In this document: one piece after another, positions 1 through 64,000 of the stretch
How positions within the stretch are numbered: the first letter of the stretch is position 1
Layout: the number at the start of each line of letters is the position of its first letter
Assembly (NCBI GenBank): GCA_016176785.1
Contig: JACOWN010000005.1
Location: 1,202-65,201, forward strand
Origin: Parcubacteria group bacterium
GTDB taxonomy: Bacteria > Patescibacteriota > Minisyncoccia > Phycocordibacterales > UBA2135
Direction of reading: 5' to 3'
DNA: 64,000 nucleotides
Made by a program: the position numbers and the translations under genes
Notes under the pieces: model-generated
The model's input: the letters and a program-made list of their open reading frames with translations, nothing else
Databases searched by the model: none
Told to the model about the DNA's origin: nothing

Positions 1-876
1 GAAAGCGTGTTCGCGCGCACCGACGAGATGGTCGCACGAGGAGGAAAGCATTATCGCTCTGATGCGCTCTGCGGAAAAAAGGTTTTTCTGCTTTTTCTTG
101 AACCGTCAACGCGCACGCGCGAATCGTTCGCGGCGGCGGCGCTCGCGCTCGGCGCGTCGGTGCGCTCGCTTGATAACCCGAAGGAAACAATGTCGCTCAA
201 AAAAGGCGAGACGCTTTCCGAAACCGTTTACACGCTCAGCCGCTACTACGACGCCATCGTACTGCGGCAGAGTGAAGCGTATGTGGCGCGCGAAGCGGCG
301 CTCGCGAGCAGTGTCCCCGTCATCAACGCAGGCGACGGCCCCAACGAGCACCCGACGCAGGCGATCCTCGACCTCTATACCGTGAGGGAGTGGCACAAAA
401 AAATTGACGGGCTCACGGTGCTTATTGCGGGCGACCTTATGTACGGACGCACGGTGCATTCGCTCGTCTACGCGCTTTCGCTCTACAAAATAAAAAAACT
501 CATTTTCGTTCCGCACCCCCTTCTTCCTCTCCCGCGGCAAGTGCAGAAATACGCCGAACTGCACGGCATCCCTTGTGAGGAAACGGACTGCTTCTGGCGC
601 GCGGTTCCCGAGGCGGACGTCATTTACCAGACGCGAGTGCAGAAGGAGCGGCTAAAAGACGAAGCGGTTGCCGCCGATAGCGCCCCGAAGATAGATGAAC
701 ACATTCTCGCGGTAACAAAAAAGGATGCCTGCATCCTTCATCCACTCCCGCACGGCGGCGAACTCGCTCGCACGGCGCTTGAAGACCCGCGCACGCTCTG
801 CTTCAGCGCGCAGGAAGACAACGGCCTCTTCACGCGCATGGCGCTCCTTGAAATGATTTTTGAGCAGACGAACTGA
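1..876 (+). CDS. pyrB: Aspartate carbamoyltransferase catalytic subunit (5' end outside window)
   Basis: STRTR carbamoyl-phosphate motif, HPTQ and HPLP motifs typical of ATCase rather than OTCase. Only ~30 aa precede STRTR, so the true start lies upstream of the window. TGA stop at 874-876. Confidence 0.82.
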   Translation, partial: ESVFARTDEMVARGGKHYRSDALCGKKVFLLFLEPSTRTRESFAAAALALGASVRSLDNPKETMSLKKGETLSETVYTLSRYYDAIVLRQSEAYVAREAALASSVPVINAGDGPNEHPTQAILDLYTVREWHKKIDGLTVLIAGDLMYGRTVHSLVYALSLYKIKKLIFVPHPLLPLPRQVQKYAELHGIPCEETDCFWRAVPEADVIYQTRVQKERLKDEAVAADSAPKIDEHILAVTKKDACILHPLPHGGELARTALEDPRTLCFSAQEDNGLFTRMALLEMIFEQTN

Positions 877-936
877 TACAAAACATCCTACCCAAAAGGT
901 AGGTTTTTTGTTCCGATGCGGCGCAGTACCGCGCCG

Positions 937-1200
937 CTACGCAACTCGCCTCGTTAAGCGCACCAGATTTGATTTTTTCCGCGCGGCGGTGTTTTTTTTG
1001 AAAATACCGCGCTTCAGCGCTTTGTCAATCGCTTTATAGGCCTCGGGGATAAGCCGCTCCGCTCCGGCGCGGTCGTTCGCCTCCGTCAATTTGCGCATGC
1101 GCCTTACGATATCGCGCACCGCCTTTCTCCGGCGGTCGTTCACCTCCCGTTTGCGCGCCGCCGCGCGGAGCGCTTTTTTTGCCGACGATGTAATGGCCAT
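937..1200 (-). CDS. rpsT: 30S ribosomal protein S20
   Basis: 87 aa basic protein, N-terminus MAITSSAKKALRAAARKR and overall Lys/Arg-rich alpha-helical composition typical of S20. Confidence 0.88.
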   Translation of the reverse strand: MAITSSAKKALRAAARKREVNDRRRKAVRDIVRRMRKLTEANDRAGAERLIPEAYKAIDKALKRGIFKKNTAARKKSNLVRLTRRVA

Positions 1201-1295
1201 AGATAGAGGGAAGTATAGCCATTTCGCTTAAAAATGCAAGGCGGCAGATGACCTGCGCGGTTTAAAAACGGCTTCCGGTGCGCTATCATGGAACC

Positions 1296-1868
1296 ATGAT
1301 CGCTCACCTTGAAGGCATCGTCTTTCATAAGGATTTATTGTACCTTGTCCTTGAAACGGGGGGCGTGGGCTACCGTGTCTACGCCACTCCCGAGGTTCTG
1401 GGGGAAGCGCGTGTGGGCGCCTCCTATGCACTGTGGACGCATTACGCCGCCAAAGAAGAGACAACGGAACTCTACGGTTTTCGCACGAAAGAAGAGCTTG
1501 ATTTCTTCGGCCTTCTTCTCGGCGTTTCCGGCATCGGCCCGAAATCCGCGCTTGCCATTCTTTCGCTCGCTCCCGTTGAGACGCTTGCGAAAGCGATCGC
1601 CGCCGATGACACGGCATACCTTACCAAGGTCTCGGGGATCGGGAAGAAAACGGCTGCAAAAATCGTCCTGGAACTCAAAGAAAAGGTTGCCGCCGCGGAA
1701 GAAGAGGGAACGGCGCTTGGCCGCAGAGAAACGGGAGACGCGCTTGAAGCGCTCGCCGCGCTCGGCTATCCGCTCAAAGACGCGCGGGATGCGCTCCGTT
1801 CAGTCGGCGAAACGGCCCGCGGAACGAATGAGAAAATAAAAGAAGCGCTTAAATTGTTGAGCCGATAA
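1296..1868 (+). CDS. ruvA: Holliday junction branch-migration protein RuvA
   Basis: MIAHLEGIV... N-terminus, helix-hairpin-helix motifs LLGVSGIGPKSALAIL and VSGIGKKTAAKIV, C-terminal RuvB-interaction domain. Track ORF begins at a GTG at 1278; the ATG at 1296 matches the canonical RuvA N-terminus. Confidence 0.88.
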   Translation: MIAHLEGIVFHKDLLYLVLETGGVGYRVYATPEVLGEARVGASYALWTHYAAKEETTELYGFRTKEELDFFGLLLGVSGIGPKSALAILSLAPVETLAKAIAADDTAYLTKVSGIGKKTAAKIVLELKEKVAAAEEEGTALGRRETGDALEALAALGYPLKDARDALRSVGETARGTNEKIKEALKLLSR

Positions 1869-1890
1869 TTTTCCCGCGTTTCATCTCACT

Positions 1891-3174
1891 ATGATTGATG
1901 CCGTACTCTACCGCATAAAAAAAATCATCCCGCCGCGGCTTTTTCGCGCCTTGCAGCCGCTCTACCATTACACTCTCGCCTTCCTTGCGGCGCTCGTGTA
2001 CCGCTTCCCCGCGCGAAAACTTATCGTCGTCGGCGTAACCGGCACGAAGGGCAAAACAAGCGTCATTGAGATAGCCAATGCGATCTTTGAGGCCGCCGGC
2101 TACACGACCGCCGTCGCAAACACCGTGCGCTTCAAGATCGGGAACGAATCGCATGACAATGAGTTCAAAATGACGATGCCGGGGCGCTTTTTTCTCCAAC
2201 GATTTCTGCGCCGCGCGGTCAGGCAAAAATGCAACTACGCTTTTATAGAAATGACCTCGGAAGGGGCGAAACTGTTCCGTCACGCCTTCATTGCGCTTGA
2301 CGCGCTTATTTTCACCAATCTTGCGCCGGAGCATATAGAATCGCACGGCGGCTACGAGGCGTATCGCGACGCGAAGCTCTCGTTCGCGCGCGCGCTTGAG
2401 CGGTCGTCCAAAAAACGCCGCGTTATCGTCGCGAACCGCGACGATAACGAGGGCGGGCGTTTTCTTGCCGTTGACGTGCCGGAAAAGTACCCCTACGGCC
2501 TCGCCGACGGAGAGCCGTATGTCGCCAAAAAAGAAGGGCTTGAGTTCACTTTCCGCGGGCGGCGCATCGCGGCGCATTTATCCGGCGTATTCAACCTTTC
2601 AAACATTCTCGCTGCGGCGGCGTACGCGGCAAGCCAGGGCATCGGCGTTGATACCGTCGCGCGCGCGGTTGAATCGTTCCGCGGCATTCCGGGCCGCATG
2701 GAAAAAATAGACGAAGGCCAGCAGTTCACCGTCATCGTTGATTACGCGCACACGCCCGATTCGCTTGAAAAAGTGTACGAGGTGTTCCAGTCGGCGAAAA
2801 AAATATGCGTTCTCGGAGCGGCGGGGGGCGGCCGCGACGCGTGGAAGCGAAAGGAGATGGGCCGCATTGCCGGAAAACACTGCACGGAGATCGTGCTGAC
2901 GAACGAGGACCCGTACGACGAAGACCCCGAGAGCATCGTCCGCGCCGTCGCGGAGGGTATCGCGCGTCCCGTGTATGCCGTTATCATGGACCGGCGCGCC
3001 GCCATCCGCCACGCGCTTCTCCGCGCAACTGCGGGAGACGCGGTCATTATCACCGGCAAGGGAACCGACCCCTACCTTATGGGCCCCAACAACACCAAAC
3101 TCCCGTGGAGCGACGCGGCAGTCGCGCGTGAAGAATTGCGCGCCGTGCTGATGAACGCTACACTTAAAAGTTAA
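1891..3174 (+). CDS. Mur ligase family protein (MurE-like UDP-N-acetylmuramoyl-tripeptide ligase)
   Basis: P-loop VVGVTGTKGKTS, a Mur ligase middle domain and the DYAHTPDSLE motif shared by MurE/MurF-type ligases. At 427 aa it is shorter than canonical MurE. Confidence 0.7.
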   Translation: MIDAVLYRIKKIIPPRLFRALQPLYHYTLAFLAALVYRFPARKLIVVGVTGTKGKTSVIEIANAIFEAAGYTTAVANTVRFKIGNESHDNEFKMTMPGRFFLQRFLRRAVRQKCNYAFIEMTSEGAKLFRHAFIALDALIFTNLAPEHIESHGGYEAYRDAKLSFARALERSSKKRRVIVANRDDNEGGRFLAVDVPEKYPYGLADGEPYVAKKEGLEFTFRGRRIAAHLSGVFNLSNILAAAAYAASQGIGVDTVARAVESFRGIPGRMEKIDEGQQFTVIVDYAHTPDSLEKVYEVFQSAKKICVLGAAGGGRDAWKRKEMGRIAGKHCTEIVLTNEDPYDEDPESIVRAVAEGIARPVYAVIMDRRAAIRHALLRATAGDAVIITGKGTDPYLMGPNNTKLPWSDAAVAREELRAVLMNATLKS

Positions 3175-3188
3175 TCGGCATTCTATAC

Positions 3189-4121
3189 ATGAAATTTCTC
3201 TCCGGTTTTCTTTTCGTACTCCTCGTGCTCTGGGTTGCGTGGTTTATGACCGGCGGCCCCACGCGCGAGTCCGCGTGGAGCGGCCCGTTCCTTTCTCCGC
3301 CATCGCCTGTCGGCCCGGGCGGAACGTACGGCACGGAATCCAATGGTGACGGCGCGGCGGAAACCGTTCCGCCGGAAGTCGCTGACATTCAAGAAACCCT
3401 GAGGCGGCAGGGATTTGACGAGAATACCGTAGTAAAAACAACGGGCATATCGCTGTTCGGCGACCGCATTTCATTCGGCGGTTTTCCGCCGACCGGAGCG
3501 AGGGATGCGAGCGAAGAATATCTGGAGGTCCGCGCGTCGTCCAACAACAAAGAGCCGATCAATATCTCGGGGTGGCGGCTCAAAAGCATCGCTACGGGGC
3601 ATGAGGCGACGGTCGGCCAAGGGGCGTACCTTCCCCGCTCCGGAAAGGTTAACACCGAGCAGCCGATCTTTCTTGCGCCCGGAGAACGCGCGTACGTCGT
3701 GACCGGTTCCTCTCCGGTCGGCGTCTCCTTTCGCCTCAATATCTGCTCCGGTTATCTCGGACGATTCCAGACATTCGTCCCCTCTCTTCCCGCCGATTGC
3801 CCGCGGCCGGAAGAGGGATACCCCGACAGCGGGACGCCCGCATCCGACAAGTGCCTTGATTACCTGGAAACCATCAACCGATGCTCGGCGCACATAGCGG
3901 CGTTGCCGCTCTCGCTTGCCGACAATCCATCGTGCCAGGATTACATTTCCCAATACGTCAATTACAATGGGTGCGTTGACCTCTATAAAAATAAAGCCGC
4001 CTTTTACAAGCCGGAGTGGCGCGTCTATCTCAAAAAGACGCAAAAACTCTGGAAAGAAAGCAGGGAGATCATCGTCCTCTACGACACTGAGGGAAAAATC
4101 GTTGATTCAATTTCATACTGA
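3189..4121 (+). CDS. Secreted/membrane-anchored hypothetical protein with lamin-tail-like (LTD) segment
   Basis: N-terminal hydrophobic helix FLFVLLVLWVAWFM. Central ISGWRLKS...GERAYVVTG block resembles the LTD fold motif. C-terminal Cys-rich region. Confidence 0.45.
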   Translation: MKFLSGFLFVLLVLWVAWFMTGGPTRESAWSGPFLSPPSPVGPGGTYGTESNGDGAAETVPPEVADIQETLRRQGFDENTVVKTTGISLFGDRISFGGFPPTGARDASEEYLEVRASSNNKEPINISGWRLKSIATGHEATVGQGAYLPRSGKVNTEQPIFLAPGERAYVVTGSSPVGVSFRLNICSGYLGRFQTFVPSLPADCPRPEEGYPDSGTPASDKCLDYLETINRCSAHIAALPLSLADNPSCQDYISQYVNYNGCVDLYKNKAAFYKPEWRVYLKKTQKLWKESREIIVLYDTEGKIVDSISY

Positions 4122-4161
4122 CATCTCCGGAGGGCAGAGCGTGGCGGGTGTTCCCTGTTTT

Positions 4162-4644
4162 TTATACGTCAAGAAATCGGAATAAAATGATGCCTGCGGC
4201 GACGGAGACGTTGAGCGACTCTTTTGCGCCGCGCATGGGGATCTCAATAACGGCATCGCAACGCAGACGAACCGCGCGCGAAAGCCCGCGCGCTTCGTTG
4301 CCGAACACAAAAGCGGTCTTGGAGCGCGCCCGCGCTTTTTTATAATCAAGGGCGCGTGGCGCCCGCTCAACGGCAACGCAGTAATACCCGTCTTTTTTGA
4401 GTTCGCGAAGAAGCGCGCCGATATTCTCCCGCGTTTCCCACGGCACCGCTTTCTCTGCGCCCAGCGCCGTTTTTGAAATGTCCTTGCGCGCCCTCCCGAA
4501 TCGGTCAACCGGCGCGGGTGTGTAGCCGGAGAGGTATATCTTTGAAATGCCAGCTGCGTCCGCCGTCCGGAATATCGCCCCGACATTGTAGGCGCTGCGG
4601 ACATTATGGAGCACCGCGACGGCGTGCGGCTTTTTCGGTTTCAT
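4162..4644 (-). CDS. SpoU/TrmH-family RNA 2'-O-methyltransferase
   Basis: HNVRSAYNVGAIFRTADAAG and the FGNEARGLS...IPMRG...SLNVSVAAGIILF SPOUT knot motifs. Start set at MKPKK (codon at 4642-4644), which matches the ~160 aa size of TrmL/TrmH minimal enzymes. The track ORF extends to 4803. Confidence 0.75.
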   Translation of the reverse strand: MKPKKPHAVAVLHNVRSAYNVGAIFRTADAAGISKIYLSGYTPAPVDRFGRARKDISKTALGAEKAVPWETRENIGALLRELKKDGYYCVAVERAPRALDYKKARARSKTAFVFGNEARGLSRAVRLRCDAVIEIPMRGAKESLNVSVAAGIILFRFLDV

Positions 4645-4741
4645 GGCATTGAGCATACCATGGGCGTTTCGTAGCCCAAAGAGAAACAGCCCCTGGCTTC
4701 CCTTGTTTTTTATCGCGCCCCCGCATGGTATACTTTCTCCT

Positions 4742-5101
4742 ATGCTAAGCGTTTTTCCCGACCTTTTGACCTTTGGGCTCCTCGCGCCGGTCATTATCCG
4801 CATTTTTGTTGGGGCATTGTTTGTTTTGAGCGGCTGGAACGGTTGCCGTCGACTTTTTCAAGAAAAAAACCGAAAGGGCGCTTGGTATATGCACTGCGCG
4901 GTGAGCGCCGTTTCGCTTATTGCGGGGATGCTTGTGTTCGTGGGGCTTTTCACTCAACCGGCGGCGCTCGTTCTTGCGGTTATTTCTCTGGCGCGCGTCC
5001 GCGACAAAGACGACCGCCTTCTGTATCTCCTCTTATTCGCCATGGCGCTTTCGCTCCTCTTTTCAGGCGCCGGCTTTTTCGCGTTTGATTTGCCTCTTTA
5101 A
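4742..5101 (+). CDS. DoxX-family small membrane protein
   Basis: ~120 aa with 3-4 predicted TM helices (LLAPVIIRIFVGALFVLSGW, AVSLIAGMLVFVGLF...) typical of DoxX. The internal ATG at 4742 was chosen over the track start 4643 to leave a divergent promoter region. Confidence 0.5.
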   Translation: MLSVFPDLLTFGLLAPVIIRIFVGALFVLSGWNGCRRLFQEKNRKGAWYMHCAVSAVSLIAGMLVFVGLFTQPAALVLAVISLARVRDKDDRLLYLLLFAMALSLLFSGAGFFAFDLPL

Positions 5102-5185
5102 TTTAATCGGAAGATGTTGGTTGAGGCGAGCATGCCAGCCCAAAAAGTTGAAAAACCATGATTTTGTGGTAGTATTTTCGCATAG

Positions 5186-5258
5186 CCGCCCATAGCTCAG
5201 TTGGTAGAGCAGCTCCCTTTTAAGGAGAGGGTCGCAGGTTCGAATCCTGCTGGGCGGA
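5186..5258 (+). tRNA. tRNA-Lys (anticodon TTT)
   Basis: Manual cloverleaf: acceptor CCGCCCA/TGGGCGG, D-stem GCTC/GAGC, anticodon stem GCTCC/GGAGA with one mismatch, loop CTTTTAA (U33, TTT, A37), T-arm GCAGG-TTCGAAT-CCTGC, discriminator A. No encoded CCA. Confidence 0.82.
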
Positions 5259-5328
5259 CAAAAGGAGGTTGGTACGATCACGCAGTCAGGAGAGAAATAC
5301 CGCCTTACAAAACAAGAGGTCTCCTCGG

Positions 5329-5354
5329 TTATCCACTTATCCACAGTATCCACA
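5329..5354 (+). promoter_or_regulatory. Cluster of three tandem DnaA-box-like 9-mers (TTATCCACT, TTATCCACA, gTATCCACA)
   Basis: Read directly: ggTTATCCACTTATCCACAGTATCCACAac. Two are perfect or near-perfect matches to the TTATCCACA consensus. They lie in a 430-bp non-coding, partly AT-rich spacer. Confidence 0.5.
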
Positions 5355-5683
5355 ACTTGCACAACGGGTGGGGCACGACGTATACTACAAGCAGACCTTG
5401 AAAATTGTTTTCAGGGCAACGCTACGCCTTCGATAGGCGGAACAAATCGGCCTTTTGAAAAACATTTTCGGTTCTGTTCTTTTTGTGTTAGTACAAAACA
5501 ATATGACATAGCACTGCTCGTTCGTTTAGTTTAGGGATTTTTCTCCTCCCTAACACCGAAGCCCGCCATTTTTTTCTCCTCGGCGGGCTTCATTTTGTCC
5601 AAAAAACAAGAAGTCCCGCCCGCAAAGCGGGACGCCTCTGTTTTTTGAGGGTCTCGCACCTGGTTTGAGCAAAAAAATAAGAC

Positions 5684-6415
5684 CTATATCCTCAAAACAA
5701 ACTTTTCAAGCGCCACGGGGAGCGTGTCGCCGCCTTGCCGCACCTCGTGATAGGCGCGAACGAGGTCGGAAGAGAGTTTTTTCAGCTCATCTTCCGTATA
5801 TTTTTTCATACAACTCAACGCTTTTCGGAGAACAAAGGGCGGGAGGCGGAGCGCGGAAACGGCACGCGCGCCCCGCGTCTGCGCTTGTTTCACCGAGCAG
5901 AGCGTTTTAACCTGCCAAAACAAAGCTCCGTGAACCGCTTCCGGCTCTTTACCGTCCCTCCAGAGCGTTTGGAGCGTTACCCACGCCGCCCGCCGATCCC
6001 TTCGCCCCACCGCATCGGTCAGAGAAAAAACGGCGCGGTCCCGCGGCGCCGCGGCAGGTTCTTCTCGCGGCTCCCATACTTTCTCGGCATTGCGCGCCAA
6101 AACGGCAAGCATCTTTCGCGGCAAAGCGTTCTCGCACACGACGAAAACCGCCGGCGAAGCGGCAAGCAGTGCGGCGTTCTCCGCAATGAACGAAGCGGCG
6201 TCGTCGTTTTGAAAAACGTCATGAAGCACGACGGTGCTTGACGGCTCAAAGAGGCTCGAGGATCGCGCCCGTTCTTCAAGCGCCGCCACCGAAACGGAGT
6301 CGCCGTCAAAAGAAAAGAACGGCGCGTCCGGCTTTTTTTTGCGGAGGGCGTCAACAAAAGCGCGCTGTTGCGCTTTTATTTTTGGGGAGTCAAAGCCCGT
6401 GAAGAGATAAAGCAT
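5684..6415 (-). CDS. holA: DNA polymerase III delta subunit
   Basis: N-terminal MLYLFTG clamp-loader delta signature. Length and helical C-terminus are consistent with HolA. The terminator hairpin GTCCCGC-ccgcaaa-GCGGGAC plus a T-run lies just downstream on the minus strand (5615-5650). Confidence 0.68.
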   Translation of the reverse strand: MLYLFTGFDSPKIKAQQRAFVDALRKKKPDAPFFSFDGDSVSVAALEERARSSSLFEPSSTVVLHDVFQNDDAASFIAENAALLAASPAVFVVCENALPRKMLAVLARNAEKVWEPREEPAAAPRDRAVFSLTDAVGRRDRRAAWVTLQTLWRDGKEPEAVHGALFWQVKTLCSVKQAQTRGARAVSALRLPPFVLRKALSCMKKYTEDELKKLSSDLVRAYHEVRQGGDTLPVALEKFVLRI

Positions 6416-6503
6416 ATTCCTATTGTAACGCTGTCAAGTTCCGAGGCAATACGGGCGTGTGATACCGTTAGACGAGGAATGAGAACTTTAGCGGGAGCCC
6501 GCG

Positions 6504-6995
6504 ATGGTTTTTGCGAGAGCCGTGTTTTTTGTCATCTTGTTTTTTCTGCTTGGTTCGTGCTCAACGGTGCATAATTACACGAACGGCTGGGAAGCCGAGC
6601 TCGCGGACAGGACGGCTGTCATACGAAAAACAACGATGGAGGAAACGGTCCGCATATGCAATTACCGTTTCAAGATCGGCGCTTTCCCACCGCTTGTCTT
6701 TCTCGGCGCATGCACGGCGTGGGGCGATTCATACGACGAGGGATTGCCCGATATTGAAGTCATCATTTCCGATTGGGATTTTTTGAAACACGAGTTGTAC
6801 CAGGCGGCCGTTGACTGGGTCAACGTCGGCCATCGGGACCTTGTAATGACAGAGTGGCCCGCCGAAGCAATCTTCCTTGAATCTGAAGCGAGCGCGGAGG
6901 GTTTTGAAAAACTGTGGTCAACGCTCAAAGCATACGACAGGCAGGATTTTATCGTTTCGTTTGTGAAACCTCCGGAGCATCCCCTTCCTCCGTAG
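6504..6995 (+). CDS. Hypothetical exported protein (possible lipoprotein)
   Basis: Signal peptide MVFARAVFFVILFFLLGSCS with Cys after a hydrophobic core. No recognisable catalytic motifs. Confidence 0.4.
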   Translation: MVFARAVFFVILFFLLGSCSTVHNYTNGWEAELADRTAVIRKTTMEETVRICNYRFKIGAFPPLVFLGACTAWGDSYDEGLPDIEVIISDWDFLKHELYQAAVDWVNVGHRDLVMTEWPAEAIFLESEASAEGFEKLWSTLKAYDRQDFIVSFVKPPEHPLPP

Positions 6996-7016
6996 GAAGC
7001 ACGCGGCTTGTGGTCT

Positions 7017-9410
7017 TCATGAGCCGCTTTTTTGGTGCGCGCGCCACGCTTCCATTTCCCCCCAATTTTTTCCAACCGACGCATCGGCGACGAGCGGAAC
7101 ATCGTTTTCAATAACGCGCTCCATCGCGCGCTTGACGGTCGGCACGGCCTTGTCCACGGCGTCTTCCGCGACTTCGTAGAGCAACTCGTCGTGCACCTGA
7201 AGAATGAGGAACGCTTTGCCGTGCAGGTCGTTCTCCAGAAGCGCGGCGTCCGCGCGCACCATTGCGAGTTTTACAATGTCCGCGGCGGTGCCTTGTATCG
7301 GCGCATTGACCGCCATGCGTTCGGCGGCGCTTCTGATGTACGGAATCCTTGAATTGATGCCCTCAAAGTACCGCCGCCGCCCGAAAAGCGTCTCCGTATA
7401 CCCGCGCCGCGCCGCCTCCGTCTTCAGCGTTTCAAGGTATGCCGCGACTCCGGGGAACTCGCTGAAATAATTATGGTAAAAATGCTCCGCTTCTTCGCGC
7501 GTGCCGCCCAGATTTTTCTGCAGACTGGAAACCCCCATGCCGTAAATGATGCCGAAATTGATGACCTTCGCCTGCCGCCGCATGTCTTTCGTTACGGCGT
7601 CCTGCGGAACGCCGAATACGCGGGATGCGACCGCGGCATGCACGTCCCTGCCTTCCTTGAAAATGCGCGCCAAGTCCTTGTCGCCAGAAAGCATCGCAAG
7701 CGCGCGGAGCTCAATCTGCGAATAATCAAGCGCCACGAGCCGAAATCCCGCCGAAGCGATGAAGGCGCGCCTGATGCGCGCGCCGCGCTCTCCTTTGACG
7801 GGAATGTTCTGCATGTTCGGATTCTCCGACGCCATGCGCCCCGTCGTCGTGCCCGCTTGGAGAAAGGTGGTGTGGAGGCGGCCCGCCGCATCAACCGCGG
7901 CGGGTATGGCGTCAAGGTATGTTGAGACGAGTTTTTGCAGCTCGCGGAACGAGAGAATGTCGGGAATAACGGGGTGAGCTCCGCGCAATTTCAGAAGCTC
8001 CGATTCGCGCGTTGAACGCTGTCCGCCCTCCGTTTTCTTGAGACCTTTCGCGGTGAGCCCCAGACGGTCAAACAAAACTCCGGCAAGTTGTTTCGGCGAG
8101 TTGATGTTGAAGCGGGCGCCGGCATGTTTCCAGATTTTCTGTGCCAGCGCATCCAGTTCTTTGTGGTAGTCGCGCGAGAGCGCCTTCAGGTACGGGACGT
8201 CAACGAGAATGCCGCGCTTTTCCGCGGCGCGAAGGAGAGGAATAAGAGGCAATTCAATGTCGCGGTAGACGCGAAGCAAACCGCGCTCCTCAAGTTCGGA
8301 CGTGAGTTTCACGCGCGCCTCGGTAAGCGTGTCGGCGCGCGCGTATCTCAAGACGTCTTCGCGCGACGGAGTGGTGAGGTCCGAATTGATGAGCCAGAGC
8401 GCAAGCGCGAGACGCGCGATTTCCTCGCGGTCCGGCTCTCCTTCTCCGGATGATGCCGCGGGGGGAGATTCCGCGCCGGCGCTTTTCCGCACGCGGTCCA
8501 CCAACGCGCGAAAATCAAGGTCTTGGAAAAGACGGGTGACATTGTCGGGCGTGAACGACTCCCGCCACGATGCGCGCGGAAGCGCAAAAGAGATCGGCGT
8601 ATCGCGGCGGATAGAAGCGAGCGTTTTGGAAAAGAGCGCCTCTTCTTCGCCCTCTTTAAGAAGCGCAGTAACGCGTTCTTTGACCCCTTTCTTGAGGAAC
8701 GCCGCGGGATTTTTTCTCAACGCCGCATACACGCGTTCAACGGAGCCGAACAACTGAACGAGCTGCGCCGCGGTTTTTTCGCCGATGCCGCGAATGCCGG
8801 GGATGTTGTCCGACGGATCGCCGCGAAATCCCTTGAAATCGGCGAGGTACTTCGGCGCAAATCCGAAACGCGCCTTGACCGCCTCTTCGTCATAGAGAAT
8901 GGTATCGGAAATGCCTTTTTTCAAGGTGTATACGCGCACGCGCTTGCCGTCAACAAGCTGGAGCGTGTCCATGTCGCCGGAGGCGATGATGATCTCAAGG
9001 TCGCCGCGCTCAAGCTGTTTTTTCATCTGCGCGACGATGGTGCCGATAACGTCGTCCGCCTCAAAACCCTCTTTTTCATAGAGGGGTATGCCGAATGCCG
9101 TAAAGATGTCGCGCGACCGGTTCATCTGGTGCACGAGCGCTTCATCGGCCGCCGGCCGCGTCGCTTTGTACTTTTCATACGCCTCGTGGCGGAATGTCGG
9201 TCCGGGCAGGTCGTAGCATGCGGCAAGGTAGTCGGGCGAAAGGTCCTGAATGATCTTGATGAGCATTGCGGAAAGCCCGTAGAGGCCGCCGGTCGGCTCG
9301 CCTTTGCGCGACGAAAAATCCGGCAGCGCGTGATATGCGCGGTGGAGTATCGCATGGGCGTCCAAAAGCACGAGGCGTTTTTTCTTTTTTTTCTTCGGTT
9401 CTTTACTCAT
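7017..9410 (-). CDS. polA: DNA polymerase I (5'-3' exonuclease + polymerase domains; no obvious 3'-5' exonuclease motifs)
   Basis: N-terminal FEN domain (LLDAHAILHRAYHAL, GIPGIRGIGEKTAAQL). Polymerase motif A (DYSQIELRALA), motif B (RRQAKVINFGIIYGMG) and motif C (LQVHDELLYEV). 797 aa is Taq-like in size. Confidence 0.92.
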   Translation of the reverse strand: MSKEPKKKKKKRLVLLDAHAILHRAYHALPDFSSRKGEPTGGLYGLSAMLIKIIQDLSPDYLAACYDLPGPTFRHEAYEKYKATRPAADEALVHQMNRSRDIFTAFGIPLYEKEGFEADDVIGTIVAQMKKQLERGDLEIIIASGDMDTLQLVDGKRVRVYTLKKGISDTILYDEEAVKARFGFAPKYLADFKGFRGDPSDNIPGIRGIGEKTAAQLVQLFGSVERVYAALRKNPAAFLKKGVKERVTALLKEGEEEALFSKTLASIRRDTPISFALPRASWRESFTPDNVTRLFQDLDFRALVDRVRKSAGAESPPAASSGEGEPDREEIARLALALWLINSDLTTPSREDVLRYARADTLTEARVKLTSELEERGLLRVYRDIELPLIPLLRAAEKRGILVDVPYLKALSRDYHKELDALAQKIWKHAGARFNINSPKQLAGVLFDRLGLTAKGLKKTEGGQRSTRESELLKLRGAHPVIPDILSFRELQKLVSTYLDAIPAAVDAAGRLHTTFLQAGTTTGRMASENPNMQNIPVKGERGARIRRAFIASAGFRLVALDYSQIELRALAMLSGDKDLARIFKEGRDVHAAVASRVFGVPQDAVTKDMRRQAKVINFGIIYGMGVSSLQKNLGGTREEAEHFYHNYFSEFPGVAAYLETLKTEAARRGYTETLFGRRRYFEGINSRIPYIRSAAERMAVNAPIQGTAADIVKLAMVRADAALLENDLHGKAFLILQVHDELLYEVAEDAVDKAVPTVKRAMERVIENDVPLVADASVGKNWGEMEAWRAHQKSGS

Positions 9411-9865
9411 GCTTCTTTGTTTTGATGCGTAATTTTGACGCGCCGCGTTGACCCGTCAGCCCCCTCAAAACAAATCTTCGTTGCGCCGTCGGGAAGGATT
9501 TCTTGGACGCGCTCCGCCCATTCCACAAAAATAATGTTCTTGGGATTTTCGGCAAGTTCACCCCAGCCAAGTGCGGCCAGCTCATCCGCGTTCTTGAGGC
9601 GGTAGGCGTCAATATGGATAAAATGCTCAAAATGCGGGTGGATAAGTTTATACACGCGCTCAATGACGAAAGTCGGGCTCATGACGGTCTCCGTAATGCC
9701 GAAAGCGCGCGCCGCGGCTTGAACGAACGTCGTTTTCCCGCTTCCGAGATCGCCGCAGAGCGCAACGACCGTCGCTTTCGCGTTTTTTTCGCCCGAAAGC
9801 GCGCGCGCCACTTTGTCGGCAACCGCTTGCAATTCGTCACGGCGCACTGTTTCAAAATCCGTCAT
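9407..9865 (-). CDS. tsaE: tRNA threonylcarbamoyladenosine biosynthesis ATPase TsaE
   Basis: P-loop ALCGDLGSGKTTF, HIDAYRL and IIFVEWAE motifs typical of YjeE/TsaE. 4-nt overlap with polA. Confidence 0.85.
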   Translation of the reverse strand: MTDFETVRRDELQAVADKVARALSGEKNAKATVVALCGDLGSGKTTFVQAAARAFGITETVMSPTFVIERVYKLIHPHFEHFIHIDAYRLKNADELAALGWGELAENPKNIIFVEWAERVQEILPDGATKICFEGADGSTRRVKITHQNKEA

Positions 9866-9950
9866 GGTTTCATTCTAGCATCCGATAATAAAAGAGAAAG
9901 GCGCGTGAACCGAGGGTTCACGCGCCGTGGGCCTCTTCGCCGGCGGCGTA

Positions 9951-10982
9951 TCAGTCGCCGACGAGAAGCCAGGTATCGTTGCCGCGTGGGCCGAGGAAGC
10001 ACGCGCGGCCGCGGATCTCCTTCCCTTCCTCGGTGAAAGAGACGCTTCGGCGGAACGTCGTTCCCCATCCGGGGAAAGACGGGCACGCCGTCGCAGGGAA
10101 GACGGTGACCCGCTCCCCGCACTGCTGTGCGCGGAGCGTCCCCGGCCTCCCTTCCACATCCGCCGTCCGCGCGACGACGCGGCAGGAGCCGCTCGCGCCG
10201 ACATCTTTCCAGCCGGCGGCGGGGCTGGCCAACGGAGATGGTTGCTCCTTTTTCTCCGTCTTCCCCGCGTGAGGCGGAGGAGCCGGCTTCGGCCGCGGAT
10301 GCGGCACGACCTTCCCCTGCTGCTCCGCGTGAGGCGGCGGAGATGGCGTCAGGGACGGCGCTTCCTGACGCGTGAGCGGGACGGTGACGCCCTGCGCGAG
10401 CGTTTTGTCCTTATCGTAGCTCCCGAGGAGCCACGACAGGAAAAACGACAGGGCGACAAGGCCGATGATGAAAGCGGCAGAAAACACCACCTCCAGCATC
10501 CGGCGGCGCGAACGAGCCGCGCCGCCACTGCCGGTTCCGACCGGAGCGGGACCTTGCGGAGGCGGATTATTTCCTCCGCCCCCAGACGGTCGGAGGAACG
10601 AGGGTACCTTCGCCGGCTTCGGCGCTTCCGTGCCGCTTGCCGCCGGAGACGAAGCGGTGGGAGAAACGGCCGGTTTCTCTACCGGCGTCTCTTCCGCACC
10701 AACCCCGACGATTGACTTCGGGGCCGCCGTCGCCTCTTCCTTCTTCTCATCCTCCTCCTGCGCTTCCTCCTTCTGCACCGCACCGTCTTTGCCGACGGTG
10801 AAGCGGCGAGGTTTCGGAACGGTGACGCTCTCGCTCGCGGCATTCTTTGCCGCGGGCTCGCCCCGCAACTTCTGGAAGTCAGCCGCACTCACAAACTGAC
10901 CCCCTTTCTTCTGGCCGGCGGCCCACACGAGCGCGCCGACCTTGTTCCGCCTCACCTGAGGCGGAAGAACTTCGTCACACAT
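9951..10982 (-). CDS. Pro/Ala/Gly-rich low-complexity membrane protein (single TM, Cys-containing C-terminal domain)
   Basis: Start set at MCDEV (codon 10980-10982), which is preceded by GGAGGA 6 nt upstream. The track ORF continues to 11048. Contains one TM helix (VVFSAAFIIGLVALSFFLSWLL). The N-terminal half is PAPKP/SPPP-rich. Confidence 0.4.
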   Translation of the reverse strand: MCDEVLPPQVRRNKVGALVWAAGQKKGGQFVSAADFQKLRGEPAAKNAASESVTVPKPRRFTVGKDGAVQKEEAQEEDEKKEEATAAPKSIVGVGAEETPVEKPAVSPTASSPAASGTEAPKPAKVPSFLRPSGGGGNNPPPQGPAPVGTGSGGAARSRRRMLEVVFSAAFIIGLVALSFFLSWLLGSYDKDKTLAQGVTVPLTRQEAPSLTPSPPPHAEQQGKVVPHPRPKPAPPPHAGKTEKKEQPSPLASPAAGWKDVGASGSCRVVARTADVEGRPGTLRAQQCGERVTVFPATACPSFPGWGTTFRRSVSFTEEGKEIRGRACFLGPRGNDTWLLVGD

Positions 10983-10996
10983 CGCGTCTCCTCCGT

Positions 10997-11557
10997 TCAG
11001 TTTGCGGCCGTGTCGGCGACCTGCCATGACCCGTCCGGGGCCTGGCACGCCATCGCTTCAATCGTCACCCGTTCGGATGACGTCGCGCCGGTCCGTCCCA
11101 CAAAAAATCCTTTCGAGTGGACGCGCTTACACGCGCGCCCGTCGGAGGAGACGCCGGCCTGAACGGCCTGCGCCGCGCCGCGGGAGCCGGTCTCGGTATT
11201 GCTCCACGCGATCGGAGACCCGACCGGCGCGGCGAACGCTCGCTCGGTCGCCGCCGCCATCGCGGCGCGATCGGCGCGGTCAAGCGACGAGCCGACCTCG
11301 CCGCCGAGGAACGCTCCGATGAGCGTCCCCGCGGCGACGGCGACGAGCTTCCCTTTGCCGCCGCCAATGGCGGAGGCGCCCCACGCGCCGAGCGCGGCGC
11401 CGCCCACGGTGCCGATGCCCTGCTTGGGGCCGCCGAACCCGAACCAGCCCCGCTGGTCCGAGCCCGACACCGGCGTACTGTTCCCCCCGCCGATCGTGAT
11501 GCCACAACCGGCAAGAAGAAGCGCCGCGATGAACACGGCAAAAACCTTCTTCTTCAT
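10997..11557 (-). CDS. Lipoprotein with glycine-zipper domain (17-kDa-antigen/SlyB-like)
   Basis: Classic lipobox LLAGC. Gly-zipper run GAALGAWGASAIGGGKGKLVAVAAGTLIGAFLGGEVG. C-terminal small domain with 2 Cys. Confidence 0.6.
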   Translation of the reverse strand: MKKKVFAVFIAALLLAGCGITIGGGNSTPVSGSDQRGWFGFGGPKQGIGTVGGAALGAWGASAIGGGKGKLVAVAAGTLIGAFLGGEVGSSLDRADRAAMAAATERAFAAPVGSPIAWSNTETGSRGAAQAVQAGVSSDGRACKRVHSKGFFVGRTGATSSERVTIEAMACQAPDGSWQVADTAAN

Positions 11558-11923
11558 CTTTTCTTTCCTTTCTGCTTCGCCCCCCGCGGGGGCGGTTTCA
11601 ACGAGTTAAAAACTCCGTTGCCTTTATATCATAAAACATTAGAAAAGTCAACACACCGCGTTCGTCCGCCGTCTTTCAAGAGCGCACCGGAGTTGCGCCT
11701 CGTACCTGCCGCGCGCGACAAGAGAGCCACTCGCATAATTGAGTGACGAAACGCACAAATCGGGAACGGTCGTTCACCGTTCCGCCGCGCTCGCGCATGC
11801 CGATGCTTCGCCTTTCACGACACAAACGGAAGACACCATTCTTTCCGCGAAGCGCAAGATTGTTTCAAAAACATAAAATGTTATATTCATATCATACGCG
11901 CGCTCATAGACAGAAATCATCCC

Positions 11924-13606
11924 ATGCCCTCCTTTGACGAAACAAAACAGGAAGAAAAACTTGCCGAACTTCGCGGCGAGGAAGCGGAGAGTTTGGCAAA
12001 AATACTTTCCGAAAAATACAATGTCCCCTACATTGACCTCGCAACCGTCTCAATAGAAAGCGACGCGCTCCGCAATGTTGACGAAGAAACGGCTCGGCGC
12101 GCGCTCATTGCGCCGTTCCAGATCACCGGCAAAGAACTCCATGTCGCGACGGCAACGCCCGAAAAAGACGAAACGACGCGGGCGCTTGAAGAGCTCAGGC
12201 GCGGAGGGTTTACGCTCCATTTATACCTTGCGTCCAAGCGCGGCCTTGAACGCGTCTGGGAACGCTACCAAGAAGTGGCGCGCGCAACGGCGACGGAGGC
12301 GGGCGTTCTGGACGTTTCAAGCGAGCAGGTTGACGCGTTCACCAAACGGATCAAGGCGCTTTCCGACGTCGTCGCCGCGATAGAAGAAGTGCTGGCGGGC
12401 GGGGAAAAATACGAAACGACGCGCGTGCTTGAAATGCTCGTCGCGGGTGCGCTTGCGACCGAAGCGTCCGATATCCACGTTGAACCGGAAGAAAAAAACG
12501 TTACCGTGCGCTACCGTCTTGACGGCGTCCTCCAGGAATTGACGGCGCTCAACGAGAAAGTGTACACGCTTCTCCTGTCGCGCATCAAGCTGATATCGGG
12601 GCTTAAGTTAAACGTCAAAAACGACGCGCAGAACGGCCGCTTCACCATTAAGATTAAGGATGCCGACGTTGAGGTCCGCACGTCAACGGTTCCCGGCGCG
12701 TACGGCGAGTCCGTCGTGCTCCGCATCCTGAACCCAAAAACGATCGCGGTGCCGTTTGAGGAGCTTGGCATGGAACAGGAGCTCCGGACGATCGTTGAAA
12801 CGGAAATGAGGAAACCGAACGGCATGATATTAAACACCGGCCCGACCGGTTCGGGAAAAACGACGACGCTCTACGCCATTCTCCGAAAGATCAACGCGCC
12901 CGGCATAAAAATCATCACCATTGAGGACCCGATCGAATATCATCTGCCCGGCATTACGCAAACGCAAGTGGATCCCGACGCCGGCTACACCTTTATCCAA
13001 GGAATGCGCTCAGGGCTTCGGCAAGACCCCGATGTCATCATGGTCGGCGAGATCCGCGACAACGACACCGCCGATACGGCTATCCACGCCGCGCTGACCG
13101 GCCACCTTGTCCTCTCAACGCTTCACACCAACAACGCCGCCGGCACCATTCCCCGCCTCATTGACCTCGGCGTAAACCCGTCGCTCATCGGCTCGGCGCT
13201 TTCCGTCGCGCTCGCGCAGCGGCTTTTGCGGCGCTTGTGCGCCGCGTGCAAAAAAGAGGATGCGCCCACGGCGGAAGAGCGCGCGCTCATTGCGGCTGCC
13301 CTGCCGCTGCTTGTCCAAAGGGACCCGTCCCTTGACGGGACGCGTGTGTGGAGAGCGGGCAGCTGCGCCGAATGCAACAACACGGGCTACAAAGGACGCA
13401 TCGGCATCTTTGAAGCGATACGCATGGATGCGAAGATAGAAGAGCTCGCGCGGACGAACCCGAGCGAACGGGAAATTAAAAAAGCGGCCCGTTCGCAAGG
13501 CCTGCTCTTTATGCGCGAGGACGGCATCCTCAAGGTATTGCGCGGAGTGACGTCGTTTGATGAACTGCGGCGCGTGATCGACCTCTCGGCGGAGGATGCG
13601 GCATAA
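11924..13606 (+). CDS. pilB: Type II secretion / type IV pilus assembly ATPase (GspE/PilB family)
   Basis: N1 domain, Walker A GPTGSGKTTTLYA, Asp box, Walker B VIMVGEIRD, His box LVLSTLHTNNAAGT, tetracysteine motif CAACKK...CAECNNTGYKGRIGIFE. No pilC/pilM neighbours (orphan). Confidence 0.9.
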   Translation: MPSFDETKQEEKLAELRGEEAESLAKILSEKYNVPYIDLATVSIESDALRNVDEETARRALIAPFQITGKELHVATATPEKDETTRALEELRRGGFTLHLYLASKRGLERVWERYQEVARATATEAGVLDVSSEQVDAFTKRIKALSDVVAAIEEVLAGGEKYETTRVLEMLVAGALATEASDIHVEPEEKNVTVRYRLDGVLQELTALNEKVYTLLLSRIKLISGLKLNVKNDAQNGRFTIKIKDADVEVRTSTVPGAYGESVVLRILNPKTIAVPFEELGMEQELRTIVETEMRKPNGMILNTGPTGSGKTTTLYAILRKINAPGIKIITIEDPIEYHLPGITQTQVDPDAGYTFIQGMRSGLRQDPDVIMVGEIRDNDTADTAIHAALTGHLVLSTLHTNNAAGTIPRLIDLGVNPSLIGSALSVALAQRLLRRLCAACKKEDAPTAEERALIAAALPLLVQRDPSLDGTRVWRAGSCAECNNTGYKGRIGIFEAIRMDAKIEELARTNPSEREIKKAARSQGLLFMREDGILKVLRGVTSFDELRRVIDLSAEDAA

Positions 13607-13632
13607 GCGAGGGTACGCACCTTTAGAAAAAA

Positions 13633-13805
13633 TTTACGCCCCAAATCTCCAGGCAATCCTTTTAAATCCGCAAGCGGACTTAAAGGTAGGTAGACCTCGA
13701 AGGAACACCCCAGTTGATCCCGCGTGTGCAGAATAACCAGGGTACCCTTGAGAAATGCCCGTGAATCAAAAGGTGACTCGATTGCCTGGAGATTTGGGGC
13801 GTAAA
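13633..13805. repeat. Perfect 26-bp inverted repeat (13633-13658 / 13780-13805) enclosing a 121-nt spacer. Candidate structured ncRNA or MITE-like element.
   Basis: TTTACGCCCCAAATCTCCAGGCAATC ... GATTGCCTGGAGATTTGGGGCGTAAA read directly. The stem can extend inward with a bulge (CTTTT / AAAAG). Lies in the pilB-ruvB intergenic region. Confidence 0.5.
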
Positions 13806-13898
13806 CTGCTCGTTCGCGGGCTTTTCACCCGCGACATCCTTCCCATGATACTCCATCCCACCCGGTAAATCTATCACGCCATAAAGTATCATATAATT

Positions 13899-14918
13899 GT
13901 GAATATGTCAACAATCCGTCCTGAACAGCCCGCACATGACGCTTTTCTTGATACGGTCCTCCGGCCTGTCGCGTGGGACGAATACATAGGCCAGGGGCGG
14001 ATCAAGCAAAATCTCCGCATTCTCCTTTCTGCGGCTCGCGAACGGGGGCAGCCGCCGGAACACATCCTTTTTTACGGCCCGCCAGGCCTCGGAAAAACGA
14101 CGCTCGCGCATCTCGTGGCGCACGAACTCGGCGCAAGCGTCAAGGCGACCTCGGGCCCCGCAATTGAAAAAACCGGCGACCTCGCGTCTCTCCTCACCAA
14201 CCTCTCGCCCGGCGACGTGCTTTTCATAGACGAGATACACCGGCTTCCCAAGGCGGTTGAGGAAGTGCTCTACCCCGCCATGGAGTCGGGAACGCTTGAC
14301 ATCATTCTCGGCAAAGGCCCGTCGGCGCGCATCATTCAGCTTGACCTCCCGCCGTTCACGCTCGTTGCGGCAACGACGCGCATCGCGCTTCTCTCCGCGC
14401 CGCTTCGTTCGCGGTTCAGCGGCGGCACGTTCCGCTTGTCGTTTTACTCGCTTGACGAAACGAAGGAAATCCTGCTGCGGTCCGCCCGCATTCTTAAAAC
14501 GGAGCTTGATGCCGAGGCCTGTCATGAGATCGCGCGGCGGAGCCGCCTCACCCCCCGCACCGCAAACTATCTTTTGAAACGCTGCCGCGATTTTGCGCAG
14601 GTGCATAAACAGCCGCTTTCCGCGAATGTCGCGCGCGACGCGCTTGCGCTGCTTGAAATAGACGAACGCGGCCTCGGCGTGCTTGACAGAGCGTTGCTTG
14701 AAACGATCATTGTGAAATTCGGCGGCGGGCCTGTCGGCTTGGGCACGATCGCCGCGGCGCTCTCGGAGGAGCACGCGACCATTGAGGAGGTCAACGAACC
14801 GTATCTCATGCAGATCGGATTTCTTGAGCGCACGCCGCGCGGCCGCGTCGCGACGGAAGCGGCGTACCGCCATCTTAATGCGAAGCTCCCCGCCTCGGCG
14901 CAGGAAAAATTGCTTTGA
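13899..14918 (+). CDS. ruvB: Holliday junction DNA helicase RuvB
   Basis: AAA+ Walker [14 protein letters not shown], Walker [11 protein letters not shown], sensor motifs, C-terminal winged helix. Whole-length RuvB-like. Confidence 0.93.
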
Positions 14919-14949
14919 TGAAAACTGCGCACATAACCGCGAAGGAAGT

Positions 14950-15480
14950 ATGTCGGGACACAACAAATGGTCAAAGGTAAAACATAAAAAAGCCGCCGAG
15001 GACGCGAAAAAAAGCCGTGAGTTCGGCAAGCTTGCGCATGTGATCACCCTTGAAGCGAAACGTTCCGGCGGCGACATGGACGCGCCGCCGCTTCGCGCGG
15101 TCATTGAACGGGCGCGCGCGTTCAACATGCCGCAGAGCAACATTGAGCGCGCGGTCGCGCGCGCCGCGGAAAAAGACGCGGCGTTGCTTGAAACGGTTAC
15201 GTACGAAGCGTACGGCCCCGGCGGCTCGGCGCTCATCATTGAAGGGCTCTCCGACAACAAAAACAGAACCGCCGCCACGGTGAAGCATCTCCTCACAATG
15301 CACGATGCAACGCTTGCGGAACGCGGCGCGGCGTCGTGGGCATTTAAAAAGGAAGACGGCGCATGGGTACCGACGACGACCGTTCCTCTTGCCGGCGACG
15401 ATAAAGAAAAAATGGGGACGCTTATTGAAGCGCTTGAAGATAATGACGATATCCAATCCGTTTACACCAACGCCGTCTGA
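14950..15480 (+). CDS. YebC/PmpR-family DNA-binding regulator (short form, ~176 aa)
   Basis: N-terminus MSGHNKWSKVKHKKAAEDAKK matches the YebC signature (MAGHSKWANIKHRK...). GPGG and C-terminal DDIQSVYTN motifs present. Roughly 60 aa of the central domain seem absent relative to E. coli YebC. Classic yebC-ruvC linkage. Confidence 0.75.
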   Translation: MSGHNKWSKVKHKKAAEDAKKSREFGKLAHVITLEAKRSGGDMDAPPLRAVIERARAFNMPQSNIERAVARAAEKDAALLETVTYEAYGPGGSALIIEGLSDNKNRTAATVKHLLTMHDATLAERGAASWAFKKEDGAWVPTTTVPLAGDDKEKMGTLIEALEDNDDIQSVYTNAV

Positions 15481-15524
15481 ACGGCAAACCGCAAACGGCT
15501 GCGCTGGGAATTAAAATTTTAATC

Positions 15525-16010
15525 ATGAGAATAATCGCCGTAGACCCCGGATTTGACCGCCTTGGCGTCGCAGTGCTTGAATCAAAAGGCAACACGGTGA
15601 CGCTCTGCCATTCTGGATGCATCACCACGCGGCAAGAAGACGAACTTGCGACGCGTCTCCGCGTCATCGGAGACGAAGTTCGCCGTCTCATTAAAACGCA
15701 TAAGCCGGAAGCGCTTGCGATCGAGGCGCTTTTTTTCAACACAAATCAAAAAACCGCGCTTTCGGTCGCCGCCGCGCGCGGCGTCGTGCTGTACGGCGCC
15801 GCCGAGAACGGCCTTCCGGTTTTTGAATATACTCCCGGCGCCGTCAAAGTCGCCGTTACGGGCTATGGACATGCGCCGAAAAATCAGGTGGCGGCAATGG
15901 TGAAACGCCTCGTTGCGATCGACGCGCCCGAACAAAAACTTGACGATGAGTTCGACGCCATCGCCGTCGGGCTTACCCATCTGGCGCATCAAAAAGGGCT
16001 TGCGTCGTAA
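15525..16010 (+). CDS. ruvC: Crossover junction endodeoxyribonuclease RuvC
   Basis: MRIIAVDPGFDRLGVAV (catalytic Asp), EALFF and the DAIAVGLTH acidic residues of the RNase-H-like fold. Confidence 0.88.
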   Translation: MRIIAVDPGFDRLGVAVLESKGNTVTLCHSGCITTRQEDELATRLRVIGDEVRRLIKTHKPEALAIEALFFNTNQKTALSVAAARGVVLYGAAENGLPVFEYTPGAVKVAVTGYGHAPKNQVAAMVKRLVAIDAPEQKLDDEFDAIAVGLTHLAHQKGLAS

Positions 16011-16190
16011 AGCCCGTTCCGTTTTCCACAACATCTTCGCGCGCCCTCTTGCGCAAAAAAAATAATCTGATACAAATAGTTGGTGCGTTTGAACCGCCTC
16101 GCTTTGCGTTACCCGAACGGCGGGAACGACGCGATCGTTTTAGGTCGTCACATTACCACCTTAGGGTTTTCATGCGTACGCAAACCCTCT

Positions 16191-16325
16191 ATGTCACACG
16201 AGTTGTATAACTCCGACGAACACGAGCGGGATATCGTGAATGGAGACGATGAATTCCGCGTTGCCGACGATGAGGAAGAAGACGAGGAAGTGGACACGGG
16301 CGATGATGATGAGGAGAGCGAATGA
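16191..16325 (+). CDS. Hypothetical 44-aa hyper-acidic peptide (MSHELYNSDEHERDIVNGDDEFRVADDEEEDEEVDTGDDDEESE)
   Basis: ATG at 16191 inside the track ORF 16080-16325. No SD. Preceded by hairpin AGGGTTT...AAACCCT and followed by a strong terminator. Could be non-coding. Confidence 0.2.
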   Translation: MSHELYNSDEHERDIVNGDDEFRVADDEEEDEEVDTGDDDEESE

Positions 16326-16337
16326 CGACTGTCCCCA

Positions 16338-16372
16338 AAACACACCCCGCGGATTGCCCGCGGGGTGTGTTT
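16338..16372. terminator. Bidirectional rho-independent terminator hairpin
   Basis: AAACACACCCCGCGG-attgc-CCGCGGGGTGTGTTT perfect 15-bp stem between convergent genes (small ORF + and tyrS -). Confidence 0.7.
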
Positions 16373-16409
16373 GTTTGCGGGGGATCGGCCGCCCCTCGGC
16401 GGAAATATT

Positions 16410-17633
16410 TCAGAGCACCGTAAAAGTGACGAGTGCGCGCTTCCCTATTTTGAGCGTAATGGATTCCGTAACGGGGTGCTTGGCATCGGTTATCTTTTCT
16501 CCCGTTCTAATGTTCCGCACCGCGCCGTCTTTAAGGAGGCGCCTCAGCGCCGATTTGGACGCGGCGAGTTTGTGTTCCATAATGGCATCTTCCAAAGACA
16601 TTCCGCGCGGGATCGCAACCGTCGGAATTGATTCCGGCGTCTCCTTGCGTTGAAAGGCGGCGGAAAAATGTTCGCGCGCCGATTTGGCGCTCGCTTCATT
16701 GTGGTATGTTTTCACGATTTCAAAAGCAAGCTCAAGTTTGGCGTCGCGGGGATTTGCGCCGGCGCGCATGTCGGCGCGTAGCGCTTCTATGTCGGCGAGC
16801 GGCCGTTCGGTTGAGTGCGTGAAAACATCAAGGATCACCTCATCGGGCAACGCCATCGTCTTTCCGAACATGTCGTTCGGCGAGTCGTCGAGCGCGATGA
16901 ACGGCCCCTCGCTTTTACTCATAAGTTTTTTGCCCGTGCGCGGGTCTTCCAGAAGTTTTGTCGTGATAACGAACTTTTCCTTTTCATGATAAATGCGCTG
17001 GAGGTCGCGGCCGACGATCATGTTAAACATTTGGTCGGTGCCGCCGACTTCGGCGTCAACGTCAAGCGCGACGCTGTCGTACCCTTGCATGAGCGGATAA
17101 AAGAACTCATGGACGTATATCGGTTTTTTGTCGCGGAGGCGGCGTTCAAACATGTCGCGTTCAAGCATTTGCTGAACGGTAAAATGGGACGCAAGGTCAA
17201 TGAGGTCGGCGAGCGTAAGCTCCGCAAGCCATGAGCTGTTGTGCGCGATGCGCGCCGGATTTTTTGCATCGGTAAAACTGAGCACTTTGCTTATTTGCGC
17301 TTCCCACGTTTCAATATTCTTCAGAATTTCTTCGGGAGAAAGCCGCCGCCGCGCCGCTTCCTTGTCGGTCGGGTCTCCTATCCGCGCCGTAAAATCGCCG
17401 AAGAGAATAACGATCTCATGACCGAGCCGCCGCAATTTTTCCAACAGGATAAAATTCGTCGCATGCCCGAGATGCAGTTTACTCCCGGTCGGGTCTGCGC
17501 CGATATAAACGCGCAGCCGCTTCCCCGACATAAGGAGCGCCTTAAAAGCATCCTGTGAAGGAAGGATGCCCGCCACGCTCCGCGTCACGGTTTCGTCAAT
17601 GAGTCGCTCGTCTGCGGTTGCGTTCATGCACAT
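16410..17633 (-). CDS. tyrS: Tyrosine--tRNA ligase
   Basis: HIGH-class motif HLGHATNF, KMSKS-type LMSKSEG, anticodon-binding and C-terminal S4-like domain. Confidence 0.92.
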   Translation of the reverse strand: MCMNATADERLIDETVTRSVAGILPSQDAFKALLMSGKRLRVYIGADPTGSKLHLGHATNFILLEKLRRLGHEIVILFGDFTARIGDPTDKEAARRRLSPEEILKNIETWEAQISKVLSFTDAKNPARIAHNSSWLAELTLADLIDLASHFTVQQMLERDMFERRLRDKKPIYVHEFFYPLMQGYDSVALDVDAEVGGTDQMFNMIVGRDLQRIYHEKEKFVITTKLLEDPRTGKKLMSKSEGPFIALDDSPNDMFGKTMALPDEVILDVFTHSTERPLADIEALRADMRAGANPRDAKLELAFEIVKTYHNEASAKSAREHFSAAFQRKETPESIPTVAIPRGMSLEDAIMEHKLAASKSALRRLLKDGAVRNIRTGEKITDAKHPVTESITLKIGKRALVTFTVL

Positions 17634-17735
17634 ACTTTATCATATATTGCCCTCGGTAAGAACCGCGGGAACGCCGATGTGTTTACTTAGATTAGTTTCT
17701 GTGGTACTATCGTACCTACGAACCAAAGGGTTGTT

Positions 17736-20243
17736 ATGGCAAACCGGCACAACCGCACGAGAAATCTAACCCTCTTTTCGGCAGCCGTCGGTCTTTTTTT
17801 CACCGGCGCCCTTTTTTTGTGGGCGGCCACACTCTCTCTTCCCGACCTGGCGACCGTTCAGGAACGCAAGTTAAGCGAATCAACGAAAATCTACGACCGA
17901 ACCGGCGAAGTGCTCCTGTACGACGTTTACCGCGACAAACAGCGAACGCTCGTGCCGCTTGACCAGATCTCACGCCATTTGAAAAACGCGACGGTCGCCA
18001 TTGAAGACGCCGAGTTTTATCATCACCGCGGCATTAAGCCGACCGCTATCCTCCGCGCCTTGTTCGTGAACATCGGTTCGTTCGGTTTTGAGCAAGGCGG
18101 GTCAACCATTACGCAGCAGGTCGTCAAAAACTCAATTCTGACAAATGAAAAAACCATCGCGCGGAAACTGAAAGAGTGGATCTTGGCGCTCAAACTTGAG
18201 CGTGCGGCGAGCAAGGACAAAATCCTTGAATTATACCTGAACGAGGTTCCGTACGGCGGCAGCATCTACGGAGCCGAGGAGGCAAGCCGCACGTTTTTTG
18301 ACAAGGGAGCGGCCGATATTTCGCTCGCCGAAGCCGCATACCTCGCGGCGTTGCCGCAAGCGCCCACATTTTACTCCCCGTTCGGGAACAATACGGAAAA
18401 ACTTGAGGAACGAAAAAATCTTGTGCTTGAAAAAATGCGCGAGTACGACTTCATCACCGACGAAGAACTTGCTTCCGCGCGAACGGAAAACGTTTCGTTC
18501 CAGCCCCAGTCGACGCTCGGCATCAGGGCGCCCCACTTCGTTTTTTACGTTCTCGGGCAACTTGAGAAAAAATACGGCCGCGACGCCGTTGAAACCGGCG
18601 GGTTGCGCGTGGTGACGACGCTTGATTACGCGCTCCAAGAAAAAGCGGAGGACATCGTACGGCGATATGCGGAAGAAAATACCAAGAACTTTGACGCGTC
18701 AAACGCCGGGCTTATTGCGATTGAGCCGGCAACGGGGCAGATCCTCGTGATGGTCGGGTCAAAGTACTATTTTGCGGAGGATATTGACGGCAATTTTAAC
18801 GTTACCATCCAGCCGAACAGGCAGCCGGGTTCCGCGTTCAAGCCGTTCGTTTATGCGACGGCGTTCATGAAGGGGTACACCCCCGAGACGGTGGTCTTTG
18901 ACCTTAAAACGCAATTTAATACGCGGTGCGACGCGGACGGCAAGCCGCTTTTCCCTTCGGTCAAAGAAGACGAATGCTATATGCCGGGCAACTATGACGA
19001 GGTTTTTCGCGGGCCCATAACATTCCGCGAGGCGCTCGCGCAATCCATTAACGTCCCCGCCGTCAAAGTTTTGTACCTCGCGGGACTCCGGGATTCGCTT
19101 ACGACGGCGCGGCGCATGGGCATCACCAGTTTGAACGACCCCGACCGATACGGGCTGACGCTCGTCCTCGGCGGCGGCGAAGTGTCCGTTCTGGAACTGA
19201 CGTCGGCATATTCGGTATTCGCCAACGAGGGAGAACGCAACGCTCCTCAAACGATACTCCGCGTTGAACAAACAAACGGCACGTTGCTTGAACGTTTTAT
19301 CCCAGCCCCGCAGCGGGCAATTCCGAAAGAAATCGCACAGACCGTTACGGATATTTTGGCGGACAATAACGCTCGAACGCCCTCGTTTGGCGCATATTCG
19401 CCGCTCTATTTTCCGGGGAAAGACGTCGCGGCAAAAACGGGTACCACGAACGATTATCGCGACGCGTGGATCATCGGCTATACGCCGAATATCGCCGTCG
19501 GCGCTTGGGCCGGAAATAACGACAATTCTCCAATGGCGAAAAAAATCGCCGGCTTTATCGTCGCGCCGCTGTGGCACTCATTCATGGAAGAGGCGCTGGC
19601 AAGGACCCCGGACGCGCATTTTGTCCCGCCGGACCAGCCGCCGGACGAAAATATCAAGCCGGTTCTCCGCGGCGTCTGGCAAGGCAACACGTCGTACAGC
19701 ATTGATTCGGTGAGCGGAAACCTGGCGACCGTGTATACCCCCGACGAGACCAAAACGGAAAAATTCGTCGTTGACGTCCACACCATCTTGCGCTGGGTAG
19801 ACCGCGCAAATCCCCGCGGCGCCGTGCCCGACCATCCGGAAAACGACCCGCAGTTCGCGCTGTGGGAAAAGCCCGTTCGCGAGTGGGTTGCTTCAAAAAA
19901 TATCCGCGAGGGAGCACCCCAAAACGTGCCGACGGCGTACGACACCGTCCATTCCCCCGACTTCGCCCCAAAAATTAAGATCGTCGGAGTTGACGCGAGC
20001 CGCCTCTATGAACCGAACGAGCGCGTCGTCTTCCGCGTGGAGAGTGCGGGAAAGTTCCCGCTCGCCCGTGCCGACGTTTTTGTCAACAATGCGTATGTCG
20101 GCTCAATAAATAAAAGCCCGTTCGTTTTTTCGTTCGCGATTCCCGACAGAGCCGCCAAAAATAACCCGAATACGCTTCGGGTCGTCGGCTACGACACCGT
20201 TAAAAACAAAGGGGAGGCATCCGTTTCGTTCCTCGCCAACTAG
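17736..20243 (+). CDS. Class A penicillin-binding protein (glycosyltransferase + transpeptidase) with C-terminal extension
   Basis: N-terminal TM. GT51 motifs EDAEFYHHRGI and GGSTITQQVVKN. Transpeptidase SxxK (GSAFKP), SxN and KTGT (KTGTTND). About 150 aa extra C-terminal domain. Confidence 0.9.
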   Translation: MANRHNRTRNLTLFSAAVGLFFTGALFLWAATLSLPDLATVQERKLSESTKIYDRTGEVLLYDVYRDKQRTLVPLDQISRHLKNATVAIEDAEFYHHRGIKPTAILRALFVNIGSFGFEQGGSTITQQVVKNSILTNEKTIARKLKEWILALKLERAASKDKILELYLNEVPYGGSIYGAEEASRTFFDKGAADISLAEAAYLAALPQAPTFYSPFGNNTEKLEERKNLVLEKMREYDFITDEELASARTENVSFQPQSTLGIRAPHFVFYVLGQLEKKYGRDAVETGGLRVVTTLDYALQEKAEDIVRRYAEENTKNFDASNAGLIAIEPATGQILVMVGSKYYFAEDIDGNFNVTIQPNRQPGSAFKPFVYATAFMKGYTPETVVFDLKTQFNTRCDADGKPLFPSVKEDECYMPGNYDEVFRGPITFREALAQSINVPAVKVLYLAGLRDSLTTARRMGITSLNDPDRYGLTLVLGGGEVSVLELTSAYSVFANEGERNAPQTILRVEQTNGTLLERFIPAPQRAIPKEIAQTVTDILADNNARTPSFGAYSPLYFPGKDVAAKTGTTNDYRDAWIIGYTPNIAVGAWAGNNDNSPMAKKIAGFIVAPLWHSFMEEALARTPDAHFVPPDQPPDENIKPVLRGVWQGNTSYSIDSVSGNLATVYTPDETKTEKFVVDVHTILRWVDRANPRGAVPDHPENDPQFALWEKPVREWVASKNIREGAPQNVPTAYDTVHSPDFAPKIKIVGVDASRLYEPNERVVFRVESAGKFPLARADVFVNNAYVGSINKSPFVFSFAIPDRAAKNNPNTLRVVGYDTVKNKGEASVSFLAN

Positions 20244-20521
20244 CGTTGCCGACCGGCGACTACCGGATGTCCTTGATCGGGACGGCGGGAAAAAGCGACT
20301 GCATTTTTTGGATAATACCTGATTTTTTTATGAACACCTCGCTTTTCGCGGGGATGTTTTTTGACAAAAAAAAGACGCCTCCGCGGAAGGCGATATCTTT
20401 TTTCGAAAGAGCAATACCCGTTTCTTCTTTAAGGCACGCGGCGCACGCAACGAGAAGCGCGTCATCGGGCGGCGCGATGTTCCTGAACTTTAAAAGATAC
20501 TGCGAAATGTTTTGGAACACG

Positions 20522-21619
20522 TTATGTGTTGAGCGGCATGACCAGTGCGGTAAACGACCGGTCGCCGACGTTCCGAACCACCACCGGCCGCGCTTCGCCG
20601 TTACACTGCAGCGAAACGCTGTCACTCGCGACCGACTGGAGACAGTCGGCAAGATACCGCTGATTAAAACGCAGCGTAACCGGTTCTCCGGAGAGCGCCG
20701 CGTCGAGAGAGACGGAGTGTTCGCCGATATCGGCGTTTTTTGAGGCAATGGTGAATTGCTTGGCGGACGGGTCTATCGTGAGCACGACCTGGTTGAATTT
20801 ATCCGCGAACAAATGCGACACCTTAAGCGCGTTAACGAGGTCTTGCTTCAACACGACCGCGTCCGTCGTGCTGGTTTTGGGAATAATTTGTTTGTAGTCG
20901 GGGAAAACCCCGTCAATCAAGCGTGACGTCAGGTATACCCCGTCATAGTGGAACGATATTTGATTTTTATCGCTCCGTATCATTACATCGCCGTTTTTAT
21001 CTTCAAACACGCGGATAATTTCCGCTACGTTTCTAAGGGGAACAAGAATTGAGAGGTCTTCTTTGTTGCCCTGAGACTGGATTTTCTTCTCAGATAAACG
21101 AAAAGAGTCGGTCGCGACGAATGTGCTGTATTCGGGATTGAGGGAAATGAAAACACTTGATATCTCAGGTTTTATGTCCGACGTTGATGCGCTGTACCAT
21201 ACCGATTTTAAGCCGTTCAAAAGCGTTTGAACGGGAAATGGGGATGTTTTTTCCGCTGATACAACGGGAAGTGTCGGAAAATCCTCGTACGGAAACCCTT
21301 TTATCAAAGAATTGTTTTTGCGGGTTTTTACAGATAAATTACCTTTTTCCTCCTCAAGAACGATATCATCTTCATTTATGTACGAGAGAAGGTTATTAAG
21401 AAGGTTCCCGGGAACGGCAATAATGCCTTCTTTTTTCATTTTCACCGGAACTTCAAATTCAATACCGATATCAAGGTTTGTTGAACGCACTTTTAACACG
21501 TCATCGCTTGCCAAAAGAAGGATGGTGCTCAAAATAGGCAGAGAAAGATTCTTTCCTGTCATTCGTTCCGCTCTTGAAACGGCATATTGCAGTTTATTTT
21601 TTGAGACGCTTATTTTCAT
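20522..21619 (-). CDS. dnaN: DNA polymerase III beta sliding clamp
   Basis: Three-domain clamp, N-terminus MKISVSKNKLQYAVSRAERMTGKN..., 365 aa, immediately downstream of dnaA. Confidence 0.9.
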   Translation of the reverse strand: MKISVSKNKLQYAVSRAERMTGKNLSLPILSTILLLASDDVLKVRSTNLDIGIEFEVPVKMKKEGIIAVPGNLLNNLLSYINEDDIVLEEEKGNLSVKTRKNNSLIKGFPYEDFPTLPVVSAEKTSPFPVQTLLNGLKSVWYSASTSDIKPEISSVFISLNPEYSTFVATDSFRLSEKKIQSQGNKEDLSILVPLRNVAEIIRVFEDKNGDVMIRSDKNQISFHYDGVYLTSRLIDGVFPDYKQIIPKTSTTDAVVLKQDLVNALKVSHLFADKFNQVVLTIDPSAKQFTIASKNADIGEHSVSLDAALSGEPVTLRFNQRYLADCLQSVASDSVSLQCNGEARPVVVRNVGDRSFTALVMPLNT

Positions 21620-21877
21620 AATAATAAAAAATATTTATATAAAAGGATTTTTATTATGATATATCTGTTGATATGTAGATAAGTGGGATTATTTTTACCA
21701 AATTATGCATTTTTTGAACGATTTATTTTTTATATCCTGTTGAAAATATGTGTATAAAAAACATTCTGTATTTTGAAACAACAGGATAATTTATTTTTTC
21801 ATATTATAAAAAATTTTTTTCAACACAGTATCAACAGAAAAAAGTTTCTTATGCACACACTTACGCACAGAAGGAAA
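21620..21877. promoter_or_regulatory. Candidate replication origin / DNA-unwinding region in the dnaA-dnaN spacer
   Basis: 258-bp strongly AT-rich spacer in a 60% GC genome. DnaA-box-like TGTaGATAA (21674-21682) and TTATCCtgT (revcomp at 21781-21789). Inverted CTGTTGAAA/TTTGAAACAACAG repeats. Confidence 0.45.
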
Positions 21878-23254
21878 TTACTGCTGTTGCGCGAACAGAG
21901 ACCGTATTCGTTCCAACTCATCCACAAGAACTGTATCTTTTTTAAGGTCGTTTTTTATTTTGTCGCATGAATGAATAACGGTTGTATGGTCACGTCCGCC
22001 GAGGCGCTGGCCGATGGTCGGGAACGAAATACTCAGATCCTCGCGAAGAATGTACATAATGATTTGCCGCGGTTTTACGATCTCTTTTTTTCGCGTCTTC
22101 TCATAGATGGTTGATTTTTCAATGTTATAGAACTCCGACACGACGTGCACAATATCTTCAACGGAGAGCGTTTTTCTCGGTTTCTCGTTGTTTTTAAGGA
22201 GTGTTTTAACTTCAAGCAAGGCAAGGTCCCGATTTTTGAGCTGCGCTTGGCATACGAGGGCGTTTAAAAGACCTTCAAGCTCCCTGATGCTCCCCTTTAT
22301 GTTTGAGGCGATATATTCAATGATCTCGTCGGACGGGCTAAAGTTGATGTGGCGTGACTTTGTCTTCAAAATAGCGACACGTGATTCAAAATCGGGGTCG
22401 GAGATATCAACTATCATCCCGGCGCCGAACCTGGATTTCAGCCGCTCCTCAAGATTTCCAATGAAATTATAATGCTTGTCCGAAGAAAAAATAATCTGCT
22501 TGTTGTTGTCATACAGCGTGTTGAAGAGATGGAACAGCTCGTCTTGCGTCCCCTGCTTCCCCGAAAGAAATTGAATGTCGTCCATGATAAAAACGTCATA
22601 CTTCCGGTATTTTTCTTTGAAAACGTTGATTTTATTGGCTTGGACGGATGTAATGAGGTCAAGATAGAATTTTTCCGAAGTAATATAGAATACTTTCTTG
22701 TCCCCGTACATCTCTTTAATTTTGTTGCCCGTCGCCTGGAGAAGGTGCGTCTTGCCGAGTCCGGTGCCGCCGTACACAAAGAGCGGGTTGTAAACCGAGC
22801 CGACACTCTTCATGATCGCTTGCGTCGCGGTGTAGGCAAGCTCGTTGAACGGCCCGACAACGAACGTGTCAAACGTATAACGCGGATTCAGATTGTCATC
22901 CTTGTTGATATACAGGTCTTTGAGAGGGAGCTCGCCGTAGAGCTGCGGCGCCGATTCCGCAAAGCCGGGCTTTTGCTGTTCGGTTTTTGAAATAACGATA
23001 TAGTCAATGCCGCGTATGTTTTCGCTGATCATGCGGAGCGATTTGAGGATGAATTTGTGGTACTTGTTTTGAAGCCACTCTTTAACAAACCCGTTCGGCA
23101 CGCCAAGATATACGACGCCGTCCGCCTCTTTGACGATAGAAGTGTTTTTGAACCATGTCGTAAAATTTGCCCGCGAAACGGCGCGTTCAATGTCCGCAAG
23201 AGCCGCATCCCACAACTGTTTGGTGTCGGAGATGTTGTGTTCTTGTTCTGGCAT
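21878..23254 (-). CDS. dnaA: Chromosomal replication initiator DnaA
   Basis: AAA+ Walker A GGTGLGKTHLLQATGN, Walker B IFIMDDIQFL, sensor/box VII, C-terminal DnaA-box binding HTH (DHTTVIHSCDKI). Confidence 0.93.
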   Translation of the reverse strand: MPEQEHNISDTKQLWDAALADIERAVSRANFTTWFKNTSIVKEADGVVYLGVPNGFVKEWLQNKYHKFILKSLRMISENIRGIDYIVISKTEQQKPGFAESAPQLYGELPLKDLYINKDDNLNPRYTFDTFVVGPFNELAYTATQAIMKSVGSVYNPLFVYGGTGLGKTHLLQATGNKIKEMYGDKKVFYITSEKFYLDLITSVQANKINVFKEKYRKYDVFIMDDIQFLSGKQGTQDELFHLFNTLYDNNKQIIFSSDKHYNFIGNLEERLKSRFGAGMIVDISDPDFESRVAILKTKSRHINFSPSDEIIEYIASNIKGSIRELEGLLNALVCQAQLKNRDLALLEVKTLLKNNEKPRKTLSVEDIVHVVSEFYNIEKSTIYEKTRKKEIVKPRQIIMYILREDLSISFPTIGQRLGGRDHTTVIHSCDKIKNDLKKDTVLVDELERIRSLFAQQQ

Positions 23255-23299
23255 GTTGGTGTGATGAATGAAAAATTTTTAGCGAGCGTCTCCGGCGAG

Positions 23300-23420
23300 A
23301 ATGCATTTCCTTTTATCCAATTATATAGCACGTTCCACGCGATGAAACTTGTTAAAAGTGCAATAGTATGTTGATAATCTGTTTATAAACTGTGGACAGT
23401 GTTCATACGCGCATCCAGTT
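23300..23420. promoter_or_regulatory. dnaA upstream region with DnaA-box-like 9-mers
   Basis: TTATCCAAT, TGTtGATAA and TGTGGAcAG-type matches read in 23305-23400. Divergent from rpmH. Confidence 0.35.
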
Positions 23421-23461
23421 CCGTTTTGACTTTGCCTGATTTTGTTATACACTCAATACTA

Positions 23462-23596
23462 ATGTCAAAAACATACCAACCAAAACGCAAGAAAAGAAAA
23501 CGCACCCACGGTTTTCTTATCCGTATGCAGAAAAGCGGCGGGCGAAGAACGGTCCTGAGACGGCGGCGGAAGAGGCGCGCCCGTTTATCCGTTTAA
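23462..23596 (+). CDS. rpmH: 50S ribosomal protein L34
   Basis: [44 protein letters not shown] matches the canonical L34 pattern. The track ORF starts upstream at 23399. Confidence 0.9.
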
Positions 23597-23612
23597 GCGG
23601 GTCCTCCTCCCT

Positions 23613-23987
23613 GTGCTTTCTCGAAAACACAAGGTGCCGCGCGGCGTTTTCCCGAAAGTTCTGCGTTCGGGACGCACGAAACACGGCACATACGTAACGC
23701 TGAGGGTCTCTTCCGCCGCCTCATGCAAGGGCCAACCGGCCGCGGTGTCGTTCGTGGTGCCGAAATCGGTTGCGCGAACCGCCGTCCAAAGAAATCGCCT
23801 CAAGAGGCGCGGATACGCCGCAGTTCTGAAAATCCTCCCCCGCCTTGCGCCGTGCCTTTCCTGCGTTTTCTTTTTCAAAAAAGGCGTTCCGGAGCCGCCG
23901 TATCGCGCGCTTGAAGGCGACCTGGAGGCGCTCTTGAAAGACGCCGGGGGTTTTCTCGCCGAAAAACGCCATGCAGAAAATATTTGA
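23613..23987 (+). CDS. rnpA: RNase P protein component
   Basis: Basic ~120 aa protein with the RNR motif (RNRLKRR) and conserved rpmH-rnpA-yidD-yidC synteny. Confidence 0.82.
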   Translation: MLSRKHKVPRGVFPKVLRSGRTKHGTYVTLRVSSAASCKGQPAAVSFVVPKSVARTAVQRNRLKRRGYAAVLKILPRLAPCLSCVFFFKKGVPEPPYRALEGDLEALLKDAGGFLAEKRHAENI

Positions 23988-24201
23988 AACGTGCATACGG
24001 GCGTACCAAATGGCGCTTTCACCTGATACCGGTTTTCTTTTTGGGCGGAGGAACCGGCAGGCGTGCCCTTTCTATCCATCGTGCTCGGAATACGCGGTTC
24101 TGGCGATGAAAAAGCACGGAATTTGGAGCGGAGCGGCAAGGGCTTTATGGCGTATTATGCGATGCCACCCGTGGCGGCAGCCGGCGGTTGATAAACCGTA
24201 G
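23971..24201 (+). CDS. yidD: Membrane protein insertion efficiency factor YidD
   Basis: CPFYPSCSEYA signature. 76 aa. Overlaps the rnpA end as usual. Confidence 0.85.
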   Translation: MQKIFETCIRAYQMALSPDTGFLFGRRNRQACPFYPSCSEYAVLAMKKHGIWSGAARALWRIMRCHPWRQPAVDKP

Positions 24202-24238
24202 GTTTGCGGAACGCGCCTCCGCGGCTTACAATACAAAA

Positions 24239-24997
24239 ATGATAAGCAGTGCGTTTAACGCCGTTTTGTACCAGCCGTTGTATAACGGTCTTGTTTTTTT
24301 GACGTCGATCGTGCCGTTCGGCGACGTGGGAATCGCCATTATCGTTTTGACGCTCATTGTTAAGTTCGCCATTTCTCCTCTCACCCACAAATCAACGAAA
24401 ACGCAGGTGCGCTTGCGTTCTCTTGAGCCGGAAATAGAGCGCGTGAAAGCGGAGCACAAAGACGACAAACAGAAGCAGTCGGAGCGTGTTATGGAATTGT
24501 ATCGCCAGCACGGCGTCAACCCCTTCTCCGGTTGCCTTTTGTTCATCATTCAACTCCCCATCCTTATCGCTTTGTACTGGACGTTTTGGAAGGGGCTTGC
24601 GAACGGCGGCTTTGACTCGTCCGTTCTGTATTCTTTCGTCAGCGCGCCCGATACGGTGAACATGAACTTTTTGGGCCTCATTGACATGTCGGGGAAAAGC
24701 GTCGTGCTCGCGTTGCTCGCCGGACTTTCCCAATATGTCCAGGTGAAGCTCTCCTCTCCGCTTCCGTCTGCCGCCCCGCGGACGGGCGGCCCCCTCTCGC
24801 TTAAGGAAGAGTTCGCGCGAAGCATGCAGATCCAGATGCGTTACGGCTTGCCGATTTTTGTCGCCGTTATCTCGTACACCATCTCGGCGGCGGTGGCGTT
24901 GTATTGGACGACCTCAAACCTGTTCACCATCATCCACGAATTCATCGTGCGCTATCGCGCCGAGCAGATCACAAAATCTCCGCCGAAGGAGGACTGA
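24239..24997 (+). CDS. yidC: YidC/Oxa1-family membrane insertase (short form, no large periplasmic domain)
   Basis: Five-TM core, conserved PLxxKS motif (ISPLTHKST), LQxxxxxxxP hairpin region, C-terminal basic tail. Start at MISSAFN inside the track ORF from 24188. Confidence 0.82.
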   Translation: MISSAFNAVLYQPLYNGLVFLTSIVPFGDVGIAIIVLTLIVKFAISPLTHKSTKTQVRLRSLEPEIERVKAEHKDDKQKQSERVMELYRQHGVNPFSGCLLFIIQLPILIALYWTFWKGLANGGFDSSVLYSFVSAPDTVNMNFLGLIDMSGKSVVLALLAGLSQYVQVKLSSPLPSAAPRTGGPLSLKEEFARSMQIQMRYGLPIFVAVISYTISAAVALYWTTSNLFTIIHEFIVRYRAEQITKSPPKED

Positions 24998-25148
24998 CAA
25001 AGGGGTATGACCGCGCCGCGCGAGCCCGCCCGAGAGGGCCTTTTTAATTACCGCGCCCTCGCTCCGGAGCGTCCCGAGGCGAGGATGCCCGGCTCTTCAC
25101 AAAAGCTCTTTTTTACGGTAAGGTATCTTTTGTGAGCGTACGGACCCT

Positions 25149-25628
25149 ATGGAACAGTCATTTATTAAAGAAACCGTTGAGCAACTGCTTCTAAAACTCT
25201 GCGTCAACGCGCGCTTTTTGGGCGTTTCCGAGCTGAATAACGGAGAAATTTTAAAGTTTTCGGTGACGACCGACGAGCCGTATCTTCTGGTCGGCGACGG
25301 CGGTCGCGCCCTCATGGCGCTGAACCATGTGATGAAGAAGATCTACGAGCGGCAGCGGGAAAAAAAATCGCTCGGCGAGTGTAATTTCATGATTGACGTG
25401 AACGATTATCAGGAACGCCGCATCGGCGAATTGCGGACGAAGGCGACCATTATGGCGGAGCGCGCCCGTTTTTTCAAAAGCAACGTTGAGTTGGACCCCA
25501 TGAACCCGTATGAGCGCATGATCGTGCATTCGTTTTTCTCCGGCGTGCCGGACATAGAAACCGAATCAACCGGCGAAGGCCGCGACCGGCGCGTCGTCAT
25601 CAAATACATAGAGAGCCCCTTGTTCTAA
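25149..25628 (+). CDS. jag: Jag/KhpB-family RNA-binding protein (KH + R3H domains)
   Basis: Synteny after yidC. R3H motif region MNPYERMIVHSF. KH-like N-terminal part. Confidence 0.72.
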   Translation: MEQSFIKETVEQLLLKLCVNARFLGVSELNNGEILKFSVTTDEPYLLVGDGGRALMALNHVMKKIYERQREKKSLGECNFMIDVNDYQERRIGELRTKATIMAERARFFKSNVELDPMNPYERMIVHSFFSGVPDIETESTGEGRDRRVVIKYIESPLF

Positions 25629-25639
25629 AAATCCCCGAA

Positions 25640-26881
25640 CTAGCGTTCGGGGATTTTTAAGCTCCACAACGTGCCGTCGCGTTTGTTCGTGAAGAAGAAA
25701 TATGTTCCATCCGGGTCAAGAAAAGGATTCGTGACGTCAACGGTCGCGCCGCCGAACTCGCGCGGAACGGCAAGCAGCGCCGCTTCGCCGGTCTCCGCGT
25801 CAATTTTCCATATAACGTCGTCAAAAAACATCGCTCCTTGGTACCACTCGTCGGGGAATGCTCCGTCCGGCACAACCCCGGGCGCTCCGCACAGGAGCGT
25901 AGACGAATTGCCGCCGCGCCAGACGCATTTCTCCGGCAGTGTAATGACGGGAAAGGGCTCCGACGTCGCCTCTTTGCGGCGGAAAAGGAAGGTTTCCAAA
26001 GTCCGTCCCGCGCTTGAGGAGTAGAGCACCGCGTCTCCTTTCGGCGCGGAAAGAGTCAAAAGTCCGGAAACCGGCCCGAGTATTTTCTCCGTCCTGCCGG
26101 TCTGCGGATTTAAAAAATAGAGGATTCCTCGGAAGCCGCTTGCCGCTTTGGTGGTGAGGGCTACCGCATCCTTATTGACCCACTGCGTCGTCCATTCGCG
26201 GACCGGCATGTCAAACACCTGACGCGGCCGCGCGCCGTCAAACCGCGTAACGGTTCCAAGCGCCGATATCCCGAACTCGGTAACGGAGAAAAGCGCGTCC
26301 GCATCCGGCTGTGCCGCAAGGGAGGTAATGCCGTCGGCGAGAAACACTCCGTCAAGTTTGCCGAGTTGCTGCGCCGCGGGCTCCGCGGCGACGATCTGCG
26401 CGGAAAAGCTCTTGATCACGTCGTTCGCATCCAAATAACGAGCGACGAACCGCGCGCCGCCGCTTTGCCACACGGTTTCATAAATGCCGGGCAACGTCGT
26501 ATTCGTAACGCGCACGCGTTCGTTCGTTTCAAGATTGACATCAAACACGTTCCCCGAAGCGCGGTCAACGTAGCGCGCATACAGCGCCTTGTTTCGGGTA
26601 ACCGTTGTTGCGCCGGCTATGGGCGCGCGCGTCAGCTGGCGAAGCTCCGGTACCTCCCCGTCCCCGAGCGCGGTCTCATCCGCCGCGGTTCCTTCTTCCG
26701 CCCCCCCCAACGGACGCCCGAACGAAACATCCTGCGGTGGCGCGCCGAACGGCAGGAAATCGCGGAGCGTTTCAACCGTCGTCTTTCCCGTGTCGCGCGA
26801 AATGTAATATGCCGCGCCGAAAAGCCCTGCGGCAAGCGCCACTATGGTGAAGGTGATTATGGCGATGGTTTTTCGGGTCAT
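25640..26881 (-). CDS. Secreted beta-propeller-like hypothetical protein (N-terminal TM anchor)
   Basis: Start at MTRKTIAIITFTIVALAAGLF (codon 26879-26881). Repetitive beta-rich sequence reminiscent of TolB/PD40 propeller. Last gene of the minus-strand T4SS-like block. Confidence 0.4.
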   Translation of the reverse strand: MTRKTIAIITFTIVALAAGLFGAAYYISRDTGKTTVETLRDFLPFGAPPQDVSFGRPLGGAEEGTAADETALGDGEVPELRQLTRAPIAGATTVTRNKALYARYVDRASGNVFDVNLETNERVRVTNTTLPGIYETVWQSGGARFVARYLDANDVIKSFSAQIVAAEPAAQQLGKLDGVFLADGITSLAAQPDADALFSVTEFGISALGTVTRFDGARPRQVFDMPVREWTTQWVNKDAVALTTKAASGFRGILYFLNPQTGRTEKILGPVSGLLTLSAPKGDAVLYSSSAGRTLETFLFRRKEATSEPFPVITLPEKCVWRGGNSSTLLCGAPGVVPDGAFPDEWYQGAMFFDDVIWKIDAETGEAALLAVPREFGGATVDVTNPFLDPDGTYFFFTNKRDGTLWSLKIPER

Positions 26882-26924
26882 ATTTTTGCGTCGGGTAAAA
26901 AGTCCGCGGCAGCGCAGTGCCACG

Positions 26925-27806
26925 CTATCTGGTTTGCAGAGGGATTTCGCACGCCGTTCGTCCGCCCGTGGCCGATGTGATTGCTCCTCCCTTTTTTGCG
27001 CACTGGTCCTCAAAAGATTTTAGGATTTTTGATTGAAGCGCACGCCGATCCGCCGCCGACGCGTTCTTATATTCCGGGGTTGCATAAAACAGGTTTACAT
27101 CAAGCACCCCGTCTACGCTTGTTCTGCGCACCTGTGCCAAACGGTTCTCCGAGGCATTTGGCGCGGTCACTGTTTTTTGCAGAAGAAGATCGGATTGTGT
27201 GGGTACAAGAACCAACTCTTGAAGCGTGATTTTCGGTACAACGATGCCGAGGTTCAGAAGATTCGGATTGACGGTGTTCAAAATAAGCCACGAGCCAAAA
27301 GCAAGCAAAAGCCCCCAGACGGCCGCCTGCATACGGTTCACGGCGGCCTTTTTCGTGTCAAACGCTTCGCTCAAAAGATATTCGGTGCCGCCCCAGACGA
27401 TCATCAAGACCGCAAGAATCCCTGCGGCGCCGATGACGAACTGAAATATGCGTCCCAAATATATTCCGAATGACGCATCCCCCGTCGCAACCTCTCCTAT
27501 GTCGCCGATCGGGGCAAGAAGCTTATAGCTTTTGCCGAAATCGCCGAACTCATCACTGCCGATCACCCGCGTTCCGCCCGAAGTCGGCTGACCGACATTT
27601 ACCGCGCCCCCAGTGCCTTGGACGGGCGGGGTAACGTCGATCGGGTCACCAAACTCATCAACTCTCTCCGTCCGCGTGTCTGTCGGGTCTCCAAATTCGT
27701 CCACCGCGCCCGTTTGCGCGTAAGCAAAAGGCATCGCGCCTCCAAGCGCCGCGAACATTACTGCGGCAGTCAACCCGTATGCGAAAATGTTTTTGAGCGA
27801 TGCCAT
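26925..27806 (-). CDS. Candidate pilin-like membrane protein with signal peptide, three DEFGD repeats and two TM helices
   Basis: Signal peptide MASLKNIFAYGLTAAVMFAALGGAMPFAYAQ. Repeats VDEFGDPTD / VDEFGDPID / SDEFGDFG. Hydrophobic pair IFQFVIGAAGILAVLMIVWGG and AAVWGLLLAFGSWLILNTVNPNLL, an arrangement like VirB2/TrbC pilins. The assignment is an inference. Confidence 0.4.
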   Translation of the reverse strand: MASLKNIFAYGLTAAVMFAALGGAMPFAYAQTGAVDEFGDPTDTRTERVDEFGDPIDVTPPVQGTGGAVNVGQPTSGGTRVIGSDEFGDFGKSYKLLAPIGDIGEVATGDASFGIYLGRIFQFVIGAAGILAVLMIVWGGTEYLLSEAFDTKKAAVNRMQAAVWGLLLAFGSWLILNTVNPNLLNLGIVVPKITLQELVLVPTQSDLLLQKTVTAPNASENRLAQVRRTSVDGVLDVNLFYATPEYKNASAADRRALQSKILKSFEDQCAKKGGAITSATGGRTACEIPLQTR

Positions 27807-27819
27807 GAGCGCGAGAGCG

Positions 27820-28818
27820 TTAGAGCGACGGCGATTGTCCGAATGTTATGAAAAGCGATGCGGCGGCGCGCTGGAAAATGCGCGCGGCATTCGTGATGCT
27901 GACCCCGACGCGTGCGGAGCCGCTTGTCCCGCCTTCGCTCCGGAACACGACCTCGGTGTCTTTTTGGGGCGGCAGAAAGGGTTCGTCATTCAATTCCCAC
28001 GAGTATTGGAGACCGTTCGCGCGGTCATCGCGCGAAAAATAATACGGCTCCACGCGCACCGTGAGCTCGTTTTCAGCAAGCGGTTCCGTGCCGCCAAGCG
28101 AGCGTTCGTAGAGCACTCCCAACAGAGGGTGACGGCGGTAGAGAAGCACGCGCGGCTCAACCGCGGCAAGCCGTATCGTCCGTTGTGCCGTAAAGGTCCC
28201 CTGGAGCGATGATGCTTTCACGGTGATCTCCGCGTCAAAGAATCGTTCGGGGCCGTCAAGCGCGAGCGTTTGCTTGCCGAAGCCGGAATCACCCCCAAGC
28301 ACGCGGCGGTTTTTTGACCAGGTGTAAATGACATCGTTGTCGCGTACGCGCGTTCCGTCGGCAAGAACGAAGTGCGGAAAAGCGGTAATGACGAGAGCGC
28401 TCCCCGACGACGGCAGCGCTTTTCCGCGGTAGAACGGCGGCGTGTACGTGTCCGCTTCCCACAGAAGGTCAACGTCGGCGGGACGGAGCGTAATCTCGCC
28501 CACGACCCTCCTCCCCTCGGGCGAGGTCGCGGTTGCGCTTATGCGGAGAGAACTTCCGAACGCGCCCGTGGTAACCGTGAGCGTTTTTATTCCGCGTCCT
28601 TCAGCCGCGCGCCGTCCGCCGACCGTCCAGGAGACGGTGGAACGGTTCAGGTCAACCGAGGACGTATCAAGCGTAAGCTTCACTTCGGTGCGCGCGCCGG
28701 GGAACTCGGGCGTCGCCGTAACGGTGAGAACGCCGATGTTCGGAACTTGCGCGTGAACCGTGGCGTAAAACGCGAGCGCGAATGCGGCGATGCATGTTTT
28801 GGCGAAGAACGACATCAT
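27820..28818 (-). CDS. Secreted hypothetical protein (T4SS-like locus)
   Basis: Signal peptide MMSFFAKTCIAAFALAFYATVHAQ. Beta-rich. 4-nt overlap with the VirB4 gene end. Confidence 0.4.
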   Translation of the reverse strand: MMSFFAKTCIAAFALAFYATVHAQVPNIGVLTVTATPEFPGARTEVKLTLDTSSVDLNRSTVSWTVGGRRAAEGRGIKTLTVTTGAFGSSLRISATATSPEGRRVVGEITLRPADVDLLWEADTYTPPFYRGKALPSSGSALVITAFPHFVLADGTRVRDNDVIYTWSKNRRVLGGDSGFGKQTLALDGPERFFDAEITVKASSLQGTFTAQRTIRLAAVEPRVLLYRRHPLLGVLYERSLGGTEPLAENELTVRVEPYYFSRDDRANGLQYSWELNDEPFLPPQKDTEVVFRSEGGTSGSARVGVSITNAARIFQRAAASLFITFGQSPSL

Positions 28819-30677
28819 AGGGGAACGCCCGCTTTCACCTTAAACGCCTGCCGCGCTTTTTTAATGGCGAGCAGTTCGGACGGGTCCGAAGTAATGATCT
28901 GGTCTTCAGTGTACGACGCAATGACCTTGAGAGCGACGTGTTTCAGTCCGGCAAAAAAGATCCCCTCGCCCACATCCGATTCAAGAAGGAGATATTTTTC
29001 CTCATCCGTCAGGTTAAAGGTCCGTTGCACCTCGTCGATCACCGACGGCGCTTGCTTCAAAAGAAGCTGGATCGCCGAGTTAGAGATGATTGCGCCGCCG
29101 TACGGCGATTTCAAAAAGTCATTGACATCCTGCGTGATGGTCGCGAGGCCCAGAAAGTACTTCCTGCCGCGCTTCGCCAAACTGAAAAGAAATGAAGCGG
29201 TATCTTCTTGTTTCATCATCCACCACGCCTCATCGATGACCATAAGGCGTTTTTTAAGCTCCTTCCGAACCGCATTCCAGATGAAATGCGTCACGATGTA
29301 CATGGCGACCGGCTTCAGCTCATCCTCCATGTCGCGCACCGAAAAGACGACGAATCGCTTGTTTATATCAACGTTCGTCGGACGGTTGATGAAACCCGAC
29401 CACGTTCCTTTCGTGAATTTCGCAAGACGCTGCGACAGCGACGCGCCGCCTTCCATACCCGCAAGCACGAGTTCAAAATCGGACATGAGCGGCGGCTCGT
29501 TTTTTGAAAAATCGGAGTCGGGAGTGATGTCTTTCAAAGCGTATGTCTCTGTGATGGCGTGGTCAACGAGCGAATCCTCCTCCGGCGTCAGCCCTCCGAG
29601 CATGATGCGGAACAAGCCGACGAGATTGACGATGTTTGACCGAAGCACGTCGGCGGGCGATTCGTCCTCGCGCACCGGCGGCAGGTCAAACGGGTTGATG
29701 TGGTGCTCGGACGTGAGTGAAATGTTGAAATAGCGCCCGCCGGTCGCCTCCGCGAGATACTCGTACTCTTTTTCGGGGTCAATCACGATGACGTCTATGT
29801 CAAACATAAGCGACCGCAGGATCTCAAGTTTCGCGGCGTACGATTTTCCGGCGCCGGACGTTGCGAACATGATGGAGTTGTAGTTCTCCATCGCAAAACG
29901 GTCAAAAAGGATCAAGCTGGAATTATGTCGGTTGATGCCGTAGAGGATGCCGCGGTCCGAGGTAAGGTCAAACGACACGAACGGAAAGAAGCTTGAAAGC
30001 GGCTCGGAATTGAGTTTTGAATGGATGTTCAAGCGGTCGTCGGCGATCGGAAGCACGGAGTGATATCCCGCCTCCTGCTGGAAGAGCGCGGGGCGGACAT
30101 AGACGAGTTTTGATTCAAGCAGCGAGCGTATTTCTTGCTCAATTTTATCAAGCTCGCGTTCGTTGTCCGCGTAAAGCGTCATATAAAAACCGACGTCAAA
30201 AAGTTTTTCCTGCGCTTGCTGGAGTTTGTCGCGGAGATCTTCAAGGTCGCGGTACGCCGTGTCAAGCTTCGGGTCGCGCACGAGCCCCCGCTCTTCGCGG
30301 ATGGCGATCTGGCTCTCAACCTCGGCGACTTTTTTCTGGAACTGCCTTAAAACCTTCGCCGTATCAATGGGGTGCACGAAGAGAGAAACGTCAAACACCT
30401 TATCAAGGTTGATGATCGGCGACAGCCAGTTGTCGGAAAGATAACGCGGATAGGAGATGGCGAAGAATGTGCGCGCGACTTTTTCGCCGACGTAAAATTG
30501 TTTCTGTTCTATTTTGAGCGCCGCCGGCGCGATGATATCGCGCAATTCCAAAACGCCCGCTTCGTAGATCTCTTGCGGCAGAATAGGCGATATTTCTTGT
30601 TTTTCTTTCGGCCCTTTGCCGAGCAATTTATCAAGTATGTTCATACGAAACGATTGATAGTGAACGGTCGGCGGCAT
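28815..30677 (-). CDS. VirB4/TrbE/CagE-family type IV secretion ATPase (C-terminal ATPase portion)
   Basis: Walker A MFATSGAGKSYAAK, Walker B RLMVIDEAWWMM, conserved motifs TQDVNDF and GxGIFF of VirB4 family. 620 aa. Confidence 0.85.
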   Translation of the reverse strand: MPPTVHYQSFRMNILDKLLGKGPKEKQEISPILPQEIYEAGVLELRDIIAPAALKIEQKQFYVGEKVARTFFAISYPRYLSDNWLSPIINLDKVFDVSLFVHPIDTAKVLRQFQKKVAEVESQIAIREERGLVRDPKLDTAYRDLEDLRDKLQQAQEKLFDVGFYMTLYADNERELDKIEQEIRSLLESKLVYVRPALFQQEAGYHSVLPIADDRLNIHSKLNSEPLSSFFPFVSFDLTSDRGILYGINRHNSSLILFDRFAMENYNSIMFATSGAGKSYAAKLEILRSLMFDIDVIVIDPEKEYEYLAEATGGRYFNISLTSEHHINPFDLPPVREDESPADVLRSNIVNLVGLFRIMLGGLTPEEDSLVDHAITETYALKDITPDSDFSKNEPPLMSDFELVLAGMEGGASLSQRLAKFTKGTWSGFINRPTNVDINKRFVVFSVRDMEDELKPVAMYIVTHFIWNAVRKELKKRLMVIDEAWWMMKQEDTASFLFSLAKRGRKYFLGLATITQDVNDFLKSPYGGAIISNSAIQLLLKQAPSVIDEVQRTFNLTDEEKYLLLESDVGEGIFFAGLKHVALKVIASYTEDQIITSDPSELLAIKKARQAFKVKAGVPL

Positions 30678-30695
30678 ACGCCCCGCGCGTTCGGC

Positions 30696-31352
30696 TTATA
30701 AAGCGTTCCTTCTCGTTTCCGGCGGGATCGGTTTTTCCAATTCGCCCGGATTGAATATCTTGAAGAAAAGTTCCACCAATTCTTCCGTTCCGAGACGCGC
30801 AACGCGGATGCCGGCGGACGCAAGCCCTTGTTCCACCACGGAGGCGCGCTGTTCAAGCTGCGTCCTGTTTTCTTCAAACGATTCAATGCGTTCGGCAACG
30901 TTGGCGTCCCGCCCCCCTTTTTTTCCCAAAAGACCCGCAAACACACCGGCGCGTTCGACGCCTAAGATAGGCGGCGAATACGGCACCACGACAAAAAAGG
31001 CTTTTGTCATGATATTGGTGCTTTCGGTGAATTTTTTGACGAAATCAACGTATTCGGAAACCTGAATGCGCATCAAGTCGGACGTCTGCGCTTTTTCGCG
31101 TTCCTCAAGAAGTGACAAGTACGGCCTGATATCAAGCTTGCGTGATTGAATGAAAAACTGCACAGAAAAATCAAGCGAGTTCAGGAAGTTTTGAAATTGG
31201 AGCAAGATCGCTTCTTGTTCGGCGGCCGACTTGAGCGCAAGGTTGTGCGACGAAGTCATAAGAGCCAGCCGCAGCGAGCCGTCTTTCAAGACAACAACGC
31301 CGTTGCGTATTTCTCGGATGGGAACGAAGTCCTGCGTTGATTTTGAAACCAT
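30696..31352 (-). CDS. VirB4 N-terminal domain encoded as a separate ORF (same frame as downstream ATPase ORF)
   Basis: FVPIREIRNGVVVLKDGSLRLALMTSSHNLALKSAAEQEAILLQFQNFLNSLDFSVQFF matches the conserved start of VirB4/TrbE proteins. 218 + 620 aa equals full VirB4 size. Confidence 0.6.
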   Translation of the reverse strand: MVSKSTQDFVPIREIRNGVVVLKDGSLRLALMTSSHNLALKSAAEQEAILLQFQNFLNSLDFSVQFFIQSRKLDIRPYLSLLEEREKAQTSDLMRIQVSEYVDFVKKFTESTNIMTKAFFVVVPYSPPILGVERAGVFAGLLGKKGGRDANVAERIESFEENRTQLEQRASVVEQGLASAGIRVARLGTEELVELFFKIFNPGELEKPIPPETRRNAL

Positions 31353-31422
31353 GCGAATTTTGAATTATGAAACGGGAATTACGAATTAAGAATACAGCGA
31401 CCGCCGCCACGCACCACGACCC

Positions 31423-31857
31423 TTACTTCTTGCTTTCCGGTCCTTGCTTTTGTCCTGCATAGATGCTTTCGTGGACGTCCAAACTCCACGCAATGTCTTT
31501 CAGCTTGCTTTCCGAAAGGCGCGGGACGAAAAAATCGCTTGCGGGCGCCGCCTCCTTTCCCCGCTCTTCCGGCAAGCGCTCCCGTTTCTGCCATAGATAC
31601 AGTTTATCACGAGTGAGGAAACGCACCGCCGCCTCAAGGATATGGATAAAGTTCCGGTCGTTCACTTTGTAAAAAGCAAGCGCAAGAGAGAGCGCGACGA
31701 CGGGAGCGATCAGGAAGATCGCGAGGTAGAGCGGCAGCGCCCGGTAGAAGATGAAGGAAAACCCCGCGCCGCCGGCAAGATAAATAAACTGCTTCAGGGT
31801 CAGCGGCCCGAAGATCTTGTCCTCAACTTCTATGAATTGCGGTGTCTGAAATCTCAT
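31423..31857 (-). CDS. PrgI/VirB3-like small membrane protein
   Basis: 144 aa. N-terminus MRFQTPQFIEVEDKIFGPLTLKQFIYL followed by two TM helices, as in PrgI-family proteins that precede VirB4 in Gram-positive-type T4SS. Confidence 0.5.
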   Translation of the reverse strand: MRFQTPQFIEVEDKIFGPLTLKQFIYLAGGAGFSFIFYRALPLYLAIFLIAPVVALSLALAFYKVNDRNFIHILEAAVRFLTRDKLYLWQKRERLPEERGKEAAPASDFFVPRLSESKLKDIAWSLDVHESIYAGQKQGPESKK

Positions 31858-31895
31858 GCGAAATCTCCAAAAAATTTTGGAGATTTCGTATGAGA
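31852..31895. repeat. Palindromic hairpin CGAAATCTCCAAAA-aa-TTTTGGAGATTTCG (extended TCTCATG...TATGAGA) overlapping the PrgI-like start codon
   Basis: Read directly. 14-bp perfect stem at 31859-31888. Confidence 0.6.
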
Positions 31896-31916
31896 TTTAG
31901 AGTCATGAGTCATGAA

Positions 31917-32297
31917 TTAAGAATGCGTTTTTGATTTTTTGATAAGGCCGTTTATGAGTTTGCTTGCCGTAATGCTTTTCCGGGCGAGAATTTGAAATTC
32001 TTCGTTTGAAATATATTTTAAGTCTCTCGCAAGTATGAGTTGATTTTGTGTTTCGGTGAGCGACCCCAGTGACATACTATAGAAATATACCTTTTCCTTA
32101 TACGAGCCTCTACTGAATCCCTCCGCAATATTTGATGTAATGGATATGGTAGCGCGCCTGAGTTGTAAAGTAAGCGCAAACTGTTCTTCTTTGGGAAACG
32201 ACCTCGTCGTTTTGTATATGGAAAGCGCCAGTATATGGCTCGCTTTCCACGCGTCAAGGTCGGTGAAGGATTTTATTTTTCTTGATTCTTGATTCAT
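31917..32297 (-). CDS. Four-helix-bundle protein (TIGR02436 / '23S rRNA intervening-sequence protein' family)
   Basis: KSFTDLDAWKASHILALSIYKTT..FPKEEQFALTLQLRRATISITSNIAEGFSRGSYKEKVYFYSMSLGSLTETQNQLILARDLKYI is the hallmark pattern of this family. Gene is ~40% GC versus ~60% for its neighbours. Confidence 0.8.
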   Translation of the reverse strand: MNQESRKIKSFTDLDAWKASHILALSIYKTTRSFPKEEQFALTLQLRRATISITSNIAEGFSRGSYKEKVYFYSMSLGSLTETQNQLILARDLKYISNEEFQILARKSITASKLINGLIKKSKTHS

Positions 32298-32311
32298 ACT
32301 TCTTAATTCAT

Positions 32312-32354
32312 CGTGAACCGATAGAGTGGCTGGGAACTACTCTATCGGTTCACG
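32312..32354. repeat. Perfect 16-bp inverted repeat CGTGAACCGATAGAGT / ACTCTATCGGTTCACG (11-nt loop)
   Basis: Read directly between the four-helix-bundle gene start and the end of the acidic ORF. Confidence 0.6.
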
Positions 32355-33086
32355 GTATGGGTCCGGTTCTTTGTACGCGGTCGGCGTCGCCTCCGGCGCC
32401 TCCGTTTCCCGAATTATTTCTTCGCCGAACTCGCTTTTCGTCGGCGGAAGGCGGAATGTTTTTTGCAGTTTCTCCGAAACGATGTCCCGCGGCTTTTCCT
32501 CGGGCGTTTCCCCGCGCGGCGCAAGCGGCGTGCCTATTTTGTCGGGCTCCTCTATGTCGCGAAGCGTTTCTTCGCGGCTTATTTCCTCATCCGCCGTGTG
32601 TTGCGGATATTCTTTCTCAAACTCCGGTGCCTCGTCATCTTCGGTCTCAACCGGCAGCGTATCCGGCGTCTCGCCTCCTTTGGCGAAGGCGGACGTTCCC
32701 TGCGGCGGCGTTTCCGGAACTTCTTTTTCCCGCTCTTTGATCCCCGTCTCCACGGTTCTGGCGCCCTCAATGCCGTGGACCGTCTTAAGCGACTCTCTGA
32801 TCGGTCGGAAAATCTGCTCATTGACGTCCTGCGCGATGGCGCGCGCCGCATCCGCCTCAACGCCAAGTTCCCGCGTGAGCGTCCTCACGTAATCGCGCGG
32901 GTGAACGAGTCCCAGCATCACCCCGCCGGTAGCGTCAAAAAGTTTTTCCTGCACATCAAGATGCAGGCGGTGTTTTGCGCCGATCGCCTGCAGCTGCTCC
33001 GCGACCTCCACCGAAGATATCGCGGTGCGCACATCCTCGGGGATATTTTCATATTGTTTTTTTAGTTTTTCAAATAGAAACTCCAT
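32337..33086 (-). CDS. Hypothetical protein, conserved N-terminal ~110 aa plus highly acidic Glu/Pro/Thr-rich tail
   Basis: No motif recognised. Located between the VirB6-like and PrgI-like genes. Confidence 0.35.
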   Translation of the reverse strand: MEFLFEKLKKQYENIPEDVRTAISSVEVAEQLQAIGAKHRLHLDVQEKLFDATGGVMLGLVHPRDYVRTLTRELGVEADAARAIAQDVNEQIFRPIRESLKTVHGIEGARTVETGIKEREKEVPETPPQGTSAFAKGGETPDTLPVETEDDEAPEFEKEYPQHTADEEISREETLRDIEEPDKIGTPLAPRGETPEEKPRDIVSEKLQKTFRLPPTKSEFGEEIIRETEAPEATPTAYKEPDPYREPIE

Positions 33087-33091
33087 ATGCG

Positions 33092-35062
33092 TTAGGTATT
33101 ACTTTGTTTTGTAAAACGACTAATATTTCTTGCGATATCGTCAAGTTTTTGTTGTGCCTTGCTTTGTTTTGTTTGCAGTTCATTAACCCGGCTTTCCTCC
33201 GCCGTGGTAAGTTCGCCACGACGCCTTCTTTGCCCTTGGAGGCGGCTCATCTCGTTTTTAATATCTTGCATATCTTTTTTAGCGCCTTCTTCCTGTTTTT
33301 TCCAGTGCGCAAGCTGCAAAGTTCCGGACGCTCGTTTGTCTTTGCGCGCGATTTTGGTGAATAGGGTGTCAATGGACGGCGTCTCAATAGTTCGCGCGTA
33401 TCCGAGCTGGCGTGATGTTTGGAGGCGTGCGATTTCTTGTTCTTTGGCACGGATTTGCCCCTCGATAATTTTTGCTCTCTGTGTCGCTTGCAGTCGAGCG
33501 TCATCCGTACCTATCGCGCTTCGCGCGATCGCTTTTTGTGTTTCCAAACTTTCTCGATCTTCCGCAATCTGTTCTTGTACCCTTCGTATTTCTTCTTGAG
33601 GCACTCCCAAACTCTTTCCAAATTGTTCTCGCGCGGCAGTCTGCCTTTCAAGTTGCGCTTCGTAGCCGCCCTTGCCGCGCACTTTGCCGAGGCCTATACC
33701 GAGCTTGGCTGCGCCCTTGGTAACCGGCGCAACGCCTCGGATATCGTAACTTCCTCCCGCAACGCCGCGCGTTGCCTTGAGGGCGAGCGCGCCGGTCCTG
33801 CTTTTCGCCGCCCAGTCGCGGAAGCCCTCGGTTGAAGCGATCTTTGAAGCGGCGCGGCCGAGCGTTTGCCGCAACGCGAAGCCCGCTCCTCCGGCGGCTA
33901 TCGTCCCTCCGGCAAAGCCCGCCACCGCATTGCCGTACTCTATCGCCGTCTTTCCGAAATCACCGCTTAAGTTCTTCACCGCCTTCAGCCCGTAGAGAAG
34001 GATGAAAATGATGACTATGAAATTGAAAATCCCCGTGACGTCAAGAATGTCTTTTTGCGCGATGCGCGTAAGCAGCTGGCCGTTTTGGATGATCAGGATC
34101 GCGATATAGAGCACGAAAAGATAAAGCGGCGCGACGAAAATTTGATTCGTAAGCGTTGAAAGCCAGGCGTCAAAATGTTTTTTCGTTGACGGCAGGATGG
34201 CGAGAAGGAACGCAAGCGGCGCGAGAACGGCAAGAAAAATGAATGCAACGAAACGGCCAATCAAAAGCAGAGCGCCGGTGAAAAACGTCCACGCCGTCAC
34301 GAAGTAAAGCGTCGCCAAACTGACGAGAATGACGGACATTTTGCCCGGCGTGAGCCCGGAAACCGTTTTTGTCGGGTCGTAATTTTGAAGAAGACCGAGG
34401 CCGTTTAATATCTCGCTTGATATCGTGCCGCCCGCGCTTGAGAACGCATCGTAAAACTGAAGCGCAATGATGTTTGACGCGTCAATCCCGACCTTGACGA
34501 AGAACAAGCTGAAGTTGATGAGGAGCGCGACGATAATGAGCCGCGCGAGGAGCGTTTTCATGCCGTACTTTTCTATCTGGAGAATGGTCGCGATGGCGAT
34601 GACAAGCAGGATGAAGATGAAAAAAAGATTCGCAAAATCGCGCGTTACGGTCCAGCCGACGGTGATCGCGTCCACCCGCTCAAGGGCGTTGCTTCTGATG
34701 GTGAACTCAATGACGTGGTCAAGCAAAAGGCCCGTGCCTGTCATGAGGGCGTTCGCGATGTTTACGACGGTGACGAGGACCCAGTTGAGGCCTCCCACGA
34801 CAAAGTCGCCGACGGTTTGCGGGAAAAAGTAGGCAAATCCGGCGGTCGCAAAAATTGAAGCGGCTCCGAATACGAACGCCGGCAGCATAAAGGCAACGGC
34901 GTATGCGGAATGGGCCGGGAGCAAAAAGCCGGCGAGAATGACAAGCGCCACGGACAAAGCGGTTCGCCGGGAACATTTCGGATACTGACGCGCGCAGAGC
35001 CGCCCGAGCCGCGCGAAGCGGTTCCGTACATATACGTAAAGTTTTTGGGATACCATTCGCAT
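33092..35062 (-). CDS. VirB6/TrbL-like polytopic membrane protein with C-terminal coiled-coil
   Basis: About 8-10 predicted TM helices over 400 aa, Gly-rich linker, long charged coiled-coil tail. This architecture and its position next to VirB4 are typical of VirB6-like proteins. Start at MRMVSQ (35062), which avoids overlap with the upstream gene. Confidence 0.55.
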   Translation of the reverse strand: MRMVSQKLYVYVRNRFARLGRLCARQYPKCSRRTALSVALVILAGFLLPAHSAYAVAFMLPAFVFGAASIFATAGFAYFFPQTVGDFVVGGLNWVLVTVVNIANALMTGTGLLLDHVIEFTIRSNALERVDAITVGWTVTRDFANLFFIFILLVIAIATILQIEKYGMKTLLARLIIVALLINFSLFFVKVGIDASNIIALQFYDAFSSAGGTISSEILNGLGLLQNYDPTKTVSGLTPGKMSVILVSLATLYFVTAWTFFTGALLLIGRFVAFIFLAVLAPLAFLLAILPSTKKHFDAWLSTLTNQIFVAPLYLFVLYIAILIIQNGQLLTRIAQKDILDVTGIFNFIVIIFILLYGLKAVKNLSGDFGKTAIEYGNAVAGFAGGTIAAGGAGFALRQTLGRAASKIASTEGFRDWAAKSRTGALALKATRGVAGGSYDIRGVAPVTKGAAKLGIGLGKVRGKGGYEAQLERQTAAREQFGKSLGVPQEEIRRVQEQIAEDRESLETQKAIARSAIGTDDARLQATQRAKIIEGQIRAKEQEIARLQTSRQLGYARTIETPSIDTLFTKIARKDKRASGTLQLAHWKKQEEGAKKDMQDIKNEMSRLQGQRRRRGELTTAEESRVNELQTKQSKAQQKLDDIARNISRFTKQSNT

Positions 35063-35064
35063 GG

Positions 35065-36615
35065 TTAATCGTTCGGCGTACCCCCGCCGAGGGTTAAGGG
35101 AAAGACGCGGCATTCCTCTATTTTTTGCTGCGTTGCGCCGCGAAGTTCCGTCATCGCGTCATCGGTGTCGGACGCGCTGACGCGGGCGCTTATGACATCC
35201 GCCTCACTGTGAAGCGTTTCGGTTTCAAGGAGTCCGCGATAATCCTCCGCAATGGCGCTCATGGTGGAGACGGTCTGCGCGCTCTCGGCGCGGATGCGGA
35301 ATGCCGCAAGCGCCGCCGACAGTTCGTTTGAGGAAACGATGGCGCTCTGGAGCGTATCCTTCCGCGGCGCGATGTCCGTTGCGAGGGTCGTTGACGCGGC
35401 CGCAATGCGGCTCCGTGCCGTTTGCGCGTCGTCAAGCGTGAGAGGAACGGTCTGCGTACGCGTCAGTTTGTCCGTATAACACGCAATGAGTTCGTTCACT
35501 TTCGTTTCGGCGCCGAGGACGCTCCGCAGGGCGGCTTCCTTGGCGGCGCGGTAATCACCTTCGGCGGCGCTGCGGCGCGCGAGTTCGTCAAGAAGTTCCC
35601 GCCTGACACCCGGCAGCGTTTCTGCGTTTATGTCCGTCCCCAAGCGGTCGGTATATGACGGCTGTCCGCCGCTCCGGTCGGAAAGGCCGAGCAATCCGAC
35701 TCCTCCGAATATCTGCTGCGTCAGCTGCACGATGAGCGCCTGCACGATCTCGTTGAATGAATCCGCAAGCTCTAACTGGCGCACCGTGCTCCCAAACTGG
35801 TTTGCAAGCACGTCCTCAATAAGAACCCCGGGCGACTTGATGGAGCAGTTCTCAACCTCCGCCGTTTGTCCGGTTGCTTCCTCCATGACCGTATCCTTCG
35901 TGCAGTGCCTAAATGCTATGAAGCCGCTTGCCCAATTCGCTTCTTGTTCCGCACGCTTCTCCGCATTCCGTAACTGACGCTCCCGCTCGTCCACCGCAAG
36001 CAGGTATTGGCCGTAGATATTGTTTTCCGGCTGGAGCGTCACATTGATCCATGCCTCCCACCCCACTCGGTGCACGTACAGCTCAAGGTCTCGGAAGTTC
36101 CGGACAACGCCCGAAAGCGTGCATTGGAATCGGTATCGTTGCGGAACGGGTTTCCGGAGGAGAAAGCGGAACGGTTCAAGCGAGTAGGAGCACAGGTTCG
36201 TGAGGCCTAACTTTTCAATAAAAGCGCCCGATACCTGGTCAAGCACGTCCGCAAAAAATTGTTCAGGGTCGGTTATGAAGCCCGGGTTCCCCTCAAAGCC
36301 GTTGTTGATCCAATTGACGATGTCAGCCGTCATTTGCTGAATAACCATTTTTGCGATCGCCCACGCAAGCGGATTGAGGACGTTTTTCATGAACTGGTCC
36401 GCCGAATCAAGCGCCGCGCTCGTCGTATTGGCGGCGGCGCTTATCCTTTCCGGAATCGTTCCGGGTCCGTCGATGACGATGACGGCATTGCCGCCTGCCC
36501 CGCCGAGACCGAACAAGGCCGCAAATGTTTTCTGCGGCGCGATCGCAAACACCGCGGGCATAACCAAAGCGCCCATCAGTATCCCCGTTATGAGTTTTTT
36601 ATGAAGAGGCGTCAT
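35065..36615 (-). CDS. Secreted hypothetical protein (signal peptide + TM anchor, 516 aa)
   Basis: MTPLHKKLITGILMGALVMPAVFAIAPQKTFA signal peptide. No catalytic motif recognised. Confidence 0.4.
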   Translation of the reverse strand: MTPLHKKLITGILMGALVMPAVFAIAPQKTFAALFGLGGAGGNAVIVIDGPGTIPERISAAANTTSAALDSADQFMKNVLNPLAWAIAKMVIQQMTADIVNWINNGFEGNPGFITDPEQFFADVLDQVSGAFIEKLGLTNLCSYSLEPFRFLLRKPVPQRYRFQCTLSGVVRNFRDLELYVHRVGWEAWINVTLQPENNIYGQYLLAVDERERQLRNAEKRAEQEANWASGFIAFRHCTKDTVMEEATGQTAEVENCSIKSPGVLIEDVLANQFGSTVRQLELADSFNEIVQALIVQLTQQIFGGVGLLGLSDRSGGQPSYTDRLGTDINAETLPGVRRELLDELARRSAAEGDYRAAKEAALRSVLGAETKVNELIACYTDKLTRTQTVPLTLDDAQTARSRIAAASTTLATDIAPRKDTLQSAIVSSNELSAALAAFRIRAESAQTVSTMSAIAEDYRGLLETETLHSEADVISARVSASDTDDAMTELRGATQQKIEECRVFPLTLGGGTPND

Positions 36616-36623
36616 ACGGTTTT

Positions 36624-37601
36624 CTACGGCACGAGACGCGCAAAAACGCTCCCCGCCTCGTTTGCGCTGAAGGCAATACCGTGCGCCGTCTTAAAATACG
36701 CTTTCAGGTTTTTGAGCGCGGTGTACAGCGAATCGGCGCTTTTTTGGTAAACACCGAGGTGCACCAGCGCAGAAAGAGGGTCTTCGTAGACCGCCTTCAT
36801 GGCGCGGATGTTTTCCGAGAGCGCGTTGAAACTTGAAAGAAGAGCCGTGTGGAGCGCGCGCGCGTCATTCGGCACGGAGAGCCCCCGCGCGTCCGCGAAC
36901 ATGTTGTCGTATGCGGCGATGATCGGTTCAAGTTTTTCCAATTCTTTCTTGTCTTCGTTGGAAAGGGCGCGGAGGAGAATGACCGCTTCGTTCTCGTTCG
37001 TCACGGAATTGGCGATAATGACTCCGCCGAGCGCATTGCCGTACGCCCGAACCGTTTCCTCGGTTGCGGGGACGATATTTTTGATGTCTTCCTCGGAAAA
37101 ACTCTTGTCGGCGATGTCAACGTACGCCTTTTGAGCGATTGTGTTCACAAAATCCGCTTCCGTAACCGCGTTGAACGAATCCGACTGTTTCAAGGCGAGG
37201 TAACCGGTGATGACATCGCGCGCGAGTTCCCCCGTTGCCGTGCGCGGCGCCTGCTCCTCATTTGTTCGCGGCGCGATTTTTGTCGCGGTGCGGCGGTCGT
37301 CGGGTCCCGCGACGGTCGGATCGCGGCCTTCGCGCACCTCCGCGCCGTCCGGCGTCCCGTCGCCGTCAGTGTCGGGATTTTTGGGGTCTGTTTTCCAAAG
37401 AATTTCCTCCCAATCGCGGAGGCCGTCGCCGTCTTCATCGCGGATAAGAAGGTCCGCCGCATTTTTCGGCGCGCTTGCCGTCGCAAGCGTAGTTGATTGC
37501 TCAAACCCCGCCTTGTTTTTGAGCGAGTTCACAACAAAAACCCCTCCTATGACAAGGACGCCAAAAATAACCGCAAAAACAGTTTTGCTTCGGAAATTCA
37601 C
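36624..37601 (-). CDS. Membrane-anchored protein with two thrombospondin-type-3-like Ca-binding repeats
   Basis: N-terminal TM. DEDGDGLRDWEE and DTDGDGTPDGAEV (DxDxDG) repeats. First gene of the minus-strand block. Confidence 0.4.
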   Translation of the reverse strand: MNFRSKTVFAVIFGVLVIGGVFVVNSLKNKAGFEQSTTLATASAPKNAADLLIRDEDGDGLRDWEEILWKTDPKNPDTDGDGTPDGAEVREGRDPTVAGPDDRRTATKIAPRTNEEQAPRTATGELARDVITGYLALKQSDSFNAVTEADFVNTIAQKAYVDIADKSFSEEDIKNIVPATEETVRAYGNALGGVIIANSVTNENEAVILLRALSNEDKKELEKLEPIIAAYDNMFADARGLSVPNDARALHTALLSSFNALSENIRAMKAVYEDPLSALVHLGVYQKSADSLYTALKNLKAYFKTAHGIAFSANEAGSVFARLVP

Positions 37602-37664
37602 TCTATATGTTCAAATTATAGCAACATATCCTCCCCCGGAGTACGCATGTGACGACGAAATGTG

Positions 37665-37705
37665 TGGATAAGAAAAACCCCGCGAGAGACGGGGGTTCCC
37701 GCGGG
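37665..37705 (-). terminator. Rho-independent terminator after ksgA
   Basis: AACCCCGCG...CGCGGGGTT hairpin followed by a T-run on the minus strand. Confidence 0.55.
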
Positions 37706-37727
37706 GTTGCGCGAGCCGAGTGTCGGG

Positions 37728-38540
37728 TTACGTTGAAGAAAAAGGTCGGGCAAGAACCCGCGCCAGTCGTTTCCAGTCCTCAAGCGACAAATCCTCGGCT
37801 CGCGCGTCCGGAGAGACACCCGCTTTTTTAAAGAGAGGACCGTCTGCGCCTTTGTTTCTAAGGTTATTTGAGAGTTTTTTGCGCGGGTGAGCGAAGCCGG
37901 CGCGCACGACGGAAAAAAACGCGTCCTCGGAGATGTCTTCAAAAAAGTCCCTCGAGATGCCCGCGATAGTGAGTATCGCCGAATCAACTTTTGGCGCCGG
38001 CACGAAAGAGCCGGCTTTTACGGTTTTTACGTATTTCGGCGCGCCGTACGCTTTAACGGATATTGAAAGAAGGGATTCCTTGCCGTTTTTTGCAATAATG
38101 CGCTCGGCAACTTCTTTTTGCACGATGACCGCGATCATGCGCGGTTTCGGGTCTATGGAAAGGAAGCGGCGGAGAAACGCGCCGGTGATGTAGTAGGGAA
38201 TACTGCCGATGAGTTTGTAGTGAGTAGTTTGCAGGGAGTGGTTTTTTGGTTCAAATTGGAGAATGTCGGCGGGGACGACGACGAGTTTTTGAGCGGCGGT
38301 TTCTGCGGCGAGCGCATGTGTAAGTTCGGCGGCGAGGGTCTCGTCTTTTTCTACGGCAATAACGCGCTCCGCGCGCTCAAGAAGTATTTTTGTGATCATC
38401 CCCCTTCCCGGGCCGACCTCAACAACCGTATCTCCGCGCCCGACATCAGCCGCATCCGCGAGTTCGCGAGCGGTTGACTCGTTTTTTAAAAAGTTTTGCC
38501 CCAGAGATTTTTTTACCCCCGTTCTTACGTCATGGATCAT
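37728..38540 (-). CDS. rsmA: 16S rRNA (adenine1518/1519-N6)-dimethyltransferase
   Basis: SLGQNFL SAM-binding start, VVEVGPGRGMIT, and the FxPxPKVDSA C-terminal motif of KsgA. Confidence 0.9.
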   Translation of the reverse strand: MIHDVRTGVKKSLGQNFLKNESTARELADAADVGRGDTVVEVGPGRGMITKILLERAERVIAVEKDETLAAELTHALAAETAAQKLVVVPADILQFEPKNHSLQTTHYKLIGSIPYYITGAFLRRFLSIDPKPRMIAVIVQKEVAERIIAKNGKESLLSISVKAYGAPKYVKTVKAGSFVPAPKVDSAILTIAGISRDFFEDISEDAFFSVVRAGFAHPRKKLSNNLRNKGADGPLFKKAGVSPDARAEDLSLEDWKRLARVLARPFSST

Positions 38541-38550
38541 ACGTCATGGA

Positions 38551-40512
38551 TCAGATATTGATATTCGGCATTATCTCTTCTTCGTTTGCTGTTTCCAATT
38601 CAACCAACTCCTGCGGAATATCCGCGAGGAACTCCGACGGCGCATTGAGCCCGCGGCTGCCGAACACGGAACGCGTTTCCGCATACGACAAAAACACTTT
38701 TTCTTTTGCCCGCGTGAGCGCCACATAAAAAAGCCGTCGCTCCTCTTCCTGTTTTTCCGCGTCAGTCCGCGCGGAGTCGGCTCCGGCCCTCGTTTCCGAA
38801 GGGAAAAGCCCCTGCTCCAATCCCGTCACAAAGACGTACGGGAACTCAAGCCCCTTCGCCGCGTGAACCGTCATAAGCCGCACTCCCTTTCCGTCCCGCA
38901 CGAGCGCGTCCTGGTCGCTTGCGAGCGCCGCATCTTCCAAAAACTTGTCCAGGTCTCTGTATCGCGACGCGAGCGAGCCGAGTTCCTTTACGTTTTGCAG
39001 ACGCTCAAAGCCGTCGCCGCCTTCGCTTTCAAGATGCGCCGTAAGACCGGAATGTTCCGCAACGAAGCTCACGAGTTCCGCCGGCGTTTTTTCCCGCGCG
39101 GCGATCTCTATTTTTTTAAGCAGTGCGTAAAAATCATCTATTTTTCCGCGTATTTTGGGGGGTAGCGCGTTTTTTTGCCCCGAAAAAATCTTTACGATCG
39201 TTACGGTGCCGACGCCGCGCGGGGGCATGTTGATGATGCGTTTCACGTCGCCCAAGCTCTCCGGATTCACTGCGGCGCGAATGTATGAAAACACGTCTTT
39301 GATCTCTTTCCGCTCGAAAAATCTCGTGCCGAGAACGACATACGGCACGTCAAGCGCGAGGCACGCTTCTTCAAGAGCGCGCGACTGGAAGTTCGTCCGG
39401 TACAACATCGCAATGTCGTGCGGTGCGGCGTTTTTCCGGCCAATGAGTTCCCGCGCCCGCGCGGCGGCGTAGTACGCTTCGGCCATTTCGTTCGGCGCGA
39501 CGAAAAGCGAAAGTTTCTCGCCGCGCGGTTTTTGCGTGAAGAGCGTTTTTTTCTGGCGCAGCGTGTTTTTTTGTATCACCTCGTTCGCGGCGTCAAGGAT
39601 CGTTTTTGTGGAGCGGTAATTTTCTTCAAGAAAAACGATCTTCGTGTTCGGATAGTCCTTTTCAAAACGGAGAATGTTTTTTATCCGCGCTCCGCGCCAG
39701 GAATAAATGAGCTGGTCGGTGTCTCCGACGGCGCACACATTCCCGTGTTTTTCCGCGAGCAGTTTCGCCAGCATGTACTGCGCATGATTCGTGTCCTGAT
39801 ACTCGTCAATGTGGATGTGGCTCCAGCGATCTTGGAAATGCGCGAGCGCGGCGGCGTTTTTTTGGAGAAGGAGCACTGCGGAAAGGAGCAGGTCGTCAAA
39901 ATCAAGCGCGCCCTCCCTCGCAAGAAGCGCGTCATATTCGCGCCAGACGCGCGCCGCCGCATACGAGAATCGCGCGCCGAACGATGCGTCGCCGCCGTAT
40001 CTTTTTTCATACTCGTCCACGGTCACGAGGTCCCCTTTCATGCGTGAAATGTGCGCGAGCATCTTTCCGGGCTCATATTGTTTTGGGTCAGCGCCGACAT
40101 TTTTCATCGCATGCCGTATGAGGGACTTGGAATCGTCGCGGTCTTTGATGGTGAAATGTTTTTTAATGCCGATGGCGCCTCCTTTTTCTCTCAGAATATG
40201 CACCCCCAAGGAGTGGAAGGTTCCAATGAACGGAAAATCCGCCGGATCGTTTCCGTATCCCGTAACCCGCGCCCCGCCACCTGTCCGCATGAGCAGGCTC
40301 ACACGTTCCCGCATCTCGTTCGCGGCTTTGTTGGTGAACGTAACGGCGAGGATACGCTCCGGCGAGACGCCGCTTCTCAAAAGTTCGGCGATCCGGCAGG
40401 TGACGACGCGCGTTTTTCCTGCTCCCGCCCCCGCAACCACCAATAAAGGGCCCTCTTTGTGGAGTACCGCCTCTTTTTGCGCAGGATTCAACCCGTGAAG
40501 CGAAGCGTCCAT
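38551..40512 (-). CDS. pcrA: ATP-dependent DNA helicase PcrA/UvrD (SF1)
   Basis: LNPAQKEAV, Walker A AGAGAGKTRV, motifs II (DEYQDTN), III and VI (VALTRAK). Start at MDASLHG. Confidence 0.9.
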   Translation of the reverse strand: MDASLHGLNPAQKEAVLHKEGPLLVVAGAGAGKTRVVTCRIAELLRSGVSPERILAVTFTNKAANEMRERVSLLMRTGGGARVTGYGNDPADFPFIGTFHSLGVHILREKGGAIGIKKHFTIKDRDDSKSLIRHAMKNVGADPKQYEPGKMLAHISRMKGDLVTVDEYEKRYGGDASFGARFSYAAARVWREYDALLAREGALDFDDLLLSAVLLLQKNAAALAHFQDRWSHIHIDEYQDTNHAQYMLAKLLAEKHGNVCAVGDTDQLIYSWRGARIKNILRFEKDYPNTKIVFLEENYRSTKTILDAANEVIQKNTLRQKKTLFTQKPRGEKLSLFVAPNEMAEAYYAAARARELIGRKNAAPHDIAMLYRTNFQSRALEEACLALDVPYVVLGTRFFERKEIKDVFSYIRAAVNPESLGDVKRIINMPPRGVGTVTIVKIFSGQKNALPPKIRGKIDDFYALLKKIEIAAREKTPAELVSFVAEHSGLTAHLESEGGDGFERLQNVKELGSLASRYRDLDKFLEDAALASDQDALVRDGKGVRLMTVHAAKGLEFPYVFVTGLEQGLFPSETRAGADSARTDAEKQEEERRLFYVALTRAKEKVFLSYAETRSVFGSRGLNAPSEFLADIPQELVELETANEEEIMPNINI

Positions 40513-40633
40513 TGGGGTACTATAGCACACATTGACTTACTCGCGTATTTGTTTCTTTTTGCTCGTTTTTGAGTCCTTTTTAAGGGCTTTCTGGGGCGCA
40601 GGACATCGCGCCGTGCGGTGGTGGAAAACTCGC

Positions 40634-40730
40634 TTGCGTTTCCCCGTCCTCCTCGCTATACTGGGCAGTATCGTGAAACGGTAGCAGTGAACGCCAAAGA
40701 CCTTGCAAATAAAGGTCATTTCTGATTTTC
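40634..40730 (+). ncRNA. Candidate short transcript: sigma70-like promoter (TTGCGT-17-TATACT) followed ~35 nt later by a hairpin plus T-run
   Basis: -35 at 40634-40639, -10 at 40657-40662. Terminator-like AGACCTT-gcaaata-AAGGTC + ATTTCTGATTTT at 40698-40730. Lies upstream of the LysM/M23 gene. The status as an sRNA is an inference. Confidence 0.3.
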
Positions 40731-40907
40731 GGTAGGCCTGTATCTTGCCTCGTCGCCCTATTTTTCCCCCGTTTTCAATAAGATCTTACGGCTGCATTTT
40801 GGACAACGGTCGGGGGCGCGGGCATCAAAAAGCAACTTATTTCTCCGACATCACAAGACCCCGGCTCGAGTTTTCGTGTTTCGGACGGTCGGGCGACACA
40901 ATGCAGG

Positions 40908-41936
40908 ATGTTTTTTTATTTCCTGCGGCGGAAAGCGATTACCCTGATCGTTGCGCTTTCCATTGAGGCCAGCATGCCGGTCGCATTCATGCCCGCCGGC
41001 TTTTTCTCGTTTTTAGGGAACTTGTTTGAAAGGGCGGGATCGTCGGCGGTGACCGTTTCCAATTCGCAGAACATGGCGCTCCTCCAGGCGGCGCTTAACT
41101 TTGACCCCAACCCCTCAAAGGGCGGCGGCGACATCACCATTGTTGGCGATTCCGCCCTTCTGCCCGACAGCGGCCCCTTAGGCACGATCGCGGACGTTGA
41201 AGAGCAGGCGCCCGGTTCAGACCAGATCAGTTTATATGTCGTGCGCGAAGGCGACTCATTGTCCCAGATCGCAAAAATGTTCGGTGTTTCCGTGAACACC
41301 ATCATGTGGGCGAACGACATTAACCGCGGCGACCTCATCCATGCGGGACAAGTGCTCGTTATCCTTCCCATATCCGGCGTCCGTTATACGGTTCTCAAGG
41401 GAGACACGTTGGAAATTATTGCCAAAAAATTCAAAGGAGACGTTGATGAAATAAAAAGATTTAACGATATTGCAAACGCATCGGAGCTTACTGTGGGGCG
41501 GACGATCATTATTCCTGCGGGAGAGGTCGCAAACAGGTCATATACCGCGCAGGGGTATCTGCCCGTCAGCGGCGCAAACGGACCCTCGTACGTCGGCTAC
41601 TACTTGCGTCCCGTCCCCGGCCCCAAGACGCAAGGCCTCCACGGGTATAACGGCGTTGATTTTGCCGCCGCATACGGAACGCCCGTGGCCGCCGCCGCCG
41701 AAGGAGCCGTCATCGTAAGCAGACCGGAAGGTTGGAACGGAGGGTACGGGCAATATGTTGTGGTGAGCCATCCCAATGGAACGCAAACGCTCTACGCGCA
41801 CTTGGGAGCCGTCGCCGTTTCCGCGGGTTCATATGTCGCGCGCGGGCAGACCATTGGCTATTCCGGTTCAACGGGAAAATCAACCGGCCCCCATCTCCAC
41901 TTTGAAGTTCGCGGCGCGCAGAACCCTTTTCAATAA
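40908..41936 (+). CDS. LysM-domain M23-family peptidoglycan endopeptidase
   Basis: Two LysM repeats (YVVREGDSLSQIAKMFGVSVNTIMWAN and YTVLKGDTLEIIAKKF). M23 zinc motifs HGYNGVDF and GSTGKSTGPHLHFEV. Confidence 0.85.
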   Translation: MFFYFLRRKAITLIVALSIEASMPVAFMPAGFFSFLGNLFERAGSSAVTVSNSQNMALLQAALNFDPNPSKGGGDITIVGDSALLPDSGPLGTIADVEEQAPGSDQISLYVVREGDSLSQIAKMFGVSVNTIMWANDINRGDLIHAGQVLVILPISGVRYTVLKGDTLEIIAKKFKGDVDEIKRFNDIANASELTVGRTIIIPAGEVANRSYTAQGYLPVSGANGPSYVGYYLRPVPGPKTQGLHGYNGVDFAAAYGTPVAAAAEGAVIVSRPEGWNGGYGQYVVVSHPNGTQTLYAHLGAVAVSAGSYVARGQTIGYSGSTGKSTGPHLHFEVRGAQNPFQ

Positions 41937-42080
41937 TTCAATAACGCACGCGAGCGCATACGGTCGCGTCGCGACCAATTTCAGTAAAGAAAAGGCCCCT
42001 TAAAGGGCCTTTTCTTTAGGTTTTTCTTTTCCTTGCCGCGATGCTTTGCGGATGTATACTGAGGAAGGAGAGATTCCTCC

Positions 42081-42500
42081 TTGGAGCGCATCGCCATGTT
42101 AACGAACCTCGGCAGAGCCTTGGCCGGCGTGCTCTCAACGGCCGTCGGCATTCTGTGGATGCAGTGGGAGTTCGCCGTGGCGCCGTCCGTATATGACCGG
42201 CGTCCGTACGCCGTATATCCCCTCGTTCAAATCCTTGAACAATCGCGAATGGGCATTACGGTCAAGGTGCGCGCCGAGAACGGCACGGTTGAAACACTCG
42301 TGTTTCGGAGCGCGTGGTATCGTTTCTACCGTCCCAACGTGACGGTTGAATATCTGGTTGACGGCGCGGCGCGCATTGAAGTGTACCGAGGCTATCGCCA
42401 GTGGTGGATTTTTTCCGACAACGGGACGGTTTTTTTCCGCATCGCCGTTTACAATGAAACCGAGGCGAGATGGCAGAGTCTTTATGAAGAACCGCCCTAA
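42081..42500 (+). CDS. Hypothetical membrane-anchored protein
   Basis: N-terminal TM LGRALAGVLSTAVGILW. No recognisable motifs. Confidence 0.3.
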   Translation: MERIAMLTNLGRALAGVLSTAVGILWMQWEFAVAPSVYDRRPYAVYPLVQILEQSRMGITVKVRAENGTVETLVFRSAWYRFYRPNVTVEYLVDGAARIEVYRGYRQWWIFSDNGTVFFRIAVYNETEARWQSLYEEPP

Positions 42501-42553
42501 CGGTTGAAAAACCACGGGGCGGTTTTTTTGAAGCATGCGCGGCGCGGCTGGCC

Positions 42554-44317
42554 TCATCGCTTCAGCGCCCCAAGGAGCTCTGACACCGGCAAAGTGTTCA
42601 CGATATCTTCTTTTTTTGCCCAGCCGCGTCGCGCCAGATGCGCTCCGTATTCAAGAAATCGGAGATGCCCGACGGAGTGCGCATCGGTATCAACGGACAT
42701 CTTAACGCCCGCCTCAACGCACTTTTTGATCAGCGCATCGTCAATGTCGGAGCGGTCGGGATACGCGTCGATCTCAATGACCGTTTTTGTCCGCTGTGCG
42801 GCTTTGATGACCTCGTCTGTGTCAAGGTCAATCCCCTTGCGGCGGTTCAGGATGCGCGTCGTCAGGTGAAAAATAATGTCAACGTTCGGATTCTCCATTG
42901 CGCGGATGACGCGTTTTGTTTGCTCGTCCCGCGGAAGATTGAAGTGACTGTGCACCGCCGCGCCGACGACGTCAAGAAGCGCGAGCGTCTCGTCGTCTAT
43001 ATCAAGGGTCCCGTCTTTCAAGATATTTACCTCCGCGCCCTTTAAGACCCTGAAGTTTGAGCTTTGAAGTTTGAGCGTTGAGTTTATTTTGTCTATCTCC
43101 TTTATTTGGCGCTTGAGTTTGGCCTCGTCTGAGCCGCCGGTCATGGCGAGCGTCTTCGTATGATCGGTGATCGCGATGTATTCAAGCCCCAGTTTTTGCG
43201 CCTCCTCCGCATACTCCTCAACGGTATTCTCGCCGTCCGTCCAGGTCGTCTGTATCTGAAGGTCGCCGCGGAGGTCTCTGTATTCAACGAGTTTCGGCAA
43301 TCTGTTCTCGCGCGCCGCCGCAATCTCCCCCGTCATTTCCCTAAGCTCCGGCTCAATGTAACGGAAACCGAGTTTTTTATAGAGTTCCTCCTCCGTTTTT
43401 CCCGCAATGAATGTTTCTTTCCTCCCCGTTTTCCCGCGAGATGCGAAAAGGCCGTATTCGGAGAGTTTCCATCCTCGCGCGAGCGCGATGCGCCGCAGTT
43501 CAATGTTGTGCGCTTTGGAGCCGGTAAAATAATTGAGCGCCGCGCCCCATGATTTTTTCGGGACAACGCGGAGGTCTGCGTCAAGGCCGTTCTTGAGCCG
43601 CACGTTCGTCTTGGTCGGGCCTTTGTCGTAGACATGCGCGACGAACGGAAGATTGACAAACCGGTCCATGACCCGTTCCGGGTCTTTTGACGTCGCGAGA
43701 ATGTCTATGTCGCCGATGGTTTCTTTGAAGCGGCGCACCGAACCCGCGACCATCACGTCTTCCACTTCCGGAAAATCACGGATGCGTTGTTCAATGTTCC
43801 GGATATCGGGTAACGCAAAACCGAGGATCTTTCTTCCCGCCCCCGACTTCAGGAATGCGATGCCGTTCAGGATTTTTTCCTCCGTTTTTTTACCGAAGCC
43901 GGGAAGCGTTCTTATCTTTCCCGCGCGCGCGGCGCGTTCAAGTTCCTTGAGATTTCGTATGCGGAGTTTTTTCCACAGCGTCCTGACGGTCTGCGGCCCG
44001 ACGCCCTCAACCGCAGTCAGTTCTTCTATTTTGACCGGCGTTCCTTTTTTGAGCCGCTCATACTCCGTGAAGCGCCCTTTTGTCAGAAGATGTTCAATAT
44101 GTTCCGCGATCCCCTTTCCGACACCGGGGATTTCTTGAAGCGCCCGTGTTCCGCCGGCGGCATAGATCTCCCGCACGTTCTCATCAAGCGCTTCAACGGA
44201 GAGCGCCGCCTTTTCATATGCGCGCGGCTTAAATTGGACGCCGCCCATCTCATAGAGCGCCGCCATCTCGTGAAGAATGCGCGCAACGTCGTCGTTTGAG
44301 AGCCGTTTCATACGCAT
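42554..44317 (-). CDS. polX: DNA polymerase X family protein with C-terminal PHP phosphoesterase domain
   Basis: HhH motifs (IPGVGKGIAEHI, VEGVGPQTVRTL). Pol-beta-like nucleotidyltransferase segment GSVRRFKETIGDIDIL. PHP His/Asp motifs in the C-terminal third. Confidence 0.85.
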   Translation of the reverse strand: MRMKRLSNDDVARILHEMAALYEMGGVQFKPRAYEKAALSVEALDENVREIYAAGGTRALQEIPGVGKGIAEHIEHLLTKGRFTEYERLKKGTPVKIEELTAVEGVGPQTVRTLWKKLRIRNLKELERAARAGKIRTLPGFGKKTEEKILNGIAFLKSGAGRKILGFALPDIRNIEQRIRDFPEVEDVMVAGSVRRFKETIGDIDILATSKDPERVMDRFVNLPFVAHVYDKGPTKTNVRLKNGLDADLRVVPKKSWGAALNYFTGSKAHNIELRRIALARGWKLSEYGLFASRGKTGRKETFIAGKTEEELYKKLGFRYIEPELREMTGEIAAARENRLPKLVEYRDLRGDLQIQTTWTDGENTVEEYAEEAQKLGLEYIAITDHTKTLAMTGGSDEAKLKRQIKEIDKINSTLKLQSSNFRVLKGAEVNILKDGTLDIDDETLALLDVVGAAVHSHFNLPRDEQTKRVIRAMENPNVDIIFHLTTRILNRRKGIDLDTDEVIKAAQRTKTVIEIDAYPDRSDIDDALIKKCVEAGVKMSVDTDAHSVGHLRFLEYGAHLARRGWAKKEDIVNTLPVSELLGALKR

Positions 44318-44397
44318 ATCATAGCAGAAGCGCGGCGGTTCGCGAGAGAGGGAGCCGCCGCTTGGTTTGCTCCGCGGATGTTTGATATACTTTACTC

Positions 44398-45420
44398 ATG
44401 AAAACCCACCTCGTTGCGGTCGGCGCCATTATCGCCTTCGCCGCTCTCCTCGGCGGTTCCTATTACGTCATCCAATCGCAGGTGGTTGGCACGCTTGAAA
44501 AAAAAGCGACAGAGGCGCTCGTAAGCGGCGATTATCTTGCGTCGCTCCGCCACCTTGAAGACCTCCGGGAATCGGCTCCCAAAGAAGCGTCGCTCCGCAG
44601 CGTTGACGAAAAGATCACTGAAGCGAAAAATCTGCTGCTCGCCGATGAAATTTTGACGAAAGCGCGCACTGCGGCGGAGAACGGCGACTGGTTTCAGGTT
44701 AAAGCCCTCCTGCAGCAGGGCGACGCGACCACAAACACCTCATTTACGCATTACAAAGAAGCCATTGATCTCTATGTTGCCGCTGCGAACAAAGTGCGCG
44801 AACTTGAAGAAAAGATAGACGCCGAACTTTCTCAGTTCCGCGAGGAAGCGCTTACGGAGAAAACAAAACGGCAGGCAGCCGAGCAAAAAGTAACGCAAAC
44901 GACGCAGCAACTGGAAACCACCGTTGCGGAAAAACAGGCGTCCGAACAGAAGCTCCAGCAGGAAATCTCCATTGTTTCGGCGGAGAAAGACGTGGCGGAA
45001 AGAATGGCGGAACAAGAACGCTTGAGTAAGTTTTTGAACGAAATTGACCTTTATCTTTCCATGCTCGGAAGAGGCGTTCGCTATCTTGACGACGCCATTG
45101 TTGAAATAGATGAAGGGAAAGACACGACCGCGCTCGCGCTTTTGAATCAGGGCAAGGCGCTTTTTGACGAAGTGAGCATGCGCACGAACGAGTTGCTCGT
45201 AAACCGTACCGAGAATGCATATAAACCGCAGGTGACCAATCTGTTGCAAGCGGCGACGGTCTTGGTGAGCGCAGCGCGGAGTTTCGGAAGCGCGGTGTTT
45301 TACATTGACCAAAAAGACGGCGATGAATTCCAAAAGTTCATGAGCGACGGAAGACAGAGCCGCGCCGCTTCCGTAAAACTCATGGACGATCTGCGCGCTT
45401 TCATTTTATCACTTCGTTAA
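44398..45420 (+). CDS. Hypothetical coiled-coil protein with N-terminal TM
   Basis: MKTHLVAVGAIIAFAALLGG TM. Long Gln/Glu/Lys-rich heptad region. Confidence 0.35.
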   Translation: MKTHLVAVGAIIAFAALLGGSYYVIQSQVVGTLEKKATEALVSGDYLASLRHLEDLRESAPKEASLRSVDEKITEAKNLLLADEILTKARTAAENGDWFQVKALLQQGDATTNTSFTHYKEAIDLYVAAANKVRELEEKIDAELSQFREEALTEKTKRQAAEQKVTQTTQQLETTVAEKQASEQKLQQEISIVSAEKDVAERMAEQERLSKFLNEIDLYLSMLGRGVRYLDDAIVEIDEGKDTTALALLNQGKALFDEVSMRTNELLVNRTENAYKPQVTNLLQAATVLVSAARSFGSAVFYIDQKDGDEFQKFMSDGRQSRAASVKLMDDLRAFILSLR

Positions 45421-45452
45421 AAATGTCCCGCCTAAGGCGGGACATTTTTAGC
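45421..45452. terminator. Bidirectional terminator hairpin AAAATGTCCCGCC-taa-GGCGGGACATTTT
   Basis: Perfect 13-bp stem between convergent genes. Confidence 0.7.
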
Positions 45453-45475
45453 GGCGGAGAGCGTTCGCGCCGAAG

Positions 45476-47059
45476 TTATCGGAACGCCTCTTCTTTCGGC
45501 CGATACCGGAGCGCCTCCAGGATGTGCTTTTCTTCAATGGTTTCGCTCGCATCCACGTCCGCGATAGTGCGGGCTAATTTAATGACGCGGTGATACGCGC
45601 GCGGCGAGAGGTCTATCGTGCGCGCCGAACGCATAAGCGTTTCTTCGGCGGTGCGCGCAAGACGCGCGTAACGCGGCAGTGTTTTCACGTTCATGCGCGC
45701 GTTGACGCGGAGGCGCGGCGTGTTCCCGAAACGCTCCGCTTGCCGTTCGCGCGCGCGGAGGACGACCGCGGCGGGTTCCGGCTCATCACCCGCGCGCGCG
45801 GAGGCGCGGTTCAACGAGAGTTCCTCATGGGGAAGGCGCGGCACCTCGATCCACATATCAATGCGGTCCATGATCGGACCGGAGAGTTTGCGGCGATATT
45901 TCTGAAGAGCGCTTTGCGTGCAGATGCATTCTTTTGTCGCGTCTCCTCGGAATCCGCACGGGCACGGATTGAACGCGGCAATGAGAATGAACTCGGCCGG
46001 AAACACCTCCGACCCCTTGATGCGCGCAATGTTCACCACGCCGTCTTCAAGCGGCTGGCGGAGCGACTCAATGACGCGCGTTTCAAACTCGGGGAACTCG
46101 TCAAGGAAAAGGACGCCGCGGTGCGCAAGCGTCGCTTCGCCCGGTTTGGGGAATGTGCCGCCGCCGATGATGGCGACGTGCGATGACGTGTGGTGCGGCG
46201 CGCGGAAAGGCGGCGCCACGATGAGGTCGTCCCCCAGTTTTCCAGCGACCGAATGGATGCCGGTCACCTCAAGCGCTTCGTCAAACGAGAGCGGCGGGAG
46301 AATTGACGAGAATGCCCGCGCAAGGAGCGTCTTGCCGGTTCCGGGCGGCCCGTAGAAGGCGATATTGTGCCCGCCGGCCGCCGCTATCACGAGACCGCGT
46401 TTGGCGCTTTCCTGACCGCGGATATCGGCAAACGACAGATCATCGCGGCCGCGGCTCGTAAACGGTCCAAAAGAAGTTTCCGGCTGCGCGGAGAGCGGCG
46501 CCCTCGGGATGCGGGGACCGTCCGTCCCGCGCTCTTTCTTCGTATTGATATGCCCGATGACGTCTTTCAGCGTGCGCGCGCCGTACACTGTTATGCCGCG
46601 GACAAGCGCCGCTTCTCGTGCGTTCGCTTCCGGCACGAATACCTCGGTAAAGCCCGAGGCGCGCGCGTGTTGGGCGAGCATAAGGACGCCGTGTGCGGGC
46701 CGCAATTCTCCCGCAAGCGACAGCTCTCCGATGAAAAGCCGTCCGTCCGCCGCAAATTGGATCTCATCAGTTGCGGCGAGATATGCGAGCGCGATGGGAA
46801 GGTCAAAAAGAGGCCCCTCTTTTTTTAGATCCGCCGGAGCCAATGAAACGACGACCTTGTGCTGTCCGTCGCTTTTGGGAGAGGACAAACCGGCGTTTTT
46901 GATCGCCGAAGAAACGCGGTCGCGCGATTCTTCCACTGCCTTATCCGGCAAACCGACGACTGAGAACGTATGAAATCCGCCGAAGATGTCAACCTCAATG
47001 GTTATGGTGTGCGCGCGGAGTCCGATTGTTTGCGCCGAATAAATGCGAGAAAGTTTCAT
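45476..47059 (-). CDS. comM: YifB/ComM-family Mg-chelatase-like AAA+ ATPase (competence-associated)
   Basis: N-terminal Lon-like/ChlI domain. Walker A GPPGTGKTLLA. Walker B LFLDEFPEF. C-terminal Mg_chelatase_C motif. Start at MKLSRIYSAQTIG. Confidence 0.88.
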   Translation of the reverse strand: MKLSRIYSAQTIGLRAHTITIEVDIFGGFHTFSVVGLPDKAVEESRDRVSSAIKNAGLSSPKSDGQHKVVVSLAPADLKKEGPLFDLPIALAYLAATDEIQFAADGRLFIGELSLAGELRPAHGVLMLAQHARASGFTEVFVPEANAREAALVRGITVYGARTLKDVIGHINTKKERGTDGPRIPRAPLSAQPETSFGPFTSRGRDDLSFADIRGQESAKRGLVIAAAGGHNIAFYGPPGTGKTLLARAFSSILPPLSFDEALEVTGIHSVAGKLGDDLIVAPPFRAPHHTSSHVAIIGGGTFPKPGEATLAHRGVLFLDEFPEFETRVIESLRQPLEDGVVNIARIKGSEVFPAEFILIAAFNPCPCGFRGDATKECICTQSALQKYRRKLSGPIMDRIDMWIEVPRLPHEELSLNRASARAGDEPEPAAVVLRARERQAERFGNTPRLRVNARMNVKTLPRYARLARTAEETLMRSARTIDLSPRAYHRVIKLARTIADVDASETIEEKHILEALRYRPKEEAFR

Positions 47060-47138
47060 AGGGCGAGTGTAGCAAGAGACAAACATCGCGACCACTTGCA
47101 GGAAAAACTCCCGCGTGTCGCGGGAGTTTTTCCGAGAG

Positions 47139-47501
47139 TCATTCATTCAAATGTTTGGTGCATGTACGCGCGGCGGGGTTTGCGCGGAGCCGTTCACGCT
47201 CAATTTCTTCGTTGCCGATCTCGCATATGCCGTATTTCCCGCGCACCATGCGCTCCAATGCGTCATTCACTTCTTGCAGCCGCTCCTCAAGAGTATCAGT
47301 AACGGCATGCCGTTCCTCCGTTTCCTCGTGTATGTCGGCAGCGGTATTCAAATCCGCGCGCTCGGTCGCTTCCTCTGCGGATTCTTTTGCGTCCCAATCT
47401 TCGGGATTCCGCGGATTGGGAGCGCCGACACTCGCAAGCTCCTTAAGGAGCAGCGCTTTTTCTTCTTCCAATTTTTGTTTGAAATAAGCGGTATCTATCA
47501 T
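47139..47501 (-). CDS. DksA/TraR-family C4-type zinc-finger protein
   Basis: Coiled-coil N-terminus. CEIGNEEIERERLRANPAARTCTKH zinc finger at the C-terminus. Confidence 0.65.
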   Translation of the reverse strand: MIDTAYFKQKLEEEKALLLKELASVGAPNPRNPEDWDAKESAEEATERADLNTAADIHEETEERHAVTDTLEERLQEVNDALERMVRGKYGICEIGNEEIERERLRANPAARTCTKHLNE

Positions 47502-47549
47502 ATCAAAATCCTATCGGAAAACGGGACGGGGCGCAACGCGAGGAAAATG

Positions 47550-48893
47550 TCAATCGGCGGAGCGGCGGGGCGCCGTAACGCGGCGGAACGCTTCATCAAA
47601 AGTCACTTCATTCGTCGCGAGAATGAGGGTTGAGGAATTGACGAACGAATAGAGAAGGATGATGCGGTTTGTGGAGTCGGTGAGCATCCGCGCGTCGTGA
47701 TTTTTGATGATGACGTCTTCAAAACGCCGCCCGCGAAGCTCCGTTTCTCGCGCCGACAGATCGAGGAGGGGCGCGAGATCGCGCACTATCGCCTGTTCCC
47801 ACGCGAGCATGCCGGAAAATGCGGTCTCAAGCCCGGCGATATGAGCGACGAGAAAAGGATAATTGCGGTCAAGCGTATGCATTCCGAATGCCGCCGCGTC
47901 AATGGAACGGGAAACTTCCGCGGGGATGGAATCGCCGATGAGCGAAAGGACATCGCGCACGGAAAGCGCCGTTTCCCCCGTCTCGTTCGCGTCGCCGCGG
48001 GGAAGATTTGACGCCTGTGTGGTGAAAGAAACGAGCGTTACGGCGTTCACGTTCGCCTGCGTGTTCTGGAGCGCGTTCCGGACGCCGTCGCCGATCGCCG
48101 TGCGCGAGAGGCGCGGCAGCGATACGGTGATTTTTTTGTCCGCCGAGAGAAGCGTTTTGTCCGTGGGCGCGGCAGACGGCGCGATTTCCTCTCCGCGCGC
48201 CGCCATAAACGCGTAGATGCCGACCCCGATGCTCAAGGTAACGAGGGCGATGCCACCCATAAGGAGCACTCGAGACGAGAAACGCGATTCCTGCGGCGCC
48301 TCAAACGAAGCGCCCCCTCCCCCTTCTTCGCGGCGCAACTGTTCCGCAACGGCGATATCGGCAAGCGATTTTTTTCCCGTCTCAATGGTTCCCGACACGT
48401 CGCTCTTATAGGTGCGTGATGCCTTGAGCCAAGTTTCTTCAGCCGTCTCTTTTTTTTCTTGTAACGGGATTTCCTGCGATACGGGTGTTGGCGAGGGCGG
48501 CGGCGGAGGCGGAGGAACGGCCGCCTCTTCTCTCTGCGAAGCCCGCGGCGTTTCATGCGACAGCGATGAGGGAGGCGTTTGAGGCTCCGCGCGTTCACTC
48601 ACCGCTTCCGTTCGCGGCGTCTCCGTCTTCTGCGCGGGAGGAAGCGGTTCATGCAGTATTTCGGCAACTTCCGCAACGAGCGGAGACGCCGGCACCGGCG
48701 TCATCTTTGCCGCGGGGCGTTCGGGCGGCGCGGGCGGCGGAGGAGGTTGCGGCAGGGGTGTTCGCGGCAGAGGCGCCGCGGCGCGCCCTTCGGGTGGCTC
48801 GTTATTGTTCATATGACCGAGAATGCCCGTGCGCTCCTCCGGTTTGAAAGAAGGAGGTGTGGGCCCGGCGTTCTGCGGCAGTATTGGTTCCAT
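47550..48893 (-). CDS. Proline-rich hypothetical membrane protein
   Basis: About 190 aa of PPPPP/AP-rich low-complexity sequence, one TM (LLMGGIALVTLSIGVGIYAF), then a ~200 aa C-terminal domain. Confidence 0.35.
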   Translation of the reverse strand: MEPILPQNAGPTPPSFKPEERTGILGHMNNNEPPEGRAAAPLPRTPLPQPPPPPAPPERPAAKMTPVPASPLVAEVAEILHEPLPPAQKTETPRTEAVSERAEPQTPPSSLSHETPRASQREEAAVPPPPPPPSPTPVSQEIPLQEKKETAEETWLKASRTYKSDVSGTIETGKKSLADIAVAEQLRREEGGGGASFEAPQESRFSSRVLLMGGIALVTLSIGVGIYAFMAARGEEIAPSAAPTDKTLLSADKKITVSLPRLSRTAIGDGVRNALQNTQANVNAVTLVSFTTQASNLPRGDANETGETALSVRDVLSLIGDSIPAEVSRSIDAAAFGMHTLDRNYPFLVAHIAGLETAFSGMLAWEQAIVRDLAPLLDLSARETELRGRRFEDVIIKNHDARMLTDSTNRIILLYSFVNSSTLILATNEVTFDEAFRRVTAPRRSAD

Positions 48894-48964
48894 ATTCCAT
48901 TAGTATACGGCATATCGGGACGCATTTCCTGTGAACAAAATATCCCCCGGGCGGGGGGACATTT

Positions 48965-51187
48965 TTAATACCTGCTCTGCCGCCTCGGCGGCCGCCGGTC
49001 GTCATCGCCGCGCCGGTTGTTAAGGCGAGGCGGCGCGGGCGGAAGACGTTTCAACGCTTCGGTGAAAAAGTTCGGGTCGGCTTGTTTTATGGAGAGATTA
49101 ACGCGCCCTTTTTCGTCGATCTCGGACACCACGACGGGCACGCGGTCGCCCTCTTTCACAAGGTCGGTAACCTGATTGATGCGCACGGGAGCGAATTCCG
49201 AGATGTGCACCAACCCTTCGGCGTGCGGGCTGATCTTCACCATCGCGCCGAAATCAAACAAGCGGCTTACCGTCCCCTCAAAACGCTCGCCGGGCCGATA
49301 CTCATGCACGACCTCTTCCACCATTTTTTCGGCTGCTTCCGCGGCGCCGTTCTTGCCGACGATGAAAATGGTACCGTCCTCCTCAATGTCGATCTCGGCG
49401 GACGTTTCCGCGATGATTTTATTGATCGTTTTTCCCGAGGGGCCGATGACGAGCCCGATTTTCTCAACCGGAATGTGTTTGACGAGGATCTTCGGCGCCG
49501 CGGGAGAAAGCGCCGGCCGCGGCGCGGGCAACGCGCGTTCCATGGCGTCAAGGACGGCGAGACGCGCCGCTTTCGCCTTGCGGAGCGCTTCGGAAAGGAT
49601 CGAGACCGGAATGCCGTCAACCTTAATATCCATCTGGATCGCCGTAATGCCGTCCCGCGTGCCCGCAACTTTGAAATCCATGTCGCCGTGATGGTCTTCC
49701 GGCCCTTGAATATCCGTCAGGATTTTATAGTTTGTGATTTGTCGGTCGCGGTCTTTGGTTCCGGATTTCGGATTTTCCAAAATAAGTCCCATTGCCATGC
49801 CGCCGACGGGCTTTGTGATGGGGACGCCCGCATCCATAAGCGCAAGCGTTCCCGCGCAGACCGAGCCCATTGATGTTGAACCGTTCGACGAGAGCACTTC
49901 GGAAACGATGCGGATGGTATAGGGGAATGTTTCTTTGGGAGGAATGACGGATGAAAGCGCCTTTTCGGCAAGCGCGCCGTGGCCGATCATGCGGCGGTTC
50001 ATGCCGCCGATGCGCCCCGTCTCTCCGGATGAGAACGGCGGAAAATTGTAGTGGTGCATGAATCGCTTCTGGGTGCGGACCTCCATACCCTCAACGAGCT
50101 GCGCATCCCCCGGTCCGCCGAGCGTCAAGATTGAAAGCACGTGCGTTTGCCCGCGATAGAAAAGTCCAGTCCCGTGAAGCACGGGCGAAATGCCGCCCGC
50201 TTGCGCATAGAGCGGCCGGATCTCGTCCATACCCCTGCCGTCGGGGCGCCTGTTATTCTCAAGCGCCTCGCGGTGGATGAGTTCGTCAACGCGTTCTTCA
50301 AAATAATTTCCGGCAACGTCGGGATTTCCCTCAGGCGCCGCCTCTTCGTAGAGCGCAAGCCATTCGGCCTTGAGGTCGGTATGCGCTTCGTCTTTCGGTC
50401 CGAATGTCGCCGCTTCAAGGCGCGGCGCGATCTTTTCTCGGTACAACGACAAAAGCGTCCCGTCGGGTTCGTCATGCGCGATCGTCCGCTTTGTCTTTCC
50501 GACCTCCGCGATTATCTTTTTTTGGAACGCCTGCAATTTTTCAATTTCCTCAATCGCACGCGCGAACGCCGCGTCCATTATTTCCTCGCTGACATCGCGG
50601 GCGCCCGCTTCTATCATGACCAAATTGCCGTCTTTGCCGCACATGATCGCGTCAAGTTCGCCCGCGCCGTTGTTTCTGTGTTTGTATTCAGGATTGATGG
50701 CGAATCCGCCGTCATCCGCATGTTTGTCAATGCGGATTGCCGACACGGGCCCTCCCCACGGAATGTCGGACGTTGCGAGCGCAAGCGAGGCGGCGTTTAT
50801 GGCGAGAACGTCCGGATCATCGTCGCCGAGAGAGATAACGGTGATCACCACCTGCACTTCATTGCGCAGGCGCTGGTCGAAAAACGGGCGAATGGTGCGG
50901 TCCACCGCCCTGCCGCCGAGGACCGCTTCGTCCGACGGACGCCCCTCGCGCCGGACGAACCTGCTGCCGAGAATTTCTCCCGCGGCATAAAATTTTTCTT
51001 CGTAATCAACGACGAGAGGGAAAAAATCGATCCCCTCGCGCTTTTGCGCCGATATGACCGCGGTGGCGAGCACGGTCGTGTTGCCGTACGAAAGCAAGAC
51101 CGAGCCGTTCGCCTTTTCCGCAAGGTCGCTGAAAACGGCGGTCAGTTGTTTCCCCGCCACTTCAAGCGCAAACTCTTTTTTCTGCAT
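48965..51187 (-). CDS. pnp: Polyribonucleotide nucleotidyltransferase (PNPase)
   Basis: Two RNase PH domains, KH and S1 domains (GTVSRLFDFGAMVKI). Extra basic C-terminal tail. Confidence 0.93.
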   Translation of the reverse strand: MQKKEFALEVAGKQLTAVFSDLAEKANGSVLLSYGNTTVLATAVISAQKREGIDFFPLVVDYEEKFYAAGEILGSRFVRREGRPSDEAVLGGRAVDRTIRPFFDQRLRNEVQVVITVISLGDDDPDVLAINAASLALATSDIPWGGPVSAIRIDKHADDGGFAINPEYKHRNNGAGELDAIMCGKDGNLVMIEAGARDVSEEIMDAAFARAIEEIEKLQAFQKKIIAEVGKTKRTIAHDEPDGTLLSLYREKIAPRLEAATFGPKDEAHTDLKAEWLALYEEAAPEGNPDVAGNYFEERVDELIHREALENNRRPDGRGMDEIRPLYAQAGGISPVLHGTGLFYRGQTHVLSILTLGGPGDAQLVEGMEVRTQKRFMHHYNFPPFSSGETGRIGGMNRRMIGHGALAEKALSSVIPPKETFPYTIRIVSEVLSSNGSTSMGSVCAGTLALMDAGVPITKPVGGMAMGLILENPKSGTKDRDRQITNYKILTDIQGPEDHHGDMDFKVAGTRDGITAIQMDIKVDGIPVSILSEALRKAKAARLAVLDAMERALPAPRPALSPAAPKILVKHIPVEKIGLVIGPSGKTINKIIAETSAEIDIEEDGTIFIVGKNGAAEAAEKMVEEVVHEYRPGERFEGTVSRLFDFGAMVKISPHAEGLVHISEFAPVRINQVTDLVKEGDRVPVVVSEIDEKGRVNLSIKQADPNFFTEALKRLPPAPPRLNNRRGDDDRRPPRRQSRY

Positions 51188-51338
51188 ACCGTATATTGTA
51201 TGCCGTAACCTTCAGATTTTAGAATTGAAGCACGGTTCAATCCTACCTATCCGAAGGCCAAGGCCTTCGCGCTTAGCGATTAATACTATTCAATATTCAC
51301 AAAGTAGCACAACCGCATTCTTTTTCAAGATGTGGTGC

Positions 51339-51448
51339 CGTTTGTTCAACACCCGATGTTGAACAAACCAAAACCGGCCGTGTCGGCCGGTTTTGGTGCG
51401 GCTGGGTGCCGCTGTTCTTTTTTTGTTCAACATCGGGTGTTGAACAAA
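51339..51448. promoter_or_regulatory. pnp leader / intergenic structured element: 27-bp inverted repeats (TGTTCAACA-cccga-TGTTGAACA and its reverse complement) flanking two GC hairpins
   Basis: GTTTGTTCAACACCCGATGTTGAACAAAC (51339-51367) and TTTGTTCAACATCGGGTGTTGAACAAA (51421-51448). Central hairpin CCAAAACCGGCCG-tgtc-GGCCGGTTTTGG (51367-51396) and GCGGC-tgggt-GCCGC plus a T-run (51397-51420). Confidence 0.5.
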
Positions 51449-51452
51449 AGGG

Positions 51453-51968
51453 TTAGCGCTTCCTTCCGTTCCCGATGAGGAACTTTTTCGGGTCTTCGCC
51501 GAGGTCGGTGAAAGCGTCCGCAACCTCTTTCAGTTTGCCGGACGCGGAACGGCTGAAAGCGACAACCTCAACTTGGCAGTGCGCCTTGAGATATTCAACG
51601 AGCGGCACGAAGTCGCCGTCGCCGGAAACGATGACCACGACATCCAACTTCGGTGAGAACTTGATGGCATCAACCGCGAGCCCGACGTCCCAGTCGGCTT
51701 TCTTGGCGCCGCCGAAGAACGTTTGGAGCGGTTTGGTCTTCGTCTCAATCCCCGCTTTTTCAAGCGCCTCAAAGAACGCCCGCTCCTCCCCCGTTTCCGT
51801 CGTGATGACGTAGGCGATGGCGCGCACCAGCTGTCTCCCCGCAACCGCTTCTTTCACGACGGCGCCGAAATTGACGCGCGCATTATGCAAATTTCTCGCG
51901 CTGTGATAGAGATTTTGCGTGTCTATAAAAACGCCGACGCGCTGATTTTTATGTTTAATGATAGTCAT
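51453..51968 (-). CDS. NYN-domain (LabA-like) protein
   Basis: VGVFIDTQNLYHS...DVVVIVSGDGDFVPLV matches the PIN-like NYN acidic-residue pattern. Confidence 0.7.
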   Translation of the reverse strand: MTIIKHKNQRVGVFIDTQNLYHSARNLHNARVNFGAVVKEAVAGRQLVRAIAYVITTETGEERAFFEALEKAGIETKTKPLQTFFGGAKKADWDVGLAVDAIKFSPKLDVVVIVSGDGDFVPLVEYLKAHCQVEVVAFSRSASGKLKEVADAFTDLGEDPKKFLIGNGRKR

Positions 51969-52096
51969 ATTAAAAAAATTTTTACCCGTTAGCTTTTAGC
52001 TTAAAGTAACTTCGACCTTTCTACAATTCTACAATATACAAACAGCCCCCCGGGGCCGTCTGTGTGAATATCCGATTCCGTTTTCGACGGAACGGT

Positions 52097-52363
52097 TCAT
52101 TTGAGTCCGAGTTTTTTGACGAGCGTGCCGTACCGCTTCTCGCTTTTCTTTTTGAGATAGCGGAGATGCTTCTGGCGGTCCGCAACCATCTGGAGAAGCC
52201 CCCGCCGCGAGTGCTTGTCTTTGCGATTCTTTTTCAAATGCGTCGCCAATGCCGCGATCTGCTTCGTCAAAAGGGCAACCTGAACCTCGGGCGACCCCGT
52301 GTCCCCCTCTTTGGCGGCGAAACTCTTAAAAATGTTTTCCTTTTGCCGTTTTGAAAGCATGCT
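52097..52363 (-). CDS. rpsO: 30S ribosomal protein S15
   Basis: MLSKRQKENIFKSFAAKEGDTGSPEVQVALLTKQIAALATHLKKNRKDKHSRRGLLQMV is canonical S15. The track ORF starts upstream at 52411. Confidence 0.9.
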   Translation of the reverse strand, partial: SMLSKRQKENIFKSFAAKEGDTGSPEVQVALLTKQIAALATHLKKNRKDKHSRRGLLQMVADRQKHLRYLKKKSEKRYGTLVKKLGLK

Positions 52364-52504
52364 GTAACTATAGCATAAAACATTAGAAAATGCAAGTCCC
52401 CGCTGTGTCAATGCCCGCTTCGTCTATCTACTGTCAAAAGCGCAAAAATCGCAGGCAATGTTTCGGATTTTCAGTACAAACAACGCGCGCGGGCTTCTGG
52501 TACA

Positions 52505-53422
52505 ATGAAATTAATGTCGCACAATCTTCGGGGACTCAAAAAAGAGTTTTTGGAATATCTTGAAATAGAAAAAGGGCGCGCGGCGCGCACCATTGAATTG
52601 TACGACCAGTATCTCGGCAGGTTTCTCCGCTTCCCCGGCCTCAAAAACGCCGCCGACATCACGGACGAATCGGTGCGTCGTTATCGGCTTGCCTTAAACC
52701 GCGCGGGAATGTCCAAAAAAACGCAGAATTTTTACCTCATTGCGTTGCGGCAGTTTTTGAAGTTTTGTGCGCGCCGCGGCATCGCGTCGCTTCCCGCAGA
52801 ACGCATAGAACTTGCGAAACAAAGCGACCGCGACCTTGACCTCATTTCTTCGGATGAGCTTGAACGCCTGCTCGCCGCGCCGTCCGGTTCCGATGAAAAA
52901 AATCTTCGCGACCGCGCCTTGCTTGAGCTCCTTTTTTCAACCGGTCTTCGCGTTTCGGAACTTTGCGCGCTCTCGCGGCATCTTGACTGGAGCCGCGATG
53001 AGATCTCCGTGCGCGGCAAGGGCGGCAAGGTGCGTCTCGTGTTCCTTTCGCCGCGCGCGAAAAGCGCGGTTAAGGCGTACCTCGCGAAGCGTTCTGACAT
53101 CGGCGACGCGCTCTTCGCGCAGGCGGAGCGTCGTGCGAAAAACAAAAGCGTATCCGAGCCGCGCCGCATCACGCCGCGGCTTGTGGAACGCATCGTGAAG
53201 CACCACGCGATACGGGCCGGCATTGATAAGCGGGTGACGCCGCACATGCTTCGGCACATGTTCGCGACCGACCTCCTCCAAAACGGCGCCGACCTTCGTT
53301 CCGTCCAAGCGCTTCTGGGGCATGCGCACATTGCAACGACACAGGTCTATACGCACGTAACGGACAAGCACCTGAAAGACATCCACCGCGCCTTTCACGG
53401 GAAAGGGCTTGGGGAAAAATAA
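52505..53422 (+). CDS. Tyrosine site-specific recombinase (XerC/XerD-like)
   Basis: N-terminal SAM-like core-binding domain. Catalytic R...K...HMLRH..AT..L..G.DLRSVQALLGHAHIATTQVYTHV with the Tyr nucleophile. Confidence 0.85.
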   Translation: MKLMSHNLRGLKKEFLEYLEIEKGRAARTIELYDQYLGRFLRFPGLKNAADITDESVRRYRLALNRAGMSKKTQNFYLIALRQFLKFCARRGIASLPAERIELAKQSDRDLDLISSDELERLLAAPSGSDEKNLRDRALLELLFSTGLRVSELCALSRHLDWSRDEISVRGKGGKVRLVFLSPRAKSAVKAYLAKRSDIGDALFAQAERRAKNKSVSEPRRITPRLVERIVKHHAIRAGIDKRVTPHMLRHMFATDLLQNGADLRSVQALLGHAHIATTQVYTHVTDKHLKDIHRAFHGKGLGEK

Positions 53423-53508
53423 CGTGGGCATGCCCGCGCGGCGAAAAAAGCCAATTGACATCGGTGTTTTTAACTGGTATATTGCAAACGGCTCAAACGT
53501 GAAAATTA

Positions 53509-54264
53509 GTGGAGGATGCGGTGAACAAACATCAAGGGATTGCGGCCCCGCGCCTTCGGGGGGTCGCATCGGTCGTGCTTCTTCGGTTCGGGAGAACCGG
53601 AAAACTCGGCCGAACGGGCGACCTTCTTGTCTGCCTGGTCGGGGAACGCAAAGAGCGTAAGTTCACGGATATCGCAGTGTCCGGCGGAGACGGCGAGGAA
53701 CGCCACATCATCGTCGGCGGCGACTTCGGGCTTCCGGGCGGTAAAATCGAGGACGGCGAGACCCCCGAGCAAGCCGCATGCCGCGAGGGCGAGGAAGAAT
53801 CGTGGATGCGTTTTGGACCGGAGGAACTTTTTCCGCTCGGCTCGTTCCACAAACGAGCGTACGGGGAATCTGACGAAAGAGGCGTCCGAGAAGTCATCGG
53901 CAGGTACCCGCACCATTTCTTTGCGGTGTGGGGAGGCGAGAAAAAGATGGTCCGGCCGGAAACCTGGACCATTCAAGAAACGAGCAGGCCGTTTTGGGAA
54001 TCGTTTGTAGAGGCGGTAGCGGAGGGGCGGGTCATAATGCACGGCTCGCACCGTCAGGCGACCCTTGAGGGGGTTTGCCGCATCGCGAACCTGTATCTTC
54101 TCGGAAGAGATTGCAACCACCCCCTTATGCAGAAACTTCGCGCCGCCGCATCGCGAAGCGCAGCGGCGCGCGAAACGTTGGATGGGCTTGCGCGCGGCCT
54201 CGCGCACTCCCTACTCACCCCGATGCTTAGCTTGCCCACTTCCATTTCCATACCCCGTTTGTAA
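53509..54264 (+). CDS. NUDIX hydrolase
   Basis: Nudix box LPGGKIEDGETPEQAACREGEEESW. GTG at 53521 has GGAGGA 4 nt upstream and may be the real start. Confidence 0.65.
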   Translation: MEDAVNKHQGIAAPRLRGVASVVLLRFGRTGKLGRTGDLLVCLVGERKERKFTDIAVSGGDGEERHIIVGGDFGLPGGKIEDGETPEQAACREGEEESWMRFGPEELFPLGSFHKRAYGESDERGVREVIGRYPHHFFAVWGGEKKMVRPETWTIQETSRPFWESFVEAVAEGRVIMHGSHRQATLEGVCRIANLYLLGRDCNHPLMQKLRAAASRSAAARETLDGLARGLAHSLLTPMLSLPTSISIPRL

Positions 54265-54345
54265 GCGGTGGTAAATGTCTTGACCGAGTAGCCCTTCGCG
54301 TGAGCGAAGGGCTTTTCATTTGTTTTTTCTCCGCCGACTGCCGCA

Positions 54346-55812
54346 TTATTTCACCCCGTATTTTTTCCTGATTATCGCAAGTTCTTTTTCCTCCTCCTCA
54401 AGTCGCTTTTCCTTCCCTTTCTCCCCCGATTTTTGCAGCTCATCGTCCGTAAGCGCGGCTAATTCTCTGACGCGCCGTTCCAAAAATTTTGCTTCATTCC
54501 TCGTCGGGTCATCAAGCACGTCCTCAAGGAGCGCATGGAGCATCCACCCGATGCGGGGCCCCGGTTTTTCGTCGGTAATTTCCATGACGCGCGCGCCCCC
54601 AGTCGCGAGCATGCCCACGGACACGGGCGCGCGCGTCGCTTCTTCTATCATTGATTCATATTTGCGAAGACGGTATGGTTTTTCTTTCGGCCGCCCCATT
54701 CCTATCCGGTCTGAGGCGCGGACCTTCATCAAGTCCCACACGTTTTCCGGCCCGACGTTCCGCACCAGCCGCCGTACGGCGGAAAGGGTGATGGCATCAA
54801 TGTCGGTGAAGAACATGTGCCAGCGCACAAGCTTGGTCACGGTATCAATCGTTTCGTTCCCGTATTTGAGCCGTCTCATGATTTCTTTCGCCATTCTGGC
54901 GCCGACAACGTCATGGCCGTAAAACGTCCAGTCGTTTTTTTCTTTTGACCATTCGCGCGTGCGCGGTTTGCCGATATCGTGGAAAAGCGCGGCAAGGCGC
55001 ACGTGAAGCGGCCATCCGCGCTCCGCGGAGTGTTGGAGCGCGCGGAGCGTGTGTTCCCACACGTCGTAAATGTGGTCGGCGTTTTGCTCCACGCCTATCC
55101 CCTCTTCCAATTCCGGCGCAACATATTGCAAAAGGCCGTATTCGTGGAGCAGTTTGATGCCGTGCATCGGGTTGGGCGACATGACGATGCGTGAAAATTC
55201 ATCCTCTACGCGTTCTTTTGCGATCAACTCCAGGTTTCCGGCGAGTTTTTTGATCGCATCAGCCGTATCGGTCTCAACGGTAAAGTTCAATTCCGCCGCG
55301 AGGCGCACCGCGCGCATACTGCGAAGGGCGTCTTCGCCTATTCGTTCCTTGGGGTTTCCGACGGCGCGGATTATCTTGTCTTTGAGGTCCTGTTCGCCGC
55401 GGAAATAATCAAAAACGTCATGGCTCACGGGGTCGTAGGCGAACGCGTTTATCGTAAAGTCGCGGCGCTTGAGGTCGTCTTCCAGTTTTTCGGCAAAAAC
55501 GACGGAATCGGGGCGGCGTTTATCCGAATATTTTTCTTCAATGCGGTACGGCGTCACTTCCACCACCTTGAGCGTGTCATCTTCCGCGCCCTCGTTCACC
55601 ACTCCCACCGTGCCGTATTCGTTTTCGTAGAACGTGTGCGGGAAAAACCCCTGAATTTTTTCGGGCGTCGCGTTCGTCGTTACGTCCCAGTCGCGCGGTT
55701 TCCTTCCCATGAACAGATCCCGCGTGCATCCGCCGACGAGGTATGCTTCAAACCCCGCTTTCTGCAGCGTTTTCACCGCATCCAGTATTTCTTTCGGCAC
55801 GATAAATTGCAT
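54346..55812 (-). CDS. cca: CCA-adding tRNA nucleotidyltransferase with HD domain
   Basis: Pol-beta NT motif GGCTRDLFMGRKPRDWDVTT. RxxRFxAxxL-type head. HD motif LFHDIGK. Confidence 0.88.
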   Translation of the reverse strand: MQFIVPKEILDAVKTLQKAGFEAYLVGGCTRDLFMGRKPRDWDVTTNATPEKIQGFFPHTFYENEYGTVGVVNEGAEDDTLKVVEVTPYRIEEKYSDKRRPDSVVFAEKLEDDLKRRDFTINAFAYDPVSHDVFDYFRGEQDLKDKIIRAVGNPKERIGEDALRSMRAVRLAAELNFTVETDTADAIKKLAGNLELIAKERVEDEFSRIVMSPNPMHGIKLLHEYGLLQYVAPELEEGIGVEQNADHIYDVWEHTLRALQHSAERGWPLHVRLAALFHDIGKPRTREWSKEKNDWTFYGHDVVGARMAKEIMRRLKYGNETIDTVTKLVRWHMFFTDIDAITLSAVRRLVRNVGPENVWDLMKVRASDRIGMGRPKEKPYRLRKYESMIEEATRAPVSVGMLATGGARVMEITDEKPGPRIGWMLHALLEDVLDDPTRNEAKFLERRVRELAALTDDELQKSGEKGKEKRLEEEEKELAIIRKKYGVK

Positions 55813-55872
55813 GCCCGTATCTTATTATATTTTTTGATTTTTCACTAATTTTGTCGTATCATTCGGCTACTC

Positions 55873-55944
55873 GCACCCGTGGTGAAACGGATATCACAAC
55901 AGGCTTCGGACCTGTCGTTGGGGGTTCGAATCCCTCCGGGTGCA
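55873..55944 (+). tRNA. tRNA-Arg (anticodon TCG)
   Basis: Acceptor GCACCCG/CGGGTGC. D-stem GTGA/TCAC. Anticodon stem ACAGG/CCTGT, loop CTTCGGA. T-arm GGGGG-TTCGAAT-CCCTC (one G-U pair). Discriminator A. Confidence 0.8.
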
Positions 55945-56096
55945 TCAACACGAACAGAGCCGGACGCGGAGCGTCCGGCGACTTTCGTGTTTGCGTCGGG
56001 AGGGATTCGAAAGACGGAGGCGGGGGTACCCCGCAGAATGCATCAACACGAACAGAGCCGGACGCGGAGCGTCCGGCGACTTTCGTGTGTGCGTCG
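55941..56096 (+). repeat. Two ~58-bp direct repeats (55941-55998, 56039-56096) starting in the last 4 nt of tRNA-Arg. Each contains hairpin GCCGGACGC-ggag-GCGTCCGGC.
   Basis: TGCATCAACACGAACAGAGCCGGACGCGGAGCGTCCGGCGACTTTCGTGT(T/G)TGCGTCG read twice. The 40-bp spacer carries an inverted TTCGAATCCCTCC 13-mer identical to the tRNA-Arg T-arm/acceptor junction. Confidence 0.7.
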
Positions 56097-56130
56097 TTAT
56101 TTGAAAACTCAAGCGTAGCGCCGTCACAAC

Positions 56131-56198
56131 ATTCTCATATTCTTAAGAATATGAGAATGTTTTTGCGGTAAAAAGCCGCTCCCAAGAGAGCGGCTTAA
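56131..56198. terminator. Back-to-back terminators: ATTCTCATATTCTT/AAGAATATGAGAAT palindrome plus T-run (+ strand) and AAGCCGCTC...GAGCGGCTT plus T-run (minus strand, for the ClpP-like gene)
   Basis: Read directly. Confidence 0.6.
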
Positions 56199-56206
56199 TT
56201 CGCGCA

Positions 56207-56803
56207 TCACGCATCGGCTTTCAAAATCTCATGTATGATGCCGAGCTCAAGCGCCTGTTCGGCGGTCAGTCGCGTTCCGTTTATTCCCCCCGCCAGTTCA
56301 TGAAAATTTTTTTCGCTCATCGCGAAACGCGTTCTCTCGGCGAAAATTTTTGCAACAATCTCTTCCTCGTCCTTCAATTCGCGGAGCATATCCCCGATTA
56401 TCGTGAGCGTCAGACGGCCGGAAGGCGCTCGCTCTTTCAGGTCTTTATATTCAAACGCCCCCTCATGGATATGAAAACGCGTGTATTTCCCCGCGACGCG
56501 ATGTGCGCCGGCGAGAAAGAGAACGAGTGCCATTGAGCTCACCTCGCCAAGGGCGATCGTCCGTATGTTGCAGCCGGAGTTCATTAAGAGGTCATACAGG
56601 GCAATGCCTTCGGGCGTTGTTCCGCCAAGCGACGTCATCTGGATATTAAACCACCGCGGTTCACGCGCCGCCTCCTCCCCTCCCTCCTTTTCAAGAAATG
56701 ACGCAAGCCGTTCCGTGACTTTCTTTACCGTTATCTCCGCTATGGAGCCGGACAATATCAACAGCTCATTGTCTATCGCGTTCAGATAGCGCATTGTCGT
56801 CAC
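56207..56803 (-). CDS. ClpP-like (S14/crotonase-fold) serine peptidase family protein
   Basis: SLGGTTPEGIALYDLL...GEVSSMALVLFLAG...RFHIHEG resembles the ClpP Ser and His regions. It is divergent and may be a prohead-protease-like or inactive homologue. Confidence 0.5.
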   Translation of the reverse strand: MTTMRYLNAIDNELLILSGSIAEITVKKVTERLASFLEKEGGEEAAREPRWFNIQMTSLGGTTPEGIALYDLLMNSGCNIRTIALGEVSSMALVLFLAGAHRVAGKYTRFHIHEGAFEYKDLKERAPSGRLTLTIIGDMLRELKDEEEIVAKIFAERTRFAMSEKNFHELAGGINGTRLTAEQALELGIIHEILKADA

Positions 56804-57015
56804 CCGTTCACGGTCGTCTGCTTATATTGTGCGCGCTTTTTCTCCAAAAGAAAGGCGGCGCGCACTTGCAACTCCCCCTTTTTTGTTTCAGTGTTCTGTT
56901 TGAAGAAAAGCGCGCGGCATAGTATAATCCCACAAACGCGGGCTCCCGCACATTTTATATCACCGCGCTTTGCGTATTTCGTTTTTTTCAAAACAATGGT
57001 GTAAAAAATGTAAGA

Positions 57016-57086
57016 GCGGGCATAGTTTAGTGGTAGAACACGACATTGCCAATGTCGAAACGGGGGTTCGATTCCCCCTGCCCGCA
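57016..57086 (+). tRNA. tRNA-Gly (anticodon GCC)
   Basis: Acceptor GCGGGCA/TGCCCGC. Anticodon stem CGACA/TGTCG, loop TTGCCAA. T-arm GGGGG-TTCGATT-CCCCC. Discriminator A. Confidence 0.85.
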
Positions 57087-57334
57087 CAATAGTGGACTTT
57101 TTGCGATTCGGCGCATCAATCGCCGTTTCTATGTCAGAAAAATTGGAGGTTCTAACATCATCTAATTGCCCGCGTAGAGAAATTGAATTTTTTATTGCAG
57201 GGGAATAAATTCTTCTGAAAAATAAACCGTTTTTAAATGTTTTGAAGGAGGTTCTAACATGCCGTTGCAATTTATCAAAGTTTAAAGTAAGTTGGTAATA
57301 GAGCAAAAGAGCCATCCTGTCACAGGAGGAAAAG

Positions 57335-57655
57335 ATGAGGAGCAAGGTCTCAGTCATTTGCTGGTCGATTTTTGCAATTACAGTGATCGGCGCAGGAATC
57401 CTGATTTCAGATGCCTGTAATAGTGATCCAACTGGATGCGGATACGTGTTCGGATTAGGACCAATAGTTTTTTTGATGTATGGCGGTCTCCTTTATCTGC
57501 TCATCCCGCTTGTTGGTATTATCTTTGATGCTTACAAATGGAGGATGTTGAAGGACAAGGGGGTTGGAATTTGGGGAAGAACCGTGGGCACTTCTGTTTC
57601 TTTTGTCATCTCTGTCTGGGCATTCCCACTTTTACTTCTTCTGATCGGATTTTAA
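57335..57655 (+). CDS. Cassette 1 cargo: small 3-TM membrane protein
   Basis: AGGAGG SD 7 nt upstream. Hydrophobic helices VICWSIFAITVIGAGILI, IVFLMYGGLLYLLIPLVGII and SFVISVWAFPLLLLLIGF. Confidence 0.4.
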   Translation: MRSKVSVICWSIFAITVIGAGILISDACNSDPTGCGYVFGLGPIVFLMYGGLLYLLIPLVGIIFDAYKWRMLKDKGVGIWGRTVGTSVSFVISVWAFPLLLLLIGF

Positions 57656-58230
57656 CCAATCAGGCGCACGACCCACATACGGGTACGGCGCCTATTTTTT
57701 GTTGATGAGCTTTATGTACGTTGTGTTTGTTCTCGAATGGTACCCATAAAAATATCTCAGCCTGCTTCTATCAGCGTATTAAAGCGTTTTTGAAGCGTAG
57801 TAAACCATCATTGACTAGACTCATTACCGCCCCCTAGAGAGGTTCTAACCTGTTCTCCTAAAGTGCATAAAAATAACGAGCACAAAGCGGAGCTTTGGGC
57901 GACTATGTTTTTATAGCGGGTAGGGAGAATCGAACCGAGGGCTGGCGAAAGAAATCCATGAGAGTGACCGATCCCCCTGCCCGCACAATAGTGGACTTTT
58001 GACGCCCTCGCGCATCAATCGCCGTTTCTATTTCAGAAATCTTGCGGGTTCTAACATCGTCTCGTTGCCCGTATAGGGAAATGGAATTTTTTATTGACGA
58101 AAAATAAAATATTCTGAAAAAGAAACGGTTTTTTGATGACTTACCAGAGGTTCTAACACGGTTTACATTTGGGACACTATCTGTTAAATTGGTTAATAGA
58201 ATTCAAAGTGCAAGATTATGGAGGGTTATT

Positions 58231-58542
58231 ATGCCTAAAGCAGACGTGGTTCTTGAAATCTATTTTGACATTAATAATCCAGAGAAAACTGTAATAAAAA
58301 CCAACGCCAAGGAAGAAGCACTTGAAGAGATACTTGAAGCATGGCTGTATTGCCAAATTGGACAGGGTAAAGATGAGAGCAAGCCGAACAGACAGGATAC
58401 GTACAAAATAAAAATCCAATTGGATTTAAGCGACGACACTTTCTACACCAACAGCAATACGGGGAACAAAGGACTTACCTGCGGAATCATTATGGACGTG
58501 TTCAAGAGGTTGGGTCAGATCGAGGTTCTTAATCTTTCATAA
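58231..58542 (+). CDS. Cassette 2 cargo: small hydrophilic protein (103 aa)
   Basis: GGAGGG SD. Start at MPKADVV inside the track ORF 58189-58542. Followed by terminator GGCCGACATGTGTCGGCG plus a T-run. Confidence 0.35.
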   Translation: MPKADVVLEIYFDINNPEKTVIKTNAKEEALEEILEAWLYCQIGQGKDESKPNRQDTYKIKIQLDLSDDTFYTNSNTGNKGLTCGIIMDVFKRLGQIEVLNLS

Positions 58543-59099
58543 ATCATCAAGACAAAAAGTTAACGCCGACACATGTCGGCCTTTTTCTTTTAGAAAGGTT
58601 CTAACGTCGTCTATAAAAGTGCACAAGACAACAAAAATACAGGGCTTTTGTCCTGTATTTTTGTTGTCGTTATGCGAGGTAGAGCGAGCAAACTGCTTTG
58701 CTCGCGTGGGGAATCGAAAAGCGGAGCCATCCTGAGCGAGCGAAGCGAGTCGAAGGGGGCGAGCTCGGGGAGGAAGTTCTTAGCGAAGACGAGCGCGAAG
58801 TTTGAGCTTAGAAACTTGACCCCGATTCCCCCTGCCCGCACAGAATTTCATTTTGGGCGCTTCGTCAACGCTTAGGGTGTTTCTAGATCAAAGTTTTTAC
58901 GGGTTCTAACAACGCTCCTTTTCTTGTATAGGGAAGGAGAACTCTATAGAACTTAAAAATTAAAATTTTCTGAAAAACAAACGATTTTTTCATAATTTTG
59001 CAGAGGTTCTAACTTGTATGACGTTGCCTTGTGTTTTTTTTGGTTTGCGTTATATTGAACCTAGAATGCAACTAACTTCATCAAGAAAAGGAGCTCGGA

Positions 59100-59741
59100 A
59101 TGAGCAAGCTTCTCCATATCTTTTTTGCTTTAATGATAGCGATGGGATTGTCATCCACTTCTTCGTTCGCAACTGAACACGACGGGAATCCCAGTCTCTG
59201 CGAAAATCCGTGGGAATCGGAAGGCAGCACGTCGAGTGCGACTGAAATAGGAAGAAGCAGGCGCATCATCTCCGAGTGTAAGGTTGTTAATCCACAAACT
59301 CTGGATATTTCTTCAAACCCCGCTCTTGCTGATTTTTTGGGCGAAATAAAAAAAGATCTGTGGGACACTGAAAGATTGCCCAAAGATGTTCTCTATCGTT
59401 ATACCCTGACGATTATTAACGATTGGGACAAAAATGTTTCTGTAAATCTTTCGAGGTGGGAAGTTGTGCACTCACCGTACACATTGGTAGCGAAAGGTTT
59501 TGTTGTTGATATTCCAGCATGTTCGTATGCTCGCATTCAGTTTCTTTCTCCGTGGGCTCCTGAACTGTATGCTTCCCCCGTTAACATTGGCATGACGACT
59601 AAGGACGGAGAATGGTCAGCAATAGGCGACGGTATAGCAAGTATTCTGACGCCGGTGTGGTACCAGTATTTTTCAGAAGGAATGAATGTTGATCGCCTGC
59701 CTCCAGATGAAACAAAAACAAAGGCGTGTTCTTCAAAGTAA
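59100..59741 (+). CDS. Cassette 3 cargo: secreted protein (signal peptide, 213 aa)
   Basis: AAGGAG SD. Signal peptide MSKLLHIFFALMIAMGLSSTSSFA. Cys residues present. No known motifs. Confidence 0.4.
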   Translation: MSKLLHIFFALMIAMGLSSTSSFATEHDGNPSLCENPWESEGSTSSATEIGRSRRIISECKVVNPQTLDISSNPALADFLGEIKKDLWDTERLPKDVLYRYTLTIINDWDKNVSVNLSRWEVVHSPYTLVAKGFVVDIPACSYARIQFLSPWAPELYASPVNIGMTTKDGEWSAIGDGIASILTPVWYQYFSEGMNVDRLPPDETKTKACSSK

Positions 59742-59949
59742 TAGCCATTTTTGGACAAACGAGCCCTGCGAATAAGTGGGGCTTTTTGTTTAAAAACAGG
59801 TTCTAACTTGTTCTCCTAAAGTGCATAAAAATAACGAGCACAAAGCGGAGCTTTGGGCGACTATGTTTTTATAGCGGGTAGGGAGAATCGAACCGAGGGC
59901 TGGCGAAGCGTATGCAACGCACAAACAATCGATTCGCGGGGATTTTTGT

Positions 59950-60746
59950 GGGAAATTACGTTTCACATGAAAACTTTTGCAAAAGAATGAGAGTATAGTT
60001 TTAATCTTCTGGGGATAACTCTGTGGATTTGTGTATAAAGGACATTGGTTGTTTTTGTCTTTTTGCTCATGATGTCCTATTTGTTCCTTTATTTTCCTGT
60101 GTTTTTATGTTATTCTAAAAAAGACAATCAAAATTAGTTTATGGTTTTCACGTGAAACATAGCGATAGTTTTCACGTGAAAACACTTTTCATGTGTAACA
60201 TACTAGTGAGTTAGTTACATGTGAAATGATTTTTCTGTGTAATAATGAAGTATCTAGATGAACTTAAGAAATTGCGTTTACATTGCGGAGAATATGCCGT
60301 TTTTGGCTCCGGACCGCTTGCGATAAGAGGATTGGTAGAAAACACCGACATTGATCTTGTCGTTAGCGGTGACTTATGGGGGAAGTTAAATAAAGAATAT
60401 CTGAAGCGTTAAAAATCGTAGTTTCATGTGTAACACATGGCTCCGCATAATAAAATCGGAACATTGGGGGAAAATATTGCTTGCCGTTATCTTGAAAATA
60501 GGGGTTTTGATATTATTGAGCGGAATTATAGAAAACCGTGGGGAGAAATTGACATTATTTCCGTAAAAAATGGTTTTCTTCATTTTATTGAGGTAAAAAC
60601 GGTTACACGTGTAACAAGCAATGGTACGCAAAGAGGAGAGTTCCGCCCCGAGGACGCGGTTCACCGGTGGAAACAAGAGAGAATGCGGCGAGTTATACAG
60701 TCATACCTATCTGATTACAAGAAAAGGAATGTTACACGTGTAACTG
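59950..60746. repeat. Nine copies of a CACGTG/CATGTG-centred palindrome (TTTCACGTGAAA / GTTACACGTGTAAC) in 800 bp
   Basis: Copies read at 59950, 60144, 60168, 60186, 60213, 60421 (overlaps the yraN-like ATG), 60601 and 60731. The last two lie inside the CDS and both encode VTRVT. Region GC is ~33-38%. Confidence 0.65.
60245..60412 (+). pseudogene. 56-codon ORF resembling the N-terminus of a minimal nucleotidyltransferase (possible gene fragment)
   Basis: MKYLDELKKLRLHCGEYAVFGSGPLAIRGLVENTDIDLVVSGDLWGKLNKEYLKR. The G[SG]x(9-13)DxD pattern is present but the protein is far too short. Below the ORF-track cutoff and found by reading the sequence. Confidence 0.25.
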
Positions 60747-60853
60747 ATCAAAACTCCGGAGAACAAAATTGGCAGTTTGATATAGTCGCCATTGAACTTA
60801 ATTTAGAACAAAAAACATCAAAAGTTAGATTTCTGGAACAAATGACTTTATAA
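60437..60853 (+). CDS. YraN/UPF0102-family endonuclease-like protein
   Basis: IGTLGENIACRYLENRGFDIIERNYRKPWGEIDIISVKNGFLHFIEVKT is the family signature (PD-(D/E)xK-like core). AT-rich codon usage. Confidence 0.72.
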   Translation: MAPHNKIGTLGENIACRYLENRGFDIIERNYRKPWGEIDIISVKNGFLHFIEVKTVTRVTSNGTQRGEFRPEDAVHRWKQERMRRVIQSYLSDYKKRNVTRVTDQNSGEQNWQFDIVAIELNLEQKTSKVRFLEQMTL

Positions 60854-60943
60854 AGGACATTTGTCCTTTATAAATGTCTTTTACAAAACATTCGGTTGCG
60901 GAACGGTGGTTTTTATTTTTGACGCGTGATATATTTCTTGCAT

Positions 60944-61014
60944 CGGGCTGTAGTATATCGGCAGTACACATGCATGGGGTGCATGTAGGCCGGGTTCGAT
61001 TCCCGGCAGCCCGA
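60944..61014 (+). tRNA. tRNA-Pro (anticodon GGG)
   Basis: Acceptor CGGGCTG/CAGCCCG. D-stem GTAT/GTAC (one G-U pair). Anticodon stem CATGC/GCATG, loop ATGGGGT. T-arm CCGGG-TTCGATT-CCCGG. Discriminator A. Confidence 0.78.
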
Positions 61015-61162
61015 ACGCAGTGAGGGATGAGCAGGCAAACTGCTTTGCCTGCGTCCGGAATCGAAAGCCGGAGCATCCCGCCAAGGGCGGGAGCGAGGCG
61101 GGGTCGCAAGTACTTATGAGCGGAGCGAATTAGTAACTTGTGACCGATTCCCGGCAGCCCGA
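61015..61162 (+). mobile_element. 130-bp insertion remnant flanked by 18-bp direct repeat of the tRNA-Pro 3' end (60997-61014 and 61145-61162). Homologous to the A' arm of the tRNA-Gly array.
   Basis: CGATTCCCGGCAGCCCGA read twice. Internal GAGCAGGCAAACTGCTTTGCCTGCGTCCGGAATCGAAAGCCGGAGCATCCC (61029-61079) is ~80% identical to 58683-58733. Confidence 0.6.
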
Positions 61163-61191
61163 TATATCAGATTGGTTTAGATATTTATTCC

Positions 61192-61842
61192 ATGAAAAAA
61201 CAATTTTTTATTTCGCTGGTCATTTTTCTGGCGGTTTTTGCGTACGCCGTCATCAGATACAACGTACTTAAAGGTACTCCCTGGATTGACCTGCCTCTTT
61301 TTGTTTCCAACAAAGCTATTTCACTTTCTGCCGTCATATTCATTGCGCTCTCATATGCGCTCGGCTCCCTCGCGCGGTTTTGGCCGGAAACAATTCTTTC
61401 TGTCTTGACCTTTCGCAAATTTTTTGGATTGCTCGGCTTCGGGCTCGCGGCATTTCATGCCGCCGTCTCGCTGCTCATTTTTACGCCATCGTATTATCCG
61501 AAGTTCTTCTTGGGTGGGGAAAAACTTAACCTTACCGGAGAGCTTTCTTTATTTTTTGGTGTTTTAGCATTTTTTGTTTTTACGCTGGTAGCCATTTCCT
61601 CAATTCCCGCAGTGGCACGAGCGATGGAGCGGGAACGCTGGCTGGCAATCCAACGGTTCGGCTACCTCGGTCTTGTCCTGGTCTTTTTCCACGTGTTCGT
61701 TATGGGTTTTGAGGGGTGGCTCCGACCCGCCGGTTGGCCCGGCGGGTTGTTGCCGATAAGCCTTATTGCCGCCGTTGTCATAGCATTGGCGCTGTTATTA
61801 AAAATTGCGGCAACGATTTTTTCTAAAAAACGGATCGGATGA
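61192..61842 (+). CDS. Ferric-reductase-like transmembrane domain protein (MsrQ/YedZ-like, 6 TM, conserved His pairs)
   Basis: Six hydrophobic helices with His residues in helices 3 and 5 (FGLAAFHAAVSLL, VLVFFHVFVMGF), the heme-binding arrangement of the ferric reductase domain. Confidence 0.5.
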   Translation: MKKQFFISLVIFLAVFAYAVIRYNVLKGTPWIDLPLFVSNKAISLSAVIFIALSYALGSLARFWPETILSVLTFRKFFGLLGFGLAAFHAAVSLLIFTPSYYPKFFLGGEKLNLTGELSLFFGVLAFFVFTLVAISSIPAVARAMERERWLAIQRFGYLGLVLVFFHVFVMGFEGWLRPAGWPGGLLPISLIAAVVIALALLLKIAATIFSKKRIG

Positions 61843-61922
61843 AAATGCGGTTGGGGAGTATGACACGCAAAAAGTCAGCTCCGCCGTCGGCGGAGCTGAC
61901 TTTTTCTGGTTCGTATTGCGCG

Positions 61923-62474
61923 CTAGCCGATCACTTCTTTTTTTATCTGCTCCCACCACGAGAGCGTGTCTTCCTGCAATTTTTTATACACGCGATCGTA
62001 AATTTCGCGGAAAAATTCGTTGCCGCCCTCAATTTCTTCGCCGCATTTCGCAAGGAGCGTGAGGCGGTCCGCCATTTTCACGATTTGCGCTTCAAGCGTT
62101 TTTGATTCGCTTTCCTCATTCCAGAGCCGCTCATAGTGGCGCGCAAGCCTCGGCGGGAGATCGCGAAATACTTCTTTGATGCTCGCCCTATTTACCCTTC
62201 GGATGGCGTCGTTCACTTCTTTTGAGTGATGCTTGAAGGGGGAAAGAATATCGCCCGAGAATATTTCGTCCATATCATGCACGAGCGCCATGGTGATCGC
62301 CTTTTCGGAATCCATTTCGTATTTCCTGTTTTTCAAAAGTTGGCAAAGAAGCGCGGTAGTGTATGCGACGTAAAAAGAGTGCGTCGCGACGTTCTCATGA
62401 AAATGCTGCGGTCGCGCGTTGAAGCGAACGATGTGCGCGAGTGACCGGTTCGCTATGTGGTCAAAAAGAGGCAT
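61923..62474 (-). CDS. HD-domain 5'-deoxynucleotidase (YfbR-like)
   Basis: H...HD (ATHSFYVAY...LVHDMDEIFSGD) metal-binding motif typical of the YfbR family. 183 aa. Confidence 0.7.
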   Translation of the reverse strand: MPLFDHIANRSLAHIVRFNARPQHFHENVATHSFYVAYTTALLCQLLKNRKYEMDSEKAITMALVHDMDEIFSGDILSPFKHHSKEVNDAIRRVNRASIKEVFRDLPPRLARHYERLWNEESESKTLEAQIVKMADRLTLLAKCGEEIEGGNEFFREIYDRVYKKLQEDTLSWWEQIKKEVIG

Positions 62475-62557
62475 GCCTTAAGTATAGGGCGTACAGAACA
62501 AAGTATAAAGCGCACTGTATGGACGAAACGGTTGTTTGTTGGTAAAATTGACATAAT

Positions 62558-63313
62558 ATGTTGCAAGAACTGCAAGAATTAGGGCTTTCGGAGAAGGAAG
62601 CGCGAGTGTATCTCGCCGCTCTTGAACTTGGTAAGGCAACGGCGGATGAGATAGCGAAGCAAGCCAATATAAAACGATCAACAGCGTATGTCCAAATCGG
62701 GTCTCTCCAAAAACAGGGCCTTATGAGTTCGTACGAAGAGGGTAAAAAAACATACTTTTCTCCCGAATCGCCCGAAAATCTCCGACGCACCGTTGAGAGA
62801 CAAAAACAAAATATAGATTTTAAACAGCAGGAGCTTAACAAAATTTTGCCTGAACTCTCGCATCTTTTTGAAGGTGTTGGTGAACGACCGCGCGTGAGAT
62901 TTTTTGACGGGAAAGAGGGGATCACGAGTTTACGTGAGGAGATCTTTCATGCTAAGCGGGGGGTGGCGTATGTCATCTATTCTTTTGACGCCCTCGCTTC
63001 TATTTATTCTGAAGAAGAACTCATTGCTTTTGCGGAGAAAAGAGCCGCAAAAAAGATCCCCTTTAAATTGATTTACACACGTGAAGAAGGAAAATTCGGG
63101 TATCCTGTACGCACACCATTTACCGAACGACGTTTTATGTCGCCTGAACGCATGCCCCTGAGCGCAGACATCTTTGTGTTTGATAATCGTGTCGGCGTAA
63201 TGTCATTGAAAGGAAAAATTTTTGGTGTTCTTATTGAAAGCGAAGAAATCGCGGAAAGCATCCGAAGTATTTTTAACGTTCTTTGGAATATCGCGGAGGA
63301 GGAAGTGTCTTGA
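62558..63313 (+). CDS. TrmB-family transcriptional regulator
   Basis: N-terminal wHTH LSEKEARVYLAALELGKATADEIAKQANIKRSTAYVQIGSLQKQGLM. Coiled-coil linker. C-terminal TrmB-type effector domain. Confidence 0.68.
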   Translation: MLQELQELGLSEKEARVYLAALELGKATADEIAKQANIKRSTAYVQIGSLQKQGLMSSYEEGKKTYFSPESPENLRRTVERQKQNIDFKQQELNKILPELSHLFEGVGERPRVRFFDGKEGITSLREEIFHAKRGVAYVIYSFDALASIYSEEELIAFAEKRAAKKIPFKLIYTREEGKFGYPVRTPFTERRFMSPERMPLSADIFVFDNRVGVMSLKGKIFGVLIESEEIAESIRSIFNVLWNIAEEEVS

Positions 63314-63333
63314 GTTTCTTTAAGGAAAAAAGT

Positions 63334-63370
63334 AAGGCCGCGTTGCCCTTGAGCAACGCGGCCTTTCTGC
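63334..63370 (+). terminator. Rho-independent terminator after the trmB-like gene
   Basis: AAGGCCGCGTTGC-ccttga-GCAACGCGGCCTT plus TCTGC. Followed by further hairpins CGGCGGCTGG-cta-CCAGCCGCCG and GTCGCCGC...GCGGCGAC. Confidence 0.6.
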
Positions 63371-63672
63371 ACGGCGGCTGGCTACCAGCCGCCGCCTCCG
63401 TCGCCGCCTTCCGTGAGAGCGGCGACCCTCTTCCTTAAGAACACTACTCCACCCTCCTTTTTGTAGGTGGCTGCCCTAGTGCCCTAGATAGGCTGGGGCA
63501 TCTTTTGCATTGTATCCGAATTCAATGATTTTGTCAAATATTGCTGACGAGCGCAGTTTTCATGCAGGGCTCGTAAAATTTATGTCAAAGAATAAAAACA
63601 AAAATATTACCCATAAAAACCCTTATTTATCAACGTTTTTTTTGAGTCTTAAAAATAAAAAGGCAAAAATAC

Positions 63673-63700
63673 TTGACAAACTTTTTTGTTCGTGTATACT
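63673..63700 (+). promoter_or_regulatory. Consensus sigma70-type promoter TTGACA-16-TATACT
   Basis: -35 at 63673-63678, -10 at 63695-63700 with an upstream TG. Sits in an AT-rich ~200-bp spacer. Confidence 0.6.
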
Positions 63701-63706
63701 GCCATC

Positions 63707-63830
63707 AGGAAATGACGAGAGGGCTCGCGGCGACTATGCCAGCGTGCCCTTTCATTTGGGTTCTTGCGGAGGAGCCCTCACGCGAGAACCCAAATATGAG
63801 GGTGCGCAAGATTGAAAAATAAGCGTTTTG
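63707..63830 (+). ncRNA. Candidate structured leader/riboregulator downstream of the promoter (stem GGGTTCTTGCG/CGCGAGAACCC with loop-to-upstream pseudoknot GAGGGCTC/GAGCCCTC)
   Basis: Complementarities read directly: 63754-63764 pairs with 63779-63789, and 63717-63724 pairs with 63770-63777. Followed by AAATATGAGGGTGCGCAAG and an 8-codon mini-ORF. Continues beyond the window. Confidence 0.3.
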
Positions 63831-64000
63831 CGGCATTACAACAGCACGCGGGGCACAGAGGAATATCCTCCCCATAAAACAAAAGGCCCGTACAGCGTGC
63901 AAAAGCCGAAAAATCCTTATTTTACAAATGAAACGCACCCCGGAGAAGAGGTCGAGCATTACGAGTGTTCATAATTGCCGTTCTTTGAGTAATTTCATAG

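Follow-up and report, generated by a model that had tools for sequence, protein, structure and literature searches.

Three abutting DnaA boxes behind a tRNA-Lys gene, 16 kb from dnaA in a patescibacterial genome: a probable DnaA site outside oriC

What purpose might an uninterrupted run of three strong DnaA boxes serve between a tRNA gene and holA, 16 kb away from dnaA? The question was raised by a sequence-only reading of a 64-kb stretch of patescibacterial DNA (hereafter, the window), which reported three tandem consensus boxes at 5329-5354, in a 430-bp non-coding spacer between tRNA-Lys and holA, and took them either for the true origin or the unwinding partner of a split or relocated one, or for a DnaA titration or reactivation site resembling datA or DARS. 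The structural part of this description was confirmed by our analysis. The three boxes are present, with one, zero and one mismatch to the consensus TTATCCACA; dnaA (21878-23254, minus strand) lies 16.5 kb off; and the spacer is indeed non-coding, its length being 424 bp (5260-5683) from the end of tRNA-Lys(UUU) to the stop codon at the 3' end of holA. The interpretation of the site as an origin fared worse, as described below.

On the plus strand, positions 5329-5354 consist of TTATCCAC, TTATCCACA and GTATCCACA in direct succession, co-oriented and head-to-tail, with inter-box gaps of 0 bp. Box 1 (TTATCCACT, 5329-5337) differs from TTATCCACA at one position and has its last T, at 5337, in common with box 2 (TTATCCACA, 5337-5345), which is a perfect consensus box; box 3 (GTATCCACA, 5346-5354), again with one mismatch, directly abuts box 2. 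The start-to-start spacing is therefore 8 and then 9 bp. A fourth unit on the same strand, ACTTGCACA (5355-5363), is weak: it has three mismatches to the relaxed consensus TTATNCACA, keeps only the TNCACA core and overlaps the -35 element of a predicted promoter.

The comparison with shuffled and simulated sequences clearly showed that such an arrangement is not expected by chance. Boxes with at most one mismatch occur 19 times in the window vs. 6.3 +/- 2.6 times in shuffles, and head-to-tail arrays, defined as boxes with at most two mismatches at 8-12 bp spacing, occur seven times vs. 0.39 expected, while arrays of at least three boxes were seen in none of the 200 simulated sequences. All seven arrays of the window are intergenic, and the excess of boxes was traced to three loci only, namely oriC, the 5.3-kb site and a locus at 60.0 kb. 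According to Tandem Repeats Finder, the 5.3-kb array is also the sole repeat with a period of 8-12 bp and at least three copies in the 64 kb. Furthermore, its 26-mer is invariant across seven independent Logan assemblies that represent the same population and come from several sequencing runs, which rules out an assembly artefact. All seven Logan contigs end within the tRNA gene, as is expected where a sequence is common to several members of a community. The 5.3-kb array is real and non-random.

The array at 60.0 kb (60010-60038, minus strand) is the second one with three boxes outside the origin. It lies in a non-coding gap, is built of the non-identical boxes TTATACACA, AAATCCACA and TTATCCCCA, and is followed by TATACT, as is the array at 5.3 kb. 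A cluster of parS-like palindromes adjoins it.

The hallmarks of an origin were found at the rpmH-dnaA-dnaN region. From the rpmH-dnaA junction the genes diverge, with dnaA and dnaN (20522-21619) on the minus strand and rpmH (from 23462), followed by rnpA, yidD, yidC and jag, on the plus strand. The dnaA-dnaN spacer (21620-21877) contains four head-to-tail box arrays between 21666 and 21869. Nowhere in the window is the GC content lower (17-18% in 200 bp and 8% in 50 bp vs. about 57% overall), and nowhere are boxes denser, with four at no more than one mismatch and nine at no more than two in 300 bp. The sequence-only reading had allowed this spacer only degenerate boxes, which proved incorrect, as two of its boxes, TTATACACA and TTATGCACA, are exact matches to the relaxed consensus TTATNCACA. 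Along the coding strand of dnaN, the pair TTATCTACA/ATATCAACA (21682-21666, minus), arranged in an 8-bp register, gives way 5 nt further on to three NTN trios and then to a 60-bp tract of 13% GC that extends to the dnaN start codon. Such a succession characterises the basal unwinding system (PMC8287927), with the reservation that in DNA so rich in AT a match to the trios is weak evidence. Following the same source (PMC8287927), we scored a box with no more than two mismatches, a spacer of 0-16 bp and at least three trios on the correct strand. The strand convention for the trios was taken from the trio sequence of C. difficile and from that of B. subtilis.

The rpmH-dnaA spacer (23255-23461) carries a three-box array (23399-23369, minus) with 11-bp spacing, located upstream of a TATAAT. 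Judging by these features, the dnaA-dnaN spacer is probably the unwinding half of oriC, and the rpmH-dnaA spacer probably provides its other half together with the dnaA promoter, so that the region as a whole is predicted to be a conserved, bipartite oriC of the Bacillus type. The conservation is seen in four relatives (L026-L029) with 63-68% DnaA identity: in all four, the lowest-GC 200 bp fall in the dnaA-dnaN spacer; L026-L028 possess a three-box array upstream of dnaA that ends in TTATCAACA; and a box pair in an 8-bp register occurs within the dnaA-dnaN spacer of L027 and L028. GC skew added little, being below 0.03 in absolute value in the 5-kb flanks of both the 5.3-kb site and dnaA, with the lowest cumulative value, at 57 kb, being due to a low-GC block whose edge lies there (at 2-kb and at single-base resolution). 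This signal is too weak on the contig to decide, and the assignment of the origin therefore rests on the other criteria.

When the same features were sought at 5.3 kb, a box cluster was found, and an AT-rich unwinding element, a box-to-trio layout and a conserved position were not. The GC content of the tRNA-Lys/holA spacer is at least 41% per 200 bp throughout, and the boxes are followed by a GC-rich block of 17 nt with no trio run within 16 bp, whereas it was only in the dnaA-dnaN spacer that a box pair was followed, within 5 nt, by a run of at least three NTN trios and a 13%-GC tract. With a canonical oriC that is intact here and preserved in relatives, the genome does not need the 5.3-kb site as an origin.

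What the 5.3-kb site does have is a particular transcriptional setting. The gene in front of it (5186-5259, plus), located with ARAGORN and served by a promoter recovered in a promoter scan (TTGAAA, 16 nt, TGgTAGTAT; 5148-5175, plus), is tRNA-Lys(UUU), as the sequence-only reading had it: the gene aligns without gaps with the tRNA-Lys(UUU) of relatives, and its CTTTTAA anticodon loop is invariant relative to the tRNA-Lys(UUU) genes that adjoin the same DoxX gene there. The label given by ARAGORN itself, 'tRNA-Stop (tta)', which would imply a suppressor tRNA, was rejected on the basis of this alignment. Transcription converges on the site, with DoxX and tRNA-Lys reading rightward and holA leftward; the latter encodes a short, 243-aa form of the DNA polymerase III delta subunit (5684-6415, minus; Pfam DNA_pol3_delta_C). 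No intrinsic terminator was found between tRNA-Lys and the boxes, so that read-through from the tRNA gene would run into whatever is bound at the array. RNA folding of the segment 5256-5400 showed it to be unstructured (z = +1.6), which fits a protein-binding DNA site.

A predicted promoter of the sigma-70 type (5357-5386, plus) begins 3 bp past box 3, on the same strand as the boxes, and can be read either as TTGCAC-18 nt-TATACT or as TGCACA-17 nt-TATACT, with 9 of 12 matches. Two promoter-like sites were found in 750 bp vs. 0.5 expected, the other one being the tRNA-Lys promoter, and the chance that such a site would fall just there is about 1% by a rough estimate made after the fact. Further downstream, the moderately AT-rich non-coding body of the spacer (5387-5557, plus; lowest 50-bp GC 26%, at about 5453) could be a tRNA trailer or part of a non-coding RNA some 200 nt long. 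It is followed by a perfect 10-bp hairpin with ATTTTGT (5558-5591, plus), terminator-like for rightward transcription, and by a bidirectional terminator (5613-5633) that closes holA as well as any rightward transcript. Neither the search for small ORFs nor the six-frame translation of the spacer revealed coding potential, and no known gene or RNA was found downstream of the predicted promoter when Rfam was searched as well. The spacer was also examined for pseudogene remnants of the pair of genes that separates tRNA-Lys from holA in relatives, and a search was made for an att-like copy of the 3' end of the tRNA, the mark of an integrated element; neither was found.

The sequence itself shows the non-random array, its setting and the absence of origin features, whereas the occupancy of the 5.3-kb site by DnaA and its effects on local transcription and on the titration of the initiator are inferred. 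We regard it as likely that the site is a DnaA-box landing pad outside the origin, where cooperatively bound DnaA gates local transcription and is at the same time sequestered. With three strong co-oriented boxes and a weak one, the pad would be compact and of high affinity, and DnaA would bind it through its conserved domain IV, filling the abutting boxes head-to-tail. By the E. coli domain IV-DNA structure, the PRQ and GGRDHTTVIH motifs of this domain include the residues that read the box. In the domain IV stretch that was aligned, the DnaA of this genome has the same two motifs as B. subtilis DnaA (8BTG; 335 bits overall), so that it should recognise a canonical box.

Once bound, DnaA would stand in the path of tRNA-Lys read-through and so gate transcription of the spacer. 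The array would occupy the region from about -39 to -64 of the co-oriented predicted promoter, with its weak fourth box on the -35 element, and the transcript from this promoter would be a non-coding RNA of about 200 nt, ending at the 5558-5591 hairpin or at the bidirectional terminator and running antisense towards holA. As it lies 16 kb from oriC, the site would be doubled immediately after initiation and would contribute to the sequestration of DnaA. Box density near the origin favours DnaA titration (PMC12371093), and the 5.3-kb array is a dense intergenic run, with three boxes of no more than one mismatch within 26 bp, at a distance of 16.3 kb from the dnaA-dnaN spacer, i.e., close to oriC; the density measure of Ishikawa is defined for four successive boxes, of which the fourth at 5.3 kb is weak. 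Several points speak against the landing pad, among them the absence of the array from relatives, described below. The 8-9 bp register may prevent all the sites from being filled simultaneously; there are only three to four boxes, and the predicted promoter is just a 9/12 match with no gene downstream; and the near-identical units could be a product of recent slippage, possibly neutral.

A metagenome scan for three TATCCAC cores in an 8-9 bp register shows where else such arrays occur. It returned at least 120 loci, among which there are many coding repeats (Gly/Tyr-rich) and eukaryote-like DNA (SWIB, caspase, XPG). Among the 120 matches listed, 30 have the triple box between murC and a gene with a DnaB_2 domain (dnaD/dnaB-like), which is in turn followed by a gene for a dnaI-like loader. 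In the listed members of this class, the array always has the orientation of the operon, from which it is separated by 75-230 bp on the upstream side, and the proteins are 32-100% identical. The listed matches include dnaN at one locus and dnaA at none, and hence none of the 30 lies next to dnaA. To judge by these loci, abutting co-oriented triple boxes are a recurrent architecture outside the origin, apparently of the operator type.

The closest rival overlaps with the landing pad: the array may be an operator for a DnaA-controlled small or antisense RNA that starts near 5393, with no role in titration. We consider this possible, though rather unlikely. The promoter-like site directly downstream of the array and in the same direction agrees with it, as does the finding that the segment 5390-5602 has a more stable fold than its shuffles (z = -3.9) and is closed by a hairpin with a U-rich tail; the minus strand, however, folds equally well. 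The array at 60.0 kb precedes a TATACT too, but the regions downstream of the two arrays are unrelated, and no shared sequence was found there when they were compared for a common small RNA. The triple box upstream of the dnaD/dnaB-like and dnaI operon at the 30 loci among the matches listed shows this architecture in an operator-like position. Against a small RNA stands the Rfam search, which assigned no family to the spacer when the entire window was scanned at the gathering score; with the spacer as query and E <= 10, the best hit scored 27 bits vs. a gathering score of 43 bits and was mostly due to the terminator.

A second rival holds that the array is a neutral by-product, either a chance DnaA box tripled by replication slippage or a site for some other protein. 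Its units are more alike than typical oriC boxes, chance alone would give about 0.5 perfect boxes in 64 kb (our own calculation), and many of the metagenome matches listed are coding repeats or unrelated DNA. Moreover, the array is not conserved. The block dnaA-ruvC-T2SS ATPase-tsaE-polA-holA is syntenic in relatives, and yet a box cluster is absent from the syntenic tRNA-Lys/holA loci of every relative examined (L022-L025, L009-L013), where a DHO_dh-like gene and a gene of unassigned function lie between tRNA-Lys and holA. In 284 kb of related loci, there are only three weak arrays, all made of boxes with two mismatches, which corresponds to the chance level. The best reading of these data is that the 5.3-kb array is lineage-specific. 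Its absence from the syntenic locus means that purifying selection cannot be demonstrated, and the identity of the nearest relatives (40% for HolA, 55% for PolA and 68-70% for DnaA) is so low that none of them is close enough for the alignment of intergenic DNA. Nevertheless, this rival appears unlikely: the unit of the only repeat of its kind in the window is the consensus site of the initiator, for which we estimate a chance of about 0.002 that a random 9-mer repeat would match the box; a second array, of three non-identical boxes, is found at 60.0 kb, likewise in a non-coding gap; all the arrays of the window are intergenic; and the 5.3-kb array is fixed and invariant across samples.

It is very unlikely that the site is a catalytic DnaA regulator in the strict sense, acting through ATP hydrolysis like datA or through ADP release like DARS. 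The essential boxes of datA do point in one direction, and datA lies near oriC just past a tRNA operon (PMC5742627; PMC10950094), while the DARS core likewise comprises three boxes (PMC5742627). However, the minimal datA takes 183-262 bp and needs an IHF site between boxes 2 and 3, for which HU is no substitute (PMC5742627), whereas the 5.3-kb boxes abut within 35 bp and leave no space for a bending site between them; besides, datA and DARS have been defined for E. coli and its relatives. What survives of the datA/DARS-like alternative in the sequence-only reading is the more general notion of a DnaA regulatory site outside the origin; the DARS layout does not fit, as all the boxes at 5.3 kb point the same way. 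Finally, a true or relocated origin at 5.3 kb, or a distant partner of a split one with unwinding at 5.40-5.53 kb, is extremely improbable, for although the site has the only perfect TTATCCACA box of the window with two near-perfect boxes at its flanks, co-oriented adjacent boxes like the platform of basal unwinding (PMC8287927; PMC10721633) and a lowest 50-bp GC within the lowest 0.8% of the window, and although GC skew does not clearly put the origin at dnaA either, the lowest GC and the highest box density are in the dnaA-dnaN spacer, the three-box array and the box-pair layout of the canonical region are kept among the four relatives, unlike the 5.3-kb array, genes converge on 5.3 kb and diverge at rpmH-dnaA, and looping to distal boxes has been shown in B. 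subtilis over at most 462 bp, which falls short of 16 kb (PMC6669920), so that all the testable hallmarks of an origin point to rpmH-dnaA-dnaN.

To our knowledge, almost nothing has been established about the control of chromosome replication in the ultra-small, host-dependent Patescibacteria, and in our literature search no paper treating DnaA boxes or oriC in this group surfaced. The window shows an origin region composed of a two-part oriC, two extra head-to-tail arrays 16 and 38 kb off, and a parS-like cluster. So far, E. coli, Bacillus and Streptomyces are the bacteria in which box clusters outside the origin are known to us to control the initiator; should DnaA bind to the extra arrays, such control would extend to this deep lineage of very small genomes. 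The window also offers a warning for the prediction of origins, namely that the best-looking boxes of a contig need not mark the origin. A bolder idea, which we consider quite doubtful, is that the triple box behind tRNA-Lys acts as a replication-status switch that would block read-through and control a short non-coding or antisense transcript aimed at the replication genes holA-polA in this reduced genome. If true, it would be a datA-like hub free of IHF, linking tRNA transcription with replication, and the first replication-control element outside oriC to be described in these uncultivated bacteria. Most likely, the 5.3-kb site is a fresh example of the already known DnaA-box clusters outside the origin, and it is with these and related systems that the landing pad has to be compared.

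In the basal unwinding system (PMC8287927; PMC6669920; PMC10721633), co-oriented adjacent boxes start a head-to-tail oligomer, and the cryo-EM data show two co-oriented neighbouring boxes held at once by protomers of one oligomer (PMC10721633). The boxes at 5.3 kb are arranged in the same way, but they lack a trio run and an adjacent AT-rich element; the basal unwinding module of this genome is instead predicted at 21682-21620 (minus), before dnaN. The cores of DARS1 and DARS2 have three close boxes in non-coding DNA, as at 5.3 kb, with the difference that box I of DARS is opposite to boxes II and III (PMC5742627), whereas the 5.3-kb boxes are all on the plus strand. The likeness to datA is greater in terms of position. 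In E. coli, datA lies just past a tRNA-Gly operon, and DnaA binding attenuates the read-through (PMC10950094); both sites are non-coding, are near oriC, have co-oriented boxes and come immediately after a tRNA gene. They are unlike in that datA extends over a much longer segment, with its inter-box IHF site, and promotes ATP hydrolysis.

The murC/dnaD-like/dnaI loci (e.g., L125, L033 and L148) share with the 5.3-kb site three co-oriented boxes, the 9-bp register and a position outside oriC. They differ in having an operon downstream and often an inverted fourth box, whereas nothing coding follows at 5.3 kb, and they belong to organisms other than the one with the 5.3-kb site, many of them from human-gut samples.

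The nearest counterparts are probably the DnaA-box clusters (DBCs) outside oriC of B. subtilis (Ishikawa 2007, PMC2533591; Okumura 2012, PMC3245932; Smith and Grossman 2015, PMC4447404). In B. subtilis, there are eight high-affinity regions with 4-12 sites each (PMC4447404), the Bacillus group as a whole has its strong DnaA sites clustered near oriC (PMC2533591; PMC4447404), and the deletion of the six clusters outside oriC leads to early initiation (PMC3245932). These DBCs serve as operators for neighbouring genes and jointly restrain initiation (PMC2533591; PMC3245932; PMC4447404). Compared with them, the putative DnaA site at 5.3 kb is smaller (three to four boxes), strictly co-oriented, gapless and not found in relatives. 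In other respects, it closely resembles them: like the DBCs, it is intergenic, dense and near oriC, and one of the DBCs, a stable DnaA site between the converging gcp and ydiF genes (PMC2533591), has just the position between converging genes that the array at 5.3 kb has between tRNA-Lys and holA.

A second head-to-tail array of three DnaA boxes outside oriC (TTATACACA/AAATCCACA/TTATCCCCA) was found on the minus strand at window 60010-60038, in an AT-rich non-coding gap, where it is followed by TATACT. The array is directly adjoined by a group of palindromes resembling parS (TGTTNCACGTGAAACA) at window 59960-60750, with four matches at no more than three mismatches against 0.41 expected, all inside a 600-bp stretch. 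One example is GTTTTCACGTGAAACA at window 60144, and more copies of the form TTTCAC(A/G)TGAAA occur at 59961-60231. This cluster, 38 kb from dnaA, is probably the partition site cluster of the chromosome. The surrounding region (window 56800-64000) is a block of low GC, with genes of 38-50% GC vs. about 57% elsewhere, third-position GC of 0.31-0.61 vs. 0.65-0.70, and a strongly positive GC skew. Besides several unknown proteins, its genes encode a YraN/UPF0102 protein, an HD-domain 5′-deoxynucleotidase and a TrmB-like regulator; the Pfam search of the block found no integrase or replication gene.

Low GC was also characteristic of dnaN and dnaA (window 20522-23254), which have 46% GC and a third-position GC of 0.53-0.59, about 10 points under the adjacent genes. 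Despite this composition, DnaA is a typical Parcubacteria protein, sharing 65-70% identity with many others. The region upstream of dnaA (window 23320-23400) is kept in the relatives L026 (about 9867-9950), L027 (about 9882-9960) and L028 (about 9892-9970) as a three-box array ending in TTATCAACA and followed by the motif AACAAGTT. This motif takes the form TTTAACAAGTTT in the window, L027 and L028, and not in L026; the same three sequences carry TATATAAT after the motif; for L026 the stretch read shows only GATATACT. On the jag-yidC-rnpA-rpmH side, oriC is directly adjoined by type IV secretion-like genes (PrgI, TraC-like, TraG/VirB4-like) in the relatives L026, L027 and L029 (positions 1-7800). 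The corresponding block in the window (25640-36615), where TrbL/VirB6 is present too, is oriented opposite to the expected direction of replication.

Single boxes were present as well. A lone perfect TTATCCACA lies on the minus strand at window 37663-37671, between an intrinsic terminator and the TATAAT promoter serving a TSP3-repeat protein gene, and this promoter may be DnaA-regulated. A DnaA-box-like 9-mer at or adjoining the stop-codon end of ruvC is found in the window (16022-16030) and in three relatives (L026, 17221; L027, 17208; L028, 18261).

The tRNA gene at window 5186-5259 was labelled by ARAGORN as a suppressor (tRNA-Stop, anticodon tta). Numbered in the standard way and aligned without gaps to six relatives, it proves to be tRNA-Lys(UUU), bearing a G27-A43 mismatch; the suppressor label is a register artefact. 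Seven of the eight independent Logan assemblies of the population (L001-L008) end inside this gene (window 5199-5230), probably because it is common to other community members, and the eighth (L008) stops earlier, at 5538. The sole mismatch seen in these contigs (T to C, window 5201) falls at a contig end within tRNA-Lys.

In metagenomes, three abutting co-oriented boxes recur in a conserved order, murC, triple box, a dnaD/dnaB-like gene with a DnaB_2 domain, then a dnaI-like gene, in at least 30 loci (L033, L125, L148 and 27 others), often with an inverted fourth box. Their proteins are 32-100% identical among the matches listed, and many of the contig names indicate human-gut metagenomes. 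This arrangement appears to be a widespread DnaA operator for the helicase-loader operon.

Follow-up and report, generated by a model that had tools for sequence, protein, structure and literature searches.

The window analysed here is a stretch of 64,000 nucleotides (64 kb) whose RuvB is annotated as 'Parcubacteria group bacterium'. pilB and ruvB lie on the plus strand, and yebC and ruvC come after ruvB. The space between pilB and ruvB holds a long inverted repeat, just where an earlier reading made from the letters alone (the sequence-only reading) had placed it.

11924..13606, plus strand: pilB, coding for a PilB-type T2SSE ATPase with an MshEN domain; conserved convergent neighbour of the RNA described below
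13905..14918, plus strand: ruvB; its ATG (13905-13907) is complementary to the CAT in the TTGACAT of the RNA promoter
13780..13805, minus strand: P1 5' arm of the repeat, 5'-UUUACGCCCCAAAUCUCCAGGCAAUC-3'; its inner half is the family-conserved box AAAUCUCUAAGCAAY
13633..13658, minus strand: P1 3' arm of the repeat, 5'-GAUUGCCUGGAGAUUUGGGGCGUAAA-3'

A repeat search of the window returned the two arms as 26 nt long, 100% complementary and 121 nt apart. With up to three mismatches allowed, the 26-mer occurs in the 64-kb window only at these two positions, and none of 100 shuffles contained a match; the earlier statement that a perfect 26/26 repeat is beyond chance therefore holds. The inward extension of about 70% matched bases that went with it does not, as the ungapped repeat ends at 26 nt. 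The bases just inside the arms belong to separate local hairpins (P2 and P4) and are not paired with each other. The one open reading frame noted before (13680-13892, minus strand, 70 aa, ATG start) is present and, as had been said, lacks coding signal: it has no Pfam family and its frame is unconserved. Neither this frame nor a further one (13596-13736) gave a Pfam family, and no reading frame is open across the element in the homologs. The folding proposed earlier as a check was carried out, and the element folds stably (−96.5 to −99.6 kcal/mol for the core in the window, z = −10.4 on the minus strand).

Eighty metagenomic loci with RuvB relatives were gathered. With nhmmer, weak full-length similarity was detected just upstream of ruvB in 2 of the 80. 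A repeat search found an inverted repeat of 25–39 nt with arms 80–125 nt apart in all ten of the closest loci; the inner part of the arms is conserved (ATCTCTAAGCAA / TTGCTTAGAGAT), while the outer part varies by genome yet stays complementary. A covariance model (R1) built from 16 sequences identified a single copy in each of 18 loci, and likewise in each of four more loci fetched via named RuvB proteins. Loci with a taxon name score 103 bits (Minisyncoccota), 92 bits (Lloydbacteria), 84 bits (Kaiserbacteria) and 52 bits (Curtissbacteria), and these matches place the RNA family in at least two CPR radiations, the Parcubacteria and the Microgenomates. A divergent copy (L029) was recovered by model search with the filters off; its P1 box is changed in a compensatory way (AUCUGUAGACAA / UUGUCUACAGAU). 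The RNA is present in all 22–23 loci with PilB upstream of RuvB, the divergent copy included, and in 0 of 62 RuvB loci without PilB upstream. The position between pilB and ruvB is the same in 23 divergent loci. In one locus (L022:1-2258) pilB is inverted, on the same strand as the RNA and 60 nt downstream of it, with a small terminator-like hairpin (ACACCUGUUUAGGGUGUUUU) between the two; the three genes remain adjacent despite the rearrangement.

The homologs align with the window over the full length of a core that is built from four helices. The core measures 132–204 nt among family members.

13633..13805, minus strand: conserved core of the RNA, P1-P2-P3-P4, 173 nt
13763..13779, minus strand: P2, small variable hairpin right after the P1 5' arm, from per-sequence MFE folds
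13688..13760, minus strand: P3, long irregular hairpin with a variable apical stem-loop
13661..13684, minus strand: P4, hairpin before the P1 3' arm, of the CUUUN.../...NAAAG type

P1 is the closing helix (24–32 bp across members). Of its 26 pairs, 24 show compensatory double changes, and 90.8% of the cells are paired. P2 is absent from the MFE folds of L017, L018 and L027. The P3 hairpin (65–101 nt across members) has a core of two helices, AGGA/UCCU and CUGG/CUGG, with a small asymmetric loop between them. In the window, the first helix joins the AGGA-type box at 13745-13749 to the UCCU box at 13700-13705, and the second joins CUGG at 13736-13742 to CUGG at 13708-13714 as C-G, U.G, G.U and G-C. 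Invariant positions are the GG/CC within the AGGA/UCCU helix and the G-C beside the tandem G.U; U.G and G.U of the tandem wobble are each kept in 16 of 22 members, and the flanking pairs are compensatory. The apex of P3 tolerates large insertions, one of about 137 nt in the divergent member L029 (RNA at 1931-2191, minus strand), and in L026 it carries a repetitive expansion of the GTTACTAGTAAC type. P4 shows double changes in all six annotated pairs; only 66.7% of its cells are paired in the MAFFT alignment because of register shifts. Support is weaker for P2, P4 and the P3 apex (63–67% of cells paired in MAFFT alignments) than for the rest. Hairpin loops are unconserved and the outer stems vary freely, with conserved sequence confined to two duplex segments, the inner half of P1 and the core of P3.

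Covariation was scored for a structure of 51 pairs on a MAFFT alignment of 16 sequences. Canonical pairs occupy 84.7% of the cells, as compared with 65.4% in column shuffles and 39–51% when partners are slid by 1–3 columns, and 42 of the 51 pairs show double-sided changes. None of 500 shuffles reached the observed value on any of five measures, although these statistics overstate independence because the aligned sequences are phylogenetically related. RNAalifold gave 42 pairs, 33 of them compensatory, for the 16 sequences, and 39 pairs, 32 compensatory, for a realignment of 22 sequences that includes six from outside the model. Thus, there is covariation in several helices among diverged homologs, as is generally asked of a conserved structured ncRNA. 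The predicted MFE folds leave 1–10 unpaired nucleotides at the junction in 20 of 22 members. The core is modelled as a compact three- or four-way junction of the long P1, an optional P2, the long P3 and P4.

Several independent comparisons of the two strands were made. The minus strand folds better in 14 of 16 members, by 3–22 kcal/mol, with the other two tied; the plus strand of the window folds at z = −7.5. Covariance-model scores are 121.7 bits on the minus strand and 46.5 bits on the plus strand of the window, and 50–147 against 14–57 bits across the family; the plus-strand scores are non-zero because the stems are self-complementary. The annotated pairs contain 92 G.U against 28 A.C (p = 4e-9), or 66 against 27 without the invariant wobble columns, a signal to be read with the reservation that G.T wobble is also tolerated in single-stranded DNA. 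A run of five or more U residues follows the stem in 11 of 22 members on the minus strand, compared to 2 of 22 on the plus strand. These observations point to an RNA encoded on the strand opposite to pilB and ruvB.

Signals for transcription from this strand lie on both sides of the core.

13883..13911, minus strand: predicted RNA promoter, −35 TTGACA at 13906-13911, 17-nt spacer, −10 TACTTT at 13883-13888
13815..13833, minus strand: P0 leader hairpin, CGCGGG-loop-CCCGCG, between the predicted start and P1
13627..13632, minus strand: U6 tract, immediately after the P1 3' arm

The −10 element is extended by a TG at 13890-13891, and the predicted start is near 13876. The arrangement TTGACA-N16-18-TAnnnT is found in all 18 loci searched, at 15–91 nt, or in one locus 217 nt, upstream of P1, and the same promoter was seen by eye in L090, L092-L094 and L029. 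In the 18 loci TTGACA is perfect in 17 (TTGACT in L027), and the extended TG is likewise present in 17 (absent in L024). The whole 64-kb window has six such promoter sites where about one is expected, and only two of them have the extended TG. The other of these two (53455-53483, plus strand; TTGACA-N17 with TG-TATATT) follows closely on an ORF that ends at 53422 and precedes overlapping ORFs with starts near 53509. A generic promoter scan found no promoter at the element since the −10 hexamer TACTTT matches the consensus at only 3 of 6 positions; the comparative search recovered it. P0-like hairpins are visible at the same position in many homologs.

At the 3' end, the stable P1 hairpin is followed on the minus strand by UUUUUU, and P1 with U6 is, as judged from the sequence, a predicted intrinsic terminator of the minus-strand transcript. 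It was missed by a generic terminator scan because the stem and loop limits of the scan exclude a 'hairpin' of 173 nt. The pilB stop codon is 20 nt from the U-tract, and the space between pilB and the RNA is only 26 nt in the window, so that P1 and its U-tract abut pilB; in several loci the U-tract touches the stop codon of pilB or overlaps with it. In many homologous loci a terminator hairpin of its own, frequently perfect and of bidirectional appearance, stands between that stop codon and the RNA 3' end, as at the following positions.

L019:2088-2129, separate hairpin between pilB and the RNA
L014:2184-2219, separate hairpin between pilB and the RNA
L012:2077-2170, separate hairpin between pilB and the RNA
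L017:666-702, separate hairpin between pilB and the RNA
L010:1761-1804, separate hairpin between pilB and the RNA

As about half of the members have no U-tract at P1 and several of these have such a separate hairpin, the 3' ends of these members may be formed downstream and then processed. A near-perfect duplex of 24–32 bp is a plausible substrate of RNase III, and the mature form may therefore differ from the 173-nt core.

The −35 element of the RNA promoter shares ATGTCAA/TTGACAT with the ATG of ruvB in L090, in L092-L094 and in 11 of the 18 searched loci; in the other 7 of the 18 the ruvB ATG lies outside the promoter. A perfect TATAAT is located at 13892-13897, 7 nt upstream of the ruvB ATG, and there is no Shine-Dalgarno sequence. 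The Shine-Dalgarno sequence is also unrecognisable at most neighbouring genes, among them pilB (11924), ruvC (15525), tyrS (17627) and a PBP gene (17736), and initiation independent of it seems to be general in this Parcubacteria genome. Its lack at ruvB is thus uninformative by itself. We keep a leaderless ruvB mRNA as a possibility only, because the TATAAT-like hexamer is not universal in the homologs and the neighbouring genes also lack a Shine-Dalgarno sequence.

Rfam 15 gave no match at gathering score in the window and nothing for the RNA at permissive thresholds in the window or the homologs; the 6S and 6S-like models gave none at E ≤ 10 in the window or at E ≤ 1 in seven homolog loci. 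Matches to sR10, DUF2693 and miRNA models are short, below threshold and outside the RNA core, and were rejected. A literature search, of incomplete coverage, returned no earlier description of the RNA family and no report of a 6S RNA in CPR bacteria. By these searches, the RNA family at the pilB-ruvB junction is previously undescribed and constitutes a new family of stand-alone structured bacterial ncRNA.

With moderate confidence, we take the inverted repeat to be the P1 closing helix of an independent minus-strand ncRNA gene that occurs CPR-wide and whose product is stable and acts in trans. Of this, the data above show a conserved fold on a defined strand, conserved promoter and terminator motifs that mark an independent transcription unit, and a single-copy, syntenic, vertically inherited element that is missing from Rfam. 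Transcription would start at its own sigma-70-type extended −10 promoter, with the −35 overlapping the ruvB start codon. RNA polymerase would move away from ruvB through a leader of about 70 nt with a small hairpin and then through the 173-nt core, and the transcript would end at the P1 helix and U6, about 20 nt from the pilB stop codon. As the promoter overlaps the ruvB start region back-to-back, polymerase positioned there would probably compete with initiation of ruvB, which we regard as the weaker inference. The RNA would be abundant and stable, its paired ends giving protection, and would act as a scaffold or ligand for a protein reading the P1 box and the P3 core. Sequence conservation in two duplex segments suggests recognition of helices by a protein, and we regard a stable, probably abundant RNA acting in trans through protein binding at these two segments as rather likely. 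The start, the ends and the abundance of the RNA are predictions.

The sequence-only reading had left the choice between an ncRNA, a MITE and a recombination site; the ncRNA with a long closing stem stands, on covariation in 22–23 homologs, and the other two fall. A MITE or another mobile or recombination DNA element would account for the perfect 26-bp terminal inverted repeats, the MITE-typical size and the TA dinucleotide inside both termini, with which a palindromic TA duplication is compatible. Correia-type and other bacterial MITEs are likewise about 100–170 bp long with terminal repeats of about 26 bp and form a long hairpin once transcribed. The multiple copies that had been proposed as the mark of a MITE were not found: BLAST of the whole element against the window gave no second copy, the arm search recovered only the element itself, and there is one copy per locus across about 470 kb of related loci plus the 64-kb window. 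A 20-nt arm probe gave one lone match of 21 nt in 185,579 species genomes (596 Gb; one genome per species), where about one chance match is expected for a 20-mer. This match (CGCCCCAAATCTCCAGGCAAT; L001:3520-3540, Candidatus Aminicenantes MAG CAVUOW010000005.1) is identical to the P1 arm over its 21 nt and lies in an unrelated intergenic context with no inverted partner arm. The two-arm probe had no match in 241 million metagenome records, the arm probe none in viral contigs, and BLAST of the RNA none among annotated phages and plasmids. No direct repeat is common to the flanks AGAAAAAA and CTGCTCGT, hence there is no target-site duplication. Seven population contigs coding for the identical RuvB match the 298-nt spacer at 100%, and an eighth contig, which starts inside the element, matches over its 152 nt; since the seven spanning contigs carry the identical spacer, no empty site is found among the eight. 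The eighth contig (L009:1-152, Logan SRR12113432) begins at about window position 13753, and several other population contigs stop within about 1 kb upstream of the element; the long inverted repeat may break assemblies. The element is furthermore orthologous and syntenic across lineages with only 62–76% RuvB identity, and its arms are compensatory between genomes rather than shared. It differs from Correia-type and other MITEs in being single-copy, syntenic and vertically inherited, with covarying arms and neither target duplication nor empty site. Being single in each locus, always syntenic and free of a target-site duplication, it was rejected as a MITE, and we assign mobile or recombination DNA of any kind a negligible probability. 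A DNA-level recombination site was rejected because G.U pairing is strand-asymmetric, covariation supports the four-helix fold and the element has its own promoter and terminator.

The location directly upstream of ruvB would also suit a cis-regulatory leader (riboswitch or attenuator) in the ruvB 5' UTR, or a plus-strand terminator of pilB, and the good folding of the plus strand and its non-zero covariance-model matches agree with either. A leader of ruvB would be on the strand of ruvB, however, and all strand indicators favour the opposite one. Read on the plus strand, the element is less stable in 14 of 16 members, A.C mismatches take the place of G.U pairs, the invariant CUGG/CUGG becomes CCAG/CCAG with two mismatches, a U-tract is left in just 2 of 22 members and the conserved promoter points the other way; in addition, a closing helix of 26 bp is too stable for switching. 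We consider this very unlikely, and the 'riboregulator for ruvB' suggested earlier cannot be a 5'-UTR element of that gene, as the RNA is on the minus strand and antisense to ruvB. Less improbable, yet still unlikely, is a CPR 6S RNA that binds RNA polymerase holoenzyme by open-promoter mimicry and is too diverged for Rfam. 6S RNAs generally show little sequence conservation, and small hairpins are frequent in their central region; 6S RNA is without a report in the CPR literature that we searched. The size (about 150–190 nt), the long closing stem, the long terminal hairpin and the strong housekeeping-type promoter fit as well. The ranges for the family are 132–204 nt for the core, 24–32 bp for P1 and 65–101 nt for P3. 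The 6S models, on the other hand, stay silent at permissive E-values in the window and seven homologs, and P1 is without the bulges typical of 6S closing stems. The junction has only 1–10 unpaired nucleotides in most members and its branch helices covary, which argues against a large single-stranded central bubble; in the predicted folds P2 and P4 branch off where the bubble would be, and P4 covaries. The earlier label '6S-like' is therefore dropped, a tightly paired multi-helix junction replacing the open central bubble. The strongest competitor, which we nevertheless hold to be distinctly less probable than an RNA acting in trans, is a local role, in which the element is a cis-encoded antisense or transcription-interference module that insulates pilB from ruvB. 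Its promoter would occlude the ruvB start and its transcription would collide with read-through from pilB; the RNA would be fully complementary to the pilB-ruvB read-through transcript, with a structure serving mainly termination and stability. The element exactly fills the pilB-ruvB spacer in 23 of 23 loci and adjoins both genes even where pilB is inverted; the −35 overlap with the ruvB ATG (11 of 18 searched loci and four loci seen by eye) and the U-tract at the pilB stop codon in several loci fit such a role, too. A terminator or insulator, however, needs neither a P3 core conserved in sequence, its tandem G.U invariant, nor a P1 box conserved across lineages with 44–57% PilB identity, the promoter misses the ruvB ATG in 7 of 18 searched loci, and in many loci the interval from pilB to the RNA already contains a terminator hairpin of its own.

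The stand-alone trans-acting RNA, as favoured here, can be compared with several known RNAs. It resembles 6S RNA (ssrS; RF00013) in length, in having its 5' and 3' ends in a long closing stem, in its long terminal hairpin, and as a stand-alone gene with a strong promoter whose product is probably abundant (predicted here) and conserved mainly in structure. It differs in the tight three- or four-way junction, the bulge-free P1, the two sequence-conserved duplex segments and the lack of a covariance-model match. As in bacterial Y RNAs of the YrlA type, the long stem made by the two ends includes a conserved duplex, a possible protein site, and the interior has several helices and variable loops. 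Unlike Y RNAs, the RNA lacks an Rfam match and conserved loops resembling a T-loop or D-loop, and hence a recognisable tRNA-like module, and no rsr (Ro) gene is adjacent in 23 of 23 loci, where the neighbours are pilB, ruvB, yebC and ruvC. Orphan ncRNAs of the raiA, OLE and ROOL type, which come from comparative genomics, share a covariation-defined fold, a restricted range and a conserved neighbourhood. Compared to these, the sequence and the fold are different, the range is CPR/Patescibacteria only, the position is unusually fixed and the promoter overlaps the start codon of the neighbouring gene.

CPR/Patescibacteria account for a large part of the diversity of bacteria and are mostly uncultured episymbionts with tiny genomes; to our knowledge, almost nothing is known of their non-coding RNAs. 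That an RNA with a near-consensus promoter, a covariation-supported fold of four helices and a single locus has been kept through extreme genome reduction suggests that its function is important. Tentatively, and with somewhat less than even confidence, we propose that the RNA represents a CPR/Patescibacteria-specific class of housekeeping-type ribonucleoprotein RNA of a standing comparable to 6S or Y RNA. If so, a dedicated putative protein partner would read both the P1 box and the tandem-G.U core of P3. The fixed place beside ruvB-yebC-ruvC and a four-way-junction shape with two long opposed arms also bring to mind a link to Holliday-junction processing, for example as a junction mimic titrating RuvA or RuvC; this is speculative, and we give it very little credence. 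An RNA of about 170 nt is a concrete handle for pull-downs, structure determination and quantification in metatranscriptomes, and a new lineage marker. The promoter within the start codon is an arrangement of compact, overlapping divergent signals that could couple the expression of the recombination helicase and the RNA.

Two-arm motif scans of viral sequences returned a contig (L095:2378-2568; IMGVR_UViG_3300025132_001261), a putative phage contig, with a closing stem of about 30 bp that carries the P1 inner box (CUCUAAGCAAAAU / AUUUUGCUUAGAG). It was one contig in scans where about 1–3 pattern matches are expected by chance. Its interior of 136 nt is different and multi-hairpin, and the covariance model gives no match; the fold has z = −7 to −8 on both strands. 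The contig is from the same CPR-rich sample series, and the neighbours of the element are hypothetical ORFs and a DUF932 protein. This element may represent a relative or decoy of the P1 box carried by a phage, or it may be coincidental.

A tRNA elsewhere in the window (5186-5259, plus strand) was called 'tRNA-Stop' with anticodon tta by ARAGORN and scores 71 bits with the Rfam tRNA model. Its canonical cloverleaf has the acceptor stem CCGCCCA/UGGGCGG, the anticodon stem GCUCC/GGAGA and the 7-nt loop CUUUUAA with the anticodon UUU. As the canonical cloverleaf gives UUU, the simplest reading is an ordinary tRNA-Lys rather than a suppressor.

Follow-up and report, generated by a model that had tools for sequence, protein, structure and literature searches.

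A probable intact copy of the origin-proximal chromosomal patescibacterial type IV secretion system in a Paceibacteria-class genome

Type IV secretion systems (T4SS) of Patescibacteria were described between 2023 and 2025 (Wang et al. 2023 Cell, PMC10633639; Quinonero-Coronel et al. 2025 Microb Genom, PMC12102498). According to PMC12102498, the patescibacterial VirB4 clade is nested in MPF-FATA and occurs together with TrsD, PrgI, VirB6 and PF18895 pilins near dnaA and ksgA, without a relaxase. Accessory genes are left without annotation there, and in the parts consulted no mention of pilin C-terminal extensions or IVP inserts was found. In Southlakia epibionticum ML1, the cluster SEML1_0006-0019 is essential for growth on the host as determined by Tn-seq (PMC10633639), which was shown for Southlakia only; among type IV systems, that of Patescibacteria was the first found to be indispensable to the cell carrying it.

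Chromosomal position and gene order

The minus-strand cluster at 25640-37601 of the 64-kb stretch of DNA analyzed here (the window) is very probably an intact copy of the origin-proximal chromosomal T4SS of Patescibacteria (CPR) in the layout of the class Paceibacteria, to which the source organism belongs. HMM searches support VirB4, PrgI/VirB3, TrbL/VirB6 and, at a score just below the cut-off, a VirB2-like pilin among the products of its eleven co-directional, closely spaced genes. All ORFs listed in the initial annotation are present at their positions, and the eleven tightly spaced genes it described were found again, one of them being an unrelated inserted cassette. In this patescibacterial genome the cluster is located near dnaN (20522-21619), dnaA (21878-23254) and yidC (24188-24997) on one side and ksgA (37728-38540) on the other.

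The comparison set comprised 80 related loci, the closest by VirB4, every one from a Patescibacteria/Paceibacteria MAG. The order LysM/M23 gene, uvrD, ksgA, cluster, yidC, dnaA was found again in approx. 40 related MAG contigs, and gene order and strand were identical in all related loci of at least 20 kb (42/42). Since the same order recurs in every related contig of this size, the block is more than a chance arrangement; the joint conservation on which the initial annotation had made its proposal depend extends to dozens of related Patescibacteria genomes. Its suspected link to small-genome episymbionts is upheld as well: the nearest VirB4 genes (75-82% identity) all belong to Paceibacteria/Parcubacteria MAGs, and the system is described in PMC10633639 and PMC12102498. 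The best VirB4 identity to any GTDB species representative is 82% (GC content approx. 54%), and the window is a new species-level instance of a T4SS type already known.

The GTG start of the first cluster gene (36624..37601) is preceded by a TATAAT hexamer at a distance of approx. 14-19 nt, and a terminator-like hairpin is located at 37678-37694, after ksgA. The rest of the 64 kb carries housekeeping genes, as judged by Pfam scans of all sizeable ORFs, and an Rfam search over the whole window returned four tRNAs and nothing else. A UAA-suppressor tRNA, considered for 5186-5259, was rejected on inspection: the sequence is read here as a normal tRNA-Lys(UUU) whose anticodon loop is CUUUUAA, and the ARAGORN register needs an internal mismatch.

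Motor, membrane components and inserted cassette

The motor of the system is the VirB4 ATPase (28815..30644, minus strand). Its ORF is open from 30677, but the start is likely the ATG at 30644, corresponding to the methionine of MNILDKLL at which the relatives begin. Over 28815-30677, the gene product matched P-loop_TraG (90.9 bits), AAA_10 (43.4 bits) and, significantly, the NCBIfam model conju_CD1110 (376.8 bits, cut-off 325, profile positions 185-733 of 752). The best solved relative is the C-domain of Thermoanaerobacter VirB4 (4AG5, E 1.8e-41), and the nucleotide-binding motifs are intact (Walker A, ATSGAGKS; Walker B, LMVIDE). Identity to VirB4 of the 80 Paceibacteria loci is 74-82%, compared to 54-63% for DnaA in the same loci; that VirB4 is more conserved than DnaA, UvrD and KsgA fits strong purifying selection.

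Upstream of virB4, a TrsD-like protein of 218 aa (30696..31352, minus strand) is the counterpart of the N-terminal domain of full-length VirB4, encoded by its own gene. It matches conju_CD1110 positions 2-116 and VirB4_plasma positions 102-233, scores 26.9 bits and thus below the cut-off with the TrsD model NF041427, and is 53-66% identical to its relatives. The initial annotation had taken 28815-31352 for one split VirB4; the VirB4 identity stands, but the single split gene gives way to two, one for the TrsD-like N-domain protein and one for VirB4.

Two genes upstream of virB4, a PrgI/VirB3-like small membrane protein is encoded (31423..31857, minus strand), which matches PF12666 above the cut-off, as the earlier assignment had anticipated (43.4 bits, cut-off 27), and contains a hydrophobic hairpin at residues ~25-62. 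The gene is present in 76/80 loci with 40-62% identity. From its sequence, the protein is the predicted membrane anchor for VirB4. The gene at 33092..35062 (minus strand, alternative start 35113) encodes an extended VirB6/TrbL-like polytopic membrane protein with many hydrophobic segments. The VirB6-like assignment made previously holds marginally in the HMM search (PF04610 TrbL, 27.6 bits, cut-off 25.9, residues 186-374 of the product of 33092-35113), and TrbL is matched individually by 7 of 47 orthologues. The C-terminal tail of approx. 280 aa is a hydrophilic coiled coil, for which a PDB profile search returned generic coiled-coil matches only.

A VirB8-like bitopic protein with an NTF2-like fold was not found in an HMM search of the cluster proteins, nor did the accessory proteins give an NTF2-like signal. 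According to PMC12102498, this component is generally undetectable in Patescibacteria outside ABY1.

Between virB6 and prgI, a 249-aa cytoplasmic protein without a transmembrane segment (C249; 32337..33086, minus strand) is encoded, which the initial annotation did not describe. It was found at this place in 48/80 loci. An alignment of 45 sequences showed a conserved N-terminal domain of approx. 95 aa, followed by an acidic disordered middle part and an almost invariant C-terminal DPYREP. No family match was obtained by HMM search and no significant match by PDB profile search.

The gene at 31917..32297 (minus strand), previously counted as part of the secretion block, encodes a 23S_rRNA_IVP passenger protein, a four-helix bundle (PF05635, 120.3 bits). 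It is a cassette in the spacer between the C249 gene and prgI, unrelated to the T4SS. Its GC is 0.40 and its GC3 0.43, with a GC3 of 0.59-0.71 in the neighboring genes, and an inverted repeat of 12 nt without mismatch, ATGAATTAAGAA, abuts the gene at either end (32300-32311 and 31912-31923). The gene occurs in 12/80 loci only, in spacers differing between relatives.

Pilin and exported accessory proteins

The VirB2-like pilin with extensions (26925..27806, minus strand, 293 aa) had been proposed as a two-helix pilin candidate with DEFGD repeats. This is likely, with a PF18895 T4SS_pilin score of 25.3 bits (E 1.6e-5), 1.3 bits below the gathering cut-off of 26.6, and with 42/51 positional orthologues matching the same model (best E 4.7e-10); a few of the orthologues also match PF04956 TrbC, weakly. 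The protein consists of a signal peptide, three DEFGD repeats at residues 36, 50 and 85, a two-helix core at residues ~112-178 and a 110-aa C-terminal domain with two cysteines. AF2 predicted a helical hairpin (112-144 and 148-178, pLDDT ~70) and low confidence elsewhere; with an overall pLDDT of 51 the model is too weak to support a fold search. A terminator-like hairpin (26905-26924) directly follows the pilin stop codon.

A C-terminal extension is present in 39/42 Paceibacteria pilin proteins (median 224 aa), and the N-terminal segment is variable. The C-terminal domains of the orthologues are hypervariable and several are of a peptidoglycan-active type. Among them are peptidoglycan enzymes of the VanY/M15 and YkuD types, domains resembling CHAP/NlpC-P60, coiled coils of great length and small domains with disulfides; a PDB profile search with the LAS-like tails gave no match. 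It is possible, though the proposal is tentative, that the Paceibacteria VirB2-like protein is a modular, fast-evolving surface protein with a conserved core, lineage-specific N-terminal repeats and a swappable C-terminal "payload", and that the T4SS fibre or stub displays wall-cutting or adhesive modules at the host. If true, the T4SS surface architecture of Paceibacteria would, together with the unannotated D516 family described below, be unlike that of any characterized T4SS.

All four proteins previously listed as secreted or anchored (25640-26881, 27820-28818, 35065-36615 and 36624-37601) do carry N-terminal hydrophobic or signal segments. The first cluster gene (36624..37601, minus strand) encodes an exported, membrane-anchored protein of 325 aa. 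Its N-terminal transmembrane helix is followed by calcium-binding TSP3 repeats at residues ~48-100 (Pfam TSP3_bac, 32.4 bits) and by a helical domain at the C-terminus. The calcium-binding region of the biofilm surface protein 7c7r was matched by a profile built from 43 orthologues (E 2e-5), and the gene occupies the same position in 43/80 loci. The adjacent gene (35065..36615, minus strand) encodes a 516-aa exported protein (D516) with a signal/transmembrane segment, a cysteine-rich conserved N-domain containing the motif WINxGFxGxPxF and the conserved Cys141, 164, 237 and 256, and a bundle of long helices at the C-terminus. Its family comprises 4,486 cluster representatives and has no Pfam model; D516 is a candidate subunit of the T4SS, either in the envelope or associated with the pilus. 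Word-indexed homologue searches with the pilin and the 516-aa protein returned few matches (20, 6 and 5).

Directly 3' of virB4, the start of the gene for a 332-aa secreted beta-rich protein (27820..28818, minus strand) overlaps the virB4 stop codon (ATGA). A gene for this protein immediately follows virB4 in 74/80 loci. The cleavable-looking signal peptide ends with VHAQ, and a profile of 60 sequences weakly matched 3shs (Hoc, an Ig-like protein) with an E of 0.011; the protein probably consists of three Ig-like domains. The last cluster gene (25640..26881, minus strand), located after the pilin gene in 60/80 loci, encodes a 413-aa protein with an N-terminal transmembrane anchor (residues 6-24). 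The ectodomain is a probable TolB-like beta-propeller, as TolB propellers were matched by a profile of 53 sequences (E 0.002-0.05). The roles given here to the five accessory proteins are guesses based on weak fold hints. The accessory proteins had been called uncharacterized in the initial annotation, and several remain so; PMC12102498 gives no annotation for the accessory genes.

Outside the cluster, a cell-wall hydrolase with LysM and peptidase M23 domains (40908..41936, plus strand; Peptidase_M23 109 bits, LysM 93 bits) is encoded. The gene is syntenic beyond ksgA-uvrD, with the same position in the 10 loci reaching that far, and M23/LysM VirB1-like proteins are associated with virB4 in Paceibacteria according to PMC12102498. 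The enzyme might possibly serve as a VirB1-type wall-opening enzyme, an assignment of low confidence.

In the literature consulted, no earlier report was found of hypervariable C-terminal domains on Paceibacteria pilins, of the D516 family with its 4,486 cluster representatives or of IVS-like cassettes at differing operon spacers among relatives. The D516 family, the pilin with swappable C-terminal domains and the conserved cytoplasmic DPYREP protein provide handles on host engagement.

Function and comparison with known systems

VirB4, the TrsD-like protein, PrgI and VirB6 would form a monoderm-type membrane translocon, and the pilin and the TSP3 calcium-binding, 516-aa, Ig-like and propeller proteins may form, or sit on, a fibre or stub at the cell surface that touches the host. 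The machine would serve the epibiotic lifestyle through contact and by delivering or exchanging proteins or other molecules. Since neither a relaxase nor a coupling protein is encoded nearby and the Southlakia homologue is essential on the host, such a role is considered most likely, rather than plasmid conjugation. An inactive system, with VirB4 broken by a premature in-frame stop, or a fused protein made by read-through with a UAA-suppressor tRNA, is extremely improbable. It is true that the TrsD-like ORF and virB4 share a frame in the window, parted by a single TAA (30696-30698), and that ARAGORN labels 5186-5259 as tRNA-Stop (anticodon tta). However, both are separate ORFs in 78/78 relatives, with differing frames in 60 of these and an extra gene in between in several (the IVP gene in the loci L007 and L038), both ORFs are highly conserved, and TAA is the commonest stop codon of the window (22/40 genes). 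Because the two-ORF arrangement is conserved in relatives, the "split" is not a lesion; judged from these sequences, TrsD-like protein plus VirB4 is the ancestral two-gene arrangement. The best VirB4 match, to the CD1110 family of Gram-positive conjugative transposons, the conjugation-type components PrgI, TrsD and VirB6 and a tyrosine recombinase gene at 52505-53422 would fit an integrated conjugative element, of which the block would be the transfer module or a decaying remnant, with relaxase and coupling protein (T4CP) outside the window. This reading is very unlikely. In approx. 40 species the cluster is framed by the same pairs of housekeeping genes, ksgA-uvrD and yidC-dnaA, and such a constant chromosomal site points to vertical inheritance; in GC content the cluster, the IVP insert excepted, matches its flanks, without foreign composition. 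The recombinase looks like XerC/D, its gene being surrounded by housekeeping genes at a distance of 15 kb, and no integrase adjoining the block was found. No VirD4-type coupling protein, relaxase or VirB11 was found in Pfam scans of all sizeable ORFs of the 64 kb, so that their absence, noted before for the block, holds for the whole window and supports the non-conjugative use suggested on that basis. Relaxases are present in just 103 of approx. 3,000 Patescibacteria genomes according to PMC12102498; the same paper places VirD4-like proteins well away from virB4 for the majority of Patescibacteria, so a coupling protein may exist elsewhere in the genome.

The missing relaxase and T4CP would also be compatible with an apparatus for DNA uptake or exchange that feeds a nucleotide-poor cell, similar to Helicobacter ComB or archaeal Ced. 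Patescibacteria are unable to make nucleotides (PMC10633639), VirB4 weakly matches the CedB and CedD models, and clusters of the class ABY1 co-localize with comF, recG and radA. Such a function is nevertheless unlikely here: the matches reach 35 bits for CedB (cut-off 700) and 17 bits for CedD (cut-off 600), and no competence genes are located next to the cluster. Furthermore, competence of Southlakia needs ComEC and type IV pili, and deletion of comEC abolishes transformation while viability is kept, in contrast to the essential T4SS (PMC12857230).

With VirB2/TrbC pilins (Agrobacterium VirB2, F TraA), the window pilin shares the signal peptide and, behind it, a hydrophobic hairpin made of two helices and approx. 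70 residues long. The classical proteins have 70-120 aa and no added domains, whereas the predicted Paceibacteria pilins are extended. The MPF-FATA systems (CTn2/CD1110, pGO1 Trs, pCF10 Prg, Tn916) resemble the cluster in VirB4, which passes the CD1110 cut-off, in TrsD-, PrgI- and VirB6-like parts and in a monoderm architecture without VirB7, VirB9 and VirB10. In contrast to the window, with its pilin and fixed chromosomal site and without relaxase or T4CP, they are encoded on plasmids or ICEs and possess a relaxase, T4CP, VirB8-like protein and VirB1 hydrolase, but no VirB2 pilins.

The Southlakia T4SS is likewise encoded in an origin-proximal chromosomal cluster without a recognizable relaxase or coupling protein, and shares the core order from VirB6-like to PrgI, TrsD-like protein (293 aa in Southlakia) and VirB4 (612 aa in Southlakia), as well as a downstream exported Ig-like protein and, probably, PF18895 pilins. 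It differs in having six short pilin genes (~100-185 aa) on the opposite strand instead of one 293-aa pilin with extensions, and in a separate lysozyme-like protein, very large accessory proteins of 1,000 aa and a protein that is NTF2-like (VirB8-like), whereas the window has another accessory set and no recognizable VirB8-like protein. The window contains no new kind of system but a clear and complete example from Paceibacteria, with the boundaries of all genes verified, in which VirB4 is more strongly constrained than DnaA. From the Paceibacteria layout given in PMC12102498 it shows no essential difference: shared are, by sequence, the MPF-FATA-type VirB4, a TrsD-like gene that is next to it but separate, PrgI/VirB3, VirB6 and probably a PF18895-type pilin, the lack of a nearby relaxase or T4CP, the site by dnaA, dnaN, ksgA and yidC, and the M23/LysM hydrolase.

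Composition and setting of the secretion gene cluster

Eleven ORFs, all on the minus strand and separated by spacers of −4 to 70 nt, are located at positions 25640-37601. The ORF at 28815-30677 (-) encodes a VirB4-type ATPase, as judged by matches to P-loop_TraG (90.9 bits), AAA_10 (43.4 bits) and NCBIfam conju_CD1110 (376.8 bits, cut-off 325). Its top solved relative is the VirB4 C-terminal domain of Thermoanaerobacter (4AG5, E 1.8e-41), followed by TrwK of R388, and the Walker A (ATSGAGKS) and Walker B (LMVIDE) motifs are both intact. PrgI (31423-31857, -; 43.4 bits, cut-off 27) and TrbL/VirB6 (33092-35113, -; 27.6 bits, cut-off 25.9) were matched above the cut-off, and the T4SS_pilin family PF18895 (26925-27806, -) was matched at 25.3 bits (cut-off 26.6, E 1.6e-5). 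The ORFs and the matches to VirB4, PrgI and TrbL/VirB6 bear out the initial annotation of this region as a type IV secretion (T4SS)-like block. The DEFGD repeats it had pointed out in the pilin-like protein are real and three in number (residues 36, 50 and 85), and the lack of a VirD4 coupling protein, a relaxase and VirB11 noted for the block holds for the whole 64-kb window.

The cluster is flanked by housekeeping genes, namely dnaN, dnaA, yidC and jag/R3H on one side and ksgA, uvrD and the genes for a LysM-M23 peptidase and PolX on the other. The remainder of the 64 kb is likewise of housekeeping character (PolA, PBP1, TyrRS, RuvABC, PNPase, CCA-adding enzyme, PilB-type ATPase). A conjugative element was considered and rejected, since the tests for a relaxase and a coupling protein in the 64 kb and for a mobile context all failed. 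A scan of the VirB4 protein against one genome per GTDB species yielded at least 573 relatives. The 80 best-matching ones are 74–82% identical and stem exclusively from Patescibacteria MAGs (labelled Paceibacteria, Parcubacteria, Taylor-, Zambryski- or Campbellbacteria). All window proteins were compared with the loci of these 80 by tblastn. The gene order M23, uvrD, ksgA, E325, D516, virB6, C249, prgI, trsD, virB4, B332, pilin, A413, (jag), yidC, dnaA (E325, D516, C249, B332 and A413 being accessory genes) is kept, including the strand, in every related locus of at least 20 kb; the cluster genes thus stay together in related genomes. Identity to the window across the related loci is 74–82% for VirB4, 54–63% for DnaA, 43–55% for UvrD, 38–52% for KsgA and about 20–48% for the exported accessory proteins. 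The shared order and strand and these identity values argue for vertical inheritance of the cluster at a fixed chromosomal site, and the VirB4 motor appears to be very strongly constrained, whereas the surface parts of the cluster evolve fast.

Elsewhere in the window, a PilB/GspE-type ATPase (11924-13606, +; T2SSE 394 bits, MshEN domain) is encoded 12 kb from the T4SS cluster, which suggests that type IV pili or a type II secretion-like apparatus are also present in the organism. The GC content is 0.42–0.48 at 56000-64000 and 20000-24000 compared to about 0.55–0.60 elsewhere. The dip at 20–24 kb spans dnaN and dnaA (origin region), while the stretch at 56–64 kb, which contains tRNA genes and small ORFs without known function, may be foreign DNA. 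The GC maximum (0.646) lies at 10001-12000; the long ORFs 9951-11048 and 11117-11746 give Pro/Ala/Arg-rich low-complexity translations without family matches, and gene calls within 10001-12000 are doubtful.

The trsD-virB4 pair and the inserted IVP gene

The ORFs 30696-31352 and 28815-30677 share one frame and are separated by a single TAA. The "split VirB4" described initially is correct with respect to the two ORFs and incorrect as a single split gene. Both are separate ORFs in 78 of 78 relatives, in 60 of them in different frames, and several relatives carry an extra gene in between. The protein encoded by 30696-31352 aligns with positions 2–116 of the VirB4 model CD1110 and has a weak match to the TrsD model; VirB4 proper covers positions 185–733 of CD1110. 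According to PMC12102498, a TrsD-like protein is the most abundant T4SS component adjoining virB4 in Patescibacteria, and the product of 30696-31352 is this protein. The separation in all relatives, the distinct model positions and the known TrsD-like protein show that the arrangement is no lesion. In the relatives, the VirB4 alignment begins only with residue 12 of the window protein, which makes the ATG at 30644 the probable true start. TAA, the commonest stop in the window (22 of 40 genes), is not recoded. ARAGORN labelled 5186-5259 (+) as tRNA-Stop with the anticodon tta (UAA suppressor); this candidate was rejected, the cloverleaf being that of an ordinary tRNA-Lys(UUU) with the anticodon loop CUUUUAA.

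The eleven genes of the block described initially exist as ORFs, but 31917-32297 (-) is not a secretion gene; it encodes a 23S-rRNA-IVS protein (IVP; PF05635, 120 bits). Its composition is foreign (GC3 0.43 versus 0.59–0.71 in the neighbours, GC 0.40 versus about 0.55 nearby), and the perfect 12-nt inverted repeat ATGAATTAAGAA lies immediately at both ends of the gene, next to its start and its stop. In relatives, fifteen further copies (GC 0.28–0.43) are spread over four or more spacers of the operon, i.e. between C249 and prgI, prgI and trsD, trsD and virB4, and elsewhere (cassette loci: window 31849-32354, L003, L007, L016, L020, L024, L038, L053, L054, L062, L064, L076 and L077). Most copies are bracketed by exact, low-complexity inverted repeats of 9–13 nt, the same architecture as in rRNA intervening sequences. 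The IVP gene behaves like a small mobile cassette, and its occurrence at varied spacers may be new.

On either side of the cassette lies a long hairpin with a perfect or near-perfect stem (32312-32354 and 31849-31898). The 5' arm of the 16-bp stem consists of the last codons and the stop of C249. In the 24-bp stem (96% complementary), the 3' arm is formed by the prgI ribosome-binding site and its ATG; at the mRNA level, this stem would occlude the start of prgI or provide a target for RNase III. In the cassette-free relatives L010, L011, L012 and L042, strong terminator-like hairpins are likewise found 3' of C249. Further terminator-like hairpins follow ksgA and, directly, the pilin stop, an arrangement that would fit high pilin expression and attenuation ahead of the last gene.

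Pilin extensions and accessory proteins

Among the positional orthologues of the window pilin in related loci, 39 of 42 carry a C-terminal extension beyond the two-helix core (median length 224 aa), the domains of which vary from species to species. YkuD (E 6e-12), VanY (E 1.6e-9; PF02557 is also precomputed in the database protein P0006) and CHAP/NlpC-P60-like tails (E 7e-4, under the cut-off) were found. A LAS/M15-like tail (GGTExWLH...HxPGxxVD...HWHV motif; Peptidase_M15 matches sub-threshold) occurs in 7 or more loci as well as in several proteins of the database, long helical tails in about half of the orthologues, and small two-Cys domains in the window, L001, L020 and L068. Fusions to differing tails, among them helical ones of 240–280 aa, were seen at L008, L015, L019, L047, L064, L065, L069, L071, L076 and L080 as well as in the database pilin-core proteins P0002, P0004, P0006, P0007 and P0012. 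The tail of the window pilin itself is a 110-aa two-Cys domain; the full-length protein has one close database homologue (P0001, 99% identical), and others share the core only. No report of these extensions was found in the searchable literature; they are possibly new, although they may still be reported.

The observations on accessory proteins are leads rather than results. C249 (32337-33086, -) is cytoplasmic, with a conserved N-domain, a disordered, variable middle region and an almost invariant DPYREP motif 1–3 residues ahead of the stop (window and 45 orthologues). This motif, conserved across Paceibacteria, resembles a short C-terminal peptide used for interaction or recognition. D516 (35065-36615) has no match in Pfam or NCBIfam. 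Its N-terminal 330 residues matched 4,486 cluster representatives (E ≤ 1e-3) among 1.84 billion, and conserved Cys residues and a WINxGFxGxPxF motif were visible in the alignment. AF2 (pLDDT 73.8) gave a confident long-helix bundle at residues 320–503 and modelled the N-domain poorly; this large family without a model may be new. A413 (25640-26881) showed weak yet consistent TolB propeller matches, B332 (27820-28818) a weak Ig-like match, and E325 (36624-37601, -) a match to bacterial TSP3 repeats, a Ca-binding region.

Proposed role and relation to described systems

While the parts and their conservation are observed, the mechanism proposed here draws on established T4SS biology. VirB4 hexamers and the TrsD-like N-domain would be anchored by PrgI/VirB3 and constitute, together with VirB6, the membrane translocon of a monoderm-type machine. 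The pilin and the exported proteins would build the extracellular part of this machine. The substrate could be protein, DNA or other. The absence of a relaxase and a coupling protein nearby, together with the findings that the homologous cluster of Southlakia epibionticum ML1 is essential during growth on the host (PMC10633639) and ComEC-dependent competence in this organism is not (PMC12857230), points to a role in the epibiotic lifestyle rather than in conjugation.

The initial interpretation of the block was correct, and recent literature already explains the system: the cluster very probably belongs to the described Patescibacteria-clade T4SS. Features shared with the latter as described in PMC12102498 are a VirB4 probably derived from MPF-FATA, TrsD, PrgI, VirB6, the absence of a relaxase nearby and the proximity of dnaA and ksgA; the PF18895 pilin described there has a probable counterpart in the pilin-like protein of the window. 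The M23/LysM peptidase near the cluster matches the pattern outlined there for Paceibacteria, in which M23/LysM VirB1-like proteins are associated with virB4. The Southlakia cluster has in common with that of the window the order VirB6 ... PrgI, TrsD-like, VirB4 and an exported Ig-like protein, but differs in its six short pilins, a lysozyme-like protein and an NTF2-like protein.

Follow-up and report, generated by a model that had tools for sequence, protein, structure and literature searches.

The VirB4 ATPase of the type IV secretion system (T4SS) in the window, that is, the whole stretch of 64,000 nucleotides analysed here from a Parcubacteria group bacterium (GCA_016176785.1), is very probably encoded by two genes, a TrsD-like ORF1 and an ATPase ORF2, in the normal and conserved layout of Patescibacteria (CPR). 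The two genes are suggested to be adjacent, co-transcribed cistrons separated by a real TAA terminator, whose translation would be coupled and whose products would assemble non-covalently. The initial annotation had instead described the locus as a VirB4 gene interrupted by a single in-frame TAA, a description that is contradicted by the presence of the split in 80 of 80 orthologous loci and by the random relative frames of the two ORFs in these loci.

ORF1 (31352..30696, minus strand) encodes 218 aa with the C-terminal end ...ETRRNAL, as seen in the minus-strand read, the ORF listing and the translation. Its TAA occupies 30698..30696 and is followed, in frame, by 18 nt (GCC GAA CGC GCG GGG CGT, or AERAGR) and then by the ATG of ORF2 (30677..28815, minus strand), a 620-aa ORF with the N-terminus MPPTVHY.... 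Translation of 31352..28815 in one frame gives 846 codons in which the TAA of ORF1 is the sole internal stop, and the two proteins sum to 218 + 620 = 838 aa. The layout proposed in the initial annotation, i.e. two minus-strand ORFs in the same frame, 18 nt (AERAGR) apart and with a combined length of 838 aa, is thereby reproduced, and the coordinates, which had been offered with a margin of ±1 nt, are in fact exact. The features at the junction are:

30696..31352, minus strand: ORF1, TrsD-like or 'TraC-like' protein, 218 aa (NCBIfam profiles, precomputed PF26593, Foldseek and homologue lengths)
30696..30698, minus strand: TAA stop codon, a genuine terminator (same place in 80 species; TAA is a common terminator in the window)
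30645..30695, minus strand: intergenic spacer (the first ATG, at 30677, is 18 nt away and the conserved ATG, at 30644, 51 nt)
28815..30677, minus strand: ORF2, second half of the N-terminal domain of VirB4 together with the P-loop ATPase domain, 620 aa, or 609 aa from Met12 (NCBIfam, Pfam and PDB matches)

ORF2 possesses both Walker A (TSGAGKS) and Walker B (LMVIDEAW) motifs, and its Pfam domains comprise P-loop_TraG, AAA_10 and DUF87 together with the end of the VirB4/TraC N-terminal domain. The NCBIfam profile NF045971 (VirB4-like, CD1110 family) matches ORF2 at 377.8 bits, above the cut-off of 325, with aa 35-582 placed on positions 178-733 of 752. PDB entry 4ag5, the VirB4 C-terminal domain, is recovered with E = 1.9e-41, and residues 445-735 of TrwK with E = 6e-8. 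The complete N-terminal domain, which single-chain VirB4 holds on the same polypeptide as the ATPase, is not present on ORF2. Orthologues of ORF2 begin with M[GSA][ILF]FDFLKK, a motif that aligns with Met12 of the window ORF2 (MNILDKLLGK...), and because the starts of most of the 80 orthologues align at this residue the true start of ORF2 is probably Met12 (ATG at 30644..30642). The 11-residue extension from 30677 is specific for this lineage, and may or may not be translated.

Several VirB4-related NCBIfam profiles are matched by ORF1: aa 7-119 fall on positions 2-116 of the CD1110-family VirB4 profile and aa 4-123 on positions 102-233 of the mycoplasma ICE VirB4 profile (E = 2e-9), while two TrbE profiles also match, at profile positions 15-163 and 53-206. 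Residues 4-123 further align with positions 13-142 of 201 in the TrsD/TraD profile NF041427 (E = 3.7e-6; NCBIfam), although the score of 26.9 bits lies far below the curated cut-off of 200 bits, which pSK41 TrsD exceeds (227.6 bits). When compared as profiles by hhalign, the ORF1 alignment and pSK41 TrsD match in register but weakly (E = 0.011, probability 3.7%). Because of this weak comparison and the low profile score, ORF1 is a distant homologue of TrsD that falls outside the staphylococcal TrsD/TraD subfamily. The family PF26593 (TraC-like) is precomputed for a protein identical to ORF1, including on the Logan contigs L085-L090, and the direct scan of ORF1, with a Pfam copy that may not include this family, gave a weak match to TraC_F_IV only. 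In a Foldseek search of PDB with the AlphaFold2 model of ORF1 (mean pLDDT 70), the top 14 matches were all TrwK/VirB4 of R388 (probability 0.92-1.00, TM about 0.46-0.51). Searching the PDB chains with the sequence of ORF1 returned nothing meaningful, and the profile comparison of its alignment with R388 TrwK gave no match. Since the comparisons with PDB sequences, pSK41 TrsD and TrwK are weak or empty, it is the NCBIfam and Pfam profiles and the fold match that link ORF1 to VirB4.

The two ORFs cover the CD1110 profile in order, ORF1 occupying positions 2-116 and ORF2 positions 178-733. Similarly, in Pfam TraC_F_IV (375 positions, N-terminal domain) ORF1 aa 160-204 lie on positions 133-174 and ORF2 aa 136-211 on positions 299-373. 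Judged from these profile matches, ORF1 and ORF2 together are colinear with a normal VirB4, in agreement with what the initial annotation had claimed from their combined length. Its further claim that ORF1 is the N-terminal domain stands in so far as ORF1 consists of VirB4 N-terminal sequence, but ORF1 holds only about the first half of this domain, the remainder being placed on ORF2. Because the TraC_F_IV profile is split over both ORFs, the cut falls inside the N-terminal domain and not between the N-terminal domain and the ATPase. ORF1 corresponds to the first ~180-200 residues of single-chain VirB4 (about the first half of its N-terminal domain) and fits the class of stand-alone VirB4 N-terminal pieces of ~200-230 aa that form their own cistron directly upstream of an N-terminally shortened ATPase.

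The split is shared broadly among the relatives of this locus. The best 120 of 7,663 ORF1 homologues, all from Parcubacteria/Paceibacterota and with identities of 61-74%, are without exception stand-alone proteins of 207-228 aa, and in the alignment their C-termini coincide with that of ORF1. We also compiled the junction in 80 orthologous loci, each from a different Patescibacteria species, and found two separate ORFs in all of them. Identity to these orthologues is 58-68% for ORF1 and 64-82% for ORF2, both of which are full length and conserved. A chimeric query, in which the C-terminal 108 residues of ORF1 were fused to ORF2 beginning at Met12, identified no protein spanning both halves among its best 120 matches (maximum coverage 55%). 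The genuinely two-piece VirB4 that had been listed among the options in the initial annotation is therefore borne out by the 80 split loci, and the check suggested there, whether orthologues are fused or split, finds two separate proteins throughout.

The details of the junction differ from locus to locus. The ORF1 stop codon is TAA in 61, TAG in 13 and TGA in 6 of the 80 loci, and the spacer to the ORF2 ATG ranges from -4 to 496 nt: 3 loci have the 4-nt ATGA overlap, 54 a spacer of 0-12 nt, 8 of 13-40 nt, 7 of 41-250 nt and 8 of >250 nt. The window spacer (18 or 51 nt, depending on the ATG) is longer than that of 57 of these orthologues. In six of the long-spacer loci an unrelated gene of the 23S_rRNA_IVP family is inserted on the same strand between the two ORFs, and hence ORF1 and ORF2 are independent cistrons. 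The closest other species, GCA_016204045.1 (locus L091), has a TAA at the end of ORF1, a 10-nt spacer, an ORF2 in frame +1 and an ORF2 start that reads MGLLDKILK....

That ORF1 and ORF2 share a frame in the window is a coincidence, an arrangement seen no more often than by chance. Relative frames 0, +1 and +2 were observed in 25, 34 and 21 of the 80 loci, respectively (binomial p = 0.72 against 1/3; chi-square p = 0.19), and both of the spacer lengths in the window happen to be multiples of three. Furthermore, 2 of the 21 closely spaced same-strand gene pairs in the window are in-frame neighbours with one stop between them, the second such pair being unrelated genes. As the orthologue frames look random, the prior expectation for a common frame is 1/3 and the layout is found in 2 of 21 window pairs, the shared frame carries no meaning.

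If the TAA were subject to programmed or suppressor-mediated readthrough, some full-length fused VirB4 of 845 aa would be produced in this lineage, in line with the two in-frame ORFs, the single stop between them and the ARAGORN call of a tRNA with anticodon TTA at 5186..5259. However, the frame, spacer length, spacer sequence and stop codon all vary among the orthologues, beginning with the 10-nt, +1 arrangement of the closest species, and no structured RNA is present at the junction, where the predicted fold is not significant (z = -0.41). In addition, the TAA is followed by G, and TAA with a 3' G is an efficient termination context in E. coli. TAA also terminates 23 of the 47 large ORFs in the window, and the tRNA at 5186..5259 is tRNA-Lys(UUU) according to the Rfam covariance model. 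Programmed readthrough, another option of the initial annotation, is thus unsupported, since frame, spacer and stop are not conserved and the UAA-reading tRNA was mis-called, and we consider such a recoding event very unlikely. The spacer likewise contains no conserved sequence, and nothing on its coding strand matches a promoter or terminator. A regulatory role of the spacer, be it as RNA, terminator or promoter, was considered and rejected, since the fold and motif scans found no such element. It is also improbable, although permitted by the chance in-frame layout, that low natural readthrough of the TAA yields a minor fused VirB4 beside the two chains in this lineage. If this were true, the locus would illustrate how VirB4 could pass between its split and its fused form.

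The tRNA call itself depends on how the cloverleaf is aligned. ARAGORN reports "tRNA-Stop (tta)" at 5186..5259 of the window, but its cloverleaf can be drawn only with two bases separating the D stem from the anticodon stem, an internal C·A mismatch and a variable loop of 4 nt. Under the Rfam tRNA model the sequence scores 71.2 bits and takes up canonical spacing, with a terminal 27-43 pair that is non-Watson-Crick and with CUUUUAA as the loop, so that the anticodon becomes UUU, and the alignment has maximal posterior probability at every position. In this Rfam register the gene is identical to E. coli tRNA-Lys(UUU) at 55 of 73 positions, without gaps. The gene at 5186..5259 is a tRNA-Lys(UUU), and the stop-tRNA call is a register artefact. 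Stop-codon reassignment or ochre suppression was rejected on the basis of the anticodon UUU and the use of TAA as a regular terminator.

The remaining two explanations fare even worse. According to the first, a recent nonsense mutation split a single-chain VirB4 and left a pseudogene or a decaying system, and all that speaks for it is the shared frame and the summed length of 838 aa. Against it, the C-terminus of ORF1 lies at the same alignment position as in thousands of stand-alone homologues, all 80 orthologous loci are split, the best 120 matches to the junction query contain no fused relative, and both ORFs are full length and conserved; this phylum-wide conservation of the split excludes a recent mutation, and we give the idea hardly any weight. 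A false stop created by sequencing or assembly error is extremely improbable, because the exact 218-aa protein and its stop recur on six contigs, each assembled independently from a different sequencing run, which have the same junction DNA throughout and show 99.8-100% identity over 2.2-5.4 kb, and because the stop lies at the conserved position of the family. Both explanations had been raised in the initial annotation. For annotation purposes the junction should accordingly not be flagged as a pseudogene, frameshift or recoding site, and the 218-aa ORF is better named a TrsD-like VirB4 N-terminal piece than a hypothetical protein.

In the two-gene arrangement, cistron 1 would give a TrsD-like protein of ~215 aa, equivalent to the first ~180-200 residues of single-chain VirB4, and cistron 2 a protein of ~610 aa that combines what remains of the N-terminal domain with the P-loop ATPase, the TAA serving as the real terminator between co-transcribed cistrons. 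Co-transcription is suggested by the junction, which shows neither promoter or terminator matches nor a significant RNA fold. The start of ORF2 lies 0-12 nt past the stop of ORF1 in most orthologues, or overlaps with this stop (ATGA), and is not preceded by a Shine-Dalgarno sequence. From these short or overlapping spacers we infer that ORF2 is translated by termination-reinitiation coupling, which would result in roughly equal amounts of the two chains; the coupling may be less tight in the window, whose spacer exceeds the length found in 57 of the 80 orthologues. Judging from the structures of single-chain VirB4, the two polypeptides would assemble non-covalently with the PrgI/VirB3-like protein encoded upstream. 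The N-terminal domains of VirB4 link the protomers within each dimer, are embedded in the membrane and make contact with VirB3 and VirB8 (FEMS review, PMC12857230). Owing to this contact with VirB3, the TrsD-like chain would be expected to supply the membrane-proximal, VirB3-contacting part of the N-terminal domain. On this reading the two proteins would bind each other and no fused product would be formed.

Such a split layout of VirB4 is ordinary and has already been published for Patescibacteria. Quiñonero-Coronel et al. (Microb Genom 2025; PMC12102498) described TrsD as a remote homologue of the VirB4 N-terminal portion, which is otherwise known from the pGO1 subclass of MPF_FATA systems. 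In their survey no T4SS component was recovered more often from Patescibacteria than TrsD, with 1,664 of its copies associated with virB4, and the copy of Southlakia epibionticum is listed as essential (PMC12102498). The window locus agrees with these systems in phylum, gene content and TrsD-virB4 adjacency, and represents one more instance of them. TrsD is treated in that study as a separate component of unknown function (PMC12102498), and the colinear mapping and the spacer and frame statistics presented here are a refinement only.

Related arrangements are also found on plasmids of other bacteria. In pSK41 a VirB3-like gene is followed by trsD (227 aa) and then by trsE, which encodes a 672-aa DUF87 ATPase without the extreme N-terminal region. 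ORF2 and pSK41 TrsE are colinear from end to end (aa 47-585 on 36-617; 24% identity, E = 2e-36), whereas ORF1 shows a remote similarity to TrsD of pSK41/pGO1 (26.9 bits, cut-off 200). A literature search for TrsD and TrsE together with type IV secretion found no publications. pSK41 is moreover a conjugative plasmid with relaxase and coupling protein, while the system in the window is chromosomal, and in the literature the Patescibacteria system is reported as an essential requirement of the epibiotic lifestyle and not of conjugation. The pXO1-type plasmids of Bacillus and the Bt407 plasmids of B. thuringiensis carry PrgI, a small ORF and a DUF87 ATPase in the same order and with the same split as here; genes of this cluster overlap or sit 2 nt apart. 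Their small ORF aligns with 87-91% of the ORF1 length at 24-32% identity, but is longer (304-328 aa) and annotated as hypothetical only. Single-chain VirB4 proteins (TrwK of R388, the CD1110 family of Firmicutes ICEs, TrbE and TraC) have the same fold and domain order on one polypeptide of ~750-890 aa, of which the first ~180-200 residues are a separate protein in the window. The VirB3-proximal part of VirB4 is therefore a separate polypeptide in Patescibacteria as well as in pSK41-type and pXO1-type plasmids, a modest point that bears on the assembly of the inner-membrane complex in monoderm T4SSs.

The genes surrounding the virB4 pair include:

33092..35113, minus strand: candidate VirB6/TrbL-like component, 673 aa (weak precomputed TrbL match on the same gene in Logan contig L085)
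31423..31857, minus strand: PrgI-family (VirB3-like) membrane protein, directly upstream of ORF1 (Pfam PrgI, E = 5e-11, 43.4 bits, cut-off 27)
27820..28818, minus strand: 332-aa protein with no Pfam match (its ATG overlaps the ORF2 stop as ATGA)
26925..27806, minus strand: 293-aa protein with a weak T4SS_pilin (VirB2-like) match (Pfam E = 1.6e-5, 25.3 bits, just under the cut-off of 26.6)

Within the Patescibacteria T4SS gene set VirB4, the TrsD-like protein and PrgI are firm assignments, and the pilin and TrbL-like matches are weak. The T4SS_pilin family is also flagged in the locus of the closest other species (L091), where a 333-aa gene holds the same place downstream of virB4 as the 332-aa gene of the window. 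The order PrgI-ORF1-ORF2 recurs in the orthologues and in the pXO1-type and Bt407 plasmids.

The T4SS operon appears to have received small genes of the 23S_rRNA_IVP family in its intergenic sites more than once. The copy in the window and the repeat found on inspection of the upstream sequences are placed as follows:

31917..32297 (-), 126-aa gene, 23S_rRNA_IVP / bAvd-like family (four-helix bundle)
31860..31887 (-), perfect 13-bp inverted repeat, GAAATCTCCAAAA TT TTTTGGAGATTTC

The 126-aa gene is flanked by a 249-aa gene and by the gene for PrgI, the VirB3-like membrane protein, and no family member occurs at the corresponding site in L091, the locus of the closest other species. In 6 of the 80 orthologous loci (L016, L030, L032, L038, L058 and L077) a family member separates the TrsD-like gene from virB4, that is, the homologue of ORF1 (the N-terminal VirB4 piece) from that of ORF2 (the ATPase ORF); in L012 a copy appears to be present in degraded form. 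The inverted repeat, which lies between the PrgI start codon and the 126-aa gene, may form a hairpin or act as a terminator, or it may mark the boundary of the inserted gene.

As the longest ORF, the ATPase gene starts at ATG 30677 (-), 11 residues upstream of ATG 30644 (-), the start that matches the conserved start of the orthologues. The resulting N-terminal extension, MPPTVHYQSFR (30644..30677, minus strand), was found to have no counterpart in the orthologues. At its other end the gene meets its downstream neighbour:

28815..28818 (-), ATGA overlap of the ATPase stop codon with the start codon of a 332-aa gene

This overlap suggests that the two genes may be translationally coupled. The 332-aa protein has no Pfam match, and a position-conserved counterpart is present in L091. 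No recognisable Shine-Dalgarno motif was found within 30 nt upstream of about 15 gene starts in the T4SS cluster (26.9-40.5 kb of the window), which suggests that initiation in this organism may be SD-independent or coupled.

Two Bacillus plasmids carry a 'hypothetical protein' homologous to the TrsD-like ORF1:

L081 (NC_018878.1), 4875-5861
L082 (B. anthracis pXO1), 4776-5690

Such proteins of 304-328 aa, with PrgI on one side and a DUF87 ATPase on the other, are found in pXO1-type plasmids and B. thuringiensis megaplasmids, and at 24-32% identity over approximately 90% of ORF1 they are, by sequence comparison, its homologues. Their annotation does not mention this TrsD-like homology, and the pXO1 small-ORF protein matched no NCBIfam model.

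One tRNA gene was labelled 'tRNA-Stop, anticodon tta' by ARAGORN:

5186..5259 (+), tRNA-Lys(UUU) according to the Rfam covariance model and to canonical cloverleaf geometry

Both place the anticodon loop as CUUUUAA; the gene therefore encodes tRNA-Lys(UUU), its reading as an ochre suppressor is rejected, and the ARAGORN call is a register artefact, off by one base.
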